Positions 1 to 64,000 of a stretch of 64,000 nucleotides of DNA are shown piece by piece. The notes below the pieces were generated by a model that was given only the letters and a program-made list of their open reading frames with translations, was not told where the DNA came from and made no database searches. The stretch is from positions 372,001 to 436,000 of the forward strand of contig NW_026933409.1 in assembly GCF_032062105.1 (NCBI RefSeq). The letters run 5' to 3'. The stretch is from Saccostrea cucullata. Taxonomy: Eukaryota. The number at the start of each line of letters is the position of its first letter. Position 1 is the stretch's first letter. The translations under genes were made by a program, and so were the position numbers.

Positions 1-1502
1 AGTACGTGATTCTGTGCTGAAGTGGGGGGAGTGACCTTAAAAAAAGTTTGAATTGTTACGTGGATTCGCCATCTTGTTATAAATAACCATATATTATGTA
101 GCCCTGGAAAATCCAAAACGGGATCGGGTACCTATATATATCGATAATTTTTCAATGTTCAATATTCATGTTCATTACTACGTATAGTCTGACACATCTG
201 TTTCATATAAGCTCATTTCATATGAAAAAAAAATAATGTAATCTAATAACAAAACTTTTCGATAAACGTGAATACTTACACTTTTTAATCGTCAACTTCC
301 TAGCTTACTTATGCAGCAATATAACCTATTTCATTTGATATGCAAAACCTTGCTCTGCGTGCGAAGTTTATAAAACAATTTCTTATATGAGGCAAGCTAT
401 TAACAGATTAACGTACAAGGAGATGAAGCAACATAAATTATCAGAAGTCATCATTTTGCAAGTTCTATGGTCGATACAGTATGATCTTGTCAGCCAAAAC
501 GTCTATGGCCATTAAGAGGAATTCTGACTGATGTTTTCATACATAATTGTTGTACCAGTTTTTCATTTGCCCTTTCATGACAACGAGCACGCAACAAGTG
601 TGTCAGATTGAAAGGGGATGCTTACTTATACTTCTCCATGGCATCTGATCCCACCTCTGATGTTTTAGAGTTATTTGTTTCTCCTATCCCAGAGTTATAT
701 TGTTTCGATGGATTTTTAAGTGTCCTTATCTCAATATTTAACGTGACATTAAATAAATTCTTTGAGAAAATACATTTAGGAAATAAATACCCTACACCTG
801 TATAATTTTGTATATTTTTCCCTACCATTGTTTCGTATCTTCCCAGGTACTCTAGTACACAGATTCACAAAATGTAAGGAAATATGCGGCCAGTTTATTG
901 TGTTTTGGGTTTTAATGTTGATTGGCGATTGAAATTGCCCATTACATTCATGCCAACATGACGTCACCAGATGCCACTGTGAAGGCCCTGAAAAGTTTGA
1001 GAAATAAATCCTGATTCTGTTTGGTAAGAATCAAATATTGTGTGTATACTTCATTTTGGCTTGTATTCACACATAGTTTACACCAGGGTCACAATTATAA
1101 GAATGGCGTGCATTTGTTAAAAACTGTGTTTCTTGGATCTAAGTCAGTACACCTCATAGTTAATTGTCTAAGCTTGAGTTAGTGTAATTCAAAAACTGAA
1201 AGACAGATATGTATAAAATGAAAGTCATTGCACAAAAACCTTATTTGGACACTTAGTTTTTGAAAAATTATTTTTTAAGAGTAAAAGATCTTTGGTGAAA
1301 TGCGGATATAATTAATTCGAACTTCATAAAAAAAATCTTTACCATGGCATCCAAAGCGATTGTAGCTGAAGTGAGCTGATTTACAATCCTCCTCAAAACA
1401 GAGACCGAAGGCTTGTCTGTCTCTTGAGTACAAAGAGGTCGCGGAGGCAGACGACCAAAGAGGCAACAGCAGACGACACACTAACCAGCAGAAAAGCACC
1501 AT
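1..1502 (-). CDS. Nacrein-like secreted alpha-carbonic anhydrase, 5' part: exons 1343-1502, 826-987 and 1-35 (gene continues beyond the window)
   Basis: GT-AG junctions in matching phase 1 give MVLFCWLVCRLLLPLWSSASATSLYSRDRQAFGLCFEEDCKSAHFSYNRFGCH|GPSQWHLVTSCWHECNGQFQSPINIKTQ...KIRNN|GHSPHF. This contains a signal peptide, the alpha-CA motifs FSY-GPxxW, QSPINI and NNGHS, and the extra-Cys N-terminus characteristic of nacrein. Confidence 0.88.
120..720 (+). mobile_element. Degraded Penelope-like element (Naiad-type) RT 3' end and 3' UTR, inside the CA intron
   Basis: Decayed match to the repeat recurring at 3239-3860 and elsewhere (KLYDKRDDF..IVNFP..CSNI coding remnant; ggggatgctt..ctccatggcatctgatcccacctctg tail). 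Confidence 0.7.
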
Positions 1503-2205
1503 TCCAACATTAGTAAGAACAATTTATCTTGCAATGGCCTCACTAGAAGACTAGAGGCAATGGACACTACCAGCTTGGAATTGACTTACGACACATGTTA
1601 CATTCATGTGTGCTGATCAGCCAAGGAAAGGAAAATATAGGAAAATCTGCATAAACACATGTTGTACAAAACACTTGTTTCTTCGTGCTTTAGATGACTG
1701 AAGGATTATACAAACCGTTTTTCTTTTATGATGAAGCTTTCATGTTGAATCAGTCATGTTTAAGGATTGTAACCTCTTGCCTAAATCAATGTCAATATGT
1801 TTAGGAAGGGAACTTCATAATGAAAAAAAAAAGACGAACAGGGATCAATCTCAAATGTAAATCCTCAAAACAATATGAATCGCCAACGTGACAAACACAC
1901 CAAAAGACAATAGAGGTGGGATCAGGTGTCTAAAATAAAAATAAAAATAAGCACCCCCTTTCGCCTGATAACCCCCCCCCCCCCCGTAAATCCTTTTTTC
2001 TTATATGGTGAAGTGATCAATTCTTAGACCATATAAAGTGTGTGTGTTAACATATAATCACATTTTTATCTTATTTTTGCTATTATAACAGTCGAAATGA
2101 CGAGGGGTCTAAGTCCATGATTCTGAACAAAAATCTCATTAACTCATACCGACGACGTATTTTCAATTAACAATTGGTAACTTCCATTCTTATGTCGATA
2201 CGATA

Positions 2206-2783
2206 CGAGGGCTGTTCAATAGGGAGAGATATGGAGATAACGTAGGGCATGCATTTGCGTATCGAATCAACTGAGATACTAGCATATATACTCCGTATGC
2301 AGGTGATGAAGGTATATTGCTGCATAAGTAAGGGAAGTTGACGATAGAAAAGTTAAAGTCATCACGTTTATCATATAGCTTGGTTGTTAGATTACCATAA
2401 CGTCTTTTTCAAGTAAAATATCCAAGTATGAAACAGATGTGTCAGACGCTGTGGTATCTTTTAAAGTTTTATCTCAAGCTCACCAGGATATATCGTATCG
2501 ACGTAGGAATGGAAATAACCATTGTTAATTGACAAATTGACATTGTGAAATTCAAACGGATAATGAAACTTGAATCCATTGCTTAAACCCTCGAAACACA
2601 TATATACGATAAAATGCACTCCACAAAAATAGCCAAGGTCTGAAAAGAGCAAAAATTGCAAAAGCCAAAAAAAAAAAAAAAAATCTTTCATATGCCATTT
2701 TCTTTCATATTAGTGGTTTTGTTCAAATTCTTATTCGGGAAGGCAGATCAATTTCTGGAGAAGTATAGAAAGCAAACTTCTAA

Positions 2784-2816
<33 letters not shown>

Positions 2817-3238
2817 TTTTTGAGAGGATGGAACCAGAATCAGAAATCCACTACACTGAATTTCTTCATGACAGCGTCCAAACCCACACGCCATGAAGAA
2901 TAAACGAGTTTTGGGGATAAACAGATAGTTAATGTTTTGTCACACCAACAATAGTTCACCCTTTGACTTGTTTCATTTTCCAAACTTGAAAAAAAACACC
3001 TTTCAGAAGGAAGAAATAAGTCCAGGAAACCTGTAGGATCTGTCATATTTCAGTATACGAAGAGCCATACTCAAAAATGTGTTCTAAAACTATCAGAAAT
3101 TGGATAAAAATGTTACGGGCATGTGTTTTATTTAAAAGAGAATATTTGAATGGAATCATTAAGACTTGCATGTAATCATTGAAAAGCGTTTTTGTTCCTT
3201 TCCAAACACATAGGACATTATTTATTCAACAGCCCTCG
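2206..3238. mobile_element. Non-autonomous Tc1/mariner element inserted into a Penelope-like copy
   Basis: TIRs cgagggctgttcaata / tattcaacagccctcg with TA on both sides (2204-2205, 3239-3240). It splits the PLE peptide FHSYVDTI|YPGELEIK and contains an inverted PLE fragment at about 2240-2540. Confidence 0.8.
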
Positions 3239-3860
3239 TAGATCCCGGTGAGCTTGAGATAAAAGATACCACAGAATCGGACACATCTTTTTTCATATTT
3301 GGACATTTTACTTGAAAAAAAGCTAAAGATGTTAAATGTAATCTAACAACCAAGCTCTATGATAAACGTGATGACTTTAACTTTACAATCGTCAACTTCC
3401 CTTACTTGTGCAGCAATACACTTTCATCACCTGCATACGGAGTTTATATATCTCCGTTGACTCGATACGCAAGAGCATGCTCTACGTATGAACAATTTCT
3501 AAAATGAGGTAAATTATTGACAACAAAGTTGATGAAACAAGAATATCACCAGTCTCGTTTAGAGTCATCATTTGGTAAGTTCTATGGTCGATACAATGAC
3601 CTTGTCAGCAAATACAATTTATCATTGAGTCAAATGCTGACTGACGCTTTTCATTGACGACAGATTTTTCCGTTATTTCCCGATCATGACAAGGAACACA
3701 CGGCGGGTGTGACCGGTCAGCAGGGGATGCTCACTTCTCCATGGCACCTGACACTACCTCTGATGTTTCAGAGGTCAGTGTTTGCTCTGCTCCTATTTTG
3801 TATTGTTTTATGGACCTTTGGTCTTGGATGCTGTTTGTTATCTCCATATGTTTCAAATGA
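3239..3860 (+). mobile_element. Penelope-like (Naiad-type, C-terminal RT) element, 3' fragment
   Basis: Translates with frameshifts to PGELEIKDTTESDTS..YLDILLEK..NLTTKLYDKRDDFNFTIVNFPYLCSN..SPAYGVYIS.L.RYARACSTYEQFL..KFYGRYNDLVSKYNLSLSQMLTD. This is the PLE RT thumb, ending without a C-terminal GIY-YIG and followed by the conserved 3' UTR. Confidence 0.8.
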
Positions 3861-4079
3861 ATTTAACTCAAGAATTGCAATTATAAGAAGAAAAAAAAAG
3901 AAGAAAGATGAGCACTGAGATCTGTATAATAAATTATGTGTAAAGCAGGTCTCAAAGTAGATTCAGTTAGTTCCTTTCTGTGTTCTATAATGTAACATTA
4001 CACATTCACGTATAGTTTTGCGCAACTTTGAACCTATTTATTTTCTCTCCCTTTTTAACGCTCATAAGTATATTATTAG

Positions 4080-4230
4080 AGAGTGACCGGTCGGCTGGAG
4101 ATGCTCACTCCTCCATGGCACCTGATCCAACCTCTGTTGTTCTATAGAGGTCCATGTTTGCTCTTCTCTTTTGTTATGTTTAATGGACTTTTGAGCTAGA
4201 ATTCTGTTCCTTATCTCCAAATTTTTCATG
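4080..4230 (+). mobile_element. Isolated PLE 3' UTR/pseudo-LTR fragment
   Basis: gtgaccggtcggctggagatgctcactcctccatggcacctgatccaacctctg..agaggtccatgtttgc, matching the other copies. Confidence 0.7.
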
Positions 4231-4725
4231 TACGTCTAAATAAGCACATAAATGTACGGGATAATTCACTTCTTAAGAAAGCAATGGTTTTACTCAACTC
4301 TTGTGATCATGAATTAGGAAACTGAGTAGTAGATTTTGAGTATTAAATAACCTTAAAGTTAATATAGAAAAGATTTTATAAATTAATATATATTATGTAA
4401 AAATTTGCTCATTGTGTATATGCTGCATACAATTCAGAACTGCAATTTTTAACAGTTTAATTAACAGACTTCATTAGAATAAACTTTCATTGAAATATCT
4501 TAGTAACTTCAAAAAAACATTCGTTAATTCATCACATGACTTTTTTTATTGAACATATATGAACAATACATTAAAATACGTATAAATAAACTGAGAAAGG
4601 CTTTTTTTAACAAAACAAATATAATTTAAATAAAATACATAAATGTGAGCAATAATAAAAGTCAGAAATACTGAATGGTTCTGATATAAATTCTCCATTG
4701 CTATAATGGAGAGGAAGTGAGGACT

Positions 4726-7700
4726 TTAATTGGCACCATACCGGTAGAATCCCTTGTATTTGGGGGACACGTTCAGACCCATCTTTCTGGCGACGTCTCC
4801 TCCCTGGTAAGACGGGGAAGCGGGCTGGACAGGGGGGTCTGAAAATCAGGACAAGTCATGTTAATATGGTACCTCTAGACAAAGTATGCATATAATCTGT
4901 CATCATTTGAACGTATTTTTTTCATTTAATTTTTACTCTCAATTATAATACTTAGTTTGATTTTTTTTAATTAGATGTAGGAAATTTTTGCAAATTTACA
5001 GAAGAAAAAGACACTTGAAATAACAAAACTCTACAATCTAGCAAACTATTACAAGAATAAAATGAATAGATATATTTTATAACTGATATAACATAAATGT
5101 GCATATGTTTAAATACGTAAGCAACTGCAAGCTGTGTCATTAGTCCACCATCTAATTCGTTGCTGTGTTTTTTAATCATGCAGTTGAATGTAAATAAATA
5201 GAAATACTAGTACATAGAAGACGCATGCTATTACGGAGCTTTTTATTACTTCTAAACATCCATCAACTGAATAAGAAAACTTTTTGCATACACCAAATGG
5301 ACGTATCTATTCGATGAAGTGAGTCAAATGTTTAGTTAAATCCATGTATATACTTAATTCTCATTCCTGTATTCTACACTGGACATGAAAAATATGATCT
5401 AAAAAAGATATGTAATTTTGAGGGGCTAACGATATTTTAAAGAAATGAAAATATCAATATTTTGATAAAAAGTAAAAAATATATATACAGTGTATATATA
5501 TATATGTTTAATAGTAATAAAAAAATTAAAGAAAATTTCCAGTCATCCAATCTGGATTAATCAAAATACATGTAGCTCATAGTAAGCACGAAAAAGACGT
5601 TTTTTGCCATGCAAATGGATTAGTTTTACTGTGAATTTAGATATAAAAGTGTATCATTTTTCAATACATTTAAGTATAGAAATCTGAGTAAGTTTTAATT
5701 CTAAGACAACGTTTTGAGAGACACGTGATTAAAACGACACAGACTAGCGCATGCGTCTAGACTTACAAGGCGACTCACAAGTGGATGTACCTAATGGTAC
5801 GAAGGGGTCAAAATAGGCACGGGTAGGAGAGAAGGCAAGGCGCCTGCCGGGCCCCTCGGGACGGTAGGGATCTTAAAGAAAAAGAGAGCCATCAGAACAG
5901 ACAGACAGACTTACAGTTGACGGACTCGCCCACCGGCTTGGTCTCGGGGGATACTTTATTTTTAATGTGTGGCATCATCGGTACTTGTGATGTCAATGCC
6001 TGGTTGAAATTTTCTGAATCGTAAACACTAATCAGACCTGAAGTACATTGATTAGATAAATATTAATTACAATATTGGAAAAAATGAAAAACTGCGTGAA
6101 GGCCACACGCTACTGAAATGAATATTTTCTGTAACAATTTAAAGCATATATATAAATTAATTGTAGCATATTGACTTTATATATTAAAACTTAAAAGTTA
6201 AAAGAAGCATAAAATTGATTTAAAAACAAAATTACTGGAATAATTTTGTTATTTATAATTAACATTTACCGTCCACGTAGACAACACGACTTCCGCCGTG
6301 ACCCAGGACTTCCTTTATGTGTCTCCAGCTCCCACCTATCCTTCCCTGTCTTTGTCTGGGGGTAAACAAATAGGCTTTACATCAAACATTGAAACTGGAC
6401 GAAAAAATCAAAGCAAGCATTTACATGATTTATAAAGTTACCTTGGATTTCCAGGATTTGGGTATCTGTAGGCGATTTTGTTTGTTAAATTACTGAAGGC
6501 TTTCTTGAACTGTAAGTCATGTTCCTTTTGTTCGCTCTAGAATGAATGTTTTAAATAAAATAATATTATAAAGGGTTTGATAGTAAAAAGAATCTGTGAT
6601 TGGCAAAAAATCAGGGAAAAAACTTACACGTGTGAACCACACACCTTCACCGCCCTCTAAACCTGGTCGGGACGCATACCAAAGCATTTTGTAGGTAAAT
6701 TTCTTAATCAATGACGTCACAATTGCTTAGGGTCACTGGATATTTTACTATGACGTCACAGACGACAATCTATCTTGTTTAGGCTTTGTATAATTTTTAT
6801 AAATATACTTTACATTTTTATATCCTTTACCCACAGGCACTTGACAATAGTTTTTTTTTTAAATAAAAAAATATATACCCCCTATCTAATAATTCACCGT
6901 GAATTATGAGGCACGGGTATTTTTTTATCAAAAGAAAAATAAGTAACGTCAGGTGCCTGTTCTCTGTTTTTAAGGGAGATAAGTGACAGACTGACCTTTT
7001 TTAGATTATGCCAGTTATTATCTGACATTGTGACAGGAACGCCATTCCTGGAAACTTTCATCCAATCGTTCATGTTTCCATATGTTGTCCTAACAACGAA
7101 CAAAAGAACAACAATCAATGCTTGAATAAGGCGTACAGGTTACAGTTAAAAAGGGTATAAACTATGCATTTTAATGATTCACTTGCACATGAAAAGATCG
7201 TACCTTTACTATATTGAAGCAAAAATTAACTAGCTCTGTTATGTTAAACAATCACTATTATTTTATTTTAGTGTAAAATTTTAATAACTGGAATTTAAGT
7301 GCTAATTCATTTGTGCGTATATCAGGTGGAAATTAAAATCACTCTAATTTCATCAACTTTATCTTGCATGCATATATCATTCACTTGTAATTTTGACAAC
7401 CATCGCAAAAATCAAAATAGAAGTAATTAACTAAATTACTAACTATAAAATAAAGCAGTAAACTGTATTCTCTGAAATTGTCTTTAACTGAAATTCTACT
7501 AGAACTGAACAATGAACCTGATCACGATTACAGTCAGATTAAATTAATTTATAGAAATTGATAAATACTTTCAATCAAATCCACATGGGATTGTTTTTAA
7601 AATCTCTGTATACAATGCATGCCAACTACTTTTTGAGAAATCTTTAAAGAGCGGTTACAAAGAAGTAGTTTGGTTTTAAAGCCGTCGATTTGTTTAGCTC

Positions 7701-9692
7701 CTATAGGGTGTTTGTCCATTTCGAATTTTATTTTCCCTTCCTAATAAAAGTCAATAAACATGATAAATGTAATTCAATGTTTTCCATCCTTGGCAATAAG
7801 AATAGATTACTTTGCTATAGAAATTACTTGTATTTAAAACCAAAGTTTTTAATGGCGAGTAAAGACAGATCGATGGGTTAGAAATCGGATTGAAAGTGCA
7901 TTTATGATGAGGTCAAATTTCCCCTAAAAGAATAAACACCTTAAAATTTTTCACTCAAGTTTCAAAATCTTTGGTCTATATAACCAAATAAAAAAGGCAT
8001 AAAGGAGTTGCTCATGACTTATCTTAAATATCAATCTAAAAGCAAGATTCAATATCTCAGTTTCATATATTAAAAATCTATCTACTAAAGAAGTATACAA
8101 ATTGCTCAATAAAAACATGGACGAATTACGGTTTCAACGCCCTTGTATACGATATTTTGCAATATGTGCAAGAGTAAATTATTAAATTCACTGAAACGAT
8201 ATTAAAGTGCACTGAAAGCGATAATAACTCTCATGACTAGCAAAAATTCATTCAAATATCACCTCTCTCTGCGAACGCCCGGGGGTTCAAAGTCACTCCA
8301 TAAGTACGCGGGGGTGAAGCTCTGGGCGGAGGCCGGTCTGGGTGGGGCCACGACCGTGGGGGTGGGTTCGCAGTACGTGGGTTGATCGCCGTACATGGTC
8401 CAGACACAAGTGGTGTTGTGTTGTTAGAAGTTTTACTCCTACACCTAACACTAAATCGTTCCCCCGCGTCAAGTGAATCGCTCGACACACGTTAATCCCA
8501 AAGGTGATTATATTTTGTATCCTTTAAATGTCTTTTGTTAGAAAAAAATATCCCCGTCTACCGAACTTCTACATAGACTGTATATGTATATATTTAAATA
8601 TTGGGTAAATATTTTCTTATCTTAGATGAATTACACTGTTTGAGATTCGATAACAACGATACCCCTTGCATGGCCCCGAAAGATTAAATCCCCTACAAAC
8701 CATTTTGTGTGTGCTTAACGACTGTTTTATGGGTATATATACCTGCAATGTGTATTGTTAACTAATCAATACCTATTAATGAATAATGCACGTCCCTTAG
8801 AGCTCCATAATTTAACGCAATAATTCATACTTTCAAAGTCATGTTTGTCGGAAAGGCCTCAAGATAAGACCACTAACATTTAATACCATAAAAAATATAC
8901 TAGTAAAAGACAAAAGCCATACAATCTAAATTCCAACAAGCTTTTTTTTCTTTTTCTACAAAACATTGAAAGATGGACTGCGGGCACCTTTTCGCGATAT
9001 TTAGATTTTTCAATTTTTTTTCTCGGAAAAAATCAAGAAAAAACAAAAACTGTAGCAATTTTTCAGGCAATCAGTTTATAATATTTGATTTTCCAAGTTT
9101 TTGTATAGTAATACAAATGAAGATTTAAATTTTCAAAGTTGGACAATTCTTTTTCTTTGCCAAGAATGGAAACACACGAAACAAGTGCGAAGGAAAAACA
9201 AGTAGAAGTGAGCGCTCGTATTAAGCGTAAAAAGAAAGGTATATATAGTGACTGGCTAAATAAATAAACTATGTTGCAAGGGCTATTCTACTCCACACTG
9301 AAATAGTGATAAATTCAGAATCAACTACAATCATCTTGGAAAAAAAAGTGCTTTTATGTATAAGGTAATATCTAATGACAATACGTACTCATAGCCCCCA
9401 ATACTGAAATAAAGTGACAAATCTTTGAATTTTCTTAGTTTTCTATTGTAAATCTGCCATATAATTTGGGAAAAAATACAAGAAAGTAAACTTTTAATAT
9501 TATATATTATGACTAGTATTTCCTTATAATTTTACAAGAATGGAAAGAAAGGCTAGGCTGCTGTTAGATAAAACATACAGAAAACAATATAACTGAATCC
9601 TGACAGTCTTACTTGTGTCGACTTAGCGGGCGATACCTCCGGAGAATCGTCTCACTGGTAAAGTCAGGGTTGGGTTGGGGTGCCAGCGCCAT
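4726..9692 (-). CDS. Putative multi-exon gene of unknown function (candidate exons about 9613-9692, 8263-8444, 6996-7089, 6628-6702, 6442-6465, 6270-6355, 5767-5871, 4726-4838)
   Basis: GC-rich islands in AT-rich DNA, each bounded on the minus strand by AG and GT signals, with open peptides such as MALAPQPNPDFTSETILRRYRPLSRHK, TTYGNMNDWMKVSRNGVPVTMSDNNWHNLKK and GGSWRHIKEVLGHGGSRVVYVD. Phases could not be fully reconciled. Confidence 0.4.
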
Positions 9693-11189
9693 GTCTGTCG
9701 AACCAACGATCCCACAATGTGCAGAGGAACTCTCATTAATAGCAAACGATACACAAAGAATTACATTCCATAATAGGCTTAGATTAATAAACCAATGACC
9801 CTTTCCGAGTGCGGATGTCTCTCGCTCCAATGAGCTTTCATCAGGGGGTGTACTAATTTGGAGTTGCAGTCTCCGCCCCGCCCCCTTACATAGACGATAC
9901 AGAATGTCAGAGAGGGGTTAGGACGTCTACAGGGTCATCAGCGTGATCTCTATCGAACACTGCAGTGAAGATGAAGACTATTGTGTCCGCGGTGAATTAA
10001 ATCAGCTCAGGCATTGTATGTATTATATATTAAGGGTACTTATAAGACAATACCCCCCTCAGAACTCTGACATGCTGTTGACGGGGATATTTAAACACTG
10101 CATCAACTAAAGCCGCATTATAACACTTTGGCATTCTCATAAAGATTTGATTTTTGTCATTGACGTAGACACATAATTATTACATGAATGAAATAAGATA
10201 TATACCGTTGACATCTGTAACACCTTCGTTTTAAGGGGCTGGTGTTGGCTCCCTTCTGTTTTAAAATGATGACTAGCTGCAGAAAATAACAATAAAGAGA
10301 CAATTCTACGCCGCGTTGAATCAATCAGGTTTGTTAAGCTCTCCTGTGATGATTTTGACCAAAAAGGACCTTTCTATTATTCATATTTACTTCATTGTTA
10401 CTTGTAGAGCTAATAATTTTTTTCATAACCAAGATGAAGTAAAGCCGTCTAAAACACCCAGGGTTGATTGTCTTCTAATGTACAAGCATTGAAATCAGCG
10501 GACTAACTGAGAGAATGGGAAACATTTGGGACTCACGTTCTAATATGAGTATCAATAGAATCCGAAGGCCAATTAAAAATTCCGAATTGTCACTTTTTTT
10601 TACAGTTTAAGGATACATTTGTTTGTTTAATCTAGCTTTCACATTTTCAAGATTTTTTTTCGTGGAAAATCTTTTGCACAAAACTCTAGCGGGATCACGC
10701 AGAAATATGTAGTATATTTATTATACACTACAAATCGAATCAGCATTTTATTGCACCATAAAATTATACTCCGCAAAATAAAAATTATCTGATTATATTT
10801 TTATACCTAAAGATTGTTTACACAAACTCCAAAAATGTAAACAAATATTATGTATTAGATTATTTTCCTTAAGAACTCTAGTCTACTAAAAAGGTTAGGA
10901 AAAGGTTAAGTATAAATTACATTTGCATTTATATAATAATTTTATAATCTAGCTACAACCCTCGTACCCAGTTAGAAATGTTTGTTTTGTAATTTTGCGA
11001 CTATGCAGAGTTTTTATAAGATAACTCTCAAGTGGGTTCACTAGGCTGGACAATGGAGTCATTTTACAATTTTAAGGATACATTGTACATGTCTATGCAG
11101 TTTTATCAATTTGATGTATCTAACACAGTCACCACAGAGTCTAACATAGCTGTATTTACTACTGAAAGGCAGTGATCACAAACTAAAAA

Positions 11190-11321
11190 CCAAACTTTAT
11201 GATAAGCTGATGTACTTATCTTCAAATATCCCCTTTTACATGTATATGTAAAAATATACTTTTATCACCTGCGTAGGAAGTTTACGTTTCTCTGTTGATT
11301 TGATTCATAAAGCATGAATAG
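11190..11321 (+). mobile_element. PLE fragment interrupted by the Gypsy insertion (continues at 18612-18910)
   Basis: The left flank (aaactttatgataag..atcacctgcgtagg) and right flank (tttctaatacgaggtag..gggtgtgaccgatcaacaggggatgcttactcct) are contiguous parts of the same PLE consensus. Confidence 0.65.
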
Positions 11322-11945
11322 TGTGACAGATCGGGCTCGGGATGCTAGATGAATTACGTCACCCGGACTTTATCGTAGTGCGCTACGATAGCGGCCGAGG
11401 GTAGTCCGGGTGATCATCACTATATATAAGAGCGTTCTGCTGAAAGCTGGCAGTTGCCAGTTGGAGCTCACAAGTTACGGTCGGCAAAAGCGTAATTGCA
11501 AGGTACGGGATTTTAAAGGATTTAATACAGTATACGGTGGCTAGTATACTGGGTCTAAAGTATTATAGTATTTTGAGGGAATAAAGCGATAATTTACCTC
11601 ATTATAATTATTTCATCTGTCTGGGTATAAGACAGAAACCTGAAACGTACATGTCAACGACCTATCCGAGTCCCGGATCGGATACATACCTGTCCTGATA
11701 CTGGTACAGATACATCCAGGACACAGACCAGATACATGCCCATTAATTGTTGTTTATGTTAAGGATAGGAAATCCTTATAATATATGTATATATTGACTC
11801 GTTGTTTTTCATATATGCTTTGTCATTTATCATTTCAAATCATTTGTCTAATTAGTGATCTATCTCTTGTTTACATAATCATTTGTTTAATTCATTTGGT
11901 TGATTAAGGATCTATACTCAAATTCACGGACCCATACACGTTACA
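11322..11945 (+). repeat. 5' LTR (624 bp)
   Basis: tgtgacaga...cgttaca, a direct repeat of 17987-18611. TATA-like tatatataag at 11421 and AATAAA at 11580. Confidence 0.97.
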
Positions 11946-11950
11946 AAAAT

Positions 11951-11969
11951 TGGCGGCAGCGTCGGGATT
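11951..11969 (+). promoter_or_regulatory. Primer-binding site, tRNA-Leu-like
   Basis: TGGCGGCAGCGTCGGGATT lies 5 nt after the LTR and resembles the complement of the tRNA-Leu(AAG/TAG) 3' end (TGGTGGCAGCGGTGGGATT), with mismatches. Confidence 0.65.
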
Positions 11970-12031
11970 TGGGTTGGATCCGATTTGTTAATCATATTTT
12001 ATGATATTTGTTAATTTGCTTTGTTTTCACG

Positions 12032-15000
12032 ATGTCAAGTTTACATGACATAACGCTTATAGAAAGACAAATAGAAAATCTGAATAGGGAGATAGAGCAG
12101 TCTATGCGAATGATAGGTCTACAGGAAAATGCTACCAGTGTCCCAAGACGCATACAACAAACAAGGACGGGTACTCCGTTTGCAAGACGGACAGATAGGT
12201 TGCTTGATAATGCAAGTACTGAGGATGTATGCACATGTGATGAGACTGATGATAGGTCTGGAGACCGAGGACAGCATTCGGCACGTGGCACAAATACCGG
12301 TACTCATCCGGCGACAGATACAAATCAAAATCGGAATAGATCAAGGCCCAGGAATTTTATTAAACCTGCGACTTATGACGGTTCCAGTATGTGGAATGAC
12401 TATTTGTCTCACTTTGAGTCTGTTAGTCTCTTGAATGAATGGACTGAGACGGAAAAGGGGTTATATTTAGCTGCGTCTCTTAGAGTGCTAGCACAAGGTG
12501 TGCTCGGTAATCAGCCCAGGGATGAGAGACAGAACTATGGAAAATTAGTCAAATGCTTACAGGATCGGTTTGCCCCACTGAACCAGACTGAGCTGTATCG
12601 GACTCAGCTCAGGGAAAGGAGACAAAAACCATCAGAGAGTTTACCAGAGATGGGCCAAGATATACGGAGGCTTGTGAACCTAGCCTATCCTACAGCACCG
12701 GATGATGTACGTGAGATTCTTGCCACTGAACAGTTTTTAGACGGACTGCATAATGCAGAAATGCGTCTTAAGATCAAACAGTCAAGACCTAGCAGTTTTA
12801 ATGATGCTATACAAAGAGCTGTTGAGCTCGAGGCTTTTTATAAAGCAGAAAGTCGTCGCACCGAGAATGTCAGAAGCATGGATCAAGACTCGGGTCAGGG
12901 GTCAAAGATAGATAAATTCATAGAGACCATGGAGAAGAATATGCAATCTCTTCAAAGGGAGATAAAGGACATGAAACAATGGAAGTTTCAAATGCAAAGG
13001 AATGGACGCGATACAAGGCAGACAAGAGATGAAATTAAGAAAACAACAGGAAATGGTATTAGTACTCGAAGATGCTACAAATGCGGTTCTGACAAACACC
13101 TGAAAAGAGATTGTCCCATGCTTAAAGATACAACCTCTCTCCCGGAACCTAGACAGAAGATGAGAGGCATGACTGAGCATAAGTCAGATGACCGGACCCA
13201 AGCCAGAACGCAAAAGACTGATGAACACTCTAGAATTGTTCATTCTATCAAGGAAACAGGAGCTTATGTAACTGCCAAAGTATGTGGGATGGATACCTAT
13301 CTGCTCATTGACACAGGTGCCACTGTTTCCTTACTATCGAAAGTATGCTTTGAAAACATACAAGGAGACAATCATTCCTTAAAGAAAGTAGACAGGGACG
13401 TCCTGTCAGCAAATGGATCCTGTGTAGAGATATATGGTAAAACATCTATAGAACTCGTGCTAAATGGAACAACTCTGAAGCATGAGATGATAGTGGCGGA
13501 TATATCTGTAGATGGAATTCTTGGTTTAGATTTTCTTGTCAAGTATGAAGCTATCATAAATATGCGCACACACAAGGTTGAGATCTCAGGGATAGAACAT
13601 CCAATTCAGATGGAGGGTACAGCACGAGAGTACAAGATTGCTTTGGTCAATAGAATAGTTATACCTCCAAGGTCTGAAGTAATGACTGAGGGCAAGATAT
13701 GTGCAGGGCCAGATGGGGGATATCCTGTGAATATAGGGCTTGTAGAACCATCTGAAAAATTCCGAAAATCGGATTCCGCTATGATAGCCAGAACCCTGGT
13801 AAGACGCCAGGAGGCAGTGCCCCTACGAATTATGAATCTGTCATCCACGGATAAGACTCTACAGTCAGGAACTGTTGTGGGTAAATTGTCTCCAGTTTGT
13901 GAGATTGTATCATTATCGTCTTCATGCCATGATAAGAGAAGTAGCAAGGAAATGCCAAAACATTTAAAGGAATTGTTTGATAGAAGCACTAAGAATCTTG
14001 GAAGTAATGAAAAAGACAAGGCCAGAAGTTTACTTATTAAGTACTCAGATTTGTTTTCTGTGACTGATGAAGATGTTGGTCGAACCTCTATGGTTAAGCA
14101 CAAGATAGATACAGGTTCTCATCCAGCTATCAAACAGGCACCAAGACGTCTACCTTTCCATATGCAGGAAGAAGTTCAAGAGCATGTATTAGATATGCTT
14201 AAAGGAGGTATTATTGAGCCGTCCAAGAGTGATTGGTCATCAGCGATAGTCTTGGTGAAGAAGAAAGACGGATCCAAAAGGTTCTGTGTGGATTATAGGC
14301 GCCTGAATAGTGTCACCATCAAAGACGCCTATCCCCTTCCCCGGATCGACGAATCGCTTAATCAGCTGAAGGGAGCGAAGTGGTTCAGTACTCTAGACCT
14401 GAATGCTGGATACTGGCAGGTAGAGCTAAGTCCAAGCGATAAGCATAAGACGGCGTTTGCAACTAGACAAGGGTTTTACGAGTTCAATGTGATGCCGTTT
14501 GGGCTTTGTAATGCCCCAGCTACGTTTGAACGTCTTATGGAGACTGTTTTGTCAGGACTACAATGGCAGATATGCCTCATCTATTTAGATGATGTCATTG
14601 TGTATGGGAAAACATTTAACGAAATGGTACATAATTTAGAACAGGTCTTTGAGAAGTTACAGTCAGCTGGTTTGAAGCTAAAGGCAAGAAAATGTACTTT
14701 GTTTGCAAAACAAGTGAAATACCTAGGTCATGTCATTTCGGAGAATGGAGTCGAGACAGATCCAGAGAAAGTTGAATCTGTGAGGCAATGGCCAGAGCCA
14801 GTAAATAAGACTCAAGTTCGTTCCTTCCTCGGCCTCTGTAGCTATTATCGGAAATTCATTGCAAACTTTGCTGATATAGCTCGACCGCTTCATAAACTGA
14901 CAGAGGCATCAGTTGTCTTCAAATGGTCAGAGGAATGTCAAATAGCATTTGATGTCCTAAAAACCAAGTTGACCACAGCACCTATCCTTACTCATCCAGA

Positions 15001-15673
15001 CTTCAGTAAACCCTTTATATTGGATACCGATGCCAGTCAAAATGCGATCGGAGCAGCCCTGTCTCAGATCCAGAATGGGCAGGAAAGGGTAGTCGCTTAT
15101 GCCAGTAAAGTTCTTAGCAAATCAGAGAGAAGGTACTGTGTGACCAGGAAGGAGCTCCTGGCAGTAGTGACGTTTATAAAGCACTTTAGACATTTCTTGT
15201 ATGGACGTAAATTTGTGGTCAGAACAGATCACAGTTCTCTTCGATGGTTGCTAAGGTTCAAGGATCCAGAAGGCCAGTTAGCTCGATGGCTAGAGGTGAT
15301 ATCGGCATATGATATAGAGATCGAGCATAGAGCTGGTAGACTGCATGGCAATGCAGACGGGCTAAGTAGACTCCCATGCGTCCAATGCGGATATTTTGAT
15401 GATTGGGAGAAAGAAGACTTGCATGGGGGACAATCACATGCAAGGGTATTACAGGATGAGATCAAAGACAATGGGACAGATGAATCAAAAAGTCTAATAG
15501 AGATACAGGATGGAAGTCGGGATATTAGACTTGTTAAGGATTGGATGGAGGAGGGGAAGCGTCCAGACTACAGTGAAATTACTGCTGAGAGCTATATGGT
15601 CAAATCATTGTGGGCTCAGTGGAGTAGATTGGCATTGAAGGATAATTTGCTTTTCTCGCATGTGGGAGCTTGA
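12032..15673 (+). CDS. Gypsy Gag-Pol: capsid, CCHC knuckle, aspartic protease, RT, RNase H
   Basis: CYKCGSDKHLKRDC zinc knuckle; LIDTGAT protease; RT motifs RFCVDYRRLN, LDLNAGYWQ, MPFGLCNAPATF and YLDD; RNase H DTDAS..ELLAVV..TDH. Confidence 0.95.
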   Translation: MSSLHDITLIERQIENLNREIEQSMRMIGLQENATSVPRRIQQTRTGTPFARRTDRLLDNASTEDVCTCDETDDRSGDRGQHSARGTNTGTHPATDTNQNRNRSRPRNFIKPATYDGSSMWNDYLSHFESVSLLNEWTETEKGLYLAASLRVLAQGVLGNQPRDERQNYGKLVKCLQDRFAPLNQTELYRTQLRERRQKPSESLPEMGQDIRRLVNLAYPTAPDDVREILATEQFLDGLHNAEMRLKIKQSRPSSFNDAIQRAVELEAFYKAESRRTENVRSMDQDSGQGSKIDKFIETMEKNMQSLQREIKDMKQWKFQMQRNGRDTRQTRDEIKKTTGNGISTRRCYKCGSDKHLKRDCPMLKDTTSLPEPRQKMRGMTEHKSDDRTQARTQKTDEHSRIVHSIKETGAYVTAKVCGMDTYLLIDTGATVSLLSKVCFENIQGDNHSLKKVDRDVLSANGSCVEIYGKTSIELVLNGTTLKHEMIVADISVDGILGLDFLVKYEAIINMRTHKVEISGIEHPIQMEGTAREYKIALVNRIVIPPRSEVMTEGKICAGPDGGYPVNIGLVEPSEKFRKSDSAMIARTLVRRQEAVPLRIMNLSSTDKTLQSGTVVGKLSPVCEIVSLSSSCHDKRSSKEMPKHLKELFDRSTKNLGSNEKDKARSLLIKYSDLFSVTDEDVGRTSMVKHKIDTGSHPAIKQAPRRLPFHMQEEVQEHVLDMLKGGIIEPSKSDWSSAIVLVKKKDGSKRFCVDYRRLNSVTIKDAYPLPRIDESLNQLKGAKWFSTLDLNAGYWQVELSPSDKHKTAFATRQGFYEFNVMPFGLCNAPATFERLMETVLSGLQWQICLIYLDDVIVYGKTFNEMVHNLEQVFEKLQSAGLKLKARKCTLFAKQVKYLGHVISENGVETDPEKVESVRQWPEPVNKTQVRSFLGLCSYYRKFIANFADIARPLHKLTEASVVFKWSEECQIAFDVLKTKLTTAPILTHPDFSKPFILDTDASQNAIGAALSQIQNGQERVVAYASKVLSKSERRYCVTRKELLAVVTFIKHFRHFLYGRKFVVRTDHSSLRWLLRFKDPEGQLARWLEVISAYDIEIEHRAGRLHGNADGLSRLPCVQCGYFDDWEKEDLHGGQSHARVLQDEIKDNGTDESKSLIEIQDGSRDIRLVKDWMEEGKRPDYSEITAESYMVKSLWAQWSRLALKDNLLFSHVGA

Positions 15674-16988
15674 AGAAAGCAATGACACGACATATCAAAT
15701 TGTTATGCCACTCTCACAGAGAAGGTTTATTTTACAGCAGATGCATGACTCCAAAACATCTTGTCAACTAGGGGTGACCAAAACCCTGAACAAGATCAGA
15801 CAAAGTTACTACTGGCCGGGACTGCAAAGCGACGTAAGAGGTTATGTTGCTGGATGCGACATATGTGCCCGGAGGAAGCCTCCACTTAAAACAAAGCGCG
15901 GACCTATGCAACCTTTGCAAGTGGGTTACCCAATGGAAAGGATAGCCACAGATATCCTCGGGGAATTTCCGATCACAGAAAAGGGGAATCGCTACATACT
16001 TGTAGTCTCTGATTATTTCAGTAAATGGACAGAGGCCTTTCCGATGCCCAACATGGAGGCTCAGACAGTTGCGAAACTGATCGTAGAGGAAGTTATCTGT
16101 AGGTTTGGAGTTCCTGTATCCATCCATTCTGACCAAGGGCGTCAATATGAGAGCCTTTTGTTTAGCGAGGTATGCAAGCACATACAGATCCGAAAGACAA
16201 GAACCACACCATACCATCCTCAGTCTGATGGTATGGTGGAACGGTTCAATAAGACTTTAGCCACCATGCTGAGTAGTTATATTAGCGAGAATCATCGGGA
16301 TTGGGATGAGAGCATACCTTTTGTGATGATGGCATACAGGGCGGCACAGCATGAATCAACCGGATACACGCCAAACATGCTGATGCTCGGTAGAGAAACT
16401 GCCACCCCTCTGGACATCATATATGACATGCCAGCAACCTGGAAACAAGTACCGAGTCATGAATGGGTGTGGATTCTGACTGATCGAATGGAAAGGGCTC
16501 AAAATTTGGTGAGAAAACAGTTAGAAGGAGCTATCCTTCGACAGAAGCATTATCATGACATGAAGATGTCCTATGAACAATTCAAAGTTGGGGACCAGGT
16601 ATATGTCTATTTTCCCCAAAGGAAAACTGGGTGCTCACCTAAGCTCACTTCATATTGGAGAGGACCTTTTAAGGTTCTGGCAAAAGTCTCTGAGGTCCTG
16701 TATAAGGTGAATTGTGGACGCAATGGAAAGGATCAGATAATTCATTGCGACAGGATGAAAAGGTGCAGAGATCAAGTTCTTCGAAGCGAAGATCCAGACC
16801 TAGGACTCGAAAGTTCAGAGCTAGGGACAATTGATTTTTCCAATGTTCAGATAGATCAAGAGGATCAGGATGATGACTTTGGGTCATCTAACAGAAACAT
16901 TGAAGTCACGGATGAATTAGTTGGTGATCGCAGACCCAGACGCGAAAGACGTGCCCCAACTTACCTTCAAGATTATGTCCAGGACTAG
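15660..16988 (+). CDS. Gypsy integrase (continuation of pol after a 1-nt frameshift near 15655)
   Basis: HD..LG..KT..CDIC zinc-finger region, DDE core (ATDILG, HSDQG, VERFN) and a GPF motif (WRGPFKV). Confidence 0.93.
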   Translation: MWELEESNDTTYQIVMPLSQRRFILQQMHDSKTSCQLGVTKTLNKIRQSYYWPGLQSDVRGYVAGCDICARRKPPLKTKRGPMQPLQVGYPMERIATDILGEFPITEKGNRYILVVSDYFSKWTEAFPMPNMEAQTVAKLIVEEVICRFGVPVSIHSDQGRQYESLLFSEVCKHIQIRKTRTTPYHPQSDGMVERFNKTLATMLSSYISENHRDWDESIPFVMMAYRAAQHESTGYTPNMLMLGRETATPLDIIYDMPATWKQVPSHEWVWILTDRMERAQNLVRKQLEGAILRQKHYHDMKMSYEQFKVGDQVYVYFPQRKTGCSPKLTSYWRGPFKVLAKVSEVLYKVNCGRNGKDQIIHCDRMKRCRDQVLRSEDPDLGLESSELGTIDFSNVQIDQEDQDDDFGSSNRNIEVTDELVGDRRPRRERRAPTYLQDYVQD

Positions 16989-17162
16989 GACATGAATATA
17001 TGTTTTTCTTTAAGTCTTGAATTAAACTTACAAAACTATGCGTGAATTGGCTTACAGAGTACTTATAACCCTGCTATTATTTAAGTTGTTCTGCTTTTTT
17101 TCTATGAAAAATATTGATATTATTTGCATTGATGTATTGTCATGTATCTTTGTAGTGAAATC

Positions 17163-17798
17163 ATGGTTAATACAAAGGTGACGCCGAGAAAATCTAAAGA
17201 GATATGTCCAGTGTGTTTCATTGAATTGGACGGGAAAGATGCCTGGGCCGCTCATGTGTTGAAGTGTGCTAGCAGCATGTTGGTGTGTGAGAAGTGTCAT
17301 GTATCCTTTAAGAAGAAGGAATATTTGGTGAAGCACATGAAGTTGAAACATGCAGAAAATGATCATGCGTCTAAAGAGCCAGAGGATGATGAGGCAGGTC
17401 CAAGTAGTCCAGTCCAGAATAACAGCGACAGCGGGAGTGACTGGGATGAAGATCCAGGGGTACAGCTGGAGGAACCGTCCAAAGAAAATGATCCTGAACC
17501 CCCCACTAAAACCGCTAGTTTGCTGACAGGACGCATATTCAGAAAGCGGACCGCACCTAGCCCAGTACCCACTACACGGAAAGTAGTCTGCAGATCTGAA
17601 CCTGATCCAGAACCTGATGCTGAGAAGACTGTGGATAGGGGGATGCAGATCGATTCCCATGCAAACATTACAGTGGATCAGGGGACCCAGACTGCAGGTT
17701 TTAGAATGCGGGTGAAAGAGGTTACAGTCACCAAGTTTCATGATAATGGCAGAAGTGTGGAGAAAATTGTAGAAAGAGAAGAATTTTATAATATGTAA
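17163..17798 (+). CDS. Accessory ORF3 of the Gypsy element: H3-tail-like N-terminus, two zinc fingers, acidic disordered linker (211 aa from ATG 17163)
   Basis: Intact ORF between the integrase stop and the PPT. Contains CPVC-x12-HVLKC and CEKC-x12-HMKLKH fingers, a Kozak-like aatcATGG start and an upstream tttgtAG acceptor. Confidence 0.8.
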   Translation: MVNTKVTPRKSKEICPVCFIELDGKDAWAAHVLKCASSMLVCEKCHVSFKKKEYLVKHMKLKHAENDHASKEPEDDEAGPSSPVQNNSDSGSDWDEDPGVQLEEPSKENDPEPPTKTASLLTGRIFRKRTAPSPVPTTRKVVCRSEPDPEPDAEKTVDRGMQIDSHANITVDQGTQTAGFRMRVKEVTVTKFHDNGRSVEKIVEREEFYNM

Positions 17799-17972
17799 AT
17801 TTTTGATTTATGCTGTTTCCTGCGAAGTTTATAAGACAGATAGTCTTTTAAGATAATCATGGTCTTGCTTTCATTTTGCATATATCTCATGTTTTCTTCA
17901 TTAAAACATTTATCATCTTGTTACGTCATTATTTCATTATTTTCTTTTGTCATGCGAGGACGCATGAGTAAT

Positions 17973-17986
17973 AGAGGCGTGGGTAA
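17973..17986 (+). promoter_or_regulatory. Polypurine tract preceded by a short hairpin (tcatgcg-agga-cgcatga, 17950-17967)
   Basis: agaggcgtgggtaa immediately 5' of the 3' LTR. Confidence 0.65.
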
Positions 17987-18611
17987 TGTGACAGATCGGG
18001 CTCGGGATGCTAGATGAATTACGTCACCCGGACTTTATCGTAGTGCGCTACGATAGCGGCCGAGGGTAGTCCGGGTGATCATCACTATATATAAGAGCGT
18101 TCTGCTGAAAGCTGGCAGTTGCCAGTTGGAGCTCACAAGTTACGGTCGGCAAAAGCGTAATTGCAAGGTACGGGATTTTAAAGGATTTAATACAGTATAC
18201 GGTGGCTAGTATACTGGGTCTAAAGTATTATAGTATTTTGAGGGAATAAAGCGATAATTTACCTCATTATAATTATTTCATCTGTCTGGGTATAAGACAG
18301 AAACCTGAAACGTACATGTCAACGACCTATCCGAGTCCCGGATCGAGATACATACCTGTCCTGATACTGGTACAGATACATCCAGGACACAGACCAGATA
18401 CATGCCCATTAATTGTTGTTTATGTTAAGGATAGGAAATCCTTATAATATATGTATATATTGACTCGTTGTTTTTCATATATGCTTTGTCATTTATCATT
18501 TCAAATCATTTGTCTAATTAGTGATCTATCTCTTGTTTACATAATCATTTGTTTAATTCATTTGGTTGATTAAGGATCTATACTCAAATTCACGGACCCA
18601 TACACGTTACA
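17987..18611 (+). repeat. 3' LTR (625 bp)
   Basis: Identical by eye to the 5' LTR except for one inserted A (ggatcgAgatac, about 18346). Confidence 0.97.
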
Positions 18612-19327
18612 ATAGTTTCTAATACGAGGTAGACGATTGATAAATAAGCTGATAATATAGGGATATGAACAATGTCCTTGAGTTCAACACTAAGTTTTGC
18701 ACTCAATACAATGAATTTGTTTGCTTATTTAGTCTGTTGTTCAGGAAATTGTTGACTGATGCTTTTTGTGCAAATTATTTTCAAGCATTTTTCCCGTTCA
18801 CCATGTCGTGACAGGGAGCACAAAGAGGGTGTGACCGATCAACAGGGGATGCTTACTCCTAAATAGCACCTGTTCCACCTTCCCTTTTCAGAGGTTTGTA
18901 TTGGATCGGCTCAAAATTCAGTTTTACATTAATTTTTAAGCTTGTCCACTTGAGTGCTTGTTACCTTAACATTTTACCCCTACTATGTTTAGCACGCTTT
19001 TGACCAAATTTATAACATCTAAATAAATTTTTATTATTTCACAGTGTGGTCTGCTGTATAATTAGAATTGTGCTTGTTGGTGTCATAAAGTAAAAAAAAA
19101 CATTTTTGTGCTCTAAATATTTTTATTGATTGAAATATTTGTCATTTAATATTAAATCTTCCCAATACTTTATCTTAACAAAACACAGAATGCACAATTC
19201 TAAATCATTAAGTAATCATCTTTGGTTATCAGCATTGTACAGAATTTTGTCTTATAGATGTAAAAGTCCTGGCGGTGTATATACATTGTTAGGATCTAAA
19301 AATATTTTTTTTTTATGTTTGTAAATT

Positions 19328-20214
19328 TTATAAACACTTGAAGACAATCTTGCTTTGTTTGGAGTTGGGGACTCTTTCATAAGTCAACTTTCTTTTACGT
19401 GATCCTGCTGATAAAATAGCAATTAGCTTTGAGTTATTAATAGAACATACGAATGTAAAACACAAAACATAATTAACCCCAAAGAAATAAATTAAGGAGT
19501 AATGTTATTTCTCTAACCTGAAGTTTTGTTGAAGCAATGTAAATCTTCTACATGGCCAGTTTCCTGAATAAAAATTTAAAGAACACAAAAACAGTAACTG
19601 TATGTACATGTATGTGCAACAAAAGTATAAACAATGTAAATACTCATTCCTGATCATCTCAAATGACTTCTAAACCAAAAATTAATTGCACATTTTTGAA
19701 AACAATATATTAAATTGTTACAAACAATCAAAGAAAAGATCTGAATTTTTAAATTTTAATTTAGTTTTTATACATTTTGATTGATAGCTTTCTATTTAAT
19801 ATTTAGTTGGTCTCCTTTTCTGTATTAATGAAATACAGCCTTGATGTGGATTGGCATGCTATGAATATTTGGCATGCTATGAATAAAGTTTTAACAGAGC
19901 CTTTGGGAATTGAGCACATTTCTCACTGGAATGCATGGCAAATCTCTTAGTTTCTATCATAATATATAGGTATACATGGTTTATAGACACAAATGATCTA
20001 CATGATCTCAAACACTGATATTTAAAATACTAGGGATATATTGTGATTCGGAAATCCCAACCACTTATGAAGTATTTTACCTTCAATATTTTGAACTCTC
20101 CACTTTTCCTTGGTCCCACTGAGTTTGAAAAACGGGGATTAAACAAAAACACACAACTCTACTATGTAAAGTTAGTAATTATAATCAGCGACTTCTTACA
20201 TAGAAATAGGGTAC

Positions 20215-20245
<31 letters not shown>

Positions 20246-23200
20246 CCTGTTGAGGATCGTACTCGATGTCCATTGGTGGGGAGTCGTACCCTGGCCACCT
20301 CTCTAGCTGACCCCTGTCATTCTCCAATAAGAGATCACCTTGCCTAGTAAACTGTGGCTCATACTGCCCCTGCATTGAGGGTTTATCACCTGAGTATCTT
20401 GATGTGCAGTCTCTTTGACATGGTGTTCTGTAGCTGCTGAGTTGTACTGGAGCTTTATGTATACCATCTTGTTCAACTCCTTGTCTTTGCTTCAAAGTTA
20501 ACCCTAAAGTACTGGACTGTCCAAAGTCTGAATCAATAGAGTAGTTCGTGTTACTTGGTATTCTGCCCTCTGCATTGTTGTAAGGAGTTGTGTTTTGCCT
20601 CAGCTGTACTTGACTTCTTAAAATCTGGGAGTTTGACGAGGCAGAAAGAGGACCATCTTTAGTTGTCACATGATCTTAAAAATTAAAAAATCTTAAAAAT
20701 AAAAATTTTGATCAATTACACTGACCAAACAAATTATCAGGTTAAATTTGTTTTTTACAGTTTTAAGGATACTGTAGTTTCCTAAAAAAATTAACTCTTC
20801 AGGAACAGTGCTCTCAAAAATCCATGCTTCTATAATTTGGCATCTATATGTTATTTTACTGTTACAGTATTTTAAAATATTCAAAAGTTAAAGGAAAAAA
20901 AAAATATATAGAATGTATTCACTGCAGATTAAACAGAACATTAATTGTACTATTTCTTTACTCCCTTACCTGTATTCTGTGGCTGTCGTAGGGGTCTTGC
21001 CAGTCCTATGCTGACTCTTCTTGGTCCGGACCTTGGGAATATTTTGTCATTTGATGATAAGCTTGCCTGCTTTAGTAACTGTCGAGTTGTAGCAATGAGA
21101 CTGTCCCTAAAATTCCCACCAATTGTGTGATAACCTTTATCATCCAATGGACCACTTCCTTTATTTGTTTGGAAAGTATCCTCTGTTGCATGTTTATTGA
21201 ATTCATCTGAAGAATGAAAACTCTGTGACGCCTGACCACTAGTATGGGTATTAAAAGTGTGTAAGTTATTATGTCTGCATGCATTGGTAGAATTTAAACC
21301 ATGCTGATTTCTAAGAAATAAGTTCCTTTGGATATCGTCATCAAAGTTGACACTCCAATCATCTGTCCTCAGGTTGTCAGATACTTGGTTAATCTGAGAG
21401 TAAGGTTGCTCATTTTCTAGGGTTTCCCTTCCAAAGAAGAAATTTTCTTCATTTCGATTCTGCACAATTGAGTCACTTGATCTTTCCCTTGGAGTCAGAT
21501 CATCTTGGAACCAATTTACTTCAGAATTAGAGGACTGTTCTGCAAGACTTTTTCCCATGACATTTCCTTTTTTGAATAGGTAAGACATATCTACATCAGT
21601 TGGTCCACATAATTCAGATAAATACCCTCCTGGACGGCATCCTTCCATTTGCTCCTTGGCTTGTCCATCAACAGTTCTACTGAAGTCCTCCAAACAGCAG
21701 CTTACCTCCTCCTGGACTCCTCTTTGCACATTTCTTACAAAATCAGTCCCAGAGTAATTGCTGGGAGGGGAGAATGTAGAAATAAGACCAGAATCTTTCT
21801 CTACATTTGGGACTGACTCGTGACAATAATCAGACATGTGTTTGAGAGTCCCACCATCTTGCTCATTGGGAAGGATTTTTTCATGGGATGTAAAGGATTC
21901 CTCTTTAGCATGTGTTGATGGGGAATGGGGAATTTCCTGACTAATTTCTTTCTCCAATACATTGCTCTCTACATTTAATTTCTCTAAACCTTGATAAAAC
22001 ATCTACATGGAGGAAAGAAAAAAAAAATTTTTAATAGCAACAGATGAAAAATTTATTAAGTTACGAAATATTTCCTTCTCATATGTGATCAAAAGTTTGG
22101 AAGAAGAAGAAAAATTTCTCAACAATAACCAATTGATTTCTTTCTGTTACATACAATAAACCTCTCTGCCTGATAATTTTTTTTTTTCTGACCTGAATGA
22201 TTCTCTTTGGAACATCAGGAAAGAGTCTGCAAAGTTGATCTGGGTGAAGGTCCAGGATAGATTGTAGGTCAAGAATCTGAAGCAACTTCTGAGCTCTGCA
22301 AAAAAATAATGGACATGTTATTGTATAAGTGGAAATTTTACCAAGACACATATTTAGCGACTGGTCCTTAAAAATTAGTATTTTATTTTTATCAAGATGT
22401 ATTTTAGCAAATTTAAAATGCTCACTAAAAGATACTATTACAAATAAAACACAATTAATTTTTAGCGGTATTCAATTTTAGCAATATTGGCATCCTCGCT
22501 AATAATGCCAAAATCCTCACTAAAAATTCTCACTAAATCCTCACTAACAAGATGTGTTTGTGAAACACTATGCCCCCGGTGGTAACACAATTTTTGAGTT
22601 GGGCAGTCTGGTATTTTTTTTTTGTAAAAGTAGGTCAAACTCCAAGGTCAAGAGGTCAAATATGGTGGTACCCAGAAGAAAGGTCTTATTACAAGAATTA
22701 CACCTGTGAAATATAAAAGCACTACTTTTAACTGTTCAAAAGTTATGACCGAGGTTAATGTTTTTAAGAAGTGGGTCAAACTCCTACGTCAAGGTCAAAA
22801 GGTCAAAAATATTTCTACCGTCTGAAAGGTCTTGTCAAAATAAATATACATGTGAAGGATGAAAGCCCTAACTTCAACTATTTAAAAGTTATGGCCAAGG
22901 TTAAACTCTGGTATTTTTTTGTAAAAGTAGGTCAATCTCCCAGGTCAAGGTCAAGAGGTCAAATTTGGTGGTACCCAAAGAAAGGTCATGTCACAAGTAA
23001 CACACCTATGAATTATGAAAGCCATAGCCCCAACCACTCAATAGTTATGGGCTAGGTTAAAGTTGGGGGACAAACAAACAGACAGACAGACAGACAGACG
23101 GACAGACAGACATGTTCCGGGGGCATAAAAATTCTGCTAATATGGTATGTACTATAAAGATACAATGGTTGTCTACCAATTGATCAGCCATTTGATAGGT

Positions 23201-26200
23201 ATGGTTCAATACAACATTTGGTTTCAAAATTATTACAAAATCAACTTCATACTATGATCTTTAATAAAACAAGAAAAAATGAAAAACATCATTTTAATGA
23301 ATACACAATTGTTATATTTAAATAAAAAATACCGATTTCATGCATTCGAAAAGTGTATATGAAATGAAAAACATAAATACATACAAAATAGGATTGATAC
23401 AAGGTATACTTGTCAAAAACTGTTCCTCCTGAAGAGATGTTCATCAAATACAAAAGTTATTTATACATTGGCATATCAAATATTGCATGTTTTTAGACAA
23501 ATCCACAAGCAATTACACACATTCATTTCTCTTTTCCAAATCTACAGGTCATCTTAATTCAAACATAGTTTATTGGTAGTCATGTGTGCATAAGGAAGGT
23601 ACAGACTGAACTCTCAGTGTATGATGTCTGAATTTGGTCTTGTTGCTATAGGATGAACACACGTACCTGTGATGGAGAGGCAGACATCCAGTTCTGGTCA
23701 TCTGATGACAGGACCATCTGACAAAACCTGGCCACAATCTCAGCTGTCATAGGGAGACTGTTACTAGCCATCACCTGTACATGAAGGCACTACTGACTAC
23801 ACAGTCAAACAACACATCCTCCCACTAGTTGATACATGCACTAACAATCAGACAAATCTATTGCTCAACAACATATCCCCTTCTCATCAATAGACCACTC
23901 TAGCTTTGGCATACTGTGCCAACAGGACCTACTTTCACTGTCTGAACAAATATACTGTAGATATAAATATATACCTTATACTGTAGATCAGCTACTTGAG
24001 AGACAGCTTGTCGCAAAAAGAAATTGAACTTTTGTTGATGTTGCCTTAATTTTAATCTGTAAAAGATTAAATTTCTTCTACAATAAATATGGAAATTTAT
24101 TTAATCATATTTGAATAACTGTAGCAAAATGAGCAAAAAAAAAAAAATGTTTCTCATAAAAATCTTCTGATACTTATAAACATTTTCTCATCACTTATAT
24201 AGAAGTAACTAAGCCCAGTATCATATGAGAACATACTAAATGTAAAAGTGCTTACTTCTATTGTTTTTTTAACTCTACATTAATACACTTTATGCTTTGA
24301 TGATTTATCAGTTTTAAAAGTAATTGATTACCAATACTAGTAAAAATTGATTAATAATAGAAACAAGAGGCCCATGGGCCTTATAGGTCACCTGAGTATC
24401 ATGCGACAACTTTCCAACAATTGAATTTGATTCATGTTTTAAACTAGAGGCCATGAAATTCATAATTTTGAAAGAGGCAACCATTGCTTATCATAATTAT
24501 ACACTCAGCATGCTTATTTTGGTTACTTAATACCCAGAAGTACCAGTAGATCAGAGTAACAAAGAGAAAATGCATTTCCACTTTTAGTGAATTTCAGGGC
24601 CCCTGGGTCAGGGCTTCTTGCATTGGGGCAGGTCCACATTTGAGCTCCCCATCCCACAGGAACCACTGACCCTGGGGCCACATCTTTCAAAATTTTGGAA
24701 TTTTTTTTAAAATTTTATTTCATCATGCTGTTGATTAATACCAAAGTGCAGATTTCAAAGCATTAAATTATTTCAAACTTTTTACCTCCCTCCCCCAAAG
24801 TACCTCTGTCCCAGGGGCCAGGAAATTAACCATTTTTGGAAGAAGGAGGTTTTTTTGTCATAAATATATACTAAGATCATTGGCATCATACCAAACAACA
24901 TAGGAAAAGAATTCATGCATTTTCACTATATAAACATTAGAGCCCCACCCTAACACAAAAAGCCCTAACCCAGGGACCCTGAAATTCAAAAATCTCAAAG
25001 AGGCATCCTTCCTCCTCATAACTATGTACATAGCTCAGGTGCTGAAAAGAAGAGTTATAAAGAATTTATGCATTTTCACTATATAATCAATAAAGCCCCG
25101 CCCTAACACCAGAACCCCCCATGAAATTCACAATTTTGGAAGAGGTAGCCTTCTTCAACATAACTATGTACTTGGTTAGTTTATTTAATACTCAGGAGCA
25201 AAGAAGAAGATTTTCAAAGAAATAATTCATTTTTACTATATAACCTATATAGCCCCGCCCTAGCACTAGAACCCCTGACCCTGGGACAATAAAATTCACA
25301 ATTTGAAAAGAGGCAGTCTTATTCAACATAACTATGCACTTGGTTAATTTATTTAATGCCCACAAACAGAAAAGAAGAATTTCAAAGAATTTAGGCGTTT
25401 TCACTATATAATCTACATAGCCCCACCCTAGCACTAGAACCCCTGACCCTGGGGCCATGAAATTCACAATTTTGGAAAACACAGTCATTTTCAACTTACC
25501 TATGCACTTGGTTAGTTTATTTAATGCCCAGGAGCAGAAAAGAAGAATTTCAAAGAAATAATGCATTTTCACTATATACATGTAACCTGTTAAGCCCCGC
25601 CCTAGCACTAGAACCCCTGACCCTGGGGCCATGAAATTCACAATTTTGGAAAACACAGTCATTTTCAACTTACCTATGCACTTGGTTAGTTTATTTAATG
25701 CCCAGGAGCAGAAAAAAAGATTTTTGGTAGAGGACTCAATGCTGATTACAATCATACCAACAGTTTGACTGCTTGATGTCCAGGAGTAAAGAAGAAGATT
25801 TTTAAAGATTGCACTAATTTTAGTGGTTTTTGCCCCACCCCCCAGGCCCCAGGGGGACAGGGACCATGAAATTCAAAATTTTTGTTCCCCCTCACCCATA
25901 GATGCTATATGCCAAATTTGGTTGAAATTGGTTCTGTGGTTTCAGAGAAGAAGCTAAAAATGTTCAAATGTTAACGCACGACGAACGATGCACGACGACA
26001 GACGAAAACAGATAGCAATAGGTCACCTGAGTTTACTCAGGTGACCTAAAAATATAAACTGTAATGAAATTTGTTTCATTAGTTCCAACAACAGACTTAC
26101 TGAGGCTGATTAAAGTTCTGGGTGCTGGCAATGATAAGAGTGTCTCGGAATTGTTGAGACAGGAAGGATAACTCTGACAGCAGAGTGGAAAAGTCCATAC

Positions 26201-27351
26201 CAACCACAGACACATCATACATGACCACACAAGTTACTTCATCTATCATAATGTAAGGGAGGGTCAGCCCCACCCCAGGGCTTCTGAAGATACAGGTCAC
26301 ACCATACCTAGTTAAACAAAGACAAAACATATAACATAATACAAAATTACTTTGAAATTAGGTTTGCACAGATTTACTTCCCCTTGTCTTACATTTAAAT
26401 AAAACTTACTTAGATTCTAAAAGGTGAACCAAGCCCTCTGGTACTGTGTTAGAACACATGATTGTCATGTTCACTTTTGGAATACTTTTACCTACAAAAC
26501 AATTAAATTAGGCAGTTGACACTGATTACAAAAGACCAAAAATAACAAAACAAAGAGATTTCAATTTGGACAATTAAGATATCGTTTTCTATTTCATTGT
26601 TTTAACATGTACATACTTTGTAAGGACATTGTTGTGTTTAAAAACTAGCTCAATATTATGGGCAAAAAAATTAAACTGCAGACCAGAAGGTTACACATAA
26701 TAGATCTCCCTCCCACTTATTTTGGATATAAACAAGAGGCCCACGGGCCTTATAGGTCACCTGAGTATTGTGTAACAACTTTCAAACAATTAAATTAGAG
26801 GCCATAAAATTCACAATTTACAATTTTGAAAGAGGCACCATTGCTTATCATAATTATTAACTTAGCATGCTTACTCTATTTACTTAATACCCAGAGGTAG
26901 ATCAGAGAAAAAAAGAGAAAATGCACTTCCACTTTATAACCAGTTGTGCATCTCACCCCAAAGTAACCACTGACCCAGGGCCATATATTTCAAAATTTTG
27001 CAAATTTTATCATAAAATGGTTGATAAATACCAAAGAGCAGATTTCAAAGCATTAATTTATTTTCAGGCTATGTAACCCCCCCCCCCCCCTTTTGACCCT
27101 GGGGGCATTAAAAACCACTTTGCTAGATGCACCTTTCTTCATCATAAATATATATATACTTGGATCATTGGCTTAAAACCCAGAAGCAAAGAAAAATATT
27201 TACAAAGAGTAAATGCATTTTTACTATATAATCAATACAGCCCCGACTTAACACCAGAACCCCTGACCCGCCATAAAATTCACAATTTTGGAAGAGGCGC
27301 TCTTGCTCATCATAACTATGTGCTTAGTTAGTTAATCTGATACCCAGGAGC

Positions 27352-27385
<34 letters not shown>

Positions 27386-27519
27386 CACTATATAATCTAT
27401 AGAGCCCCACCCTAACACCAGAACTCCTGACCCTGGGGCCATAAAATTCATAATTTTGGAAGAGGCACTATTGCTCATCATAACTATGTGCTTATTTAGT
27501 GTATTTAATACCCAGGAGC

Positions 27520-27553
<34 letters not shown>

Positions 27554-27688
27554 CACTATATTATCTATAGAGCCCCGCCCTAACACCAGAACCCCTGACC
27601 CTGGGGGCCATAAAATTCACAAATCTGGAAGAGGCACTCTTGCTCATCATAACTATGTGCTTAGTTAGTTTATCTAATACCCAGGAGC

Positions 27689-27722
<34 letters not shown>

Positions 27723-28024
27723 CACTATATAATCTATAGAGCCCCGACTTAACACCAGAACCCCTGACCCTGGGGCCATAAAATTCACAGTTTTGGAAGA
27801 GGCACTCTTGCTCATCATAACTATGTGCTTATTTAGTGTATTTAATACCCAGGAGCACAGAAGAGGATTTTCAAAGAAATAATGCATTTTCACTATATTA
27901 TCTATAGAGCCCCGCCCTAACACCAGACCCCCTGACCCTGGGGCCATAAAATTCACAATTTTGGAAGAGGCACTCTTGCTCATCATAACTATGTGCTTAG
28001 TTAGTGTATTTAATACCCAGGAGC

Positions 28025-28058
<34 letters not shown>

Positions 28059-28177
28059 CACTATATAATCTACAGAACCCCGCCCTAACACCAGAAACAT
28101 AAAATTCACAAATCTGGAAGAGGCACTCTTGCTCATCATAACTATGTGCTTAGTTAGTTTATCTAATACCCAGGAGC

Positions 28178-28211
<34 letters not shown>

Positions 28212-28345
28212 CACTACATAATCTATAGAGCCCCGCCCTAACACCAGAACCCCTGACCCTGGGGCCATAAAATTCACAATTTTGGAAGAGGCACTCTTGC
28301 TCATCATAACTATGTGCTTAGTTAGTGTATTTAATACCCAGGAGC

Positions 28346-28379
<34 letters not shown>

Positions 28380-31300
28380 CACTATATTATCTATAGAGCC
28401 CTGCCCTAGCACTAGAACCCCTGACCCTGGGGCCATGAATGGTAGAGGACTCAATGCTCATTACATTCATGCCAATAGTTTGCCTGCTTGATGTCCAGGA
28501 GTAAAGAAGAAGATTTTTAAGGATTTCATTAATTTTAGTGGTTTTGGCCCCACCCCTCAGGCCCCAGGGGGGCGGGGACCATGAAATTCATAACTTTTGT
28601 TCCCCTCCACCCACAGATGCTGTATACCAAATTTGGTTGAAATTACTTCAGTGGTTTCAGAGAAGAAGCTGAAAATGTTCAAATGTTAACACACGACACA
28701 CGACGGACGACGACGGACGAAAACGGATAGCAATAGGTCACCTGAGTTACTCAGGTGACCTAAAAATGAAATCAATATTTCAGATAGAATTAGCAAAATT
28801 AAGAAGCAATGACTCAGTGTGCTTTTCTGCCAAATTTGGAAGTGAATAAACAAATGTGTCATACCTCTTTTTCTGTTCAAGTTTGAGCTTTAATGATGCA
28901 AAGCTCATGGAATAAAAAAAAACACTGAAAATCTAAATGATTCTTGTTGTCCTATGTGCAGACCCCCCCCCCCCGATCCATTGAAGAACTGATATTTTTT
29001 GTCATTAACCACTTAACATTTTAGAGCTCGATTGAACCAAATGTTCACATGAAATGCATTTTTACTTACATGCACCTGTCCTGGCAGCTATTGGGGTATA
29101 TGAGAAGTGTATGTATTTGATATTTTGTCTCTGACACAGCTGTAAGAATCTGTCTCCTTCATACTCTATAATCAGGGAGAACTGGGACCAGGGGAAGTCA
29201 GAACCAATACGATCCTGGTGTAACAACATGCAGTTACAATGGTCAAGACTGAAATTCAACAACATAGAGTTACAATGAACAAAACTGAAATTCAACAACA
29301 TACAGTTACAATGGTTTAGACGAAAATGGTTGTGCCTCAGTTGCAAATGACAATGGTTCTCTTGGGGTAAAAATTGATAATGTTACAAATTAATTTACTT
29401 CAGATTAACTATATGCTAAGGAAGCTTGAATGATTTCAAATTGAGTACCAAAAAATCATGTAGATTTTGATTTTTTTTATTTGATTTTAATTAAATGAAA
29501 ACTGATTACTCAAGTGCATAAAAATACAAAAAAAAAATTCAGAATTTGATGTCTTCAGAGGATCCCTTAATATATTATAGATCTTTATGGTACTCACTTG
29601 TCTAGTATACCCTGACAGTCCCCTGTGTTCTGCACACAAACCTTGACTTTGACCACTCTCTGTAAATTCAGCTCCAGAGTGCTAAACAAACTGTCCAAAT
29701 CTTTACTCAAAATCACCAGTATCTGAAAAACAATTCAAATTACTTGGGAACACTCTTTATCATATATTATGAAATTAATTACATTGTTGAAATCTTGACT
29801 CAAATTCACTGGGAAATGCAACAGCAAAGATCACATCATTGGATCCAAGGCTTTTTTCATGATCACAAATTATGATGTTAAACAAACAAATGAAAGCAAT
29901 ATTCCTAGATACTGATTACTTATTTAATTACATTTCCATTAATTCACCCAGTCTGATACATGTATAAATTAATGATCAATACCTTAGTGTGACTTAGTCT
30001 CTCTGTATCTTTTCCTGTCAGCTTCTTATGGACAGACAGACAGACATGGTAAATCTTAGGATGCAGGATTCTCTCCTGGTCATACCTCAGCTTCACAGAA
30101 AACAGTCTCTGTCTGAGGGTCTCTAAACAGCCTGTAATAAAGTGTATTGTCAACCATTCTCTGTGCTCAACATATTCCATGACTATACATCTCATAAAAT
30201 TGTAAAGAACTAGGACTTCTTTTTTTTTTTAAAAAAAACAAAACAAAACAGAAAAAAAAAAACGCTCATCCCACAAGGAGAATGGTAATAATATGGATAC
30301 AAAAATAACAATTAAATTGCTGTGAGGCATAATTTTCTTCATCAACTCAAATTATTTCCTGACCTTTAAGACAGTTTTTGTACTTTTCTTGTATGATAGA
30401 CAACAGTTCCAGACAGGACTCAAGACAAGCCACTCCAAGCATCTCCACAGCACAACACAGTGTATGTAATGCCAGGCAGGAACGGTACCTTTCTTCATCT
30501 GTAACAAAGAGAATGAGAGAGGTAATTCAGCTTTTTCTAGAGCTCTAAAATAACTATTCAATACTTTTTAATAATTTCTGTTTCAAACACAATAAACATC
30601 ACTATGCATGTAACTTTCAAGGTACCCACACTATTTACATGTTCTGATTATGATTGTGCTTTCAATAAAACTAATACTAGAATGACAAAGATAATGACAG
30701 TGTGGTTTCTGTGGCTGACTGGTGACCTCCTTGACTAGGTATCTTGTGGCGTCAGGGGTCAGTGAGGTGAAGGACACGGATTTGTCAAGGTCACCACTGT
30801 TCACCAAGGCCATGATGAAAAAGGAGGCATATTCAGCAATCAGATTGGCAACTTGTTCATATTCTCCTAAAAATAAGATACTGTGTTAGCACTAGTGAAC
30901 ATAAACATGAAACTAATCAATTTTTGTGTATCTAATGCATAGAAAAATCTGCTTATTAGGCCATAATAAATAAATTGCTTATTTTTAAAAACATTTATAT
31001 TTTTTATTTTTTCATTTTATTTTTTATATTCCACTTGAATAAAGTCATAGTAAAAATATTTACCATATATTACAGTAATTGCTGTCAAAATCATGTCGAC
31101 TCGCGGGATTTACGAAAGTAGAATGGTAGATGTAGTCGATCAGAATTAAGACGAAGAAAAACAGAAATAAAAAAAATTTAAAATTGGAGAGAATCTAGGA
31201 ATATTTTTATTATGGCCTTAATAAAAACATTTATAATTCACAATATTCCACTTGCATAATTTATAAGAAATATTTACCTTCTAATTGGTAATCTATACAT

Positions 31301-34300
31301 TTAGTCCTTGTTTTCGGAGGTCTGATTTTTGGACTTTTCCGTGGTACATCCTTAGGTTCACCCTCTCTCCTACTATTCTGTGTATCTACAGAGTTATTCA
31401 CTATTGCACTGGTCTGTACACTTTGACTGCTATGAGAGTCAGCCCCAGCCACCTGACAACTGTCAGCTCTCTTCACTGACTGATTACCATCAAACATTTG
31501 ATTTGAATTAATCCCATCACTTACTGGTCCCATAGTCAGCCTATCCTTTATACTCTTGTCAGATTGAGAATCTATTGGCATACTTTGTTTATGTGACACT
31601 AGTCTGTTGGTTCTATTAAGGTCAGTGTTCTGATGACTGTATTCATCAACATGCTGTATATGCTGGTTCCGAGTTTCCTTGTTTGTCACACATTTATTAT
31701 TTAGAGGCTGCGCCTTGTCCCTAGCAGTGCTGAATAGTGGAGGAGAATCCATAAAAGGATCCTGTAGCGATCTGAGTGTCCTGAACTCTTTAGGGCTGTG
31801 AGATTCAGGTATTACTGATCCGAGTGTCCTGAACTCTTTAGGGCTGTTGGATTCCAGCATTACTGATCTTACTCTGTCTGAACTCTGAGTAACAGGTGTT
31901 CCCAGTCCCACTGTGGTCCAGGCCATCGGGCCTTTACTTCTTTTAGGGATGTCAGCCACAGGTATTGCGAGTTTATCAATGTTCTGGTCTACAGATGCTA
32001 TGCATTCATCACTGCTGGAGGTAGTAAATGTTATGATTTTCTCCTCTGAACTCCTGGTCTCCTCTAGGCTTTGAGTTTCCACTGAGGAGACTTCAGTTCT
32101 GGCCTCCTGTAACTTATTCTCAGTATAAACAGATGACTGGTGTTTATCTTTTTCATTTTCATTGTTAACTTCAAAAGTTTTTTGGGGGCTTGATAATGAT
32201 AAGGAATCCATAGGCCAGTCATCTGATTTTCTGTCTTTGCTTTGTTTGTTTTTGGGGGTGCTAAAATGGTTAATATAACCCATTAGTCCACTGTGCTCTA
32301 AATGTGTCAATTTATGGTCAGCATGCTCAATAATTGAAATTTCCAAGTCTTCATGAAAATCATTCAAGGAATTTAAGGGAGATAACTCCAGTAAATCTTT
32401 CATGTAAAATTTCTCTAGGTCATCTATAATAAAAAAAAAAAGCAAAATCATGAGTTCTTTCAATTTTAGTATTCAGTTATACTTGAAACATTTATTTTCA
32501 AAAACATTACAATAAATGTTTGTACATAATCTTAGTGGTCATTATTTGGAAAATAATTTTCCCAAATCCTCGTTTTATGTGTCAATCAAAACGAGGTTTT
32601 TACCTTTCCTTTGTTTTATGATAAAAGTTTTTAATACCTATGTTTCTTTGTTTCTTCTCATTTATGTACTTGACAACTGCCTCATTCTGATCCAGTCTGT
32701 CCTCAGGTGGGGGGTGGATGTTCCATGACAGATTTAACTCCACTCTCCACCCGTTCCACTTCTGTACAGCGACTTCCCTCCACTCTCTGTGTAGTCTCTC
32801 CATGTGGAGATACTCCACACTCTCCATTACTGGCTCTGTGTCAAATAATTTATATTTCTGAGTATTATTACTAATTTCTGTTTTACATTTATCATCTTGA
32901 TTCATTAAATCAATATACTTATAACAATAAACAAGTAATGCACTAAGAACATCTAATATTTGCAAACTTAGGCCAGATAAAATTAATCTTTAGATTCTCA
33001 TCCCCGCCCGCCCCTCTCAAAATGTCCCGCCCCGGCGTTTTTTATTTTGATTTTTGGGTGTTAATAAAGGCATTTTCATGTTTTTTTATTCAGTAAGAAT
33101 TTAGGTGAAGTTTAAGAGTTATCTCCCGTCTGTATTAAAAGTCGCATGTCGCTATTTATAGCAAAAGAGCCATGTGAAGAATGGAGAAAAATCGGCAATA
33201 AAAGCAGTTTAAATATGTAAGGAAAAGATTATTTGTCAGTATAGAGAAAGCAGAGAAAAAATAATTGCATAATAAACACATCTAGATACCATCACTGCCA
33301 TTCATGAGCAAGTTTTTAAAGATTTTTTGAAACCAAGTATAAAAATAGACATGGAAAATGACACCTGGTCAAGTTTAAACAATCTTCAACGGTGTGTGAT
33401 TTTGATTTGAAAAAAAAATAAAACATCGTAGGCAGGCTTTAGAGAATGTTTAGCGTTAAGAAAATATTAAATATCAAACCTGTTCAGGCCTTGGATTTTT
33501 TGGTATGACATTTCATTAGAATATTTTATAGATTTTGTAAATATGACCTATTTTATTGTCGAACATGTCAAGTCTCAAGAACGATTCAATTTTTGAGGAA
33601 GGTGGAAATCTATGATATTTTACAGAAAACACAGGGATTTGTTGGTAAAACTAAAGGGTATTTAGGGAAAGGCCGATTAGAAGTCATGCATACAAAATTT
33701 ATTGATATCAGAACCCCACCTCATTTTGTTTTGCGTATGCCGTACGTACTGTAAATCACTTTTTATTCGCACTTTTCGCGTAATTACGCGAGACGGTATG
33801 CTCGCGAAAATTTCATTCTCGCGTATAATAGAATTCCTTAAGATTATATAAGGTACTGACCACAATTCGTGAAAATTTTGTCTCGCTGATAAAGAGTAAA
33901 TGACTGTCTCGCGAAAATAAGGTGTTGCGAAAATTAAGTGATCTACAGTATATGTGTACTTGATAATTTGTTAATTAACAATAAATATCTAATAATTTAA
34001 GCAAGAATTTTCTTTAAAATATTTAAAAGAATATGAAAAAAATGAAATCTATTCATATTGGCATTAACATAATGAAAAAATGTGTACGAAGAGTCCATGT
34101 TTTGTTAATCATGTTAATACTTACAATTTAACAATTATAAAAAATAAAAAATAAAATCCGCCCACCCGCCCCAATTTTTTAGCAAATTAGGATGAGAATC
34201 TAAAGATTAATTTTACCTGGCCTTACCAGAGAATCTACATTTTTCTATACATCTGAGGTCAAAGTTGACATCTGACTGTATCAGCTGGTGGCTCAAGGTT

Positions 34301-37300
34301 CCTCGTGAGAGTAACATAAAATCTGACCTTCTAAAAATTCATTCAAGATTTTTTTATTCTACAGCTTTTAAAAAATAAAATTAGTTAAAATGTCCTGGAA
34401 TACTTAAATGTGATTCAAGTATATGTTTAAAATGTTTTATAGGATAATAATTAAGATTTGGCTTGCACGAACAGTTTGATATACTACTTTGTAAATGGTA
34501 AAGTAGTAAGTTTTCCTATGGTGAAAAGAATGCCTACTTTACATGTGGTAGGGGTTTAATTTTTTTTTTAAAATATAGGGTACTTACTTTGGAAGTGGTA
34601 AGGGTGCAAGTTTTCCGATAGATGGAAGCATGGCACACACTGCTGTGGGTAGCAGTGGTGACTCCAGACCAATGATCTCAGTCCCAGGGCACACGATCTC
34701 TGTTAGAAAACAACATTCAACATTCTGTAGAGTTTTCAAAATAATGAATCTAACCTAAAAAAATCAAACTTCATGTTCCTTTCAATATTAAAACTCTACA
34801 TTACCTCCATCATACTCTTGGTTCAGTTCAAACTTTTCATTTGAGATCTCTCTGGAGGTATAACAGTTGTCCTGTCTGTCCACTACCAGACTCTCTAGCA
34901 TGGACTTATCATCCAACTCACTCTTTATTGTGGTAGCCTCCAAATGCTCATCTGAACAGATACAAAGTTTTTGATTATATTTTTAATACTGAAAACATAT
35001 TATTATCAGAAGAATTCTCAGTTAACCTTGGACTTTCAGTAAGGTGTGGCATTGTTAGTTCTACATAATAAGCATCTGTCAAATGGCAAATACATTCTCA
35101 TTGTTTAAGAAATTAGTAACATCAGGAACTTTAAATTGTTGTTGACAACGATGAGATGACTTAAGCCCCATCTCTTTGCCGTGCAAGATGCTGTATTGGT
35201 TAATTTCTACACTTATTGACATTTGCCGAATTTCTATCCCATGTATTTTTCAACAGTGAATGAAAACTGTGTAAATTTAAGACAGTAATTATGCAATGTC
35301 GTCAGTCGAGAATGCCACGCCTTACTGAAAGTTCAAGCTTACCTGAGAATTGTAGTGACACTTTTTCTCCACATATTCTCTGGCAAATGTAACACTGACA
35401 GAATATTTAATGAGCTTAAGATACTACCATGTCTTTATATATTTAGCAAAAAAATTTAAAAGTCAATACCATACATATATATATTTTTTTAAACCTTCAT
35501 TGAGACCCCCAAAATGCCACACTTTATTTCATTTCAAAAATTGTGGCCATTATAGTGTTTCACAAATATTTTCAAAGTCATTAGAACAATCTGTTTCTGT
35601 TTAACCTCTGGCCACTTTCTGTCTATCCCTTGTTCTAAATTAAGTCTTTGACTACATCATTCTTACCTTTGTTTGCATTCTAATCTTTTTCTATATTCTA
35701 TTTACTAACCTAAATTCCTTCTAATCTTTGTTTAAATTTTGTCTAAACTCTGTTAAACCTTGCCTATAATCAAACTTTTTCCTTTCCATATCTTCTCTAA
35801 CCTTTGTCCATCCTCTATATTTTGTCTATATTCTATCTAATCTTTGTCTATATTCTGTCTAACCTTCATCCCTCCATATTTTGTATTCATGTTTAATTTG
35901 TTCTGGCGGTATGTTTTTGTTTTGAACATATTTTATTGTATAATTTATACAATGGGATTGGTAACAAGTTCTTGCAACTTAAAAAACCTCTCCCTGAATA
36001 TGCGGTATGTATGTGCCACTTGCATTATGTCATGCTGAATATACATTATGTTAAGTTTGCTCTGTGGCTTCTGTTTGTTTTTACCTAAAGGAAGAGGAGA
36101 CAGCTGATGCAGGCTTGATATAGATATCTCCTGGTGTTCAAACTCTCCAGGTGTAACCAGTGGAGGCTCCTACAAAACATGTTCTTTCAACATATTCAAA
36201 TAATGGGTTAAAACCAAGAATATTCAATGTAAAACACTTTTCCCAGTTTCAAAAAATTACCATGATGTTTTCTTGATATAGGTCTACTTTGATGAATTGT
36301 TCTTCTGGATGTTTGTGGCTTTTGTCATGCACAGTACTAAGTTCAGGTAGATCACACCTAATTAATATAATTACAATATATCTAGTAATCTGAATTTTTA
36401 AAGATTTCATATTACCAATGATATAAGATGAAGTCACTATAAATATATCAATACATGTATGGGTACTCACCTTTCCTCCTCCCTCGGTTGCAGTAGTGGG
36501 TCCTGTAGAGGGAGGGGTTGAAGACCTTTGATAAGTGTCTTCGGTGAGTCGAGGTGTGGGGCAATAGGATCAACATCAACAATGATCTCCTCAAATAAAT
36601 CATCTGAAATTTTTTTTAAAGAAAACTTTTTTCAATATTAGTCAGTATAATTTGTGAACAGTATTTTGAATTTTCTTTGGAGTGAAAAATAAATATTTGT
36701 TTGAAGTGACGTAGTTTAAATAAAACTTATCACCAAATATAAATTGTCTCCCTTGATTTCTCCCGCTCTTCATAATAACAAACAAAAGAAAACTATTTCT
36801 ATAATGTTTCTACATTCTATAAATTCATGATGTTACTCTCACATCCCCAATTACCAGAATAATTTGACTCAGTAAGGAATTCTTCAGTGTAAGGTTCCTT
36901 AGCTCCCTCCTCCTCAGTGACTACAGTGTCTGTCAGATCAAAGTCTCCGTACCATACCAGGTCCTCATCTCCGTACAGTGTCAGGTCCTCACTGGGATAG
37001 CCCCGGTCCTCAAACTCAATCTCCTCCTCTGTCCTCTGAACATGGGGTGAGGAGGAAGTCCTCAGACTGGGCCCCTCCCTCCCATAAGGCTCCAGATGAC
37101 ATGACTTGAGAGAGTCGAGTTCTGAGAACAGGCTGTCCACCGGTGGATTAGAGTCCCCCAATAAAATGGTGGCATCTAACTTTGCTTCAGCAAAAAAATG
37201 AAACAGGAAAAATCAATTCTCTACCTTACAGAGTAACAGTTTATCAGATTAGCTACATGCAGAACTGTAAACTCTATATCAAACTGTAAAATTGGGAATT

Positions 37301-39420
37301 TCTTTTCATCATATGATAACCATAGTGCATATTATATTCAATCAAGTCAATGACTACCCCACCTTCCCGCCAGGGAGATCTGATTTTGTTTAGACATTGG
37401 TCCGAGCAGACTTCATCACAGGTCCCTGGTACAGATAAACAGGCTTGGCGGAACAATCTTCTCTTCTCCAACTTTATCTTGTAATGAATAACAAAACAAA
37501 TTTCTACATACATCTAACTAAATAATAAATATCCAGTTTTATGTAGAGATGTTTTTTGGTTGAATGCTGGATCCTTAATCATGTTAATAGCACAGGTACT
37601 TGGGTCGTGGTTTACAAATATGTATAATGTACCTTATTGATACGTAAAAAAAAAGTATATCAATAAGGTACATTATACCTACACATCAAGGGCGGATTCA
37701 GGGGGGTTTGGGGGGGTTCGGGAAAACCCCCCCGCTCATTTTTTTTTTTTTTTTTTTTTTTTTTACAAGTGTCATTTTATCATTTTGTTGCATTGATAAG
37801 ACTCTAAAAACATAAACCCTTTGTTTGTACAACTGTGAAATATACATCCACTACGTAACAGGAAATCTCTTTCCGCTTGAACGCACTCAATACACAGGTA
37901 ATCAACAGAGAGAGTGCCTCAGAGATCGGGTAGTCCGTGCATCTAGTGAAGTCACAAGGTCACTGTACAATGTAATCAGGTACCAACAACAGAAAACTGC
38001 ATAGTTACGGTGCTGCTCAGTAATATTCTTTTGCTGATAAAATGCATGTTTTTTTAAACTATGAATAAACTATTATTCAGGTTTTTTTTTTTTTTTTTTT
38101 TTTTACCGTTTTAAAATTAAAGTAATATAATTTTTTTAAAAACCCAGGTTGGCTTAGCAAACCCCTCTAGTTTCGACAGATTCTCCCGTTTATGTAAATT
38201 TTTTCTTCAGTTAAGACAGTTTGAAATTTCATTAATTGTACACGTGTGTTTATATTCCAAATCATATTGACAGTATATACTCAAGTAAGTCGAAAAGCAC
38301 AAGTTAGGGATTCTGAAAAGAATTCAATTTTTAATTTTTTTAGTGTTTAAAAATTTGGTACATTAGTTGTATCTTGGAAGTCAGCTTGACATAGGACTAA
38401 ATTAATTGTAGGTGCATTTAAAGTAAAGACAACTTGAAGTCAACTGCTTGCATTCCTAAAATTGTCAGATTTAACATTTTTTTTAAAGCAAATTCTAAAG
38501 TCTTGTGTTAAATTTAAATTAAATTGAAAACATTTTATTAAAAATTTGTAATGATCGGTCTTTAAAAAAGCTACAAAAAGTACCCCCAAAATGCTGGAAA
38601 ATGCACCATTTAGAACCATTTAAAACAAAATTTTCTCGGGGGAGGCCCCGAACCCCCACCTATGGGAGGGGGACACCCCTCCCATGCCCTCCCCCTTCGG
38701 TCCTTTGGGCCTCAACCCCCCCCCCCCACATGAACTTCTGGGTCCGCCACTGCACATTTATAATGGAACGTACCACGACGCAAGTACCTGTGGTTAAGAG
38801 TACTGAAATGTAAACAGAAGTCTACTTGATTCCGAATAAGCACACTTGTTGCTGGTATTGGTGCAAATATCAGATTTATTCAGATAACAGTAACCCTTTT
38901 TAAATTAAAAGATTTAAATAAAGCAGATGTTATACTAGTTAGAATAATCTAACTGTGTCTCGGTACAGGCCCTCACCACAGTTAGAATACGTCCCATATA
39001 CTTGCAACGTAGCAAATCGGAGCGGATCCGCTCCGAAACGATTTTGAAGAATATAAAAATTTGCACTGGGAATAACTACCAAAATAATCAAAACAAACCT
39101 TCTTGAGATTGCTTATTCCTTTTATCCAAAAAAAAATAATCCATATAAATACGTAAATCCAATTAATTTTCTCAACGTTTTTCTCTCCATTCAAATGTTT
39201 ACATTCGGAACTCTCTAGATTGTTCCTAGTAAATGCACTATCGCCCGTGTTTCTTTCTGCTACATTACGAATACACGGAACGAATTCTATCGTTAAACCG
39301 GGTCCGTAGGACAATATCATTTTAACGATAGAACATTCTATCTAATGTTATACAAAATCTCTGATGGTAAGCATTTTAACTCACCAGAGCGAGATAATCA
39401 AGTCCAAGATACCTCACCAT
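19328..39420 (-). CDS. SHOC1: Shortage-in-chiasmata 1 (ZIP2/C9orf84) homologue, a meiotic crossover XPF-like protein; about 26 exons (e.g. 39385-39420, 36855-37175, 36471-36603, 31278-32423, about 30639-30866, about 29068-29248, about 26101-26308, about 22193-22296, about 20969-22002, about 20248-20675, last exon about 19328-19409)
   Basis: Spliced exons give motifs I recognise from SHOC1: N-terminal [12 protein letters not shown]; DPLL; [15 protein letters not shown]; [16 protein letters not shown]; ERCC4-like [11 protein letters not shown]; [38 protein letters not shown] (HhH2); C-terminal [17 protein letters not shown]. Confidence 0.9.
22546..23130. mobile_element. HINE/DINE-1-like (Helentron-associated, pearl-like) non-autonomous element
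   Basis: aacaagatgtgtttgtgaaacactatgccccc start, internal aggtcaa-rich repeats, (GACA)n microsatellite and complementary end gggggcataaaa. Confidence 0.7.
24362..26050. mobile_element. HINE-like element carrying an array of about 170-bp satellite units
   Basis: Start aacaagaggcccatgggcc..aggtcacctgagt; terminal hairpin aggtcacctgagt-tt-actcaggtgacct preceded by a (gac) microsatellite; central degenerate tandem repeats. Confidence 0.8.
26731..28765. mobile_element. Second HINE-like element of the same family, with about 7 homogeneous 168-bp repeats
   Basis: Same termini. cccaggagcagagaagaagattttc recurs at about 27343, 27511, 27680, 27848, 28016, 28169 and 28337. Confidence 0.82.
30959..31217. 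mobile_element. PIF/Harbinger-type MITE
   Basis: TIR ggccataataaa / tttattatggcc, TSD tta. Confidence 0.75.
32971..34222. mobile_element. PIF/Harbinger-type non-autonomous element
   Basis: 33-bp TIR ggccagataaaattaatctttagattctcatcc (1 mismatch), TSD tta. Confidence 0.85.
33749..33948. mobile_element. TA-flanked MITE nested in the Harbinger element
   Basis: ta|ctgtaaatcact ... agtgatctacag|ta, with internal tcgcga-rich repeats. Confidence 0.75.
35013..35351. mobile_element. Palindromic MITE
   Basis: About 40-bp imperfect TIRs aattctcagttaaccttggactttcagtaaggtgtggcatt / aatgccacgccttactgaaagttcaagcttacctgagaatt. Confidence 0.7.
37591..38792. mobile_element. Palindromic MITE (cacaggtacttgggtcgtggt / accacgacgcaagtacctgtg) with a nested hAT-like element at about 37687-38752
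   Basis: Outer TIRs and an inner hairpin tataatgtaccttattgata..tatcaataaggtacattata. The nested element has caagggcggattcag / ctgggtccgccactg termini and is flanked by cacat on both sides. Confidence 0.65.
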
Positions 39421-40096
39421 AGTCGGCCTGTCATCACAGCCAAAGATTTCACACCTCTAAACAACATTTAATATGCATAAGCTTCTAACTGCATAAACTA
39501 AAAAAATATGATTGCAGCAAATTATAACTTTCTCAATCAAAGACAGCAATCAACATCACTTCCTACCGTCTGCCAGATTTTATTTAGTGAATTTTGAACC
39601 CGATGTTATTTATAGTATTAAATAAAAAACTACAGGTCAAAACGGACATGGGGGTTGGGAGTGGGGTGGATCGAACTACTTTCAGTACAATTTTTTTTTT
39701 CAAACACTGACACTTACCCGTCTTTTACTATATGTTGAGAGGGGGTGGGGGCCAAACCTACGCCCCATTTTCAATGCGTATCTTTGTAAAATTAGGGGGG
39801 ACAGCTGCTTTTTCAATGTAATTGGAAGTATAGGGACCTGTATACAGTTAGTATATAAAATCCCTGATGGAATTTATATACTTATGTACATTGTCATTGG
39901 TCATTTGCAAAATCATTTTTTTTAAAACATTGTACACACAATTTAAGTACTCTGAAGTTGGCATTAAAAAGATGCTTTCAAGAGTTTCTTATTGCCAATA
40001 TCTATGTGATTTTTGGAGACCAAGTTTTCCAACAATCTATTCAGACTATTGCATGGAATTCCATGCATGGGTGCCAATACTGCGCCCCGTTATTAG

Positions 40097-40407
40097 GGTG
40101 TGTTCCCATTTCGCCTTAACTGTGAAATTCAGGTAAGAAAAAGTCAAAAAGTACTAAGGCGAAATGGGAATTTTAATATTTGTAAAAATTATTATAATTT
40201 AAATTTTAAGAATTGAATTAGATTGAATTTAACAGTTAATTGAAATTTATGAATACAGTGAATGAAATAATACATTTAACACCAAGTATTTAAAAAAATA
40301 CTTTATGCTAAATATTTTAAATCTTCATCACCTTAATTCACCTGAGAGCTTACTAGGGCGAAATGGGAATGCTAAATTTTACAGTTAAGGCGAGATGGGA
40401 ACAAACC
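40097..40407. mobile_element. GG..CC MITE with 8-bp TSD (Merlin- or hAT-like)
   Basis: TIR ggtgtgttcccatttcgccttaactgt / acagttaaggcgagatgggaacaaacc; TSD gttattag. Confidence 0.8.
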
Positions 40408-40415
40408 GTTATTAG

Positions 40416-40503
40416 CATCGTCTCAAGCCACGGTCCGGAGTCCGCATATAGCTCTCTCCAGAATGGGAGAGGATCGTACATTTGGCCGTGGTTTGCGACG
40501 ATG
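40416..40503. mobile_element. 88-bp CATC..GATG hairpin element with 9-bp TSD (AcademH-like non-autonomous)
   Basis: catcgtctcaagccacgg / ccgtggtttgcgacgatg; TSD cgttattag. Confidence 0.7.
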
Positions 40504-40526
40504 CGTTATTAGCAGACCTATATTTT

Positions 40527-40582
40527 TCAGTGTTCAGCCCTCATGCGTCCTCCGGGGCACGAAGAGGATAAGTAAGTAAGTA
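40527..40582 (+). mobile_element. 5'-truncated LINE/SINE 3' end with (TAAG)n tail (RTE-like)
   Basis: gccctcatgcgtcctccggggcacgaagaggataagtaagtaag flanked by a tattttt duplication. Confidence 0.55.
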
Positions 40583-41707
40583 GTATTTTTGTATTCATAT
40601 GAAGCAGAATTGGTCCAAAATATTAAATTCATGAAAAAAAAGAAAACACTTGCTGTGGCTTTCAACTGGACATTTTGATATATATATCGATCGACGACGT
40701 TTTGTCAGCTAACAATGTTATTTCCATTCTTATAGATCGATACGATATTTTACAGGTGAGCTTGATATAATATATACCCCATAGTCTGACACATCTGTTT
40801 CATATTTTAAATGTTTTACTTGAAAAGACGTTAATGGTAATCTAACAATCAAGCTTTGTGATAAATATGGCGACTTAATCATTTCAATCGTCAATTTCTT
40901 TTACTAGTGAACAATATACTTTCATCACCTGCATGCGGAGTTTATATATCTCAGATGATTCGATACGCAAGAGCCTGCTCTACGTATGTCGTATGAACAA
41001 TTTTCTAAGACGAGGTAAGATATCGACAAACAAGTTGATGTAACAAGATTATCAGCAGTCTCGTTTAAAGTCATCATTTCGTAAGTTCTATGGCCGATGC
41101 AATGAACATGTCAGCAAATACAATTTATCATTGAGTCAAATGCTGACTGATATTTTCATACCAATTAATTGTTAGTCCATTATTTATACACTGAATTGTG
41201 AGTAAAAGTATGTGAGTCTAAAGTTCCAAGATATTAAATTTAGATTTTTTTTCAGACTTATCTGCTAAATATCCTTCCACCACTAAAAATAGTCCCTCAC
41301 AAATCTTGCTTCTTTGTAGCTTTTTTGAGCAGTTTTTTCGTTGAATGTTAAACCATCGACATTGTTAAAATTAAATATGTTATAAAAATTGAATTTTGAT
41401 AAATAGTTTTGAAGTAAGAGGGCCTGCGTGAACTTTTCCAAAAAGCTGACGAGTGACCTACCTTAATTAATTTTTGTGGCGTGTTAAACTTCAATGACGT
41501 CACAATTAAACTTTCAATACGATGTACAAGGAATGTGAAATCTGACCTTCCTTAACATAGCTGAGTATACTGTTTATTGGACTTTTGAGCTTGAACACTG
41601 TTCGTTATCTCAATATATTTCATTGTAAAATTTTGATCCCCCATTGTGTCACCTCCCTACCCCAGGTTGTTATGATTTAAAATAAAATGAATCTACAGTG
41701 CGTTAAG

Positions 41708-41834
41708 CATCTTCGCTAGCCAAGGGTTTTTGGTCCGCACCGCTCCCGTTTATGGGGAGCGGTGCAGACCGAAAACCCTTGGCTAGCGAAGATGGGGAGC
41801 GTTGCGGACCGAAAACCCTTGGCTAGCGAAGATG
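41708..41834. mobile_element. CATC..GATG hairpin element with duplicated right arm and 9-bp TSD
   Basis: catcttcgctagccaagggttttt..ccgctccc plus two tandem copies of gggagcg..aaacccttggctagcgaagatg; TSD tgcgttaag. Confidence 0.8.
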
Positions 41835-41849
41835 TGCGTTAAGAGATAT

Positions 41850-43880
41850 TCTCCCATTTTACTTAAAGAAGACGTTAATGGTAATTCAACAACCAAGCTT
41901 CATGATAATTAAACGTTATGGCTTAAATAACTTTTAAATTTAATTTTCAACTTCTCTTACTTATGCAGCAAAATGCCTTCATAACCTACATACAGGATTT
42001 ATATTTCTCGGTTGATTCGATACTTAGTACGCAAGAGCATGCTCTACGTATGAACTATTTCTAAAACGAGGTACGTTAATATTGCGAAACAAGATGATGA
42101 AAAAGAATATCAGTAGTCTCGTTTAAAGTCATCATTTTCATAAGTTCTTTGGTCGATACAATGACCTTGTCAGCAAATGCAATGCAATCGATCATAAAGT
42201 CAAATGCTGACTGACGATTTTCGTACTAACTGTTAGACTATTATATTCATTTGAATATGTAAATTCATGTAATGAATTCGTGTGATGGGACTTTTTAACC
42301 ATATACGTAAGTGTAGTCATTGGAATCGTTCTTACAATAAACCTTTAATATACAGTGTCTCTTTTGATTCATTACTACCTTATGTAAATCAGCAGTTAGG
42401 TCTACATCGTATTCGCACCAAGCTCTACTCTTTCCCTTTGAAACTTTTAAATAGTCTTCTTGAAAAGGTCAAGGGAAGCCCGTTTTTGATTTTTTGATAC
42501 CAGAATATCTTCTTTTCCTTAAACTTCAATATGCCAATAAAGAAATTGACGAGGGTAATACAAATAATATTCCGAATCAGAAAAGGGTCCAGTCTTGTAT
42601 TCCATCATACATCAATGAAGGATATGGAGATAACGAACAGTATTCAATATCAAAGTCCATAAAACAATACAAAATAGGAGCAGAGCAAACACGGACCTCC
42701 AAAACAGAGATGGAATCAAGTGCCATAAGGAGTGAGTACCCCTTGCCGATCGGTCACACCCGCATTGTGATCCTTGTCATAATTGAGAAATAACGGGAAA
42801 ATCCGTCATCAGTTCAGCGTATAAAGAATGGAGTACATGTAACATTTAGTATGAAAAACACCAGTCAGCAGCATTTGACTCATTGTTAAATAGTATTTGC
42901 TGACAAGGTTGTATCGACTATAGAACTTACAAAATGATGAATTTTAACGAGATTGCTGATATTCTTGTTTCATCAACTTGTTTGTCAATAATTTATCTCA
43001 TTTTAGAAAATGTTCATACGTAGAGCATGCTCTTGACTTGAGTATTGAATCAACTGAGATACATAAACTCCGTATGCATGTGATGAAGGTATATTGCTGC
43101 AAAAGTAAGGAAAGTTGACGATAGAAAAGTTCAAGTTATCACATTTATCACAGAGCTTGGTTGTTAGATTACCATTAACGTCCTTTTCTAGTAAAATATC
43201 CAAATATGAAACAGATATGTCAGACTCTGTGGTATCTTATATCTCAAGCTCAACAGGATATATCGTATAGACATAAGAATGGAAATTACCATGTTAATTG
43301 ACAATATGTCGTCGACACATGTACATCTCAATGTCGAGTTGGAGGCCTCGGCAAGTGTTTTCTTCTTATCACGCATAAGATCTTGCACAAATTCTGCTTC
43401 ATGAATATAAAAATAGGCATGCTAATAACGGGGCGCAATTGGTACCCATGGGAATTCCAATAGATTGTTTGGAGACCTGGTACATCCAAAAACCACATAG
43501 ATATTGTCAATCAGAAACTCAAGCATCTTATTTTTCATTTATGGAAAATGAAAATGAGTCAAATGCTGAATGATGTTTTTCATGCGAATTGTCGATACAT
43601 TACTGAATTGACAACGGGTTTTCCCGTTATTTCCCGATCATGACAAGAAGCACACGGCGGATGTGACCGGTCGGCAGGGGATGCTCACTCCTCCATGGCA
43701 CCTGATCCCACTTCCGATGTATTGGAGGTCCGTGTTTGCTGCTGTGCTCCTGCTTTATATTGTTTTATGGAGTTTTTGATCTTGAATAATGTTCGTTATC
43801 TCATGTTTCATTCATCCGCTGAATTATCGATGGATTTCCCCGTTATTTCCCTATCACGGCCAAACCGGTCGGCAGGGGAT
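41850..43880. mobile_element. Cluster of PLE fragments in both orientations (+ 41850-42240, + 42270-42610, - 42615-43530, + 43550-43880)
   Basis: The minus copy spans LIDNIYVVFG..GIPMGTNCAPLL..VDDILSIN..3' UTR. The plus piece encodes FLKLQYANKEID..N..NQKRVQSCIPSY from the upstream RT region. Confidence 0.78.
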
Positions 43881-44179
43881 GCTTTCTCTTTTTGCCGTTT
43901 CAAAGGACTGTTTTTTTATTTGCACTTATTTTTATTGTTTAAATAGACTACACTGTAAAAAAATGTGCTTAGAAATTAAACACTACCATAACATGTTTAT
44001 ATCTAAACATGTTTAATAATATGTTTAACAACTAAACACTTCGGTCCAAAGTATTTAATACCTTAACACGTTTAGAAATTAAACGTGTTTCATTCTTCAG
44101 TCAGTGAAATACGGAGTTGTCTTCCCGGAAATGATCGAGATATATTCAAACATTAGTTAGTCGGAAAATAGCTCTTCAG

Positions 44180-44221
44180 AGCTAATATTCTTTGTTGATG
44201 TACCTGACTTTAAATAAATAT

Positions 44222-44251
<30 letters not shown>
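44180..44251 (+). mobile_element. LINE 3' end with (TTATC)n tail
   Basis: aataaata followed by an attatcttatcttatcttatc microsatellite tail. Confidence 0.45.
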
Positions 44252-44252
<1 letters not shown>

Positions 44253-46870
44253 GCGCGGTTGTTGAACAAAGAAAATCACAGGATTAGGAGAAAGCTGTTT
44301 TTCCTAGCAAAATGATAGACATTCAAGATACAACCGTTGCAGAAAAAGTGAAATACACGAGGGAGGCTTTTTGAAAACTGATTTAGAATGTTTGTATGTT
44401 TTTATTTACACAAAATGAGCATGACGAGAAAGGTAAACAATATCAGCATGCAGTACTTGCTTATCTTAGGATCTCGCATTCTTTACTGAATTTAAAAGAT
44501 ACAATGTACACCATCATTAATTAATACAGCTTGACTATTCATAATACAGTTATAAAATAATGGATATATTAATGGATGATCAATTTCAACAAAGAGGTCA
44601 TATATCCTGTACTATTATTGAGTTACGAATAGTATGTTGTGTGTGTCTTCTACACACGAACAAATCTTGGATATAGTACATACTATTAGTATGCTTTTAC
44701 ATGAAACCCAATTAATAATTGAAATTCTTTTATTTATGACAGAGAAAATGATGGAGAGGTTAAAAAGACTTTCAATCACACGGAGAAAACATTAACTTCC
44801 AACAGAAAAGAATCACTGATTTGATCAGTGGTACAAGGTAAATTTATGTTACTTGTACAGTGTACTTGTACTTCATTTAAATGTGTTAAACTTGCTGTTG
44901 ATCTATCTTTTATATGTCAGAGGTTTTCTCAGCTTGCCTCTCTCATGGACTGTTTCTTTCTCTAGTGTTAAGATTTAAATTTCTGTCCATTACATTTGTT
45001 TTAATTTGATTTTTTACTAATATTTTTTGTAGGTTTTACTATCAAAGCAAAAACGTAAGGATCAAGCCAAGTTGAAGATCAGCAAATAGGAAAAGAATAG
45101 CATTATGAACATCATTATTGAAAGAGGACTGGAGATAATGGGGGCTACTAAAGTTGTGTTGTGTTCCTAAGCTCGGGACTTGAGATATCCCAAATACTTT
45201 CAAATTTTTGGACGTTTTACGCTTTGTATTGAGCTTGAAAAATGTTCGTTTTCTCCATATATTTCATGTATTTACTTTATCGAAATATACGAACATTTTT
45301 TTTATAAAAACACTTCAATTAAATATCACCGTTGATACATAACACAAAAAAGTAAGATTATTCAAGATTCATTTATTCATTCAATAACTTAGATAAAAAA
45401 GATTCAAAATTAAAAGGTTAAAAATATTTGGTCACTTGAATATATTATATGGCACAAAGATATAGAAAGATGCAATTGACATTTGAATTGATTTACAAAC
45501 AATTTATTTATCTATACAAGTATACAAATTGGTTTAATCACTCTTCGTTGGTGTCATATCATTTGCCTGGATTTTTTATATGACATAAATTTGTCAACCA
45601 AACACTGTGGTTTCATAATTTATTTGCTGAACACAATGTTCGCTGATTGCGATGTTAAAGAATATCAAAATGTTTGATCAAAGTTGCAAAAAAAAAAAAA
45701 AATTAATAACTAAGAGTTTTACATTAAAGAGCTGTCCACGATTTAACACATCATTTATTTGTATCCAAAACCACGAAATTTGATCCACATAAAAATTATT
45801 GATACCACAATTATATTCAACAAAAAACCGATACTCTATATAAAGCATGATAAAAATAACTAAATAAGAATAATGAATATATAAAATCAGTACATGTAAG
45901 TTTTGCGAAGCATGCATATTCAAGTCTTAAAGTATTTTTTTTGGTTCTATTTTTCTGCTTCAGTAACAAAGTCCCGCGTTTCCTGTGTCATAGGCAGGTA
46001 CTTATTATATATTTGGACAATTGATGACTAGCAACAATAGTCTCGTCCTTCTATTTTGATTTTTGTTTTATTTTGACTGATAAATCATCTCATTCATTCA
46101 TCTCCATGGTGCCTCTATAATACTCTTAGATCTGAACTATGCCTTATAAAGTTAAATCTTCTAAATTTGAATGATGGAGCCTAATATTTAAGGGCTCATC
46201 ATCTTTCTGTCCAAAAGACGGATAAATTTCTATTCTTCAGTCTTTCATTGTTCAATAGTTTGGAGTATAAAGATAATTTAGGTCAGATACGACAATATCA
46301 CATTATATCAAACATCACACTAAACATTACATGGTCCCCCCTTTTAAGAAGTTTTCTACATGTATATATAGAAACAGATTTCAGACGGGGATGACATATG
46401 AGGTGTTAGTCTCAAGATTTACGAATGCAACGAATGAAAAGTGCTTGTCATTGAATTAATATAATTAAACTTGTGAGATACATTATGATATGAGGAAACA
46501 ATCTTTTGATGAATTGAAATATTTCACTCTGCATTTTCTTTTTAAAAAGTTGTTCCTCACGAACCATCAGAACGCGGACCAAGACTTCCTTTTCATTTTC
46601 TTTTAATCTGAAAGAGAGCAAAATAAAAGTTTCTATATACCTGATTCTTCATGATCCAAAAATCCACAAAAACAAATCAAAGGAAATATTTTGCCTGGTT
46701 ATAAGTTTTTCCGAGATGTATTCATAAAAAATAAATATTTTGGTATAGGGTTTTACAAATTTTGTTTTACAACAAAACATTTTAGGTATCCTATCTTATT
46801 GTAGACACTTTACCATTTACTTACCTTTTACAGGTATTTTGTTTCTAACAGAAAGAATTCCGTCCGCATC

Positions 46871-48120
46871 TCAATGCCGATCTCCTCGTCTGAAGTTTGT
46901 ATAGCTTCTACAAAAATCAGTTTATACATTACTAGTGTTATAACAGACAACAGGTTTAGTATCACAAGCAATTGGGTACTATTAAAGTGATTCTAAATGT
47001 AGAATAATTTGCAATCTGTCTTTTCAATTAACTACAGACTTACTGCAAACACAGTCTTATCAAAAACCAGTCATCATCTGCACTGACCAAAAATAAAGTA
47101 AATACTGATTTTAAAATTTGACATTCTAATACTGAACCTCCTGGGAGGGGAGTGTTGTGAGGACACTTCTATCTGCTCCTCTTCCTCCTCTTCTGAATCC
47201 TCCTCCTCATCACTTCCCCCGTACAGCTCCTCTCTCAGGCTCCTCAGAATTTCGTCCTCATCCCCATCCAGGTCAAGATCATTGTCCGACAGAATTTCTT
47301 TTTGCAGCAAAGATACATATTTAAGATTTAAAGATTCACAAAAGTTGAAAAAAATAATCTATGTATATCTTTAAAACAGGGATTTGGTCAAGCTTGAAAA
47401 ACATACGGAAAGAAATATTTATCAATTACCTTGAACTTGGCGTGAATTTACATTATGGCTCTTTTTGCATCGTCTTCCAAACTTGCAGGTGCCCTTAACA
47501 TAAAATTCACACAGGTGAAGATAAGAGCAGTCCTCTCTCTCGCAGACTCGGCGGTTGTAGTAATAACAGAGCTTTAATGGTACGTGGTCCTTCGTGGAGG
47601 AGGTGACGCTCTGTGTCTTATTCCCGGTCTCTTCCTTTATTATTTTCTTGATGGTCGGTAGGTCCATAAACTGAAGATGATGGTGCTGCAGCACTTTCCT
47701 ATTGTGCTTGGTACTCAGTGTATGCGGATAGGGACAGGGTTTTCTAGTTTTTTTCTTCGTATGAATGCAGTTGTCCAGCATAAAGTATTTACAGATGTGG
47801 AGATCCTTGCATTGCGGAAAACCAGGACAGTTCCTCACATTGTCACAGACGTCGATGTTGAGGTGAAGTGAAACATCCGGGTCCTCTTGTGACCCTTTAA
47901 GACTGAAGGATTCCGAGTAGCCCTGTAGTATCTTCTGAAGTGTGAGCGGTTTTAGCTGGAGATACCTACAATGGGGGTCGTTTTTGATAGCCATCGTCAG
48001 TTCAGATAGTGTCAAACATTTCTCACTACCCAGGATTCTTTCAGTTGTCTCTTTGATGAACTGAGAGAATGACATAGGGGTAGGCGGAGGCCCACCTGCT
48101 TCACGTTTCAGGTATGCCAT
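46871..48120 (-). CDS. ZAP/PARP12-like CCCH zinc-finger protein (exons 47430-48120, about 47138-47297, about 46871-46907)
   Basis: N-terminal HTH-like region followed by C-x5-C-x5-CKDLHICKYFMLDNC-x9-CPYPH and LCYYYN..C..C.YLHLCEFYVKGTCKFGRRCKKSH, the paired CCCH pattern of ZC3HAV1/PARP12. Acidic tail. The 3' exon structure is less certain. Confidence 0.8.
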
Positions 48121-48859
48121 TACTTTGCTGAAGTGACGGTATAATCGTGTGATATATGGTATATGACGTAAAGTCTGTTTATATCATTTTCCTATTTAAG
48201 GAAACAATGTATTTAATTTAATATCTATGTATTTAAATGATTAACGTTTAATTTATCTTTATCTTGTATTACGTTTGAATTCTTGTTACTATTCATATAC
48301 AATATTTTATGTTTTGTAATACTCTTGAATTACTTCAAGTTGTTTCAAGATTTTAAAGACGAGGTTTCGACAGCTATTTGGCAATATCAGATATATATTT
48401 TACTTAATTAAAAAACTAAATTGTGAACACTTACGATTTATAAATATAATATCTCTTCTTCTTTAAAAAAGCTTTTTGCTTCCGTGTTGACCAAAAATCC
48501 CATGGTTAAAAATAGACAAGATTTCTACTTTCATTTTAAAAGAATGGACCGCTTTAATGTACAGTAATATGATATTCTGTTCTGAATCATTGTCTATATA
48601 TGAAAAGAATAATCGCAAATTACGTGCTGCTTATATTAGAATTCAAAGTAATGCAAAGAATCGAAAATAAAGGCTTCATAAGTTGTGCGAGTTATCGTTC
48701 ATGTTTCAAGCAATGTCTCTTATCATACAATTGAGATCAGATGACATTAAAGTTATTTAAAATTCTTTGTGAAATTCTCATAAAAAGTATTTACAGTTAA
48801 AGGGAACAATATAATCACATGTTTCATAACACAAACAAATACAAAGAGCAATGCTGTAT

Positions 48860-49845
48860 ACGTAATGACTTCTCAATCGTCAACAACCCTATACATACAT
48901 GTATAAAGAAATAAATCCTTAGTCCGTGCATACGGAGTTTACGCCTCTCACTTGATTCGATACGCAGGGGCATGCTGTACGTATGAGCAATTTCCCTAAA
49001 AGCGAATCAAATTCTTTTCAACCAAACTGATGAAATAAGGATATCAACACTCGTTTTGAAGCCATTTTTTTGCAAGTTTTATAGTCAATAAAAATAAAAA
49101 TAAAATAAAATAAAGTAAAAAGTCATTTACTGACGATTTTCATATGGATTGTTAGGCTACTTTACAGACTAGGTTGTCTACGGATTTTTATTTGCTGATC
49201 ATGAGACAAGATGTGGAGAAAATGAACAGAACTTTATCATTTTCAGAAGAGAGCAAATACTATAAGGACACAATTCAAATGTCTAACACATGACAATAAA
49301 TGAAATGAATATAAAATGAAACATATGGAGATAATGAACAGTATTCAAGATCAAAAATACATAAGACAATACATACTAGGAGCAGAGCAAAAACGGACCT
49401 CAAAAACATCAGAGGTAGGATCTGGTGCCATGGAGGAGTGAGTATCCCCTGCCGACCGGTCACACCCGCCGTGTGCTCCTTGTCATGATCGGGAAATACG
49501 GGAAAATCCGTCGTCAATCCAGTGTATAAATAATGGAATAGTAATTTGTATGAAAAACGTCAGTCAGCAATTGATTTAGTGATAGATTGCATTTGCTGAC
49601 AAGGCTTTATATGTATCGACCATAGAACTGACGAAATGATGACTTTTTAACGAGATTGCTGAAATTAATTGTTTCATCAACCTGTTTGTCAATAATTTAC
49701 CACATTTTAGATATTGTTCATACGTAGAGCATGTTCCTGTGTATCAATCAACTGAGAGATTTAAACTCCGTATGCAGGTGATGAAGGTATATTGCTGCAT
49801 AAGTAAGGGAAGTTGACGATAGAAATGCTAAAGTCATCACGTTAC
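48860..49845. mobile_element. Two PLE 3' fragments tail to tail (+ 48860-49210, - 49310-49845)
   Basis: Same RT-thumb and 3' UTR sequence as the other copies. Confidence 0.75.
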
Positions 49846-50099
49846 ACTGCGTCTTTTCCAAGTTTTGGATTTCCCTGTTTTGTATTGTTTTATGGATTTT
49901 TGCCTTGAAAACTGTTCGTTGTCTCCATATGTTTTATTTCAATAATAAACTTTAATGATTATTCTTCTATCAATATGTTTGACACATACATATTTCTATA
50001 CACTGCAGTATGTTGTCGTTCTGTCTGATAACTTCTGTTGATTCATGAAGAAAAACATAATACTTAGCCTGAGATTTTTTTTAAAATTTATTTTTTATC

Positions 50100-53000
50100 T
50101 CACCATTGTACAATATAATAACTGTCGGCATTTTCTCTGGTTTTTCCTACTTCAGATCTCAACTCGAATATCTGCGGTCCGTGGCCACAAATTTGAGCAG
50201 CCATCTAAAAACAAAACAAAAAATGCCTGGTTAGGATCAGATTGTGATGTATCGATAACAAACGACATTAAATTAGACATAAACCTTTATTAATGATAGT
50301 TAAACTTAATGAATAGGCATGACTGATATGGTGTTGGAAGAGACCCTAGACCCGTTCTGTTGGAGTTGTATAAGGAATTTTGGCGAGCACTCGCGAACGT
50401 TTGTTCTGTTGAATAGTCCTCTGGAACGACTTTAAAGTTTATGCACAAAGTACATGTAGGCAATATCGTTTTTTGTTAAACCTTTTAAAATGTTTCCAAG
50501 ACCAAAAAATCTAGTTTTTTAATGTTTTACCGAGCGGTCCAAAATATTCAAAATTGGATCGCTTGATGAGGTGTTGGACCCTTATTATGGACGAGATCAG
50601 ATATACCTGTGCATCATGTATCTATTCTGCATTAATTTTGCTGATGCTCGACAGTTACCGAGATGACCAAGATTAAGATGCATTACTGGATTTACATAAT
50701 TTTCCCTCATCTTAATTGCAAACATATACAGATACCTTAAGATTATGATAAAAAAAAATAAGAAAAAAATGGCTGGTTGTTCTGGAAGAATGCAGTTTTT
50801 CTAGCTGGAACGACACTGCCATAATAAATAAACTATAGTTTACCATTGTTAACTATTGTATAAAAGTAACAACTTTGAAACTTTTATTTACTAATTTGAA
50901 AACTTTACAATTTTGATTTATTTATAGTGAAAACTTTGGATCATTGATTAGCTATTGTAAAAACTTTGACACTTTGATTAACTATATAGTAAACTATTGT
51001 TAACTTTTGTGTTTGTTTTTAGGATGTTGCCATCGACATGACAGCCTTAAAAAAACTTTTCATTTTTGGGTCCGACAAAAAATCATGTTGCCCTAAAACC
51101 CCGTCAATGGGAAGCACAAAAATATCAAACAAAAATTGTTAAAATGTATTTAAAAAATTCAATTATAGTTATTTATGTTTAATGTAATGTGTTTGACTTG
51201 TCTCAGAAATCAGTTTATAAAGAAAAACCTTTTTTGAAATTTTGGAAATAAAAAAAATACTCACCTGGAATCCCTCCGCCGTGCATTTGATAAACACCCC
51301 TGATAGGGCGGTGCCGTCTGTTGCGTATTGTCCGAAAAGGAAAGTAGAAATAGGTGTGAATTTAGGGATTCTATTGCAGTTCTGCATCACCTACGAGCGT
51401 AAAATCAATGGTGCAGAATTAAATAGATATAGAACTTTTTAGAATTAAAACAACAAGAAGGGAACATCCCGTTGCAAAAGACATCGATAAATCAAGGCAG
51501 CATTTGCATCTATAGCTATGCAATTTAAGTCACTTCCAGCATACAAACCTACGGACAAACTTACCATCCCATCCCCACATACAAGCGTATCACTATATTC
51601 CCTCCAACTCCGTTGTGGTAATTATCTTAGGACAAATCTTTTAACTGAATTCTCTTGTCATAGACTTTTAAATTGTATGACTTTTTTCTCACCCCTTTTA
51701 ACATTTATATTTTTTATTTCAAAGATTATCATTTATCAGGATTGACTAGAAAACTATGTGATAAGGTGATATTTATTAGGGAGCTGCTTTACGTTTTGTC
51801 CTTGTGTCCACATTTTAGGCGGTTCGGCTCCACACGTGGCCAGTAACAATGCTTCTGATTGGCTGTTTGTTAGGTCGGTACACCTCCCTGCATCAGAACT
51901 CACCAAAGGTTTTCCGATGGCCAGCGAACGAACAAACAGTAAATGATCACAAGAATTGGCTGAAATATTTACAGATAATTGTAACGTTTCCTTAATTTTA
52001 AATCTGCATTATATAAATATACAGTGTAAAACTAGCCATACATCCAGGGAGAAAGATGAGGATACTACATGTATAGATCGAGTTTTAATTTTCACAGAAT
52101 CATTTAGATAGATAAAATAAAAGCAATTACATGTAGCTTACAAATTTTTACGATCAAATATATTTTTAGAACATAAAATGACATGTATATTACTGGCGAA
52201 TACTTCACTATCAAACTTGTATTTATGTTCAAAAAAACTTATAAAATATTTGTTTTTCATATGCAAATACTAAGTGTACCTCATTCACACAAGTAACTTT
52301 TAATTGCACTCTGATATAAGGATAATATTCAAAAATGTTGCAAAACAACGTTGACTATTTCTCTCAAACGATATAGGAATGTTTTACTCGTTGCCTAGTA
52401 ATGCTTTGGCATCCCTACAATTAAGGTTCATCTCATCTCCGGTTGCCTAAATTTTACGATACCATTTTGCGAAGTCGGTTTACAAATATGAATACAAAAA
52501 TAGGTTTACAAAAAGGGGACGCAATTTGTACCCATGGGAATTCCAAACGATTGTTGGAAGACCTGGTTTCCAAAAACCACATATTTGTCAATCAGAAATT
52601 CAAACACCTTTTTAAATATCAACATCAGAGTACTTGTGTGTAATTTAATAGGTAATAAGATTTTTTTTACTAATGAAAATAAGTTTTCTTTAACTCTCAC
52701 TTGAATCAATAAGCAAGAGAATGCAATTAAAAAACAATGTGATGAAACAACTGTATAAAAAGTCTCGTTTAAATTCATGATGCAATTTTTATTGTCGATA
52801 CAAAGACATTGTCAGCAAAAGCTTCCTATTATTGAGTCAATTGCTGGCTGACGTTTTTATACTCATTGTTAGGTCATTATTTACACATAAAATTGTTCAT
52901 GGAGTTTTCTGTTTTTTCCCAATGATGACAAGGAGCATGGGATGTTCACGTCACTTCTCCATGACATTTGATCCTACCTCTGATGTTTTTAATAGGACGG

Positions 53001-56000
53001 TGTTTGATCTACACCAGATTTGTTTTGTTTTAATAGATTTTGAGCTTGTTATACTGTTCTATATCTCTATAATACAAATGTGTTGATATATCAATTAAAA
53101 AGCTGGCTAATTTACAAAAATGCTTTAAAAATGTTGGCGTAACGTTTAAAATATCCTCAATGTACCATATAGACAACATGCATGTGGCATTGTGGGTACT
53201 CACAAATATTTAACATAATTGGCCGAGATGTGGTAGATGGTGCCACTGTAGTTGTAGTTGGTTTAATGGTGGTTGTGGTGGTAGGGGTGGTAACTTTATG
53301 GGTGGGGTGTGTGGTGTGCGCGGTTGTGGGATGAGTCGATACTGCATGTGGTAACCTTAACAAAACTGCACACCAAAACAAGTAAAATGTTAAAAAGCAA
53401 ATGATAATAATAAAAAAAACAAACAAATAAAACGACACATTACTCTCAGAAAGGCTTGTTTTTGGATTGTTATTTGTAGAAGAAAAGAAACATATAAAAT
53501 TCTAAATTATAAACACTTGAAAAGTTGTTTCGATAATGGATCTGTCTCTTTTATTCAAGAAGTTCCATATTTAAAAAAAAAAAAAGAACCAATTCTAAAA
53601 ACGTTAATCAAACTAAGTTTTAATGTAAGATAATTTTGGAGGGATTTGTATTGACCGGGTGCATTCTTTTTTTTTGCCATTTTTTAAATCAATGATTCAA
53701 ATAAAATGTTGGGAATATATATTTCTAATTCTCAATAAATAAATCTAATATTTATATGTTCATTTATCAAATAATGCTTATTTTAATTAATGTATTTGAA
53801 TATACAATGATTAAACCTATAAGAATGGAACACTGAAGCAAGAAAACTATTTCCCTCCTTTTTGTTTAATTTGGAGTATGTTTAGCATAGTTTTTCCCCT
53901 GATTGAAAATATGTAGAATTACATAATGTTAATATCTGTAGGCAAATGAAAATATGCAAAATATGTTAAATTGAACTATGGTAGTTTTCCTATATGGAAC
54001 TTACTTTCTATGTGCCAGAGCAACTGTGACAAACAGATAATGTTCATGTGTTCAGTCATTTCCCGTTCGATCTTTTCAACTGAAAGGAATCCCAAAATAC
54101 AACGATATTCACTGAGTTCAAAATAAACGTTATAGACAGTAAAAGATACAATATAACCAAATAAGTCGTCGTCATCGAAGAAGGACTTTACCCTAGATAC
54201 ATGTGTACCGTTTGAACAATTACGTAGTTAAATGCAACAAAATCTGTTGTCTTGATTATGCCTCTCTTTCAACAATTAGATATGGAAACAACGAAATGTT
54301 TTATCGTACATACAGTGTAAGTACGAAAAGTTGACGATAGGAAAGATTTGCTGATAGGATAAAGCCTTTTTCTTGTTAAACATCCAAACACGAAAGAGAT
54401 GTTTTGCTTCCAGGTTATATTATTTCAATGGATATTTAAGCTGAATGAATGTTGGCTGTCTCCATAATTCATCTGATTTTTCCCTTATTTCCCGATCATG
54501 ACAAGGAGCACACGACGGGTGTGACCGGTCAGCAGGGGATGCTCACTTCTCCATGGCACCTGACCCTATATTTGATGAGCATTGTTCTGCTCTAATTTTG
54601 TATTGTAAATTTGGCTTTTGTTGAATACTGTTCGAATTCGTTATCTCATGTAAGTCATCCACCCATTTAAGAATGTCTATCTTTAACTATCGGATTATAT
54701 TTCATCTAACCAGTTAAGTATTCTTACGATAAAGTCCTTTGTAATAGGATTGTATTTTATCCAACCATCCACCAATTTTAGATTATTTAGTATAATGTCC
54801 TTTACCATTTGATTACCTTTAACCCATCCATTTAAAAATACCTACTTTCATCCTCTATGTGATGATGGTGTTCTACAAAAAGATGATGAGACACGTACTA
54901 AACTTCAATCAGAGAAAAAAGGTATTCCAGTTCATTGAATAAATTTGGATATGACCGCCGAAATATTGCCGGCTCGGCGTAAAAATAAACAATAATCTGT
55001 TCATTGCATGGGAAAGCGAAGTGAGACTTACCATGATGCGGTGCCCTTAGTTCTCGATCTATATTAGTCTCTAAAATTAAAAAAATCAGTTAAAGGTAGA
55101 TTCATTTGTTATTCATATCGGCAAAGATTGTCATCATTTTGGTATTTTTTAAAGTACCTGCATCTAAAATTTACATTTATCTAAATTCTTGCTTTTTTCA
55201 TAAAATTGGCTAATTTCTTCCTAAAATTTATTCCCCTCTCAGAAAACAAGGATATTTGTTTCGAAGACAGATAATTCTGATAAGAAATATTCATCATATT
55301 TCCCCAATATGAATCAAAATAAAATATCTTAGAACAATGCTCTTAAAAAGACAGGGGGTCAAATTAACAGAAAGATATAACTAATTTTTTTTATCTTAAG
55401 CTGTCAACTATCATTCGCAAAGAAAAAATTCATACGTTTAAGTTTTAAATTTTATAAATTTTGTATATCTTTATATGGAGGTCTTCTCCTAAAAGAATTC
55501 AATATTGTCTGAAAATGTTCATAACCACCCAGTCATCTTTAAACAATTCTTTACTGGATTTTTAAAAGATTTTGGCTTTCTACTTGAAAGTTTTTTCCGG
55601 CAAATTCCATGATCGACATAATAACCTCGTCAGACACTCATGAAACCAAATTATTAGGCCATAATTTTCACACTGAATCGTCTACATTTTTTTCGTTTGC
55701 CCAGACATGATAGAGCACACACAAGGCGGGTTTATCCGGTCGACAGGCGATGCCTGTATTCCACTTCTCATATTTTCCTAGCTGCAGATCTCAGTGTAGC
55801 TCTACAACCGTTCTGTCAATATAGCTACAGATCAGCAGCTTATATTTTTCGAGTCTTGTGTTTGATCTGCACGGTCAACCAATACTTTTTATTGTGTTTA
55901 ACGAACATTTGAGCTGAAAATTTGTTCGATATGTCTTCAAATTTTTGTTTTGTTTTGATAGTTAACAACCCTTTCGAGAATTCTTCACTCATGTGGAGAC

Positions 56001-59000
56001 GCCAGCACGTGCCGGTGGAGAGCTGTTAATTTTGTCCTGTACTCGACATTTAGGGCCATTGAGCAGGGAGGGATCTTTTTCGTGCAAGCACCTTCTGCGA
56101 CACGAAGCATTGGTTTACTGTTCTCGTCCGAAGGATGTGTTCTAGAAATTGCTTATTTCTTAACCTCTTTTGGTAAAAAAATATGTGAGTTTGTGTTCTA
56201 GAAATTGTTTATTTATTTACCTCTTTTTATAAAAGAAAAAAGAATTTATGTGAGTTTGTGTCCTAGAAATTGTTTATTTCTCAAACTCTTTTGTCAAAAA
56301 AAAAAGAATTTGTAGGAGTTTGTGTTCTAGAAATTGTTTATTTACCTCTGTTGGCGAGAAAAGAATTTATGTGAGTTTGTGTTCTAGAAATAAATTTCTT
56401 TGCCTCTTTTGGTAAAAAAAGAAGAATTTGTGTGAGGTTTGTGTTCTAGAAGTTGTTTATTTCATTACCTCTTTTTGTATAAAGAAGCATTTGTGTGAAA
56501 TTGTGTTCTAAAAATTGTGTATTTCATTACCTCTATTTGTATAAAGAAGAATTTGTGTGAGTTTGTGTTCTAGAAATTGTTGATTTCTTTACCTCTTTTG
56601 GTTTGTGTGGGTTTGTGTTCTAGAAAATGTTGATTTCTTTACTTCTTTTGGTTCATGTGGGTTTTTGTTCTAGAAATTGTTGATTTCTTTACATCTTTTG
56701 GTTCATGTGGGTTTGTGTTCTAGAAATTGTTAATTTCTTTACCTCTTTTCCCAATAACAGGCTGTGGTTGATGGTGATGTCTAAAGTCATAAAGCAGCAT
56801 GTCTGTGTAGATTTGCTTGACAACTAAAATAATAAAAGTTCGATGTCAACAATTCATCATGAAGGCCTTTAATACAAGTTGTGCATGTACAAACATACAT
56901 ATCCATTTAACATTACAAAATACATTATTACAGAGGCGCTGAGACATCATTTATAAGTTCATGGTTTTAAAAATGAATATATCTCAATTATTTCTCATTT
57001 TACTATACAATTATATAATTATATTGAACACAGCAATTTTTCCTATCTTCTCAAAATCTTTTTGAAGAATAATACAAGCGGTTTTTGATGCAACACATTT
57101 GATTTCCTATGAATTTCGTTTCACAGGTAGACGTCTCGTGCTTCATTATCTTGCGATTTATTTATTTTCAGAAAAATTGAGTAAGGAATAAACTCTTTTA
57201 ACACTAAATCAAAACATTTTTTTATAAAAACTATATTTACGAACATTATCTCCATTTAAAAACATACCAGACACATTTCATAAATACTCTCCTTCTTTTA
57301 AGGGATGCTTTTGTTTTTCAAAATTCATTAATATAAAATATCAATACTTACTATATAAACTGCTTGGTTCATTTGATGACACAAACTCACTCAACTTGTG
57401 GTAAATTTCTTTCAGGGGAAAATGAAAATAAATTTTAATATTATTATTATAAATGACAAAGCAAATCCAATGTACATGTTCTCTTTTTTGTAAAAAATGA
57501 ATTCAAATTTTGTAGAAATTTTTTTTTTCCGAAACGTATTTTTATTATATTTTTTTAAACATAAGAAAATTAGTGTTCTTATCTTACATAGAAAGAAATG
57601 AAAAAGAAACAAAAATGCAAGAAAATCATTATCCATCCAAATGCATGAAGGTTATCAAAATTTGTATAATACTTCGTAAGGTTATAGATGAACAGAAAGA
57701 GCATATGTATGGCACGCCAAATTCACAAAAATGAGATAAACCTAGTTTCACATTTGATAAACTAGGTTTATCGACTGTAAACTATAGTTTACAAACCGTA
57801 AACTATAGTTAACGATTCGTTAAGTATAGTTAACGATTCGTTAAGTATAGTTTTCATCTCTAAAACTATATTTAACGGTTGTTAACTATAGTTTACGAAT
57901 GTTAATTTAAGTTTATCTGTCTGTAATAAAGCGTTAACAATAGATTTTGTTGATAAACATAGATTCACGTTTGTAAACTATAGTTTACAATCAAAAAACT
58001 ATAGTTCAGAGTTGTTAATCATAGTTTCACAAATTGTGAAATCTATATTTATCAGATCGTTAACTATAGTTAACGGTTTGTAAATTATAGTTTACAAATC
58101 GTGAAACTGTATTTATCAGATAATCTATGTTTTGCAATCGCAAATGATTGTTTTCGGTGTTAAGTATAGTTTAAGGTTGTGAAACATAGATTATCGCGTT
58201 AACTATAGTTTACAGATGTGAAATATAGATTAACGTTGTTAACTATAGTTTACGGTTTGTAAACTATAGTTTACTCTCTCTCTCTCTCTCTCTATCGATT
58301 GTGAAACTATGATTATCTCATTTTTGTGAATTTGGCGTGCCATACATATGAATGTGTTTTCAAAAGATTAGAGAGTAGCATAACATTGCTGGTCATTTGA
58401 AATCTTTTTAGCTCTTGCTCATTTCTCATAGCATATAAATCGTAATTAATAAATGTAAAATTAAACAGATTTCACAATTAATTGCATGTCGCACAGGGTT
58501 CAAAATCTTCAGAATTTTATAAAAAGTACTTATCTTCATTCTAATATTATAGATCAAAAACTTTTCTGCAGGTGTTAATTCTTTGCTTATTCATAGTATA
58601 AAAGCGATAATAGAATGGATTAAATAGTACAATTCTAGAACACAAATTTTGATAAATGGATACATTTTTCACTTAAAAAGAACTGGTTGGTTGTTTCTTA
58701 TATCAAATAATGTTCTAAATAGTTTCGAAAATGTGTGTAAAAACCCTGTATATAAGTATGCAAAATAAATGATTATTATGTTTTACATCGCACATTCTCT
58801 TGAACAATTTCATGAATTTAGCGCAGATGTTTATGTAATATAAGTAGAAATTTTTTATCAAAATCTCTCTTTAAAACGTTTTGAATTTTCACTAGTACCA
58901 TAAGTCAGCACAGTACATAGACTCACCACGTCTTTTATGAGGGTCGTCACACGATTCCGCCGACGCGAAACCTGTAATAATTATTCTTAGAAAATGAAGC

Positions 59001-59946
59001 CATAAAAACACTGGTGTATAACGTTATAATACTATGTGCAATTTATTTTTAACCTTGAGGTACTATACATTAATTTTATGTGTACATTGTAATTGCAGAA
59101 GCATGAACATGATACACTGTCCTTGGTTATGGATCTTGAGGGTTTTTTTCCCTGATCATTCCTCTTTTCATTATATTTGAGAAAAATATTGTCTATCAAG
59201 TCTTTTGATAACATTGAAGGATTATTTAGGCTGACGTGATATAAAGTAATAATAACTTATCTCTCTCTCTCTCTCTCTTAAAAGAATATTACATTCAAGT
59301 GTAAGGTTATTCAACAAGTAATATTTAAATTTAAGAATGACACGTGTTGTACAGTAATTCCAAGGTCATTTAAAGAATAGACATCTACATTATTGGATAA
59401 AAGACGTTCTTAAAGGAAAAACTGCCCACACAGTTGTATATTTATCGGTCACAAGGTTTTTATAACCTTTTAATGAATATGACTCCGCTAAGCCATGATA
59501 GCGCATGATATATGTACCATATTGTCTAAAGCAAGCACTCGGCATGCAATTTTCAAAATCAAAAAAAGTTGACAAAAATACACATAATTAACGATTTTGT
59601 TGCACCCCTAGAAAAACAAAGATGGTATTCGCTATATTAAAATAAAATTAAAAAAAAAATCTCTGCGTCAAAACATTTTTTGGAATAAATTTATATTTCC
59701 AATAAATTTCGAATCAATTGCTACAATATTTGACTAAATGAGATACAAATTTGAAAAGAATTTCCATCGTTTCTTAAGAGTAACAGACACTCTTAATTAA
59801 AAGATGCATTTCATCAACTATATCCTTCTTTGAAAGATCATATGAGGAGGGAAGTCTTATGGTTGGTAAAAAGAGCAGGAAATCGCATATACGTTACCAT
59901 TATTTAGAGAAAGAGAAAAAACAAGAAATATTAGGAGTGTCCTCAT
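50100..59946 (-). CDS. Secreted 310-aa protein: signal peptide, His-rich region, Thr/Pro stalk, C-terminal Tae2/Tae3/Dae2-like (BPSL0067, NlpC/P60-related) amidase domain. Exons 59898-59946, 58927-58971, 57352-57408, 56743-56823, 55032-55070, 54846-54872, 54005-54079, 53204-53365, 51793-51959, 51265-51390, 50100-50204
   Basis: All 11 exons have AG/GT boundaries with consistent phases (933 nt, no internal stop). MRTLLIFLVFSLSLNNGFASA signal peptide. C-terminal WTQGQNVMQNCNRIPKFTPISTFL..GVFIKCTAEGF..Q..NADSYYIV matches the recalled Dae2 pattern WVRGKHVRSNCGSIPRWTAIATFL..HAAIFESCASDGIWVYDQW..NGDNFYTI. Confidence 0.8.
52490..53070. mobile_element. PLE fragments in an intron (- 52490-52630 motif B; + 52750-53070 3' end)
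   Basis: FEFLIDKYVVFGNQVFQQSFGIPMGTNCVP on the minus strand; 3' UTR remnant on the plus strand. Confidence 0.72.
54470..54650 (+). mobile_element. PLE 3' UTR fragment
   Basis: cccgatcatgacaaggagcacacgacgggtgtgaccggtcagcaggggatgctcacttctccatggcacctga. Confidence 0.75.
55960..56135 (-). mobile_element. Bivalve SINE fragment
   Basis: tcgagaatt..cactcatgtggagacg..gccggtg..gagcagggagggatcttt.tcgtgc..tcgtccgaagga is a widespread oyster SINE core, as recalled. A matching 3'-end remnant lies at about 54950-54995. Confidence 0.6.
56136..56752. repeat. Intronic tandem repeat, about 11 units of 50-60 bp (tttgtgttctagaaattgttgatttctttacctcttttgg)
   Basis: Direct visual periodicity; the unit contains the end of exon 56743-56823 and its donor site. 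Confidence 0.9.
57708..58344. mobile_element. Foldback-like MITE with internal aactatagtt repeats
   Basis: Perfect TIR of about 31 bp, tatggcacgccaaattcacaaaaatgagata / tatctcatttttgtgaatttggcgtgccata, flanked by catatg on both sides. Confidence 0.85.
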
Positions 59947-61060
59947 GTTGACGTCCGATCCTCCTGCTAAAGGCCGAAAACTCTCGACCATAGAATATCG
60001 AAAACCCAAGGTCAGAGATAATACAGAAATCTGGAGGTCAGATAAACCTTTAAAGTACTAAAGGACCAGTTGTTAGTTGTAATTTTCTGTCACATTCGTG
60101 AATCCTTTGATATAAAAAACAACAACAAAAGAAAACTAACTTATTTGTTTGATGGATACTGATTTCAATTTACTTATTTAATACCGATAATTCTTTTCAA
60201 TATATAAATATGATATCATATACCAATACTGCGGAAAACAATCAAAACAAAACCATGTCTGCTAAAAAGCTTTCCAAAAAAAAAAAAAAAAATAAAAATA
60301 AATAAATAAATTTATTATTCCTGCGCATGCTTTTCACGTTGTTAAGGTATTCAATGTATAATGAAGGAATTTTTAACGATTTCAAATAGTTTTAAAGTAG
60401 TTAAAAACACATTGCTAGATAACGATAAAAAAAGAAATAGACCAAATTCACAAGAATGATAGCATGTAAGGAGACAGTCATTTTGCACGTTAAAAGTTTT
60501 CGAAAAGTGATATGCCCTTGATGAAAAGAAGAAAATTTTTGATTTCCCAAAATTTCTGCAGTAAATAGATTATTTTATTTCAAAGTTTTAGAAAGTGAGT
60601 TTATGCAAATTTTTCCCAAGAGATTTGTTTGTGAGTCAAATTAATTTTTAAAATATCTGATAAAAACATGCACTGCCCTTAGACTTCAATGTAAAATTCA
60701 AGGAGCAATTAACCAAAATTTTGTAAATTCCTTTGTCGAGCATTTGTATTTAATAACTTCTTCAAAATGCTACCATGATTAAATATATCGTATCATTCAT
60801 TTACTAGGTACAGAATATGGTCGTTATACATTGAATACCTGCATACCTTGATTTTTGTTTGTTAAGCTTTGTCTACACAAGATAATTAACTTTTTTGTCA
60901 ATTTTGTTTCTGTAATGAAATCGGTGAAAAGCTAATATTACATGTAAACTAGAGAACTGAGTAATCAATTCAAGTGTGATGGAATTTTTTTCAATTTATC
61001 GAAATTGATGAAGTTAAAATCTTTTGTTTTATCATGGAAACACATACATTATCCCTTATA

Positions 61061-62163
61061 CGAGAGTTGTTCGAAAAGTTCGTGGACAACTGTCATATCT
61101 TTCTTATTTGACGTCATATGTTATCCAAATTTGGTAGAAATATTTTTACAATAAATCCAAATTAATCATTTGTATTAAATTTTTCCAAAATATTACGATT
61201 TATTCAAAACTTACCCAGATTTTAAAAATGCAAAAATCGGATCACGGAGCAGGTCAAAATTTAGTGATTTACAGACAATACGCTATACTGTATAATGTCT
61301 GTAGTCATAGTCATATTCTCTGCAAAATGGAGCAAGAACGAGAAACAACTTAAAAATTCAAATTTAGAATTGTTACATTGATTCGTGTACCAAATTATGA
61401 TTTATATTTTGCTTTGTTGAAAAGAAATCATTTTGAGAAGATAGGTAGTCCTTATTGAAAGCGACAAAAAACGATGACGTTTTAGAACGTCATGGAGCAG
61501 CAGATAACGATGCAATTTTGTGTTTTACTCAGGAAAAACCCTGAATAAACTCTAAAAATGTTGGGGGAATCAAGAAAATATGTCACACGGAGTTGTGCAT
61601 GTATGTACAAATAGTACAGGCAGTACTGGAGTGACAGAGACTCTGTATCGGATGAGGACAATTTGTGAAGCGCTACATGTACGGTTTAACTGTAAAAATT
61701 TAAACAAAAACTTTTGAAAGTGGAACGTCAAGGAAAGACATAAGCGCTTCAGTGTTGCGTATCCTGTGAAAGCAGAGTTAAGTAATAAAAGAAATTAAAA
61801 CCACAACAAAGGAAATTATACAAGGAGAGCAATTCTTAAAAAAATATATGTCAGGTATTAGAAAAAGGATTTAATGAGTGGGCATTGGATTATACCGTGT
61901 GACATGTATGGGGATAGTATTTTTTAGAAATTCTTGACGCTATGTTTTGACGTTACTTTGCCGTTAAGTGTGCTTCGCGGGTACAAAACATGTTGATTTT
62001 AAAATGAAGTAAATTGATTTCTGTTAAATCGAATGGAATGAAATTTCACACATCAATAAAACATATATTTACATATTATATTATGCTTATTTTAAATTTC
62101 TAGTGAGTAATACCTGGTATAACGAAGATTGACATCGTCCAAGAACTTTTCGAACAACCCACG
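61061..62163 (+). mobile_element. Deleted mariner element with a transposase HTH remnant
   Basis: TA-flanked TIRs cgagagttgttcgaaaagttcgtggac / gtccaagaacttttcgaacaacccacg; remnant MEQQITMQFCVLLRKNPE*TLKML..VYK at about 61490-61660. Confidence 0.75.
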
Positions 62164-64000
62164 TACATGTATTTCACATATAAATATATCTCAATTGGTA
62201 AGTTGGTAACCCATATTAGTTTTGATTGAAATAATGCTAAACAAAAATAGCTTTCAAATGGCAAAATTTTCTTTCATGCATGAAATCATTTATTTGACAG
62301 CTTCCAAGAGATTCCGAAACGACCCTATATGACACAATACGAACTAACACTGATTTAGACGAGTATCGATTGGTTCAATTTGTCGTAGATGGCAGAGCTC
62401 CAGTGTCTTGGAAACACACACGAGGGCGCTGTCACTCTTAGACATATATTTGTTTGCTAAGGATGTATTCAGAGATTCAAAAGAAATAATGAAAGGTAAG
62501 AAGAATTGAACAATTTTTTATTGTTTTAATATTTTCTACATTTGATGAAGACGGAAAAAATTATAACAGTTTTGTAAAACAAAATGTTTCATTTTGGAAA
62601 CTGTAAACAGAAAAGTTTTTGAATTTCAAAATGTTTCAAAACAATTTCCTTCTTTATATATAGACAGATCATAAATCAACAGATTAATAAAATTGTTGTG
62701 CCACATAACCTGGAGTTTATGTCAGGGTCCTTTTTAAACAATATGTTACTTGCAATACTGAAAATCATCGTAGTGCCAAAACAATATACATTTTAGCGAA
62801 CTTTGGAGAAAGTCGTATGTTTAAAGCATGTTCACTGTTCATGAGAAAAGAGATTTTATGATATATTTATCTTGCAAGTTTACTTAATTTTACACGTTTG
62901 TGAACGTATTTGAATTGTATGCTTGAATTTATTTAATTAAATGTTTCTCTAACTTGATAGCGTAGTGGACATGACCCCTACGTGCTAATTAGTGAGTACG
63001 CTATAAGAATAATCTTTTTCTATCATATTCTCTATATAGTTGAGCTTTAGACCATATTTAAGATGACAAGTTTTTATTCCATTGGGTGTAAGTGTTAAAT
63101 CTGCTTAGAAAAGGTGCTAATAGATCGTGCTTAACATGATATAAGTATATCAGTCCAACGTGGTCTTTTGAATATTATAAATTATACTTTATGGCTAATA
63201 AAGGAAAGACATGTACTAATATGAATTGATTTAAAAAGCATGAGTGTACGAAACGTGCAACATGTGATGCTCTTTATATATAAATTGAATTACCATTGGG
63301 TATTTAAGGTGAAGTAAACCCCATTAATCACAAAGTACAGTGTATATTGTTTTATCCAAGCAAACTAATATTTTTCAAGCATTAAGTTCTTTCATTTTAG
63401 TTTAATTTTTTTCCAAAGATTTATTTCACAAAAGCATAGTTTTCGTACACCTTTCGAAAAAATAATCCAATTGAAAACTCTCAACATGTTTTAAAATGCA
63501 TAACATGTAGCTCCTGCAATTATTGCCAATAACTTCTCAAGTGAATGTCCCATTTGAGCGTTAGTTGAGTGGTTGAGTCAATTTCTTTTTTTACTCTAGG
63601 CTATCATTCAGCTGTATTTTGTTCCATGACCAGATAACTTTCTAGAGCAGTTTGTAACTTAAGCGATTCCAGGAGCCCCTTTCCGATCAATTAGGTGCGA
63701 TCCATGCAGTCTCCCTGAACATTCTTTCCTATCGTTTGTAAACGAAGAACCGCATATCTGACACAAAATAGGACTATTGAGTGAATAAGTTATTGATTTG
63801 ACAACATATCTTGTTAAAGAGATGAACCCTGTCAAAATCAGCATTTCTGGTATAGTGTTTTTATGCTGTGCTTTAATTTGTTCATAAATAATAAGGTTTG
63901 ACAGTTTCTGGAATTGATCCTCACAAAATCAAAAACCTCTAGTTACTGTTTGATCTCAACGATGACACAAAAATGAAGACTGCTAATAACAAATATACAT

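What the first reader, a model, noticed from the sequence alone, without database searches (positions are those of the whole stretch)
17163..17798. Retrotransposon accessory protein with a histone H3-tail mimic fused to zinc fingers
Seen in sequence: ORF3 starts M-VNTKVTPRKSKE. After removal of Met (expected before Val) it is in exact register with histone H3 ARTKQTARKS, with T3, K4, T6, R8, K9 and S10 identical (6 of 10, including both major methyl-lysines and the phospho-switch residues). It is followed directly by a C2HC and a C2H2 zinc finger, an acidic stretch (DDEAGPSSP..SDSGSDWDED), a basic RKRTAPSP motif (NLS, or loosely like H3K27 RKSAP) and a short beta-rich C-terminus. There is no signal peptide or TM segment, so it is not Env. 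Established: H3K9 methylation silences LTR elements, and viral histone mimics exist (influenza NS1 ARSK). Inference: a nucleic-acid-targeted chromatin decoy or anti-silencing factor, or an integration-targeting factor, encoded by a Gypsy element. Caveat: A1/R2/A7 are V/N/P, and short basic motifs can arise by chance.
Basis: partly seen in the sequence, partly recalled or inferred. Interest (0 to 1): 0.88.

Follow-up and report, generated by a model that had tools for sequence, protein, structure and literature searches.

The report
Bivalve retrotransposon protein with histone-like tail
A group of jumping genes in oysters and scallops carries an extra, dispensable zinc-finger gene whose first residues have kept a histone H3-like pattern across very divergent families, which likely lets the element hook or distract host chromatin proteins, though no binding has been tested.

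Summary
Real and conserved, but K4-centred rather than K9-centred. The ORF (17163-17798) is the third gene of a young Gypsy LTR element (11322-18611). ORF3 family representatives in this genome are about 28% identical, yet across 18 families they start M-[PAV]-[NKL]-T-K-x-T: K4 18/18, T3 17/18, T6 17/18, K9 16/18, with synonymous codons varying; within-family dN/dS is 0.10-0.50. Spacing to the Met is fixed while spacing to the first zinc finger varies. Scallop homologues keep the motif. R2 (0/18), A7 (0/18) and S10 (2/18) are not kept, so it fails the H3TM and SNAG definitions and an H3K9 decoy is unlikely. New here: a predicted splice acceptor before the ATG in 18/18 families; LC8-type xQT motifs (model 0.80 vs control 0.18); an invariant RKxTxP motif; and ORF3-less sister elements, repeatedly deleted, that still transposed. 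Best reading: a spliced, LC8-dimerised, trans-acting nuclear accessory factor whose tail likely engages an H3K4-end reader to keep the element active. Partner, direction of effect, splicing and expression are untested; RNA reads were uninformative.

The parts
11322..11945 (+). 5' LTR (TG...CA), preceded by target-site duplication ATAG
11423..11429 (+). TATA-like box in the LTR (predicted)
   Evidence: sequence
11500..11508 (+). Predicted splice donor (GT at 11503) in the LTR; no ATG between TATA and donor
   Evidence: similar site 73-100 nt after a TATA in 11 of 15 families; no RNA junction seen
11951..11968 (+). Primer-binding site
   Evidence: position just after the 5' LTR, shared motif in most families
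12032..15673 (+). gag-protease-RT-RNase H frame (ends early; this copy's pol is split by a frameshift)
   Evidence: sister copies have one open frame of about 1659 aa
15660..16988 (+). Integrase part of pol
   Evidence: Pfam Integrase_H2C2, rve, Integrase_p58_C
17144..17155 (+). Predicted splice acceptor (pyrimidine tract + TAG) 7 nt before the ORF3 ATG
   Evidence: acceptor before the ORF3 ATG in 18 of 18 families vs 224 of 2075 control ATGs
17163..17798 (+). ORF3, 211 aa accessory protein
17166..17195 (+). H3(1-10)-like N-terminal tail; T3, K4, T6, K9 conserved, R2/A7/S10 not
17205..17267 (+). Zinc finger 1 (C2HC)
17286..17351 (+). Zinc finger 2 (C2H2, classical recognition helix, basic at -1 and +6 in most families)
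17439..17459 (+). Conserved acidic DWxxDPG motif, partner unknown
   Evidence: W, D, P, G each 13 of 15 families
17529..17558 (+). GRxxRKxTxP motif (R, K, T, P invariant); NLS, kinase site or chromatin contact, unresolved
   Evidence: 15 of 15 families
17670..17696 (+). Predicted LC8 (dynein light chain) binding motif with TQT anchor; a weaker candidate at 17628-17654
17703..17792 (+). C-terminal beta hairpin
   Evidence: AlphaFold2 strands 181-194 and 197-210, pLDDT 64-83
17973..17986 (+). Purine-rich tract before the 3' LTR
   Evidence: sequence
17987..18611 (+). 3' LTR, followed by ATAG

Best explanation
ORF3 is a conserved but dispensable accessory gene of a bivalve Gypsy group, predicted to be made from a spliced RNA, whose product likely uses an H3-like free N-terminus (x-x-T-K-x-T) to engage a host protein that reads the K4 end of histone H3, and so would help keep the element's chromatin active. 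Shown: the gene, its place, its conservation, purifying selection and its repeated loss. Inferred: splicing from an LTR donor makes ATG 17163 the start; the Met is removed because residue 2 is Pro, Ala or Val; the zinc fingers dock the protein on DNA, most simply the element's own LTR; LC8 binds the TQT motif and pairs two chains, presenting two tails; the tail occupies an Arg2-independent reader of unmethylated H3K4 in the silencing machinery (a DNMT3 ADD-type pocket is my first guess). Acting in trans, it can be lost by individual copies.
For: Tail conservation in 18 G000 families: K4 18/18, T3 17/18, T6 17/18, K9 16/18, position 1 always P/A/V; all four Thr codons and both Lys codons in use. 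In 42 database homologues T3 42, K4 41, T6 41. In a 15-family alignment (median identity 28%) only the zinc ligands, the tail, RKxTxP and one gap-region Pro reach 14-15 of 15. Met-to-TK is fixed while Met-to-first-Cys runs 13-21. All 7 ORF3s found by integrase rather than ORF3 search carry the motif. Scallop homologues start MVKTKTTPRK; oyster P0008 matches H3 at 8 of 10. H3 1-10 is the best H3 window for 20 of 21 family tails and scores 20.0 against them; 1 of 286,080 internal 10-mers and 0 of 140 N-termini of control zinc-finger proteins score as high. dN/dS 0.10-0.50 in 12 families; pooled pN/pS 0.22 for the tail. Acceptor 18/18 vs 10.8% of control ATGs; the named database models of this family are 211 aa, and P0002 starts at MVNTK although the fetched copies have an upstream in-frame ATG. 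xQT in the last 40% in 14 of 15 families, 18 vs 1 occurrence; LC8 complex score 0.80, best control 0.18, interface on residues 168-179, runs agree in >=85% of contacts, partner pLDDT >=48; that mark was reached by 51 of 78 solved and 2 of 108 mismatched pairs, and LC8-TQT complexes are solved, so the pass may be from memory. Precedents: N-terminal H3 mimics on zinc-finger proteins (PMC8166343, PMC5066116); ADD binding needs a free N-terminus and unmodified T3 and K4 (PMC2910041, passages).
Against: No binding, modification or expression data. RNA runs gave 11, 9 and 7 reads on the element, none on ORF3, no splice joint. Arg2, which the published H3-mimic definition and SNAG require, is absent in 18 of 18 families, 42 of 42 homologues and the further set; position 5 is mostly hydrophobic or Thr, not Gln; position 7 is often Pro. 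Basic N-termini arise by chance: one control protein starts MAKTKTS while its relatives do not. That ADD pockets tolerate loss of Arg2 is recalled, not checked (my one search on a reader of that kind returned nothing). The direction of effect (activation or repression) and the DNA target are guesses. A pure trans-acting factor does not easily explain why ORF3 stays under selection in the copies that carry it.
Confidence: 0.45

Rival explanations
1. The tail is a functional N-terminal motif but not a histone mimic: a ligand for some other beta-strand-binding partner, an import signal, a CDK-type T-P-x-K site, or a co-opted remnant of a TGEKP zinc-finger linker.
For: No Arg2, no Gln5; T-P-x-K-like ending common (P7 11/18, K9 16/18); HMMER aligns the tail to the linker of CTCF fingers; a control protein begins MAKTKTS by chance.
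Against: Pro7 is missing in 7 of 18 families while T6 stays; T3 is not explained by an NLS, CDK site or linker; the motif is tied to the Met and not to the finger; match to H3 is in exact terminal register.
Confidence: 0.25
2. The tail is a real H3 mimic but works as a SNAG-like hook that brings a repressor complex to the element or to host genes (self-limitation or host gene control) rather than as anti-silencing.
For: Architecture equals that of SNAG and NuRD-binding zinc-finger repressors (PMC5066116, PMC8166343); Pro1 and a hydrophobic residue 5 are frequent; ORF3-less lineages thrive.
Against: SNAG needs Arg at H3 position 2 and Phe at 4 (PMC5066116, passage); ORF3 has neither. Selection inside replicating lineages fits a benefit to the element more simply.
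Confidence: 0.12
3. Rev/CERV-like regulator: a product of the spliced RNA that helps export or stabilise the unspliced genomic RNA, the fingers binding RNA and the tail serving import.
For: Same gene logic as Cer1 CERV, a spliced nuclear Cys-rich protein needed for gRNA export (PMC10309623, abstract and section 9); predicted donor in the LTR means genomic RNA must escape splicing.
Against: ORF3-less lineages kept transposing, and one group of six copies has no ORF3-bearing sister closer than about 72% in my sample; they also lost the acceptor, however, so may no longer need it. No sequence or fold likeness to CERV was found or tested directly; finger 2 looks like a DNA-binding finger.
Confidence: 0.1
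4. H3K9 decoy or particle-borne integration-targeting factor.
For: K9 16/18 and R8 11/18; a particle-borne role would explain selection in cis; LC8 motif.
Against: A7 0/18, S10 2/18, R8+K9 10/18; need of HP1-type readers for A-R-K-S is recalled and the ARKS/ARKT pattern is cited in PMC8166343; ORF3-less copies integrate.
Confidence: 0.08

Closest known systems
H3 N-terminal mimicry proteins, H3TMs (VRK1, PCLAF, HIVEP1, BCL11B; PMC8166343)
   Same: Small residue after a removable Met, Lys at position 4, often on zinc-finger or chromatin proteins; P, V or A at position 1.
   Different: H3TMs are defined by Arg2, which ORF3 never has; ORF3 keeps T3, T6 and mostly K9 instead; host genes, not mobile-element genes.
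SNAG-domain zinc-finger factors (SNAI1, GFI1, INSM1; PMC5066116)
   Same: H3-like N-terminus on a C2H2 protein, used as a hook for a chromatin enzyme.
   Different: SNAG has Arg2 and Phe4 and binds LSD1; ORF3 has Lys4, two fingers right behind the tail, and no shown partner.
VANC proteins of Arabidopsis VANDAL elements (PMC6719617)
   Same: Element-encoded accessory protein proposed to act in trans on its own family's chromatin.
   Different: VANC is from plant DNA transposons, has shown anti-silencing activity and no histone-like tail is mentioned in the passages read; no homology was tested or is implied.
CERV of C. elegans Cer1 (PMC10309623)
   Same: Spliced, Cys-rich, non-Env accessory protein of an animal LTR retrotransposon.
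   Different: CERV is 517 aa, shares exons with gag, has folded domains and is required for gRNA export; ORF3 is a mostly disordered 211-aa protein 3' of pol and is repeatedly lost.
Viral histone mimics (influenza NS1 ARSK; PMC8166343 introduction)
   Same: Parasite protein with an H3K4-like motif.
   Different: NS1's motif is C-terminal; ORF3's is at the true N-terminus and joined to zinc fingers.
LC8 clients ASCIZ and Panoramix (PMC5963919, PMC7861614; search listing and start of abstract only)
   Same: Disordered nuclear proteins with TQT motifs dimerised by LC8; ASCIZ is a zinc-finger transcription factor.
   Different: Host factors (Panoramix silences transposons); ORF3 has 1-3 anchors and is element-encoded.

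Membership tests
Ty3/Gypsy LTR retrotransposon | LTRs, TSD, PBS, and PR-RT-RH-INT order | tested here: met
Named Gypsy clade (C-clade, MolGy1-16 of PMC6238403) | RT/RNase H placement with reference elements | not tested
   No reference sequences were held; passages read mention no extra ORF
Env-type ORF3 | Signal peptide, transmembrane anchor, env family match | tested here: not met
   Only zinc-finger Pfam hits; model has no membrane helix; no dedicated predictor run
H3TM | Met followed by a small residue that allows Met removal | tested here: met
   P/A/V in 18 of 18 families; 40 of 42 homologues P/A/V/T; removal itself inferred
H3TM | Arg at position 2 | tested here: not met
   0 of 18 families, 0 of 42 homologues
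H3TM | Lys at position 4 | tested here: met
   18 of 18; 41 of 42
H3TM | Binds H3K4 readers or NuRD; methylated by K4 enzymes | not testable with these tools
   needs peptide assays
SNAG domain | P-R-S-F...R-K N-terminus binding LSD1 | tested here: not met
   no Arg2, no Phe4 (requirement from PMC5066116)
H3K9 mimic (ARKS/ARKT type) | A-R-K-S/T around the lysine | tested here: not met
   A7 0 of 18, S10 2 of 18 families; full ARKS only in P0008 among those listed
LC8 client | TQT-type anchor with Asp at -4 in a disordered region | tested here: met
LC8 client | Physical binding to LC8 | tested here: inconclusive
   model only: 0.80 vs best control 0.18, may be from memory of solved complexes
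VANC-like anti-silencing factor | Sequence-specific loss of silencing at cognate elements when expressed in trans | not testable with these tools
   definition from PMC6719617
Rev/CERV-like export factor | Made from spliced RNA and required for genomic RNA export | tested here: inconclusive
   splice signals predicted, not seen in RNA; dispensable in cis

The most novel reading that the evidence does not exclude
A widespread bivalve Gypsy group encodes a dedicated histone-H3-tail mimic: an LC8-dimerised zinc-finger protein that shows two K4-type tails lacking Arg2, docks on its own LTRs and disarms a specific H3K4me0-reading silencer, acting as a shared good that ORF3-less cheater copies exploit. 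It would be the first histone mimic encoded by an animal retrotransposon that my searches could find.
Probability: 0.35. Interest if true: 0.9.

Novelty: new variant of a known kind. Interest (0 to 1): 0.76.

Why it matters
Clear element-encoded counter-silencing proteins are few and, in the review read (PMC6719617), the best case is from plants. A small, conserved accessory protein in an animal LTR element, with four short invariant motifs and natural with/without pairs in the same families, makes the question directly testable with peptides and reporter assays. The strict T3-K4-T6 pattern without Arg2 is a fingerprint that should point to which host chromatin protein these elements need to handle. 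The genes are also hiding in oyster annotations as 'RE1-silencing transcription factor-like' or 'Pegasus-like' host genes.

Tried and rejected
RNA: 4 of 24 listed runs laid; three raw RNA runs gave 11, 9 and 7 reads, none on ORF3, no joint; the contig run covers the element evenly and may be DNA: no evidence for or against splicing or expression. Spliced retrocopies: the one copy with the LTR close to ORF3 (L033) keeps the acceptor tract, so it is a deletion. HMMER over 1.84 billion representatives was swamped by poly-zinc-finger proteins (9 of the best 150 were ORF3-like); the other 141 were used as controls. Foldseek on the model: no PDB match at E<=0.001, only weak zinc-finger rows, TAX1BP1 UBZ at E 0.079 not taken as evidence. 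ESM Atlas: only unnamed or generic C2H2 clusters; nothing usable for residues 85-211. RKxTxP as a second H3 mimic: best H3 windows score 9-10.5 over 12 residues, no clear register; rejected. Host protein P0071 as the source of the tail: its relatives start differently; rejected. ORF3 versus integrase distance over all pairs is uncorrelated (rho 0.08, p 0.33), though 13 of 17 nearest neighbours agree. Antisense ORF 17052-17741: no Pfam hit, taken as a shadow frame. Literature searches for a described case listed none; one search returned nothing; Repbase entries and subscription papers are outside the library, and no supplements were read. Earlier scan notes: none. Scripts stopped on errors after printing part of their output; the rest was rerun.

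Full report
1. Observation. The stretch 17163-17798 is an open frame of 211 aa beginning MVNTKVTPRKSKE. It lies between the integrase stop (16988) and the 3' LTR of a complete Gypsy element at 11322-18611 whose LTRs are identical over 624 aligned bases with one gap and are flanked by ATAG, so the insertion is recent. Against the host's own H3 the tail matches 6 of 10 positions, as reported. The closest named proteins are from oysters, so the host is taken to be an oyster.

2. It is a family. A search of the own genome gave 120 matches (150 of 238 candidates scored). I fetched 90 of these with flanks: most show integrase and RT just upstream, and the few without are internally deleted elements; 70 of the 90 have a repeat shared up- and downstream. 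71 long frames fell into 17 clusters at 75% identity. Fifteen intact representatives have a median identity of 28%. Named homologues come from Saccostrea, Ostrea and Magallana oysters and two scallops; many others are unnamed. ORF3 and integrase share the same nearest neighbour in 13 of 17 families; deeper distances are uncorrelated.

3. The tail. In 18 family representatives (three of them truncated copies; one singleton, L031, with a variant start was left out), H3 numbering: position 1 P8/A6/V4; 2 N8/K8/L2; T3 17; K4 18; 5 V/T/I/F/L; T6 17; 7 P11, A0; R8 11; K9 16; S10 2. In 42 database homologues, which are not independent: T3 42, K4 41, T6 41, R2 0, S10 4; one mis-started model accounts for the K4 and T6 misses. 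Codons at T3, K4 and T6 vary synonymously, so the constraint is on the protein and not on splice or start signals. The distance from Met to T-K is fixed, from Met to the first Cys it is 13-21. Ascertainment was checked: of 40 elements picked by integrase, the 7 with ORF3 all start M-[PVA]-x-T-K-x-T. Null: H3 1-10 scores 20.0 against 21 family tails; 1 of 286,080 internal 10-mers and 0 of 140 N-termini from control zinc-finger proteins do as well; the best control N-terminus (13.3) is MAKTKTS, not kept by its relatives. These controls are long zinc-finger proteins, not a whole proteome. Within-family dN/dS is 0.10-0.50 in 12 families (0.16 in this one); pooled pN/pS is 0.22 for the tail, 0.12 for the fingers, 0.35 for the rest.

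4. The start. An in-frame ATG lies 21 nt upstream in this family only. A pyrimidine tract plus YAG lies within 22 nt before the ORF3 ATG in 18 of 18 families, against 224 of 2075 internal ATGs and 6 of 115 spacer ATGs. A donor-like site lies 73-100 nt after a TATA-like box in 11 of 15 LTRs (counted by eye, with some choice among TATA candidates; background 35 of 291 30-nt windows), with no ATG in the predicted first exon of the window copy. The named database models of this family are 211 aa long. Direct evidence is lacking: three RNA runs gave 27 reads on the element, none on ORF3.

5. The rest of the protein. AlphaFold2 gives two confident fingers, a long disordered middle and a terminal hairpin. 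Finger 2 has a classical helix with basic residues at -1 and +6 and variable +2/+3; PDB sequence matches are DNA-binding fingers. DWxxDPG (13 of 15) and R-K-x-T-x-P (15 of 15) are conserved with no known partner. An xQT anchor occurs in the last 40% in 14 of 15 families (18 occurrences against 1 in the first 60%); the window's VDQGTQT fits the LC8 rules in PMC6607443 (passages). Host LC8 with ORF3 150-211 scored 0.80 against a best control of 0.18, contacts on residues 168-179, run agreement >=85%, partner pLDDT >=48; the mark was reached by 51 of 78 solved and 2 of 108 mismatched pairs (eukaryotes 39 of 65 and 2 of 126), and like complexes are solved, so this shows likeness, not binding.

6. 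ORF3 is dispensable in cis. Of the 150 best integrase matches about 51 lie next to an ORF3 match (counted by eye). I fetched 45 of the others: 7 have ORF3, 38 do not. On an integrase tree of 58 rows, copies with and without ORF3 are sisters within many families; well-supported branches force at least 12 changes. 25 of the 38 align to an ORF3-bearing relative on both sides of a 650-1150 nt gap that removes ORF3 and spares the LTR, with several distinct breakpoints, some on short shared sequence; 12 show no second block and 1 is unclear. Copies sharing a breakpoint differ by up to 15% and their similarity ends at the LTR in all pairs but one, so ORF3-less forms kept transposing. The sample was chosen to be ORF3-poor, so it gives no genome-wide ratio.

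7. How it most likely works. A short non-coding LTR exon is predicted to be spliced to ORF3; Met removal would expose a free amine three residues before K4; fingers would bind DNA; LC8 would pair two chains; the tails would occupy a reader of the H3 tip. Known readers of this kind need a free N-terminus and unmodified T3 and K4 (DNMT3A ADD, PMC2910041 passages), and zinc-finger proteins with N-terminal H3 mimics are established (PMC8166343, first 10,000 characters and passages; PMC5066116 passages). The absence of Arg2, one transition away from the common Lys2, suggests a partner that does not want it; which readers qualify is from recall and unverified. I put real H3-tip mimicry at about 0.6 and an activating or anti-silencing outcome at 0.45 overall. 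Rivals: a non-histone motif (0.25), a repressor hook (0.12), CERV-like RNA export (0.10; PMC10309623 abstract and section 9), K9 decoy or integration targeting (0.08).

8. Against what is known. It works like a SNAG or H3TM hook and, if anti-silencing, like VANC (PMC6719617 passages), but it is a member of none: Arg2 is missing and no homology was found. It is not Env. Searches of the paper library listed no description of this ORF or of a retrotransposon-encoded histone mimic; the mollusc LTR survey PMC6238403 has no hit for 'ORF' or 'zinc' in its main text. Repbase and closed journals were not searchable. Verdict: real, conserved, apparently undescribed; new variant of a known kind; interest 0.76.

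Noticed in passing
L128-L172 (G000 elements chosen by integrase): ORF3-less sister lineages in many families, pol followed almost directly by the purine tract and LTR; several independent breakpoints, some on short shared sequence as expected from template switching.
   Followed up: yes
window 15660-15673: The window copy's pol is split over two frames, whereas sister copies have a single gag-pol frame of about 1659 aa.
   Followed up: partly
window 16930-16985: Integrase ends in an arginine-rich R..R.R..P..L.DY motif kept in most families; likeness to nucleosome-binding motifs of CENP-C or foamy-virus Gag is recalled, untested.
   Followed up: no
L033; L052, L054, L068, L080, L090, L103, L109: The opposite deletion also exists: copies that keep LTRs and ORF3 but lost RT and integrase (L033 has ORF3 118 nt after the 5' LTR).
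   Followed up: partly
P0018, P0020-P0022, P0030, P0150, P0160: ORF3 copies are annotated in oyster records as 'RE1-silencing transcription factor-like' or 'zinc finger protein Pegasus-like' host genes.
   Followed up: no
P0071: An unnamed 2245-aa poly-zinc-finger protein starts MAKTKTS before a C2HC finger; its relatives start differently.
   Followed up: yes
window 47422-48120 (-): 232-aa ORF with PARP12-like tandem CCCH zinc fingers, probably an exon of a host gene.
   Followed up: no
window 24655-28739: Two arrays of a 168-bp satellite-like repeat; other dispersed and inverted repeats at 0.2-4.2 kb, 40.8-43.8 kb, 49.3-49.9 kb and 57.7-58.4 kb.
   Followed up: no
window 20950-22002 (-) and 31261-32451 (-): ORFs of 350 and 396 aa with no Pfam match at E<=0.1.
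   Followed up: no
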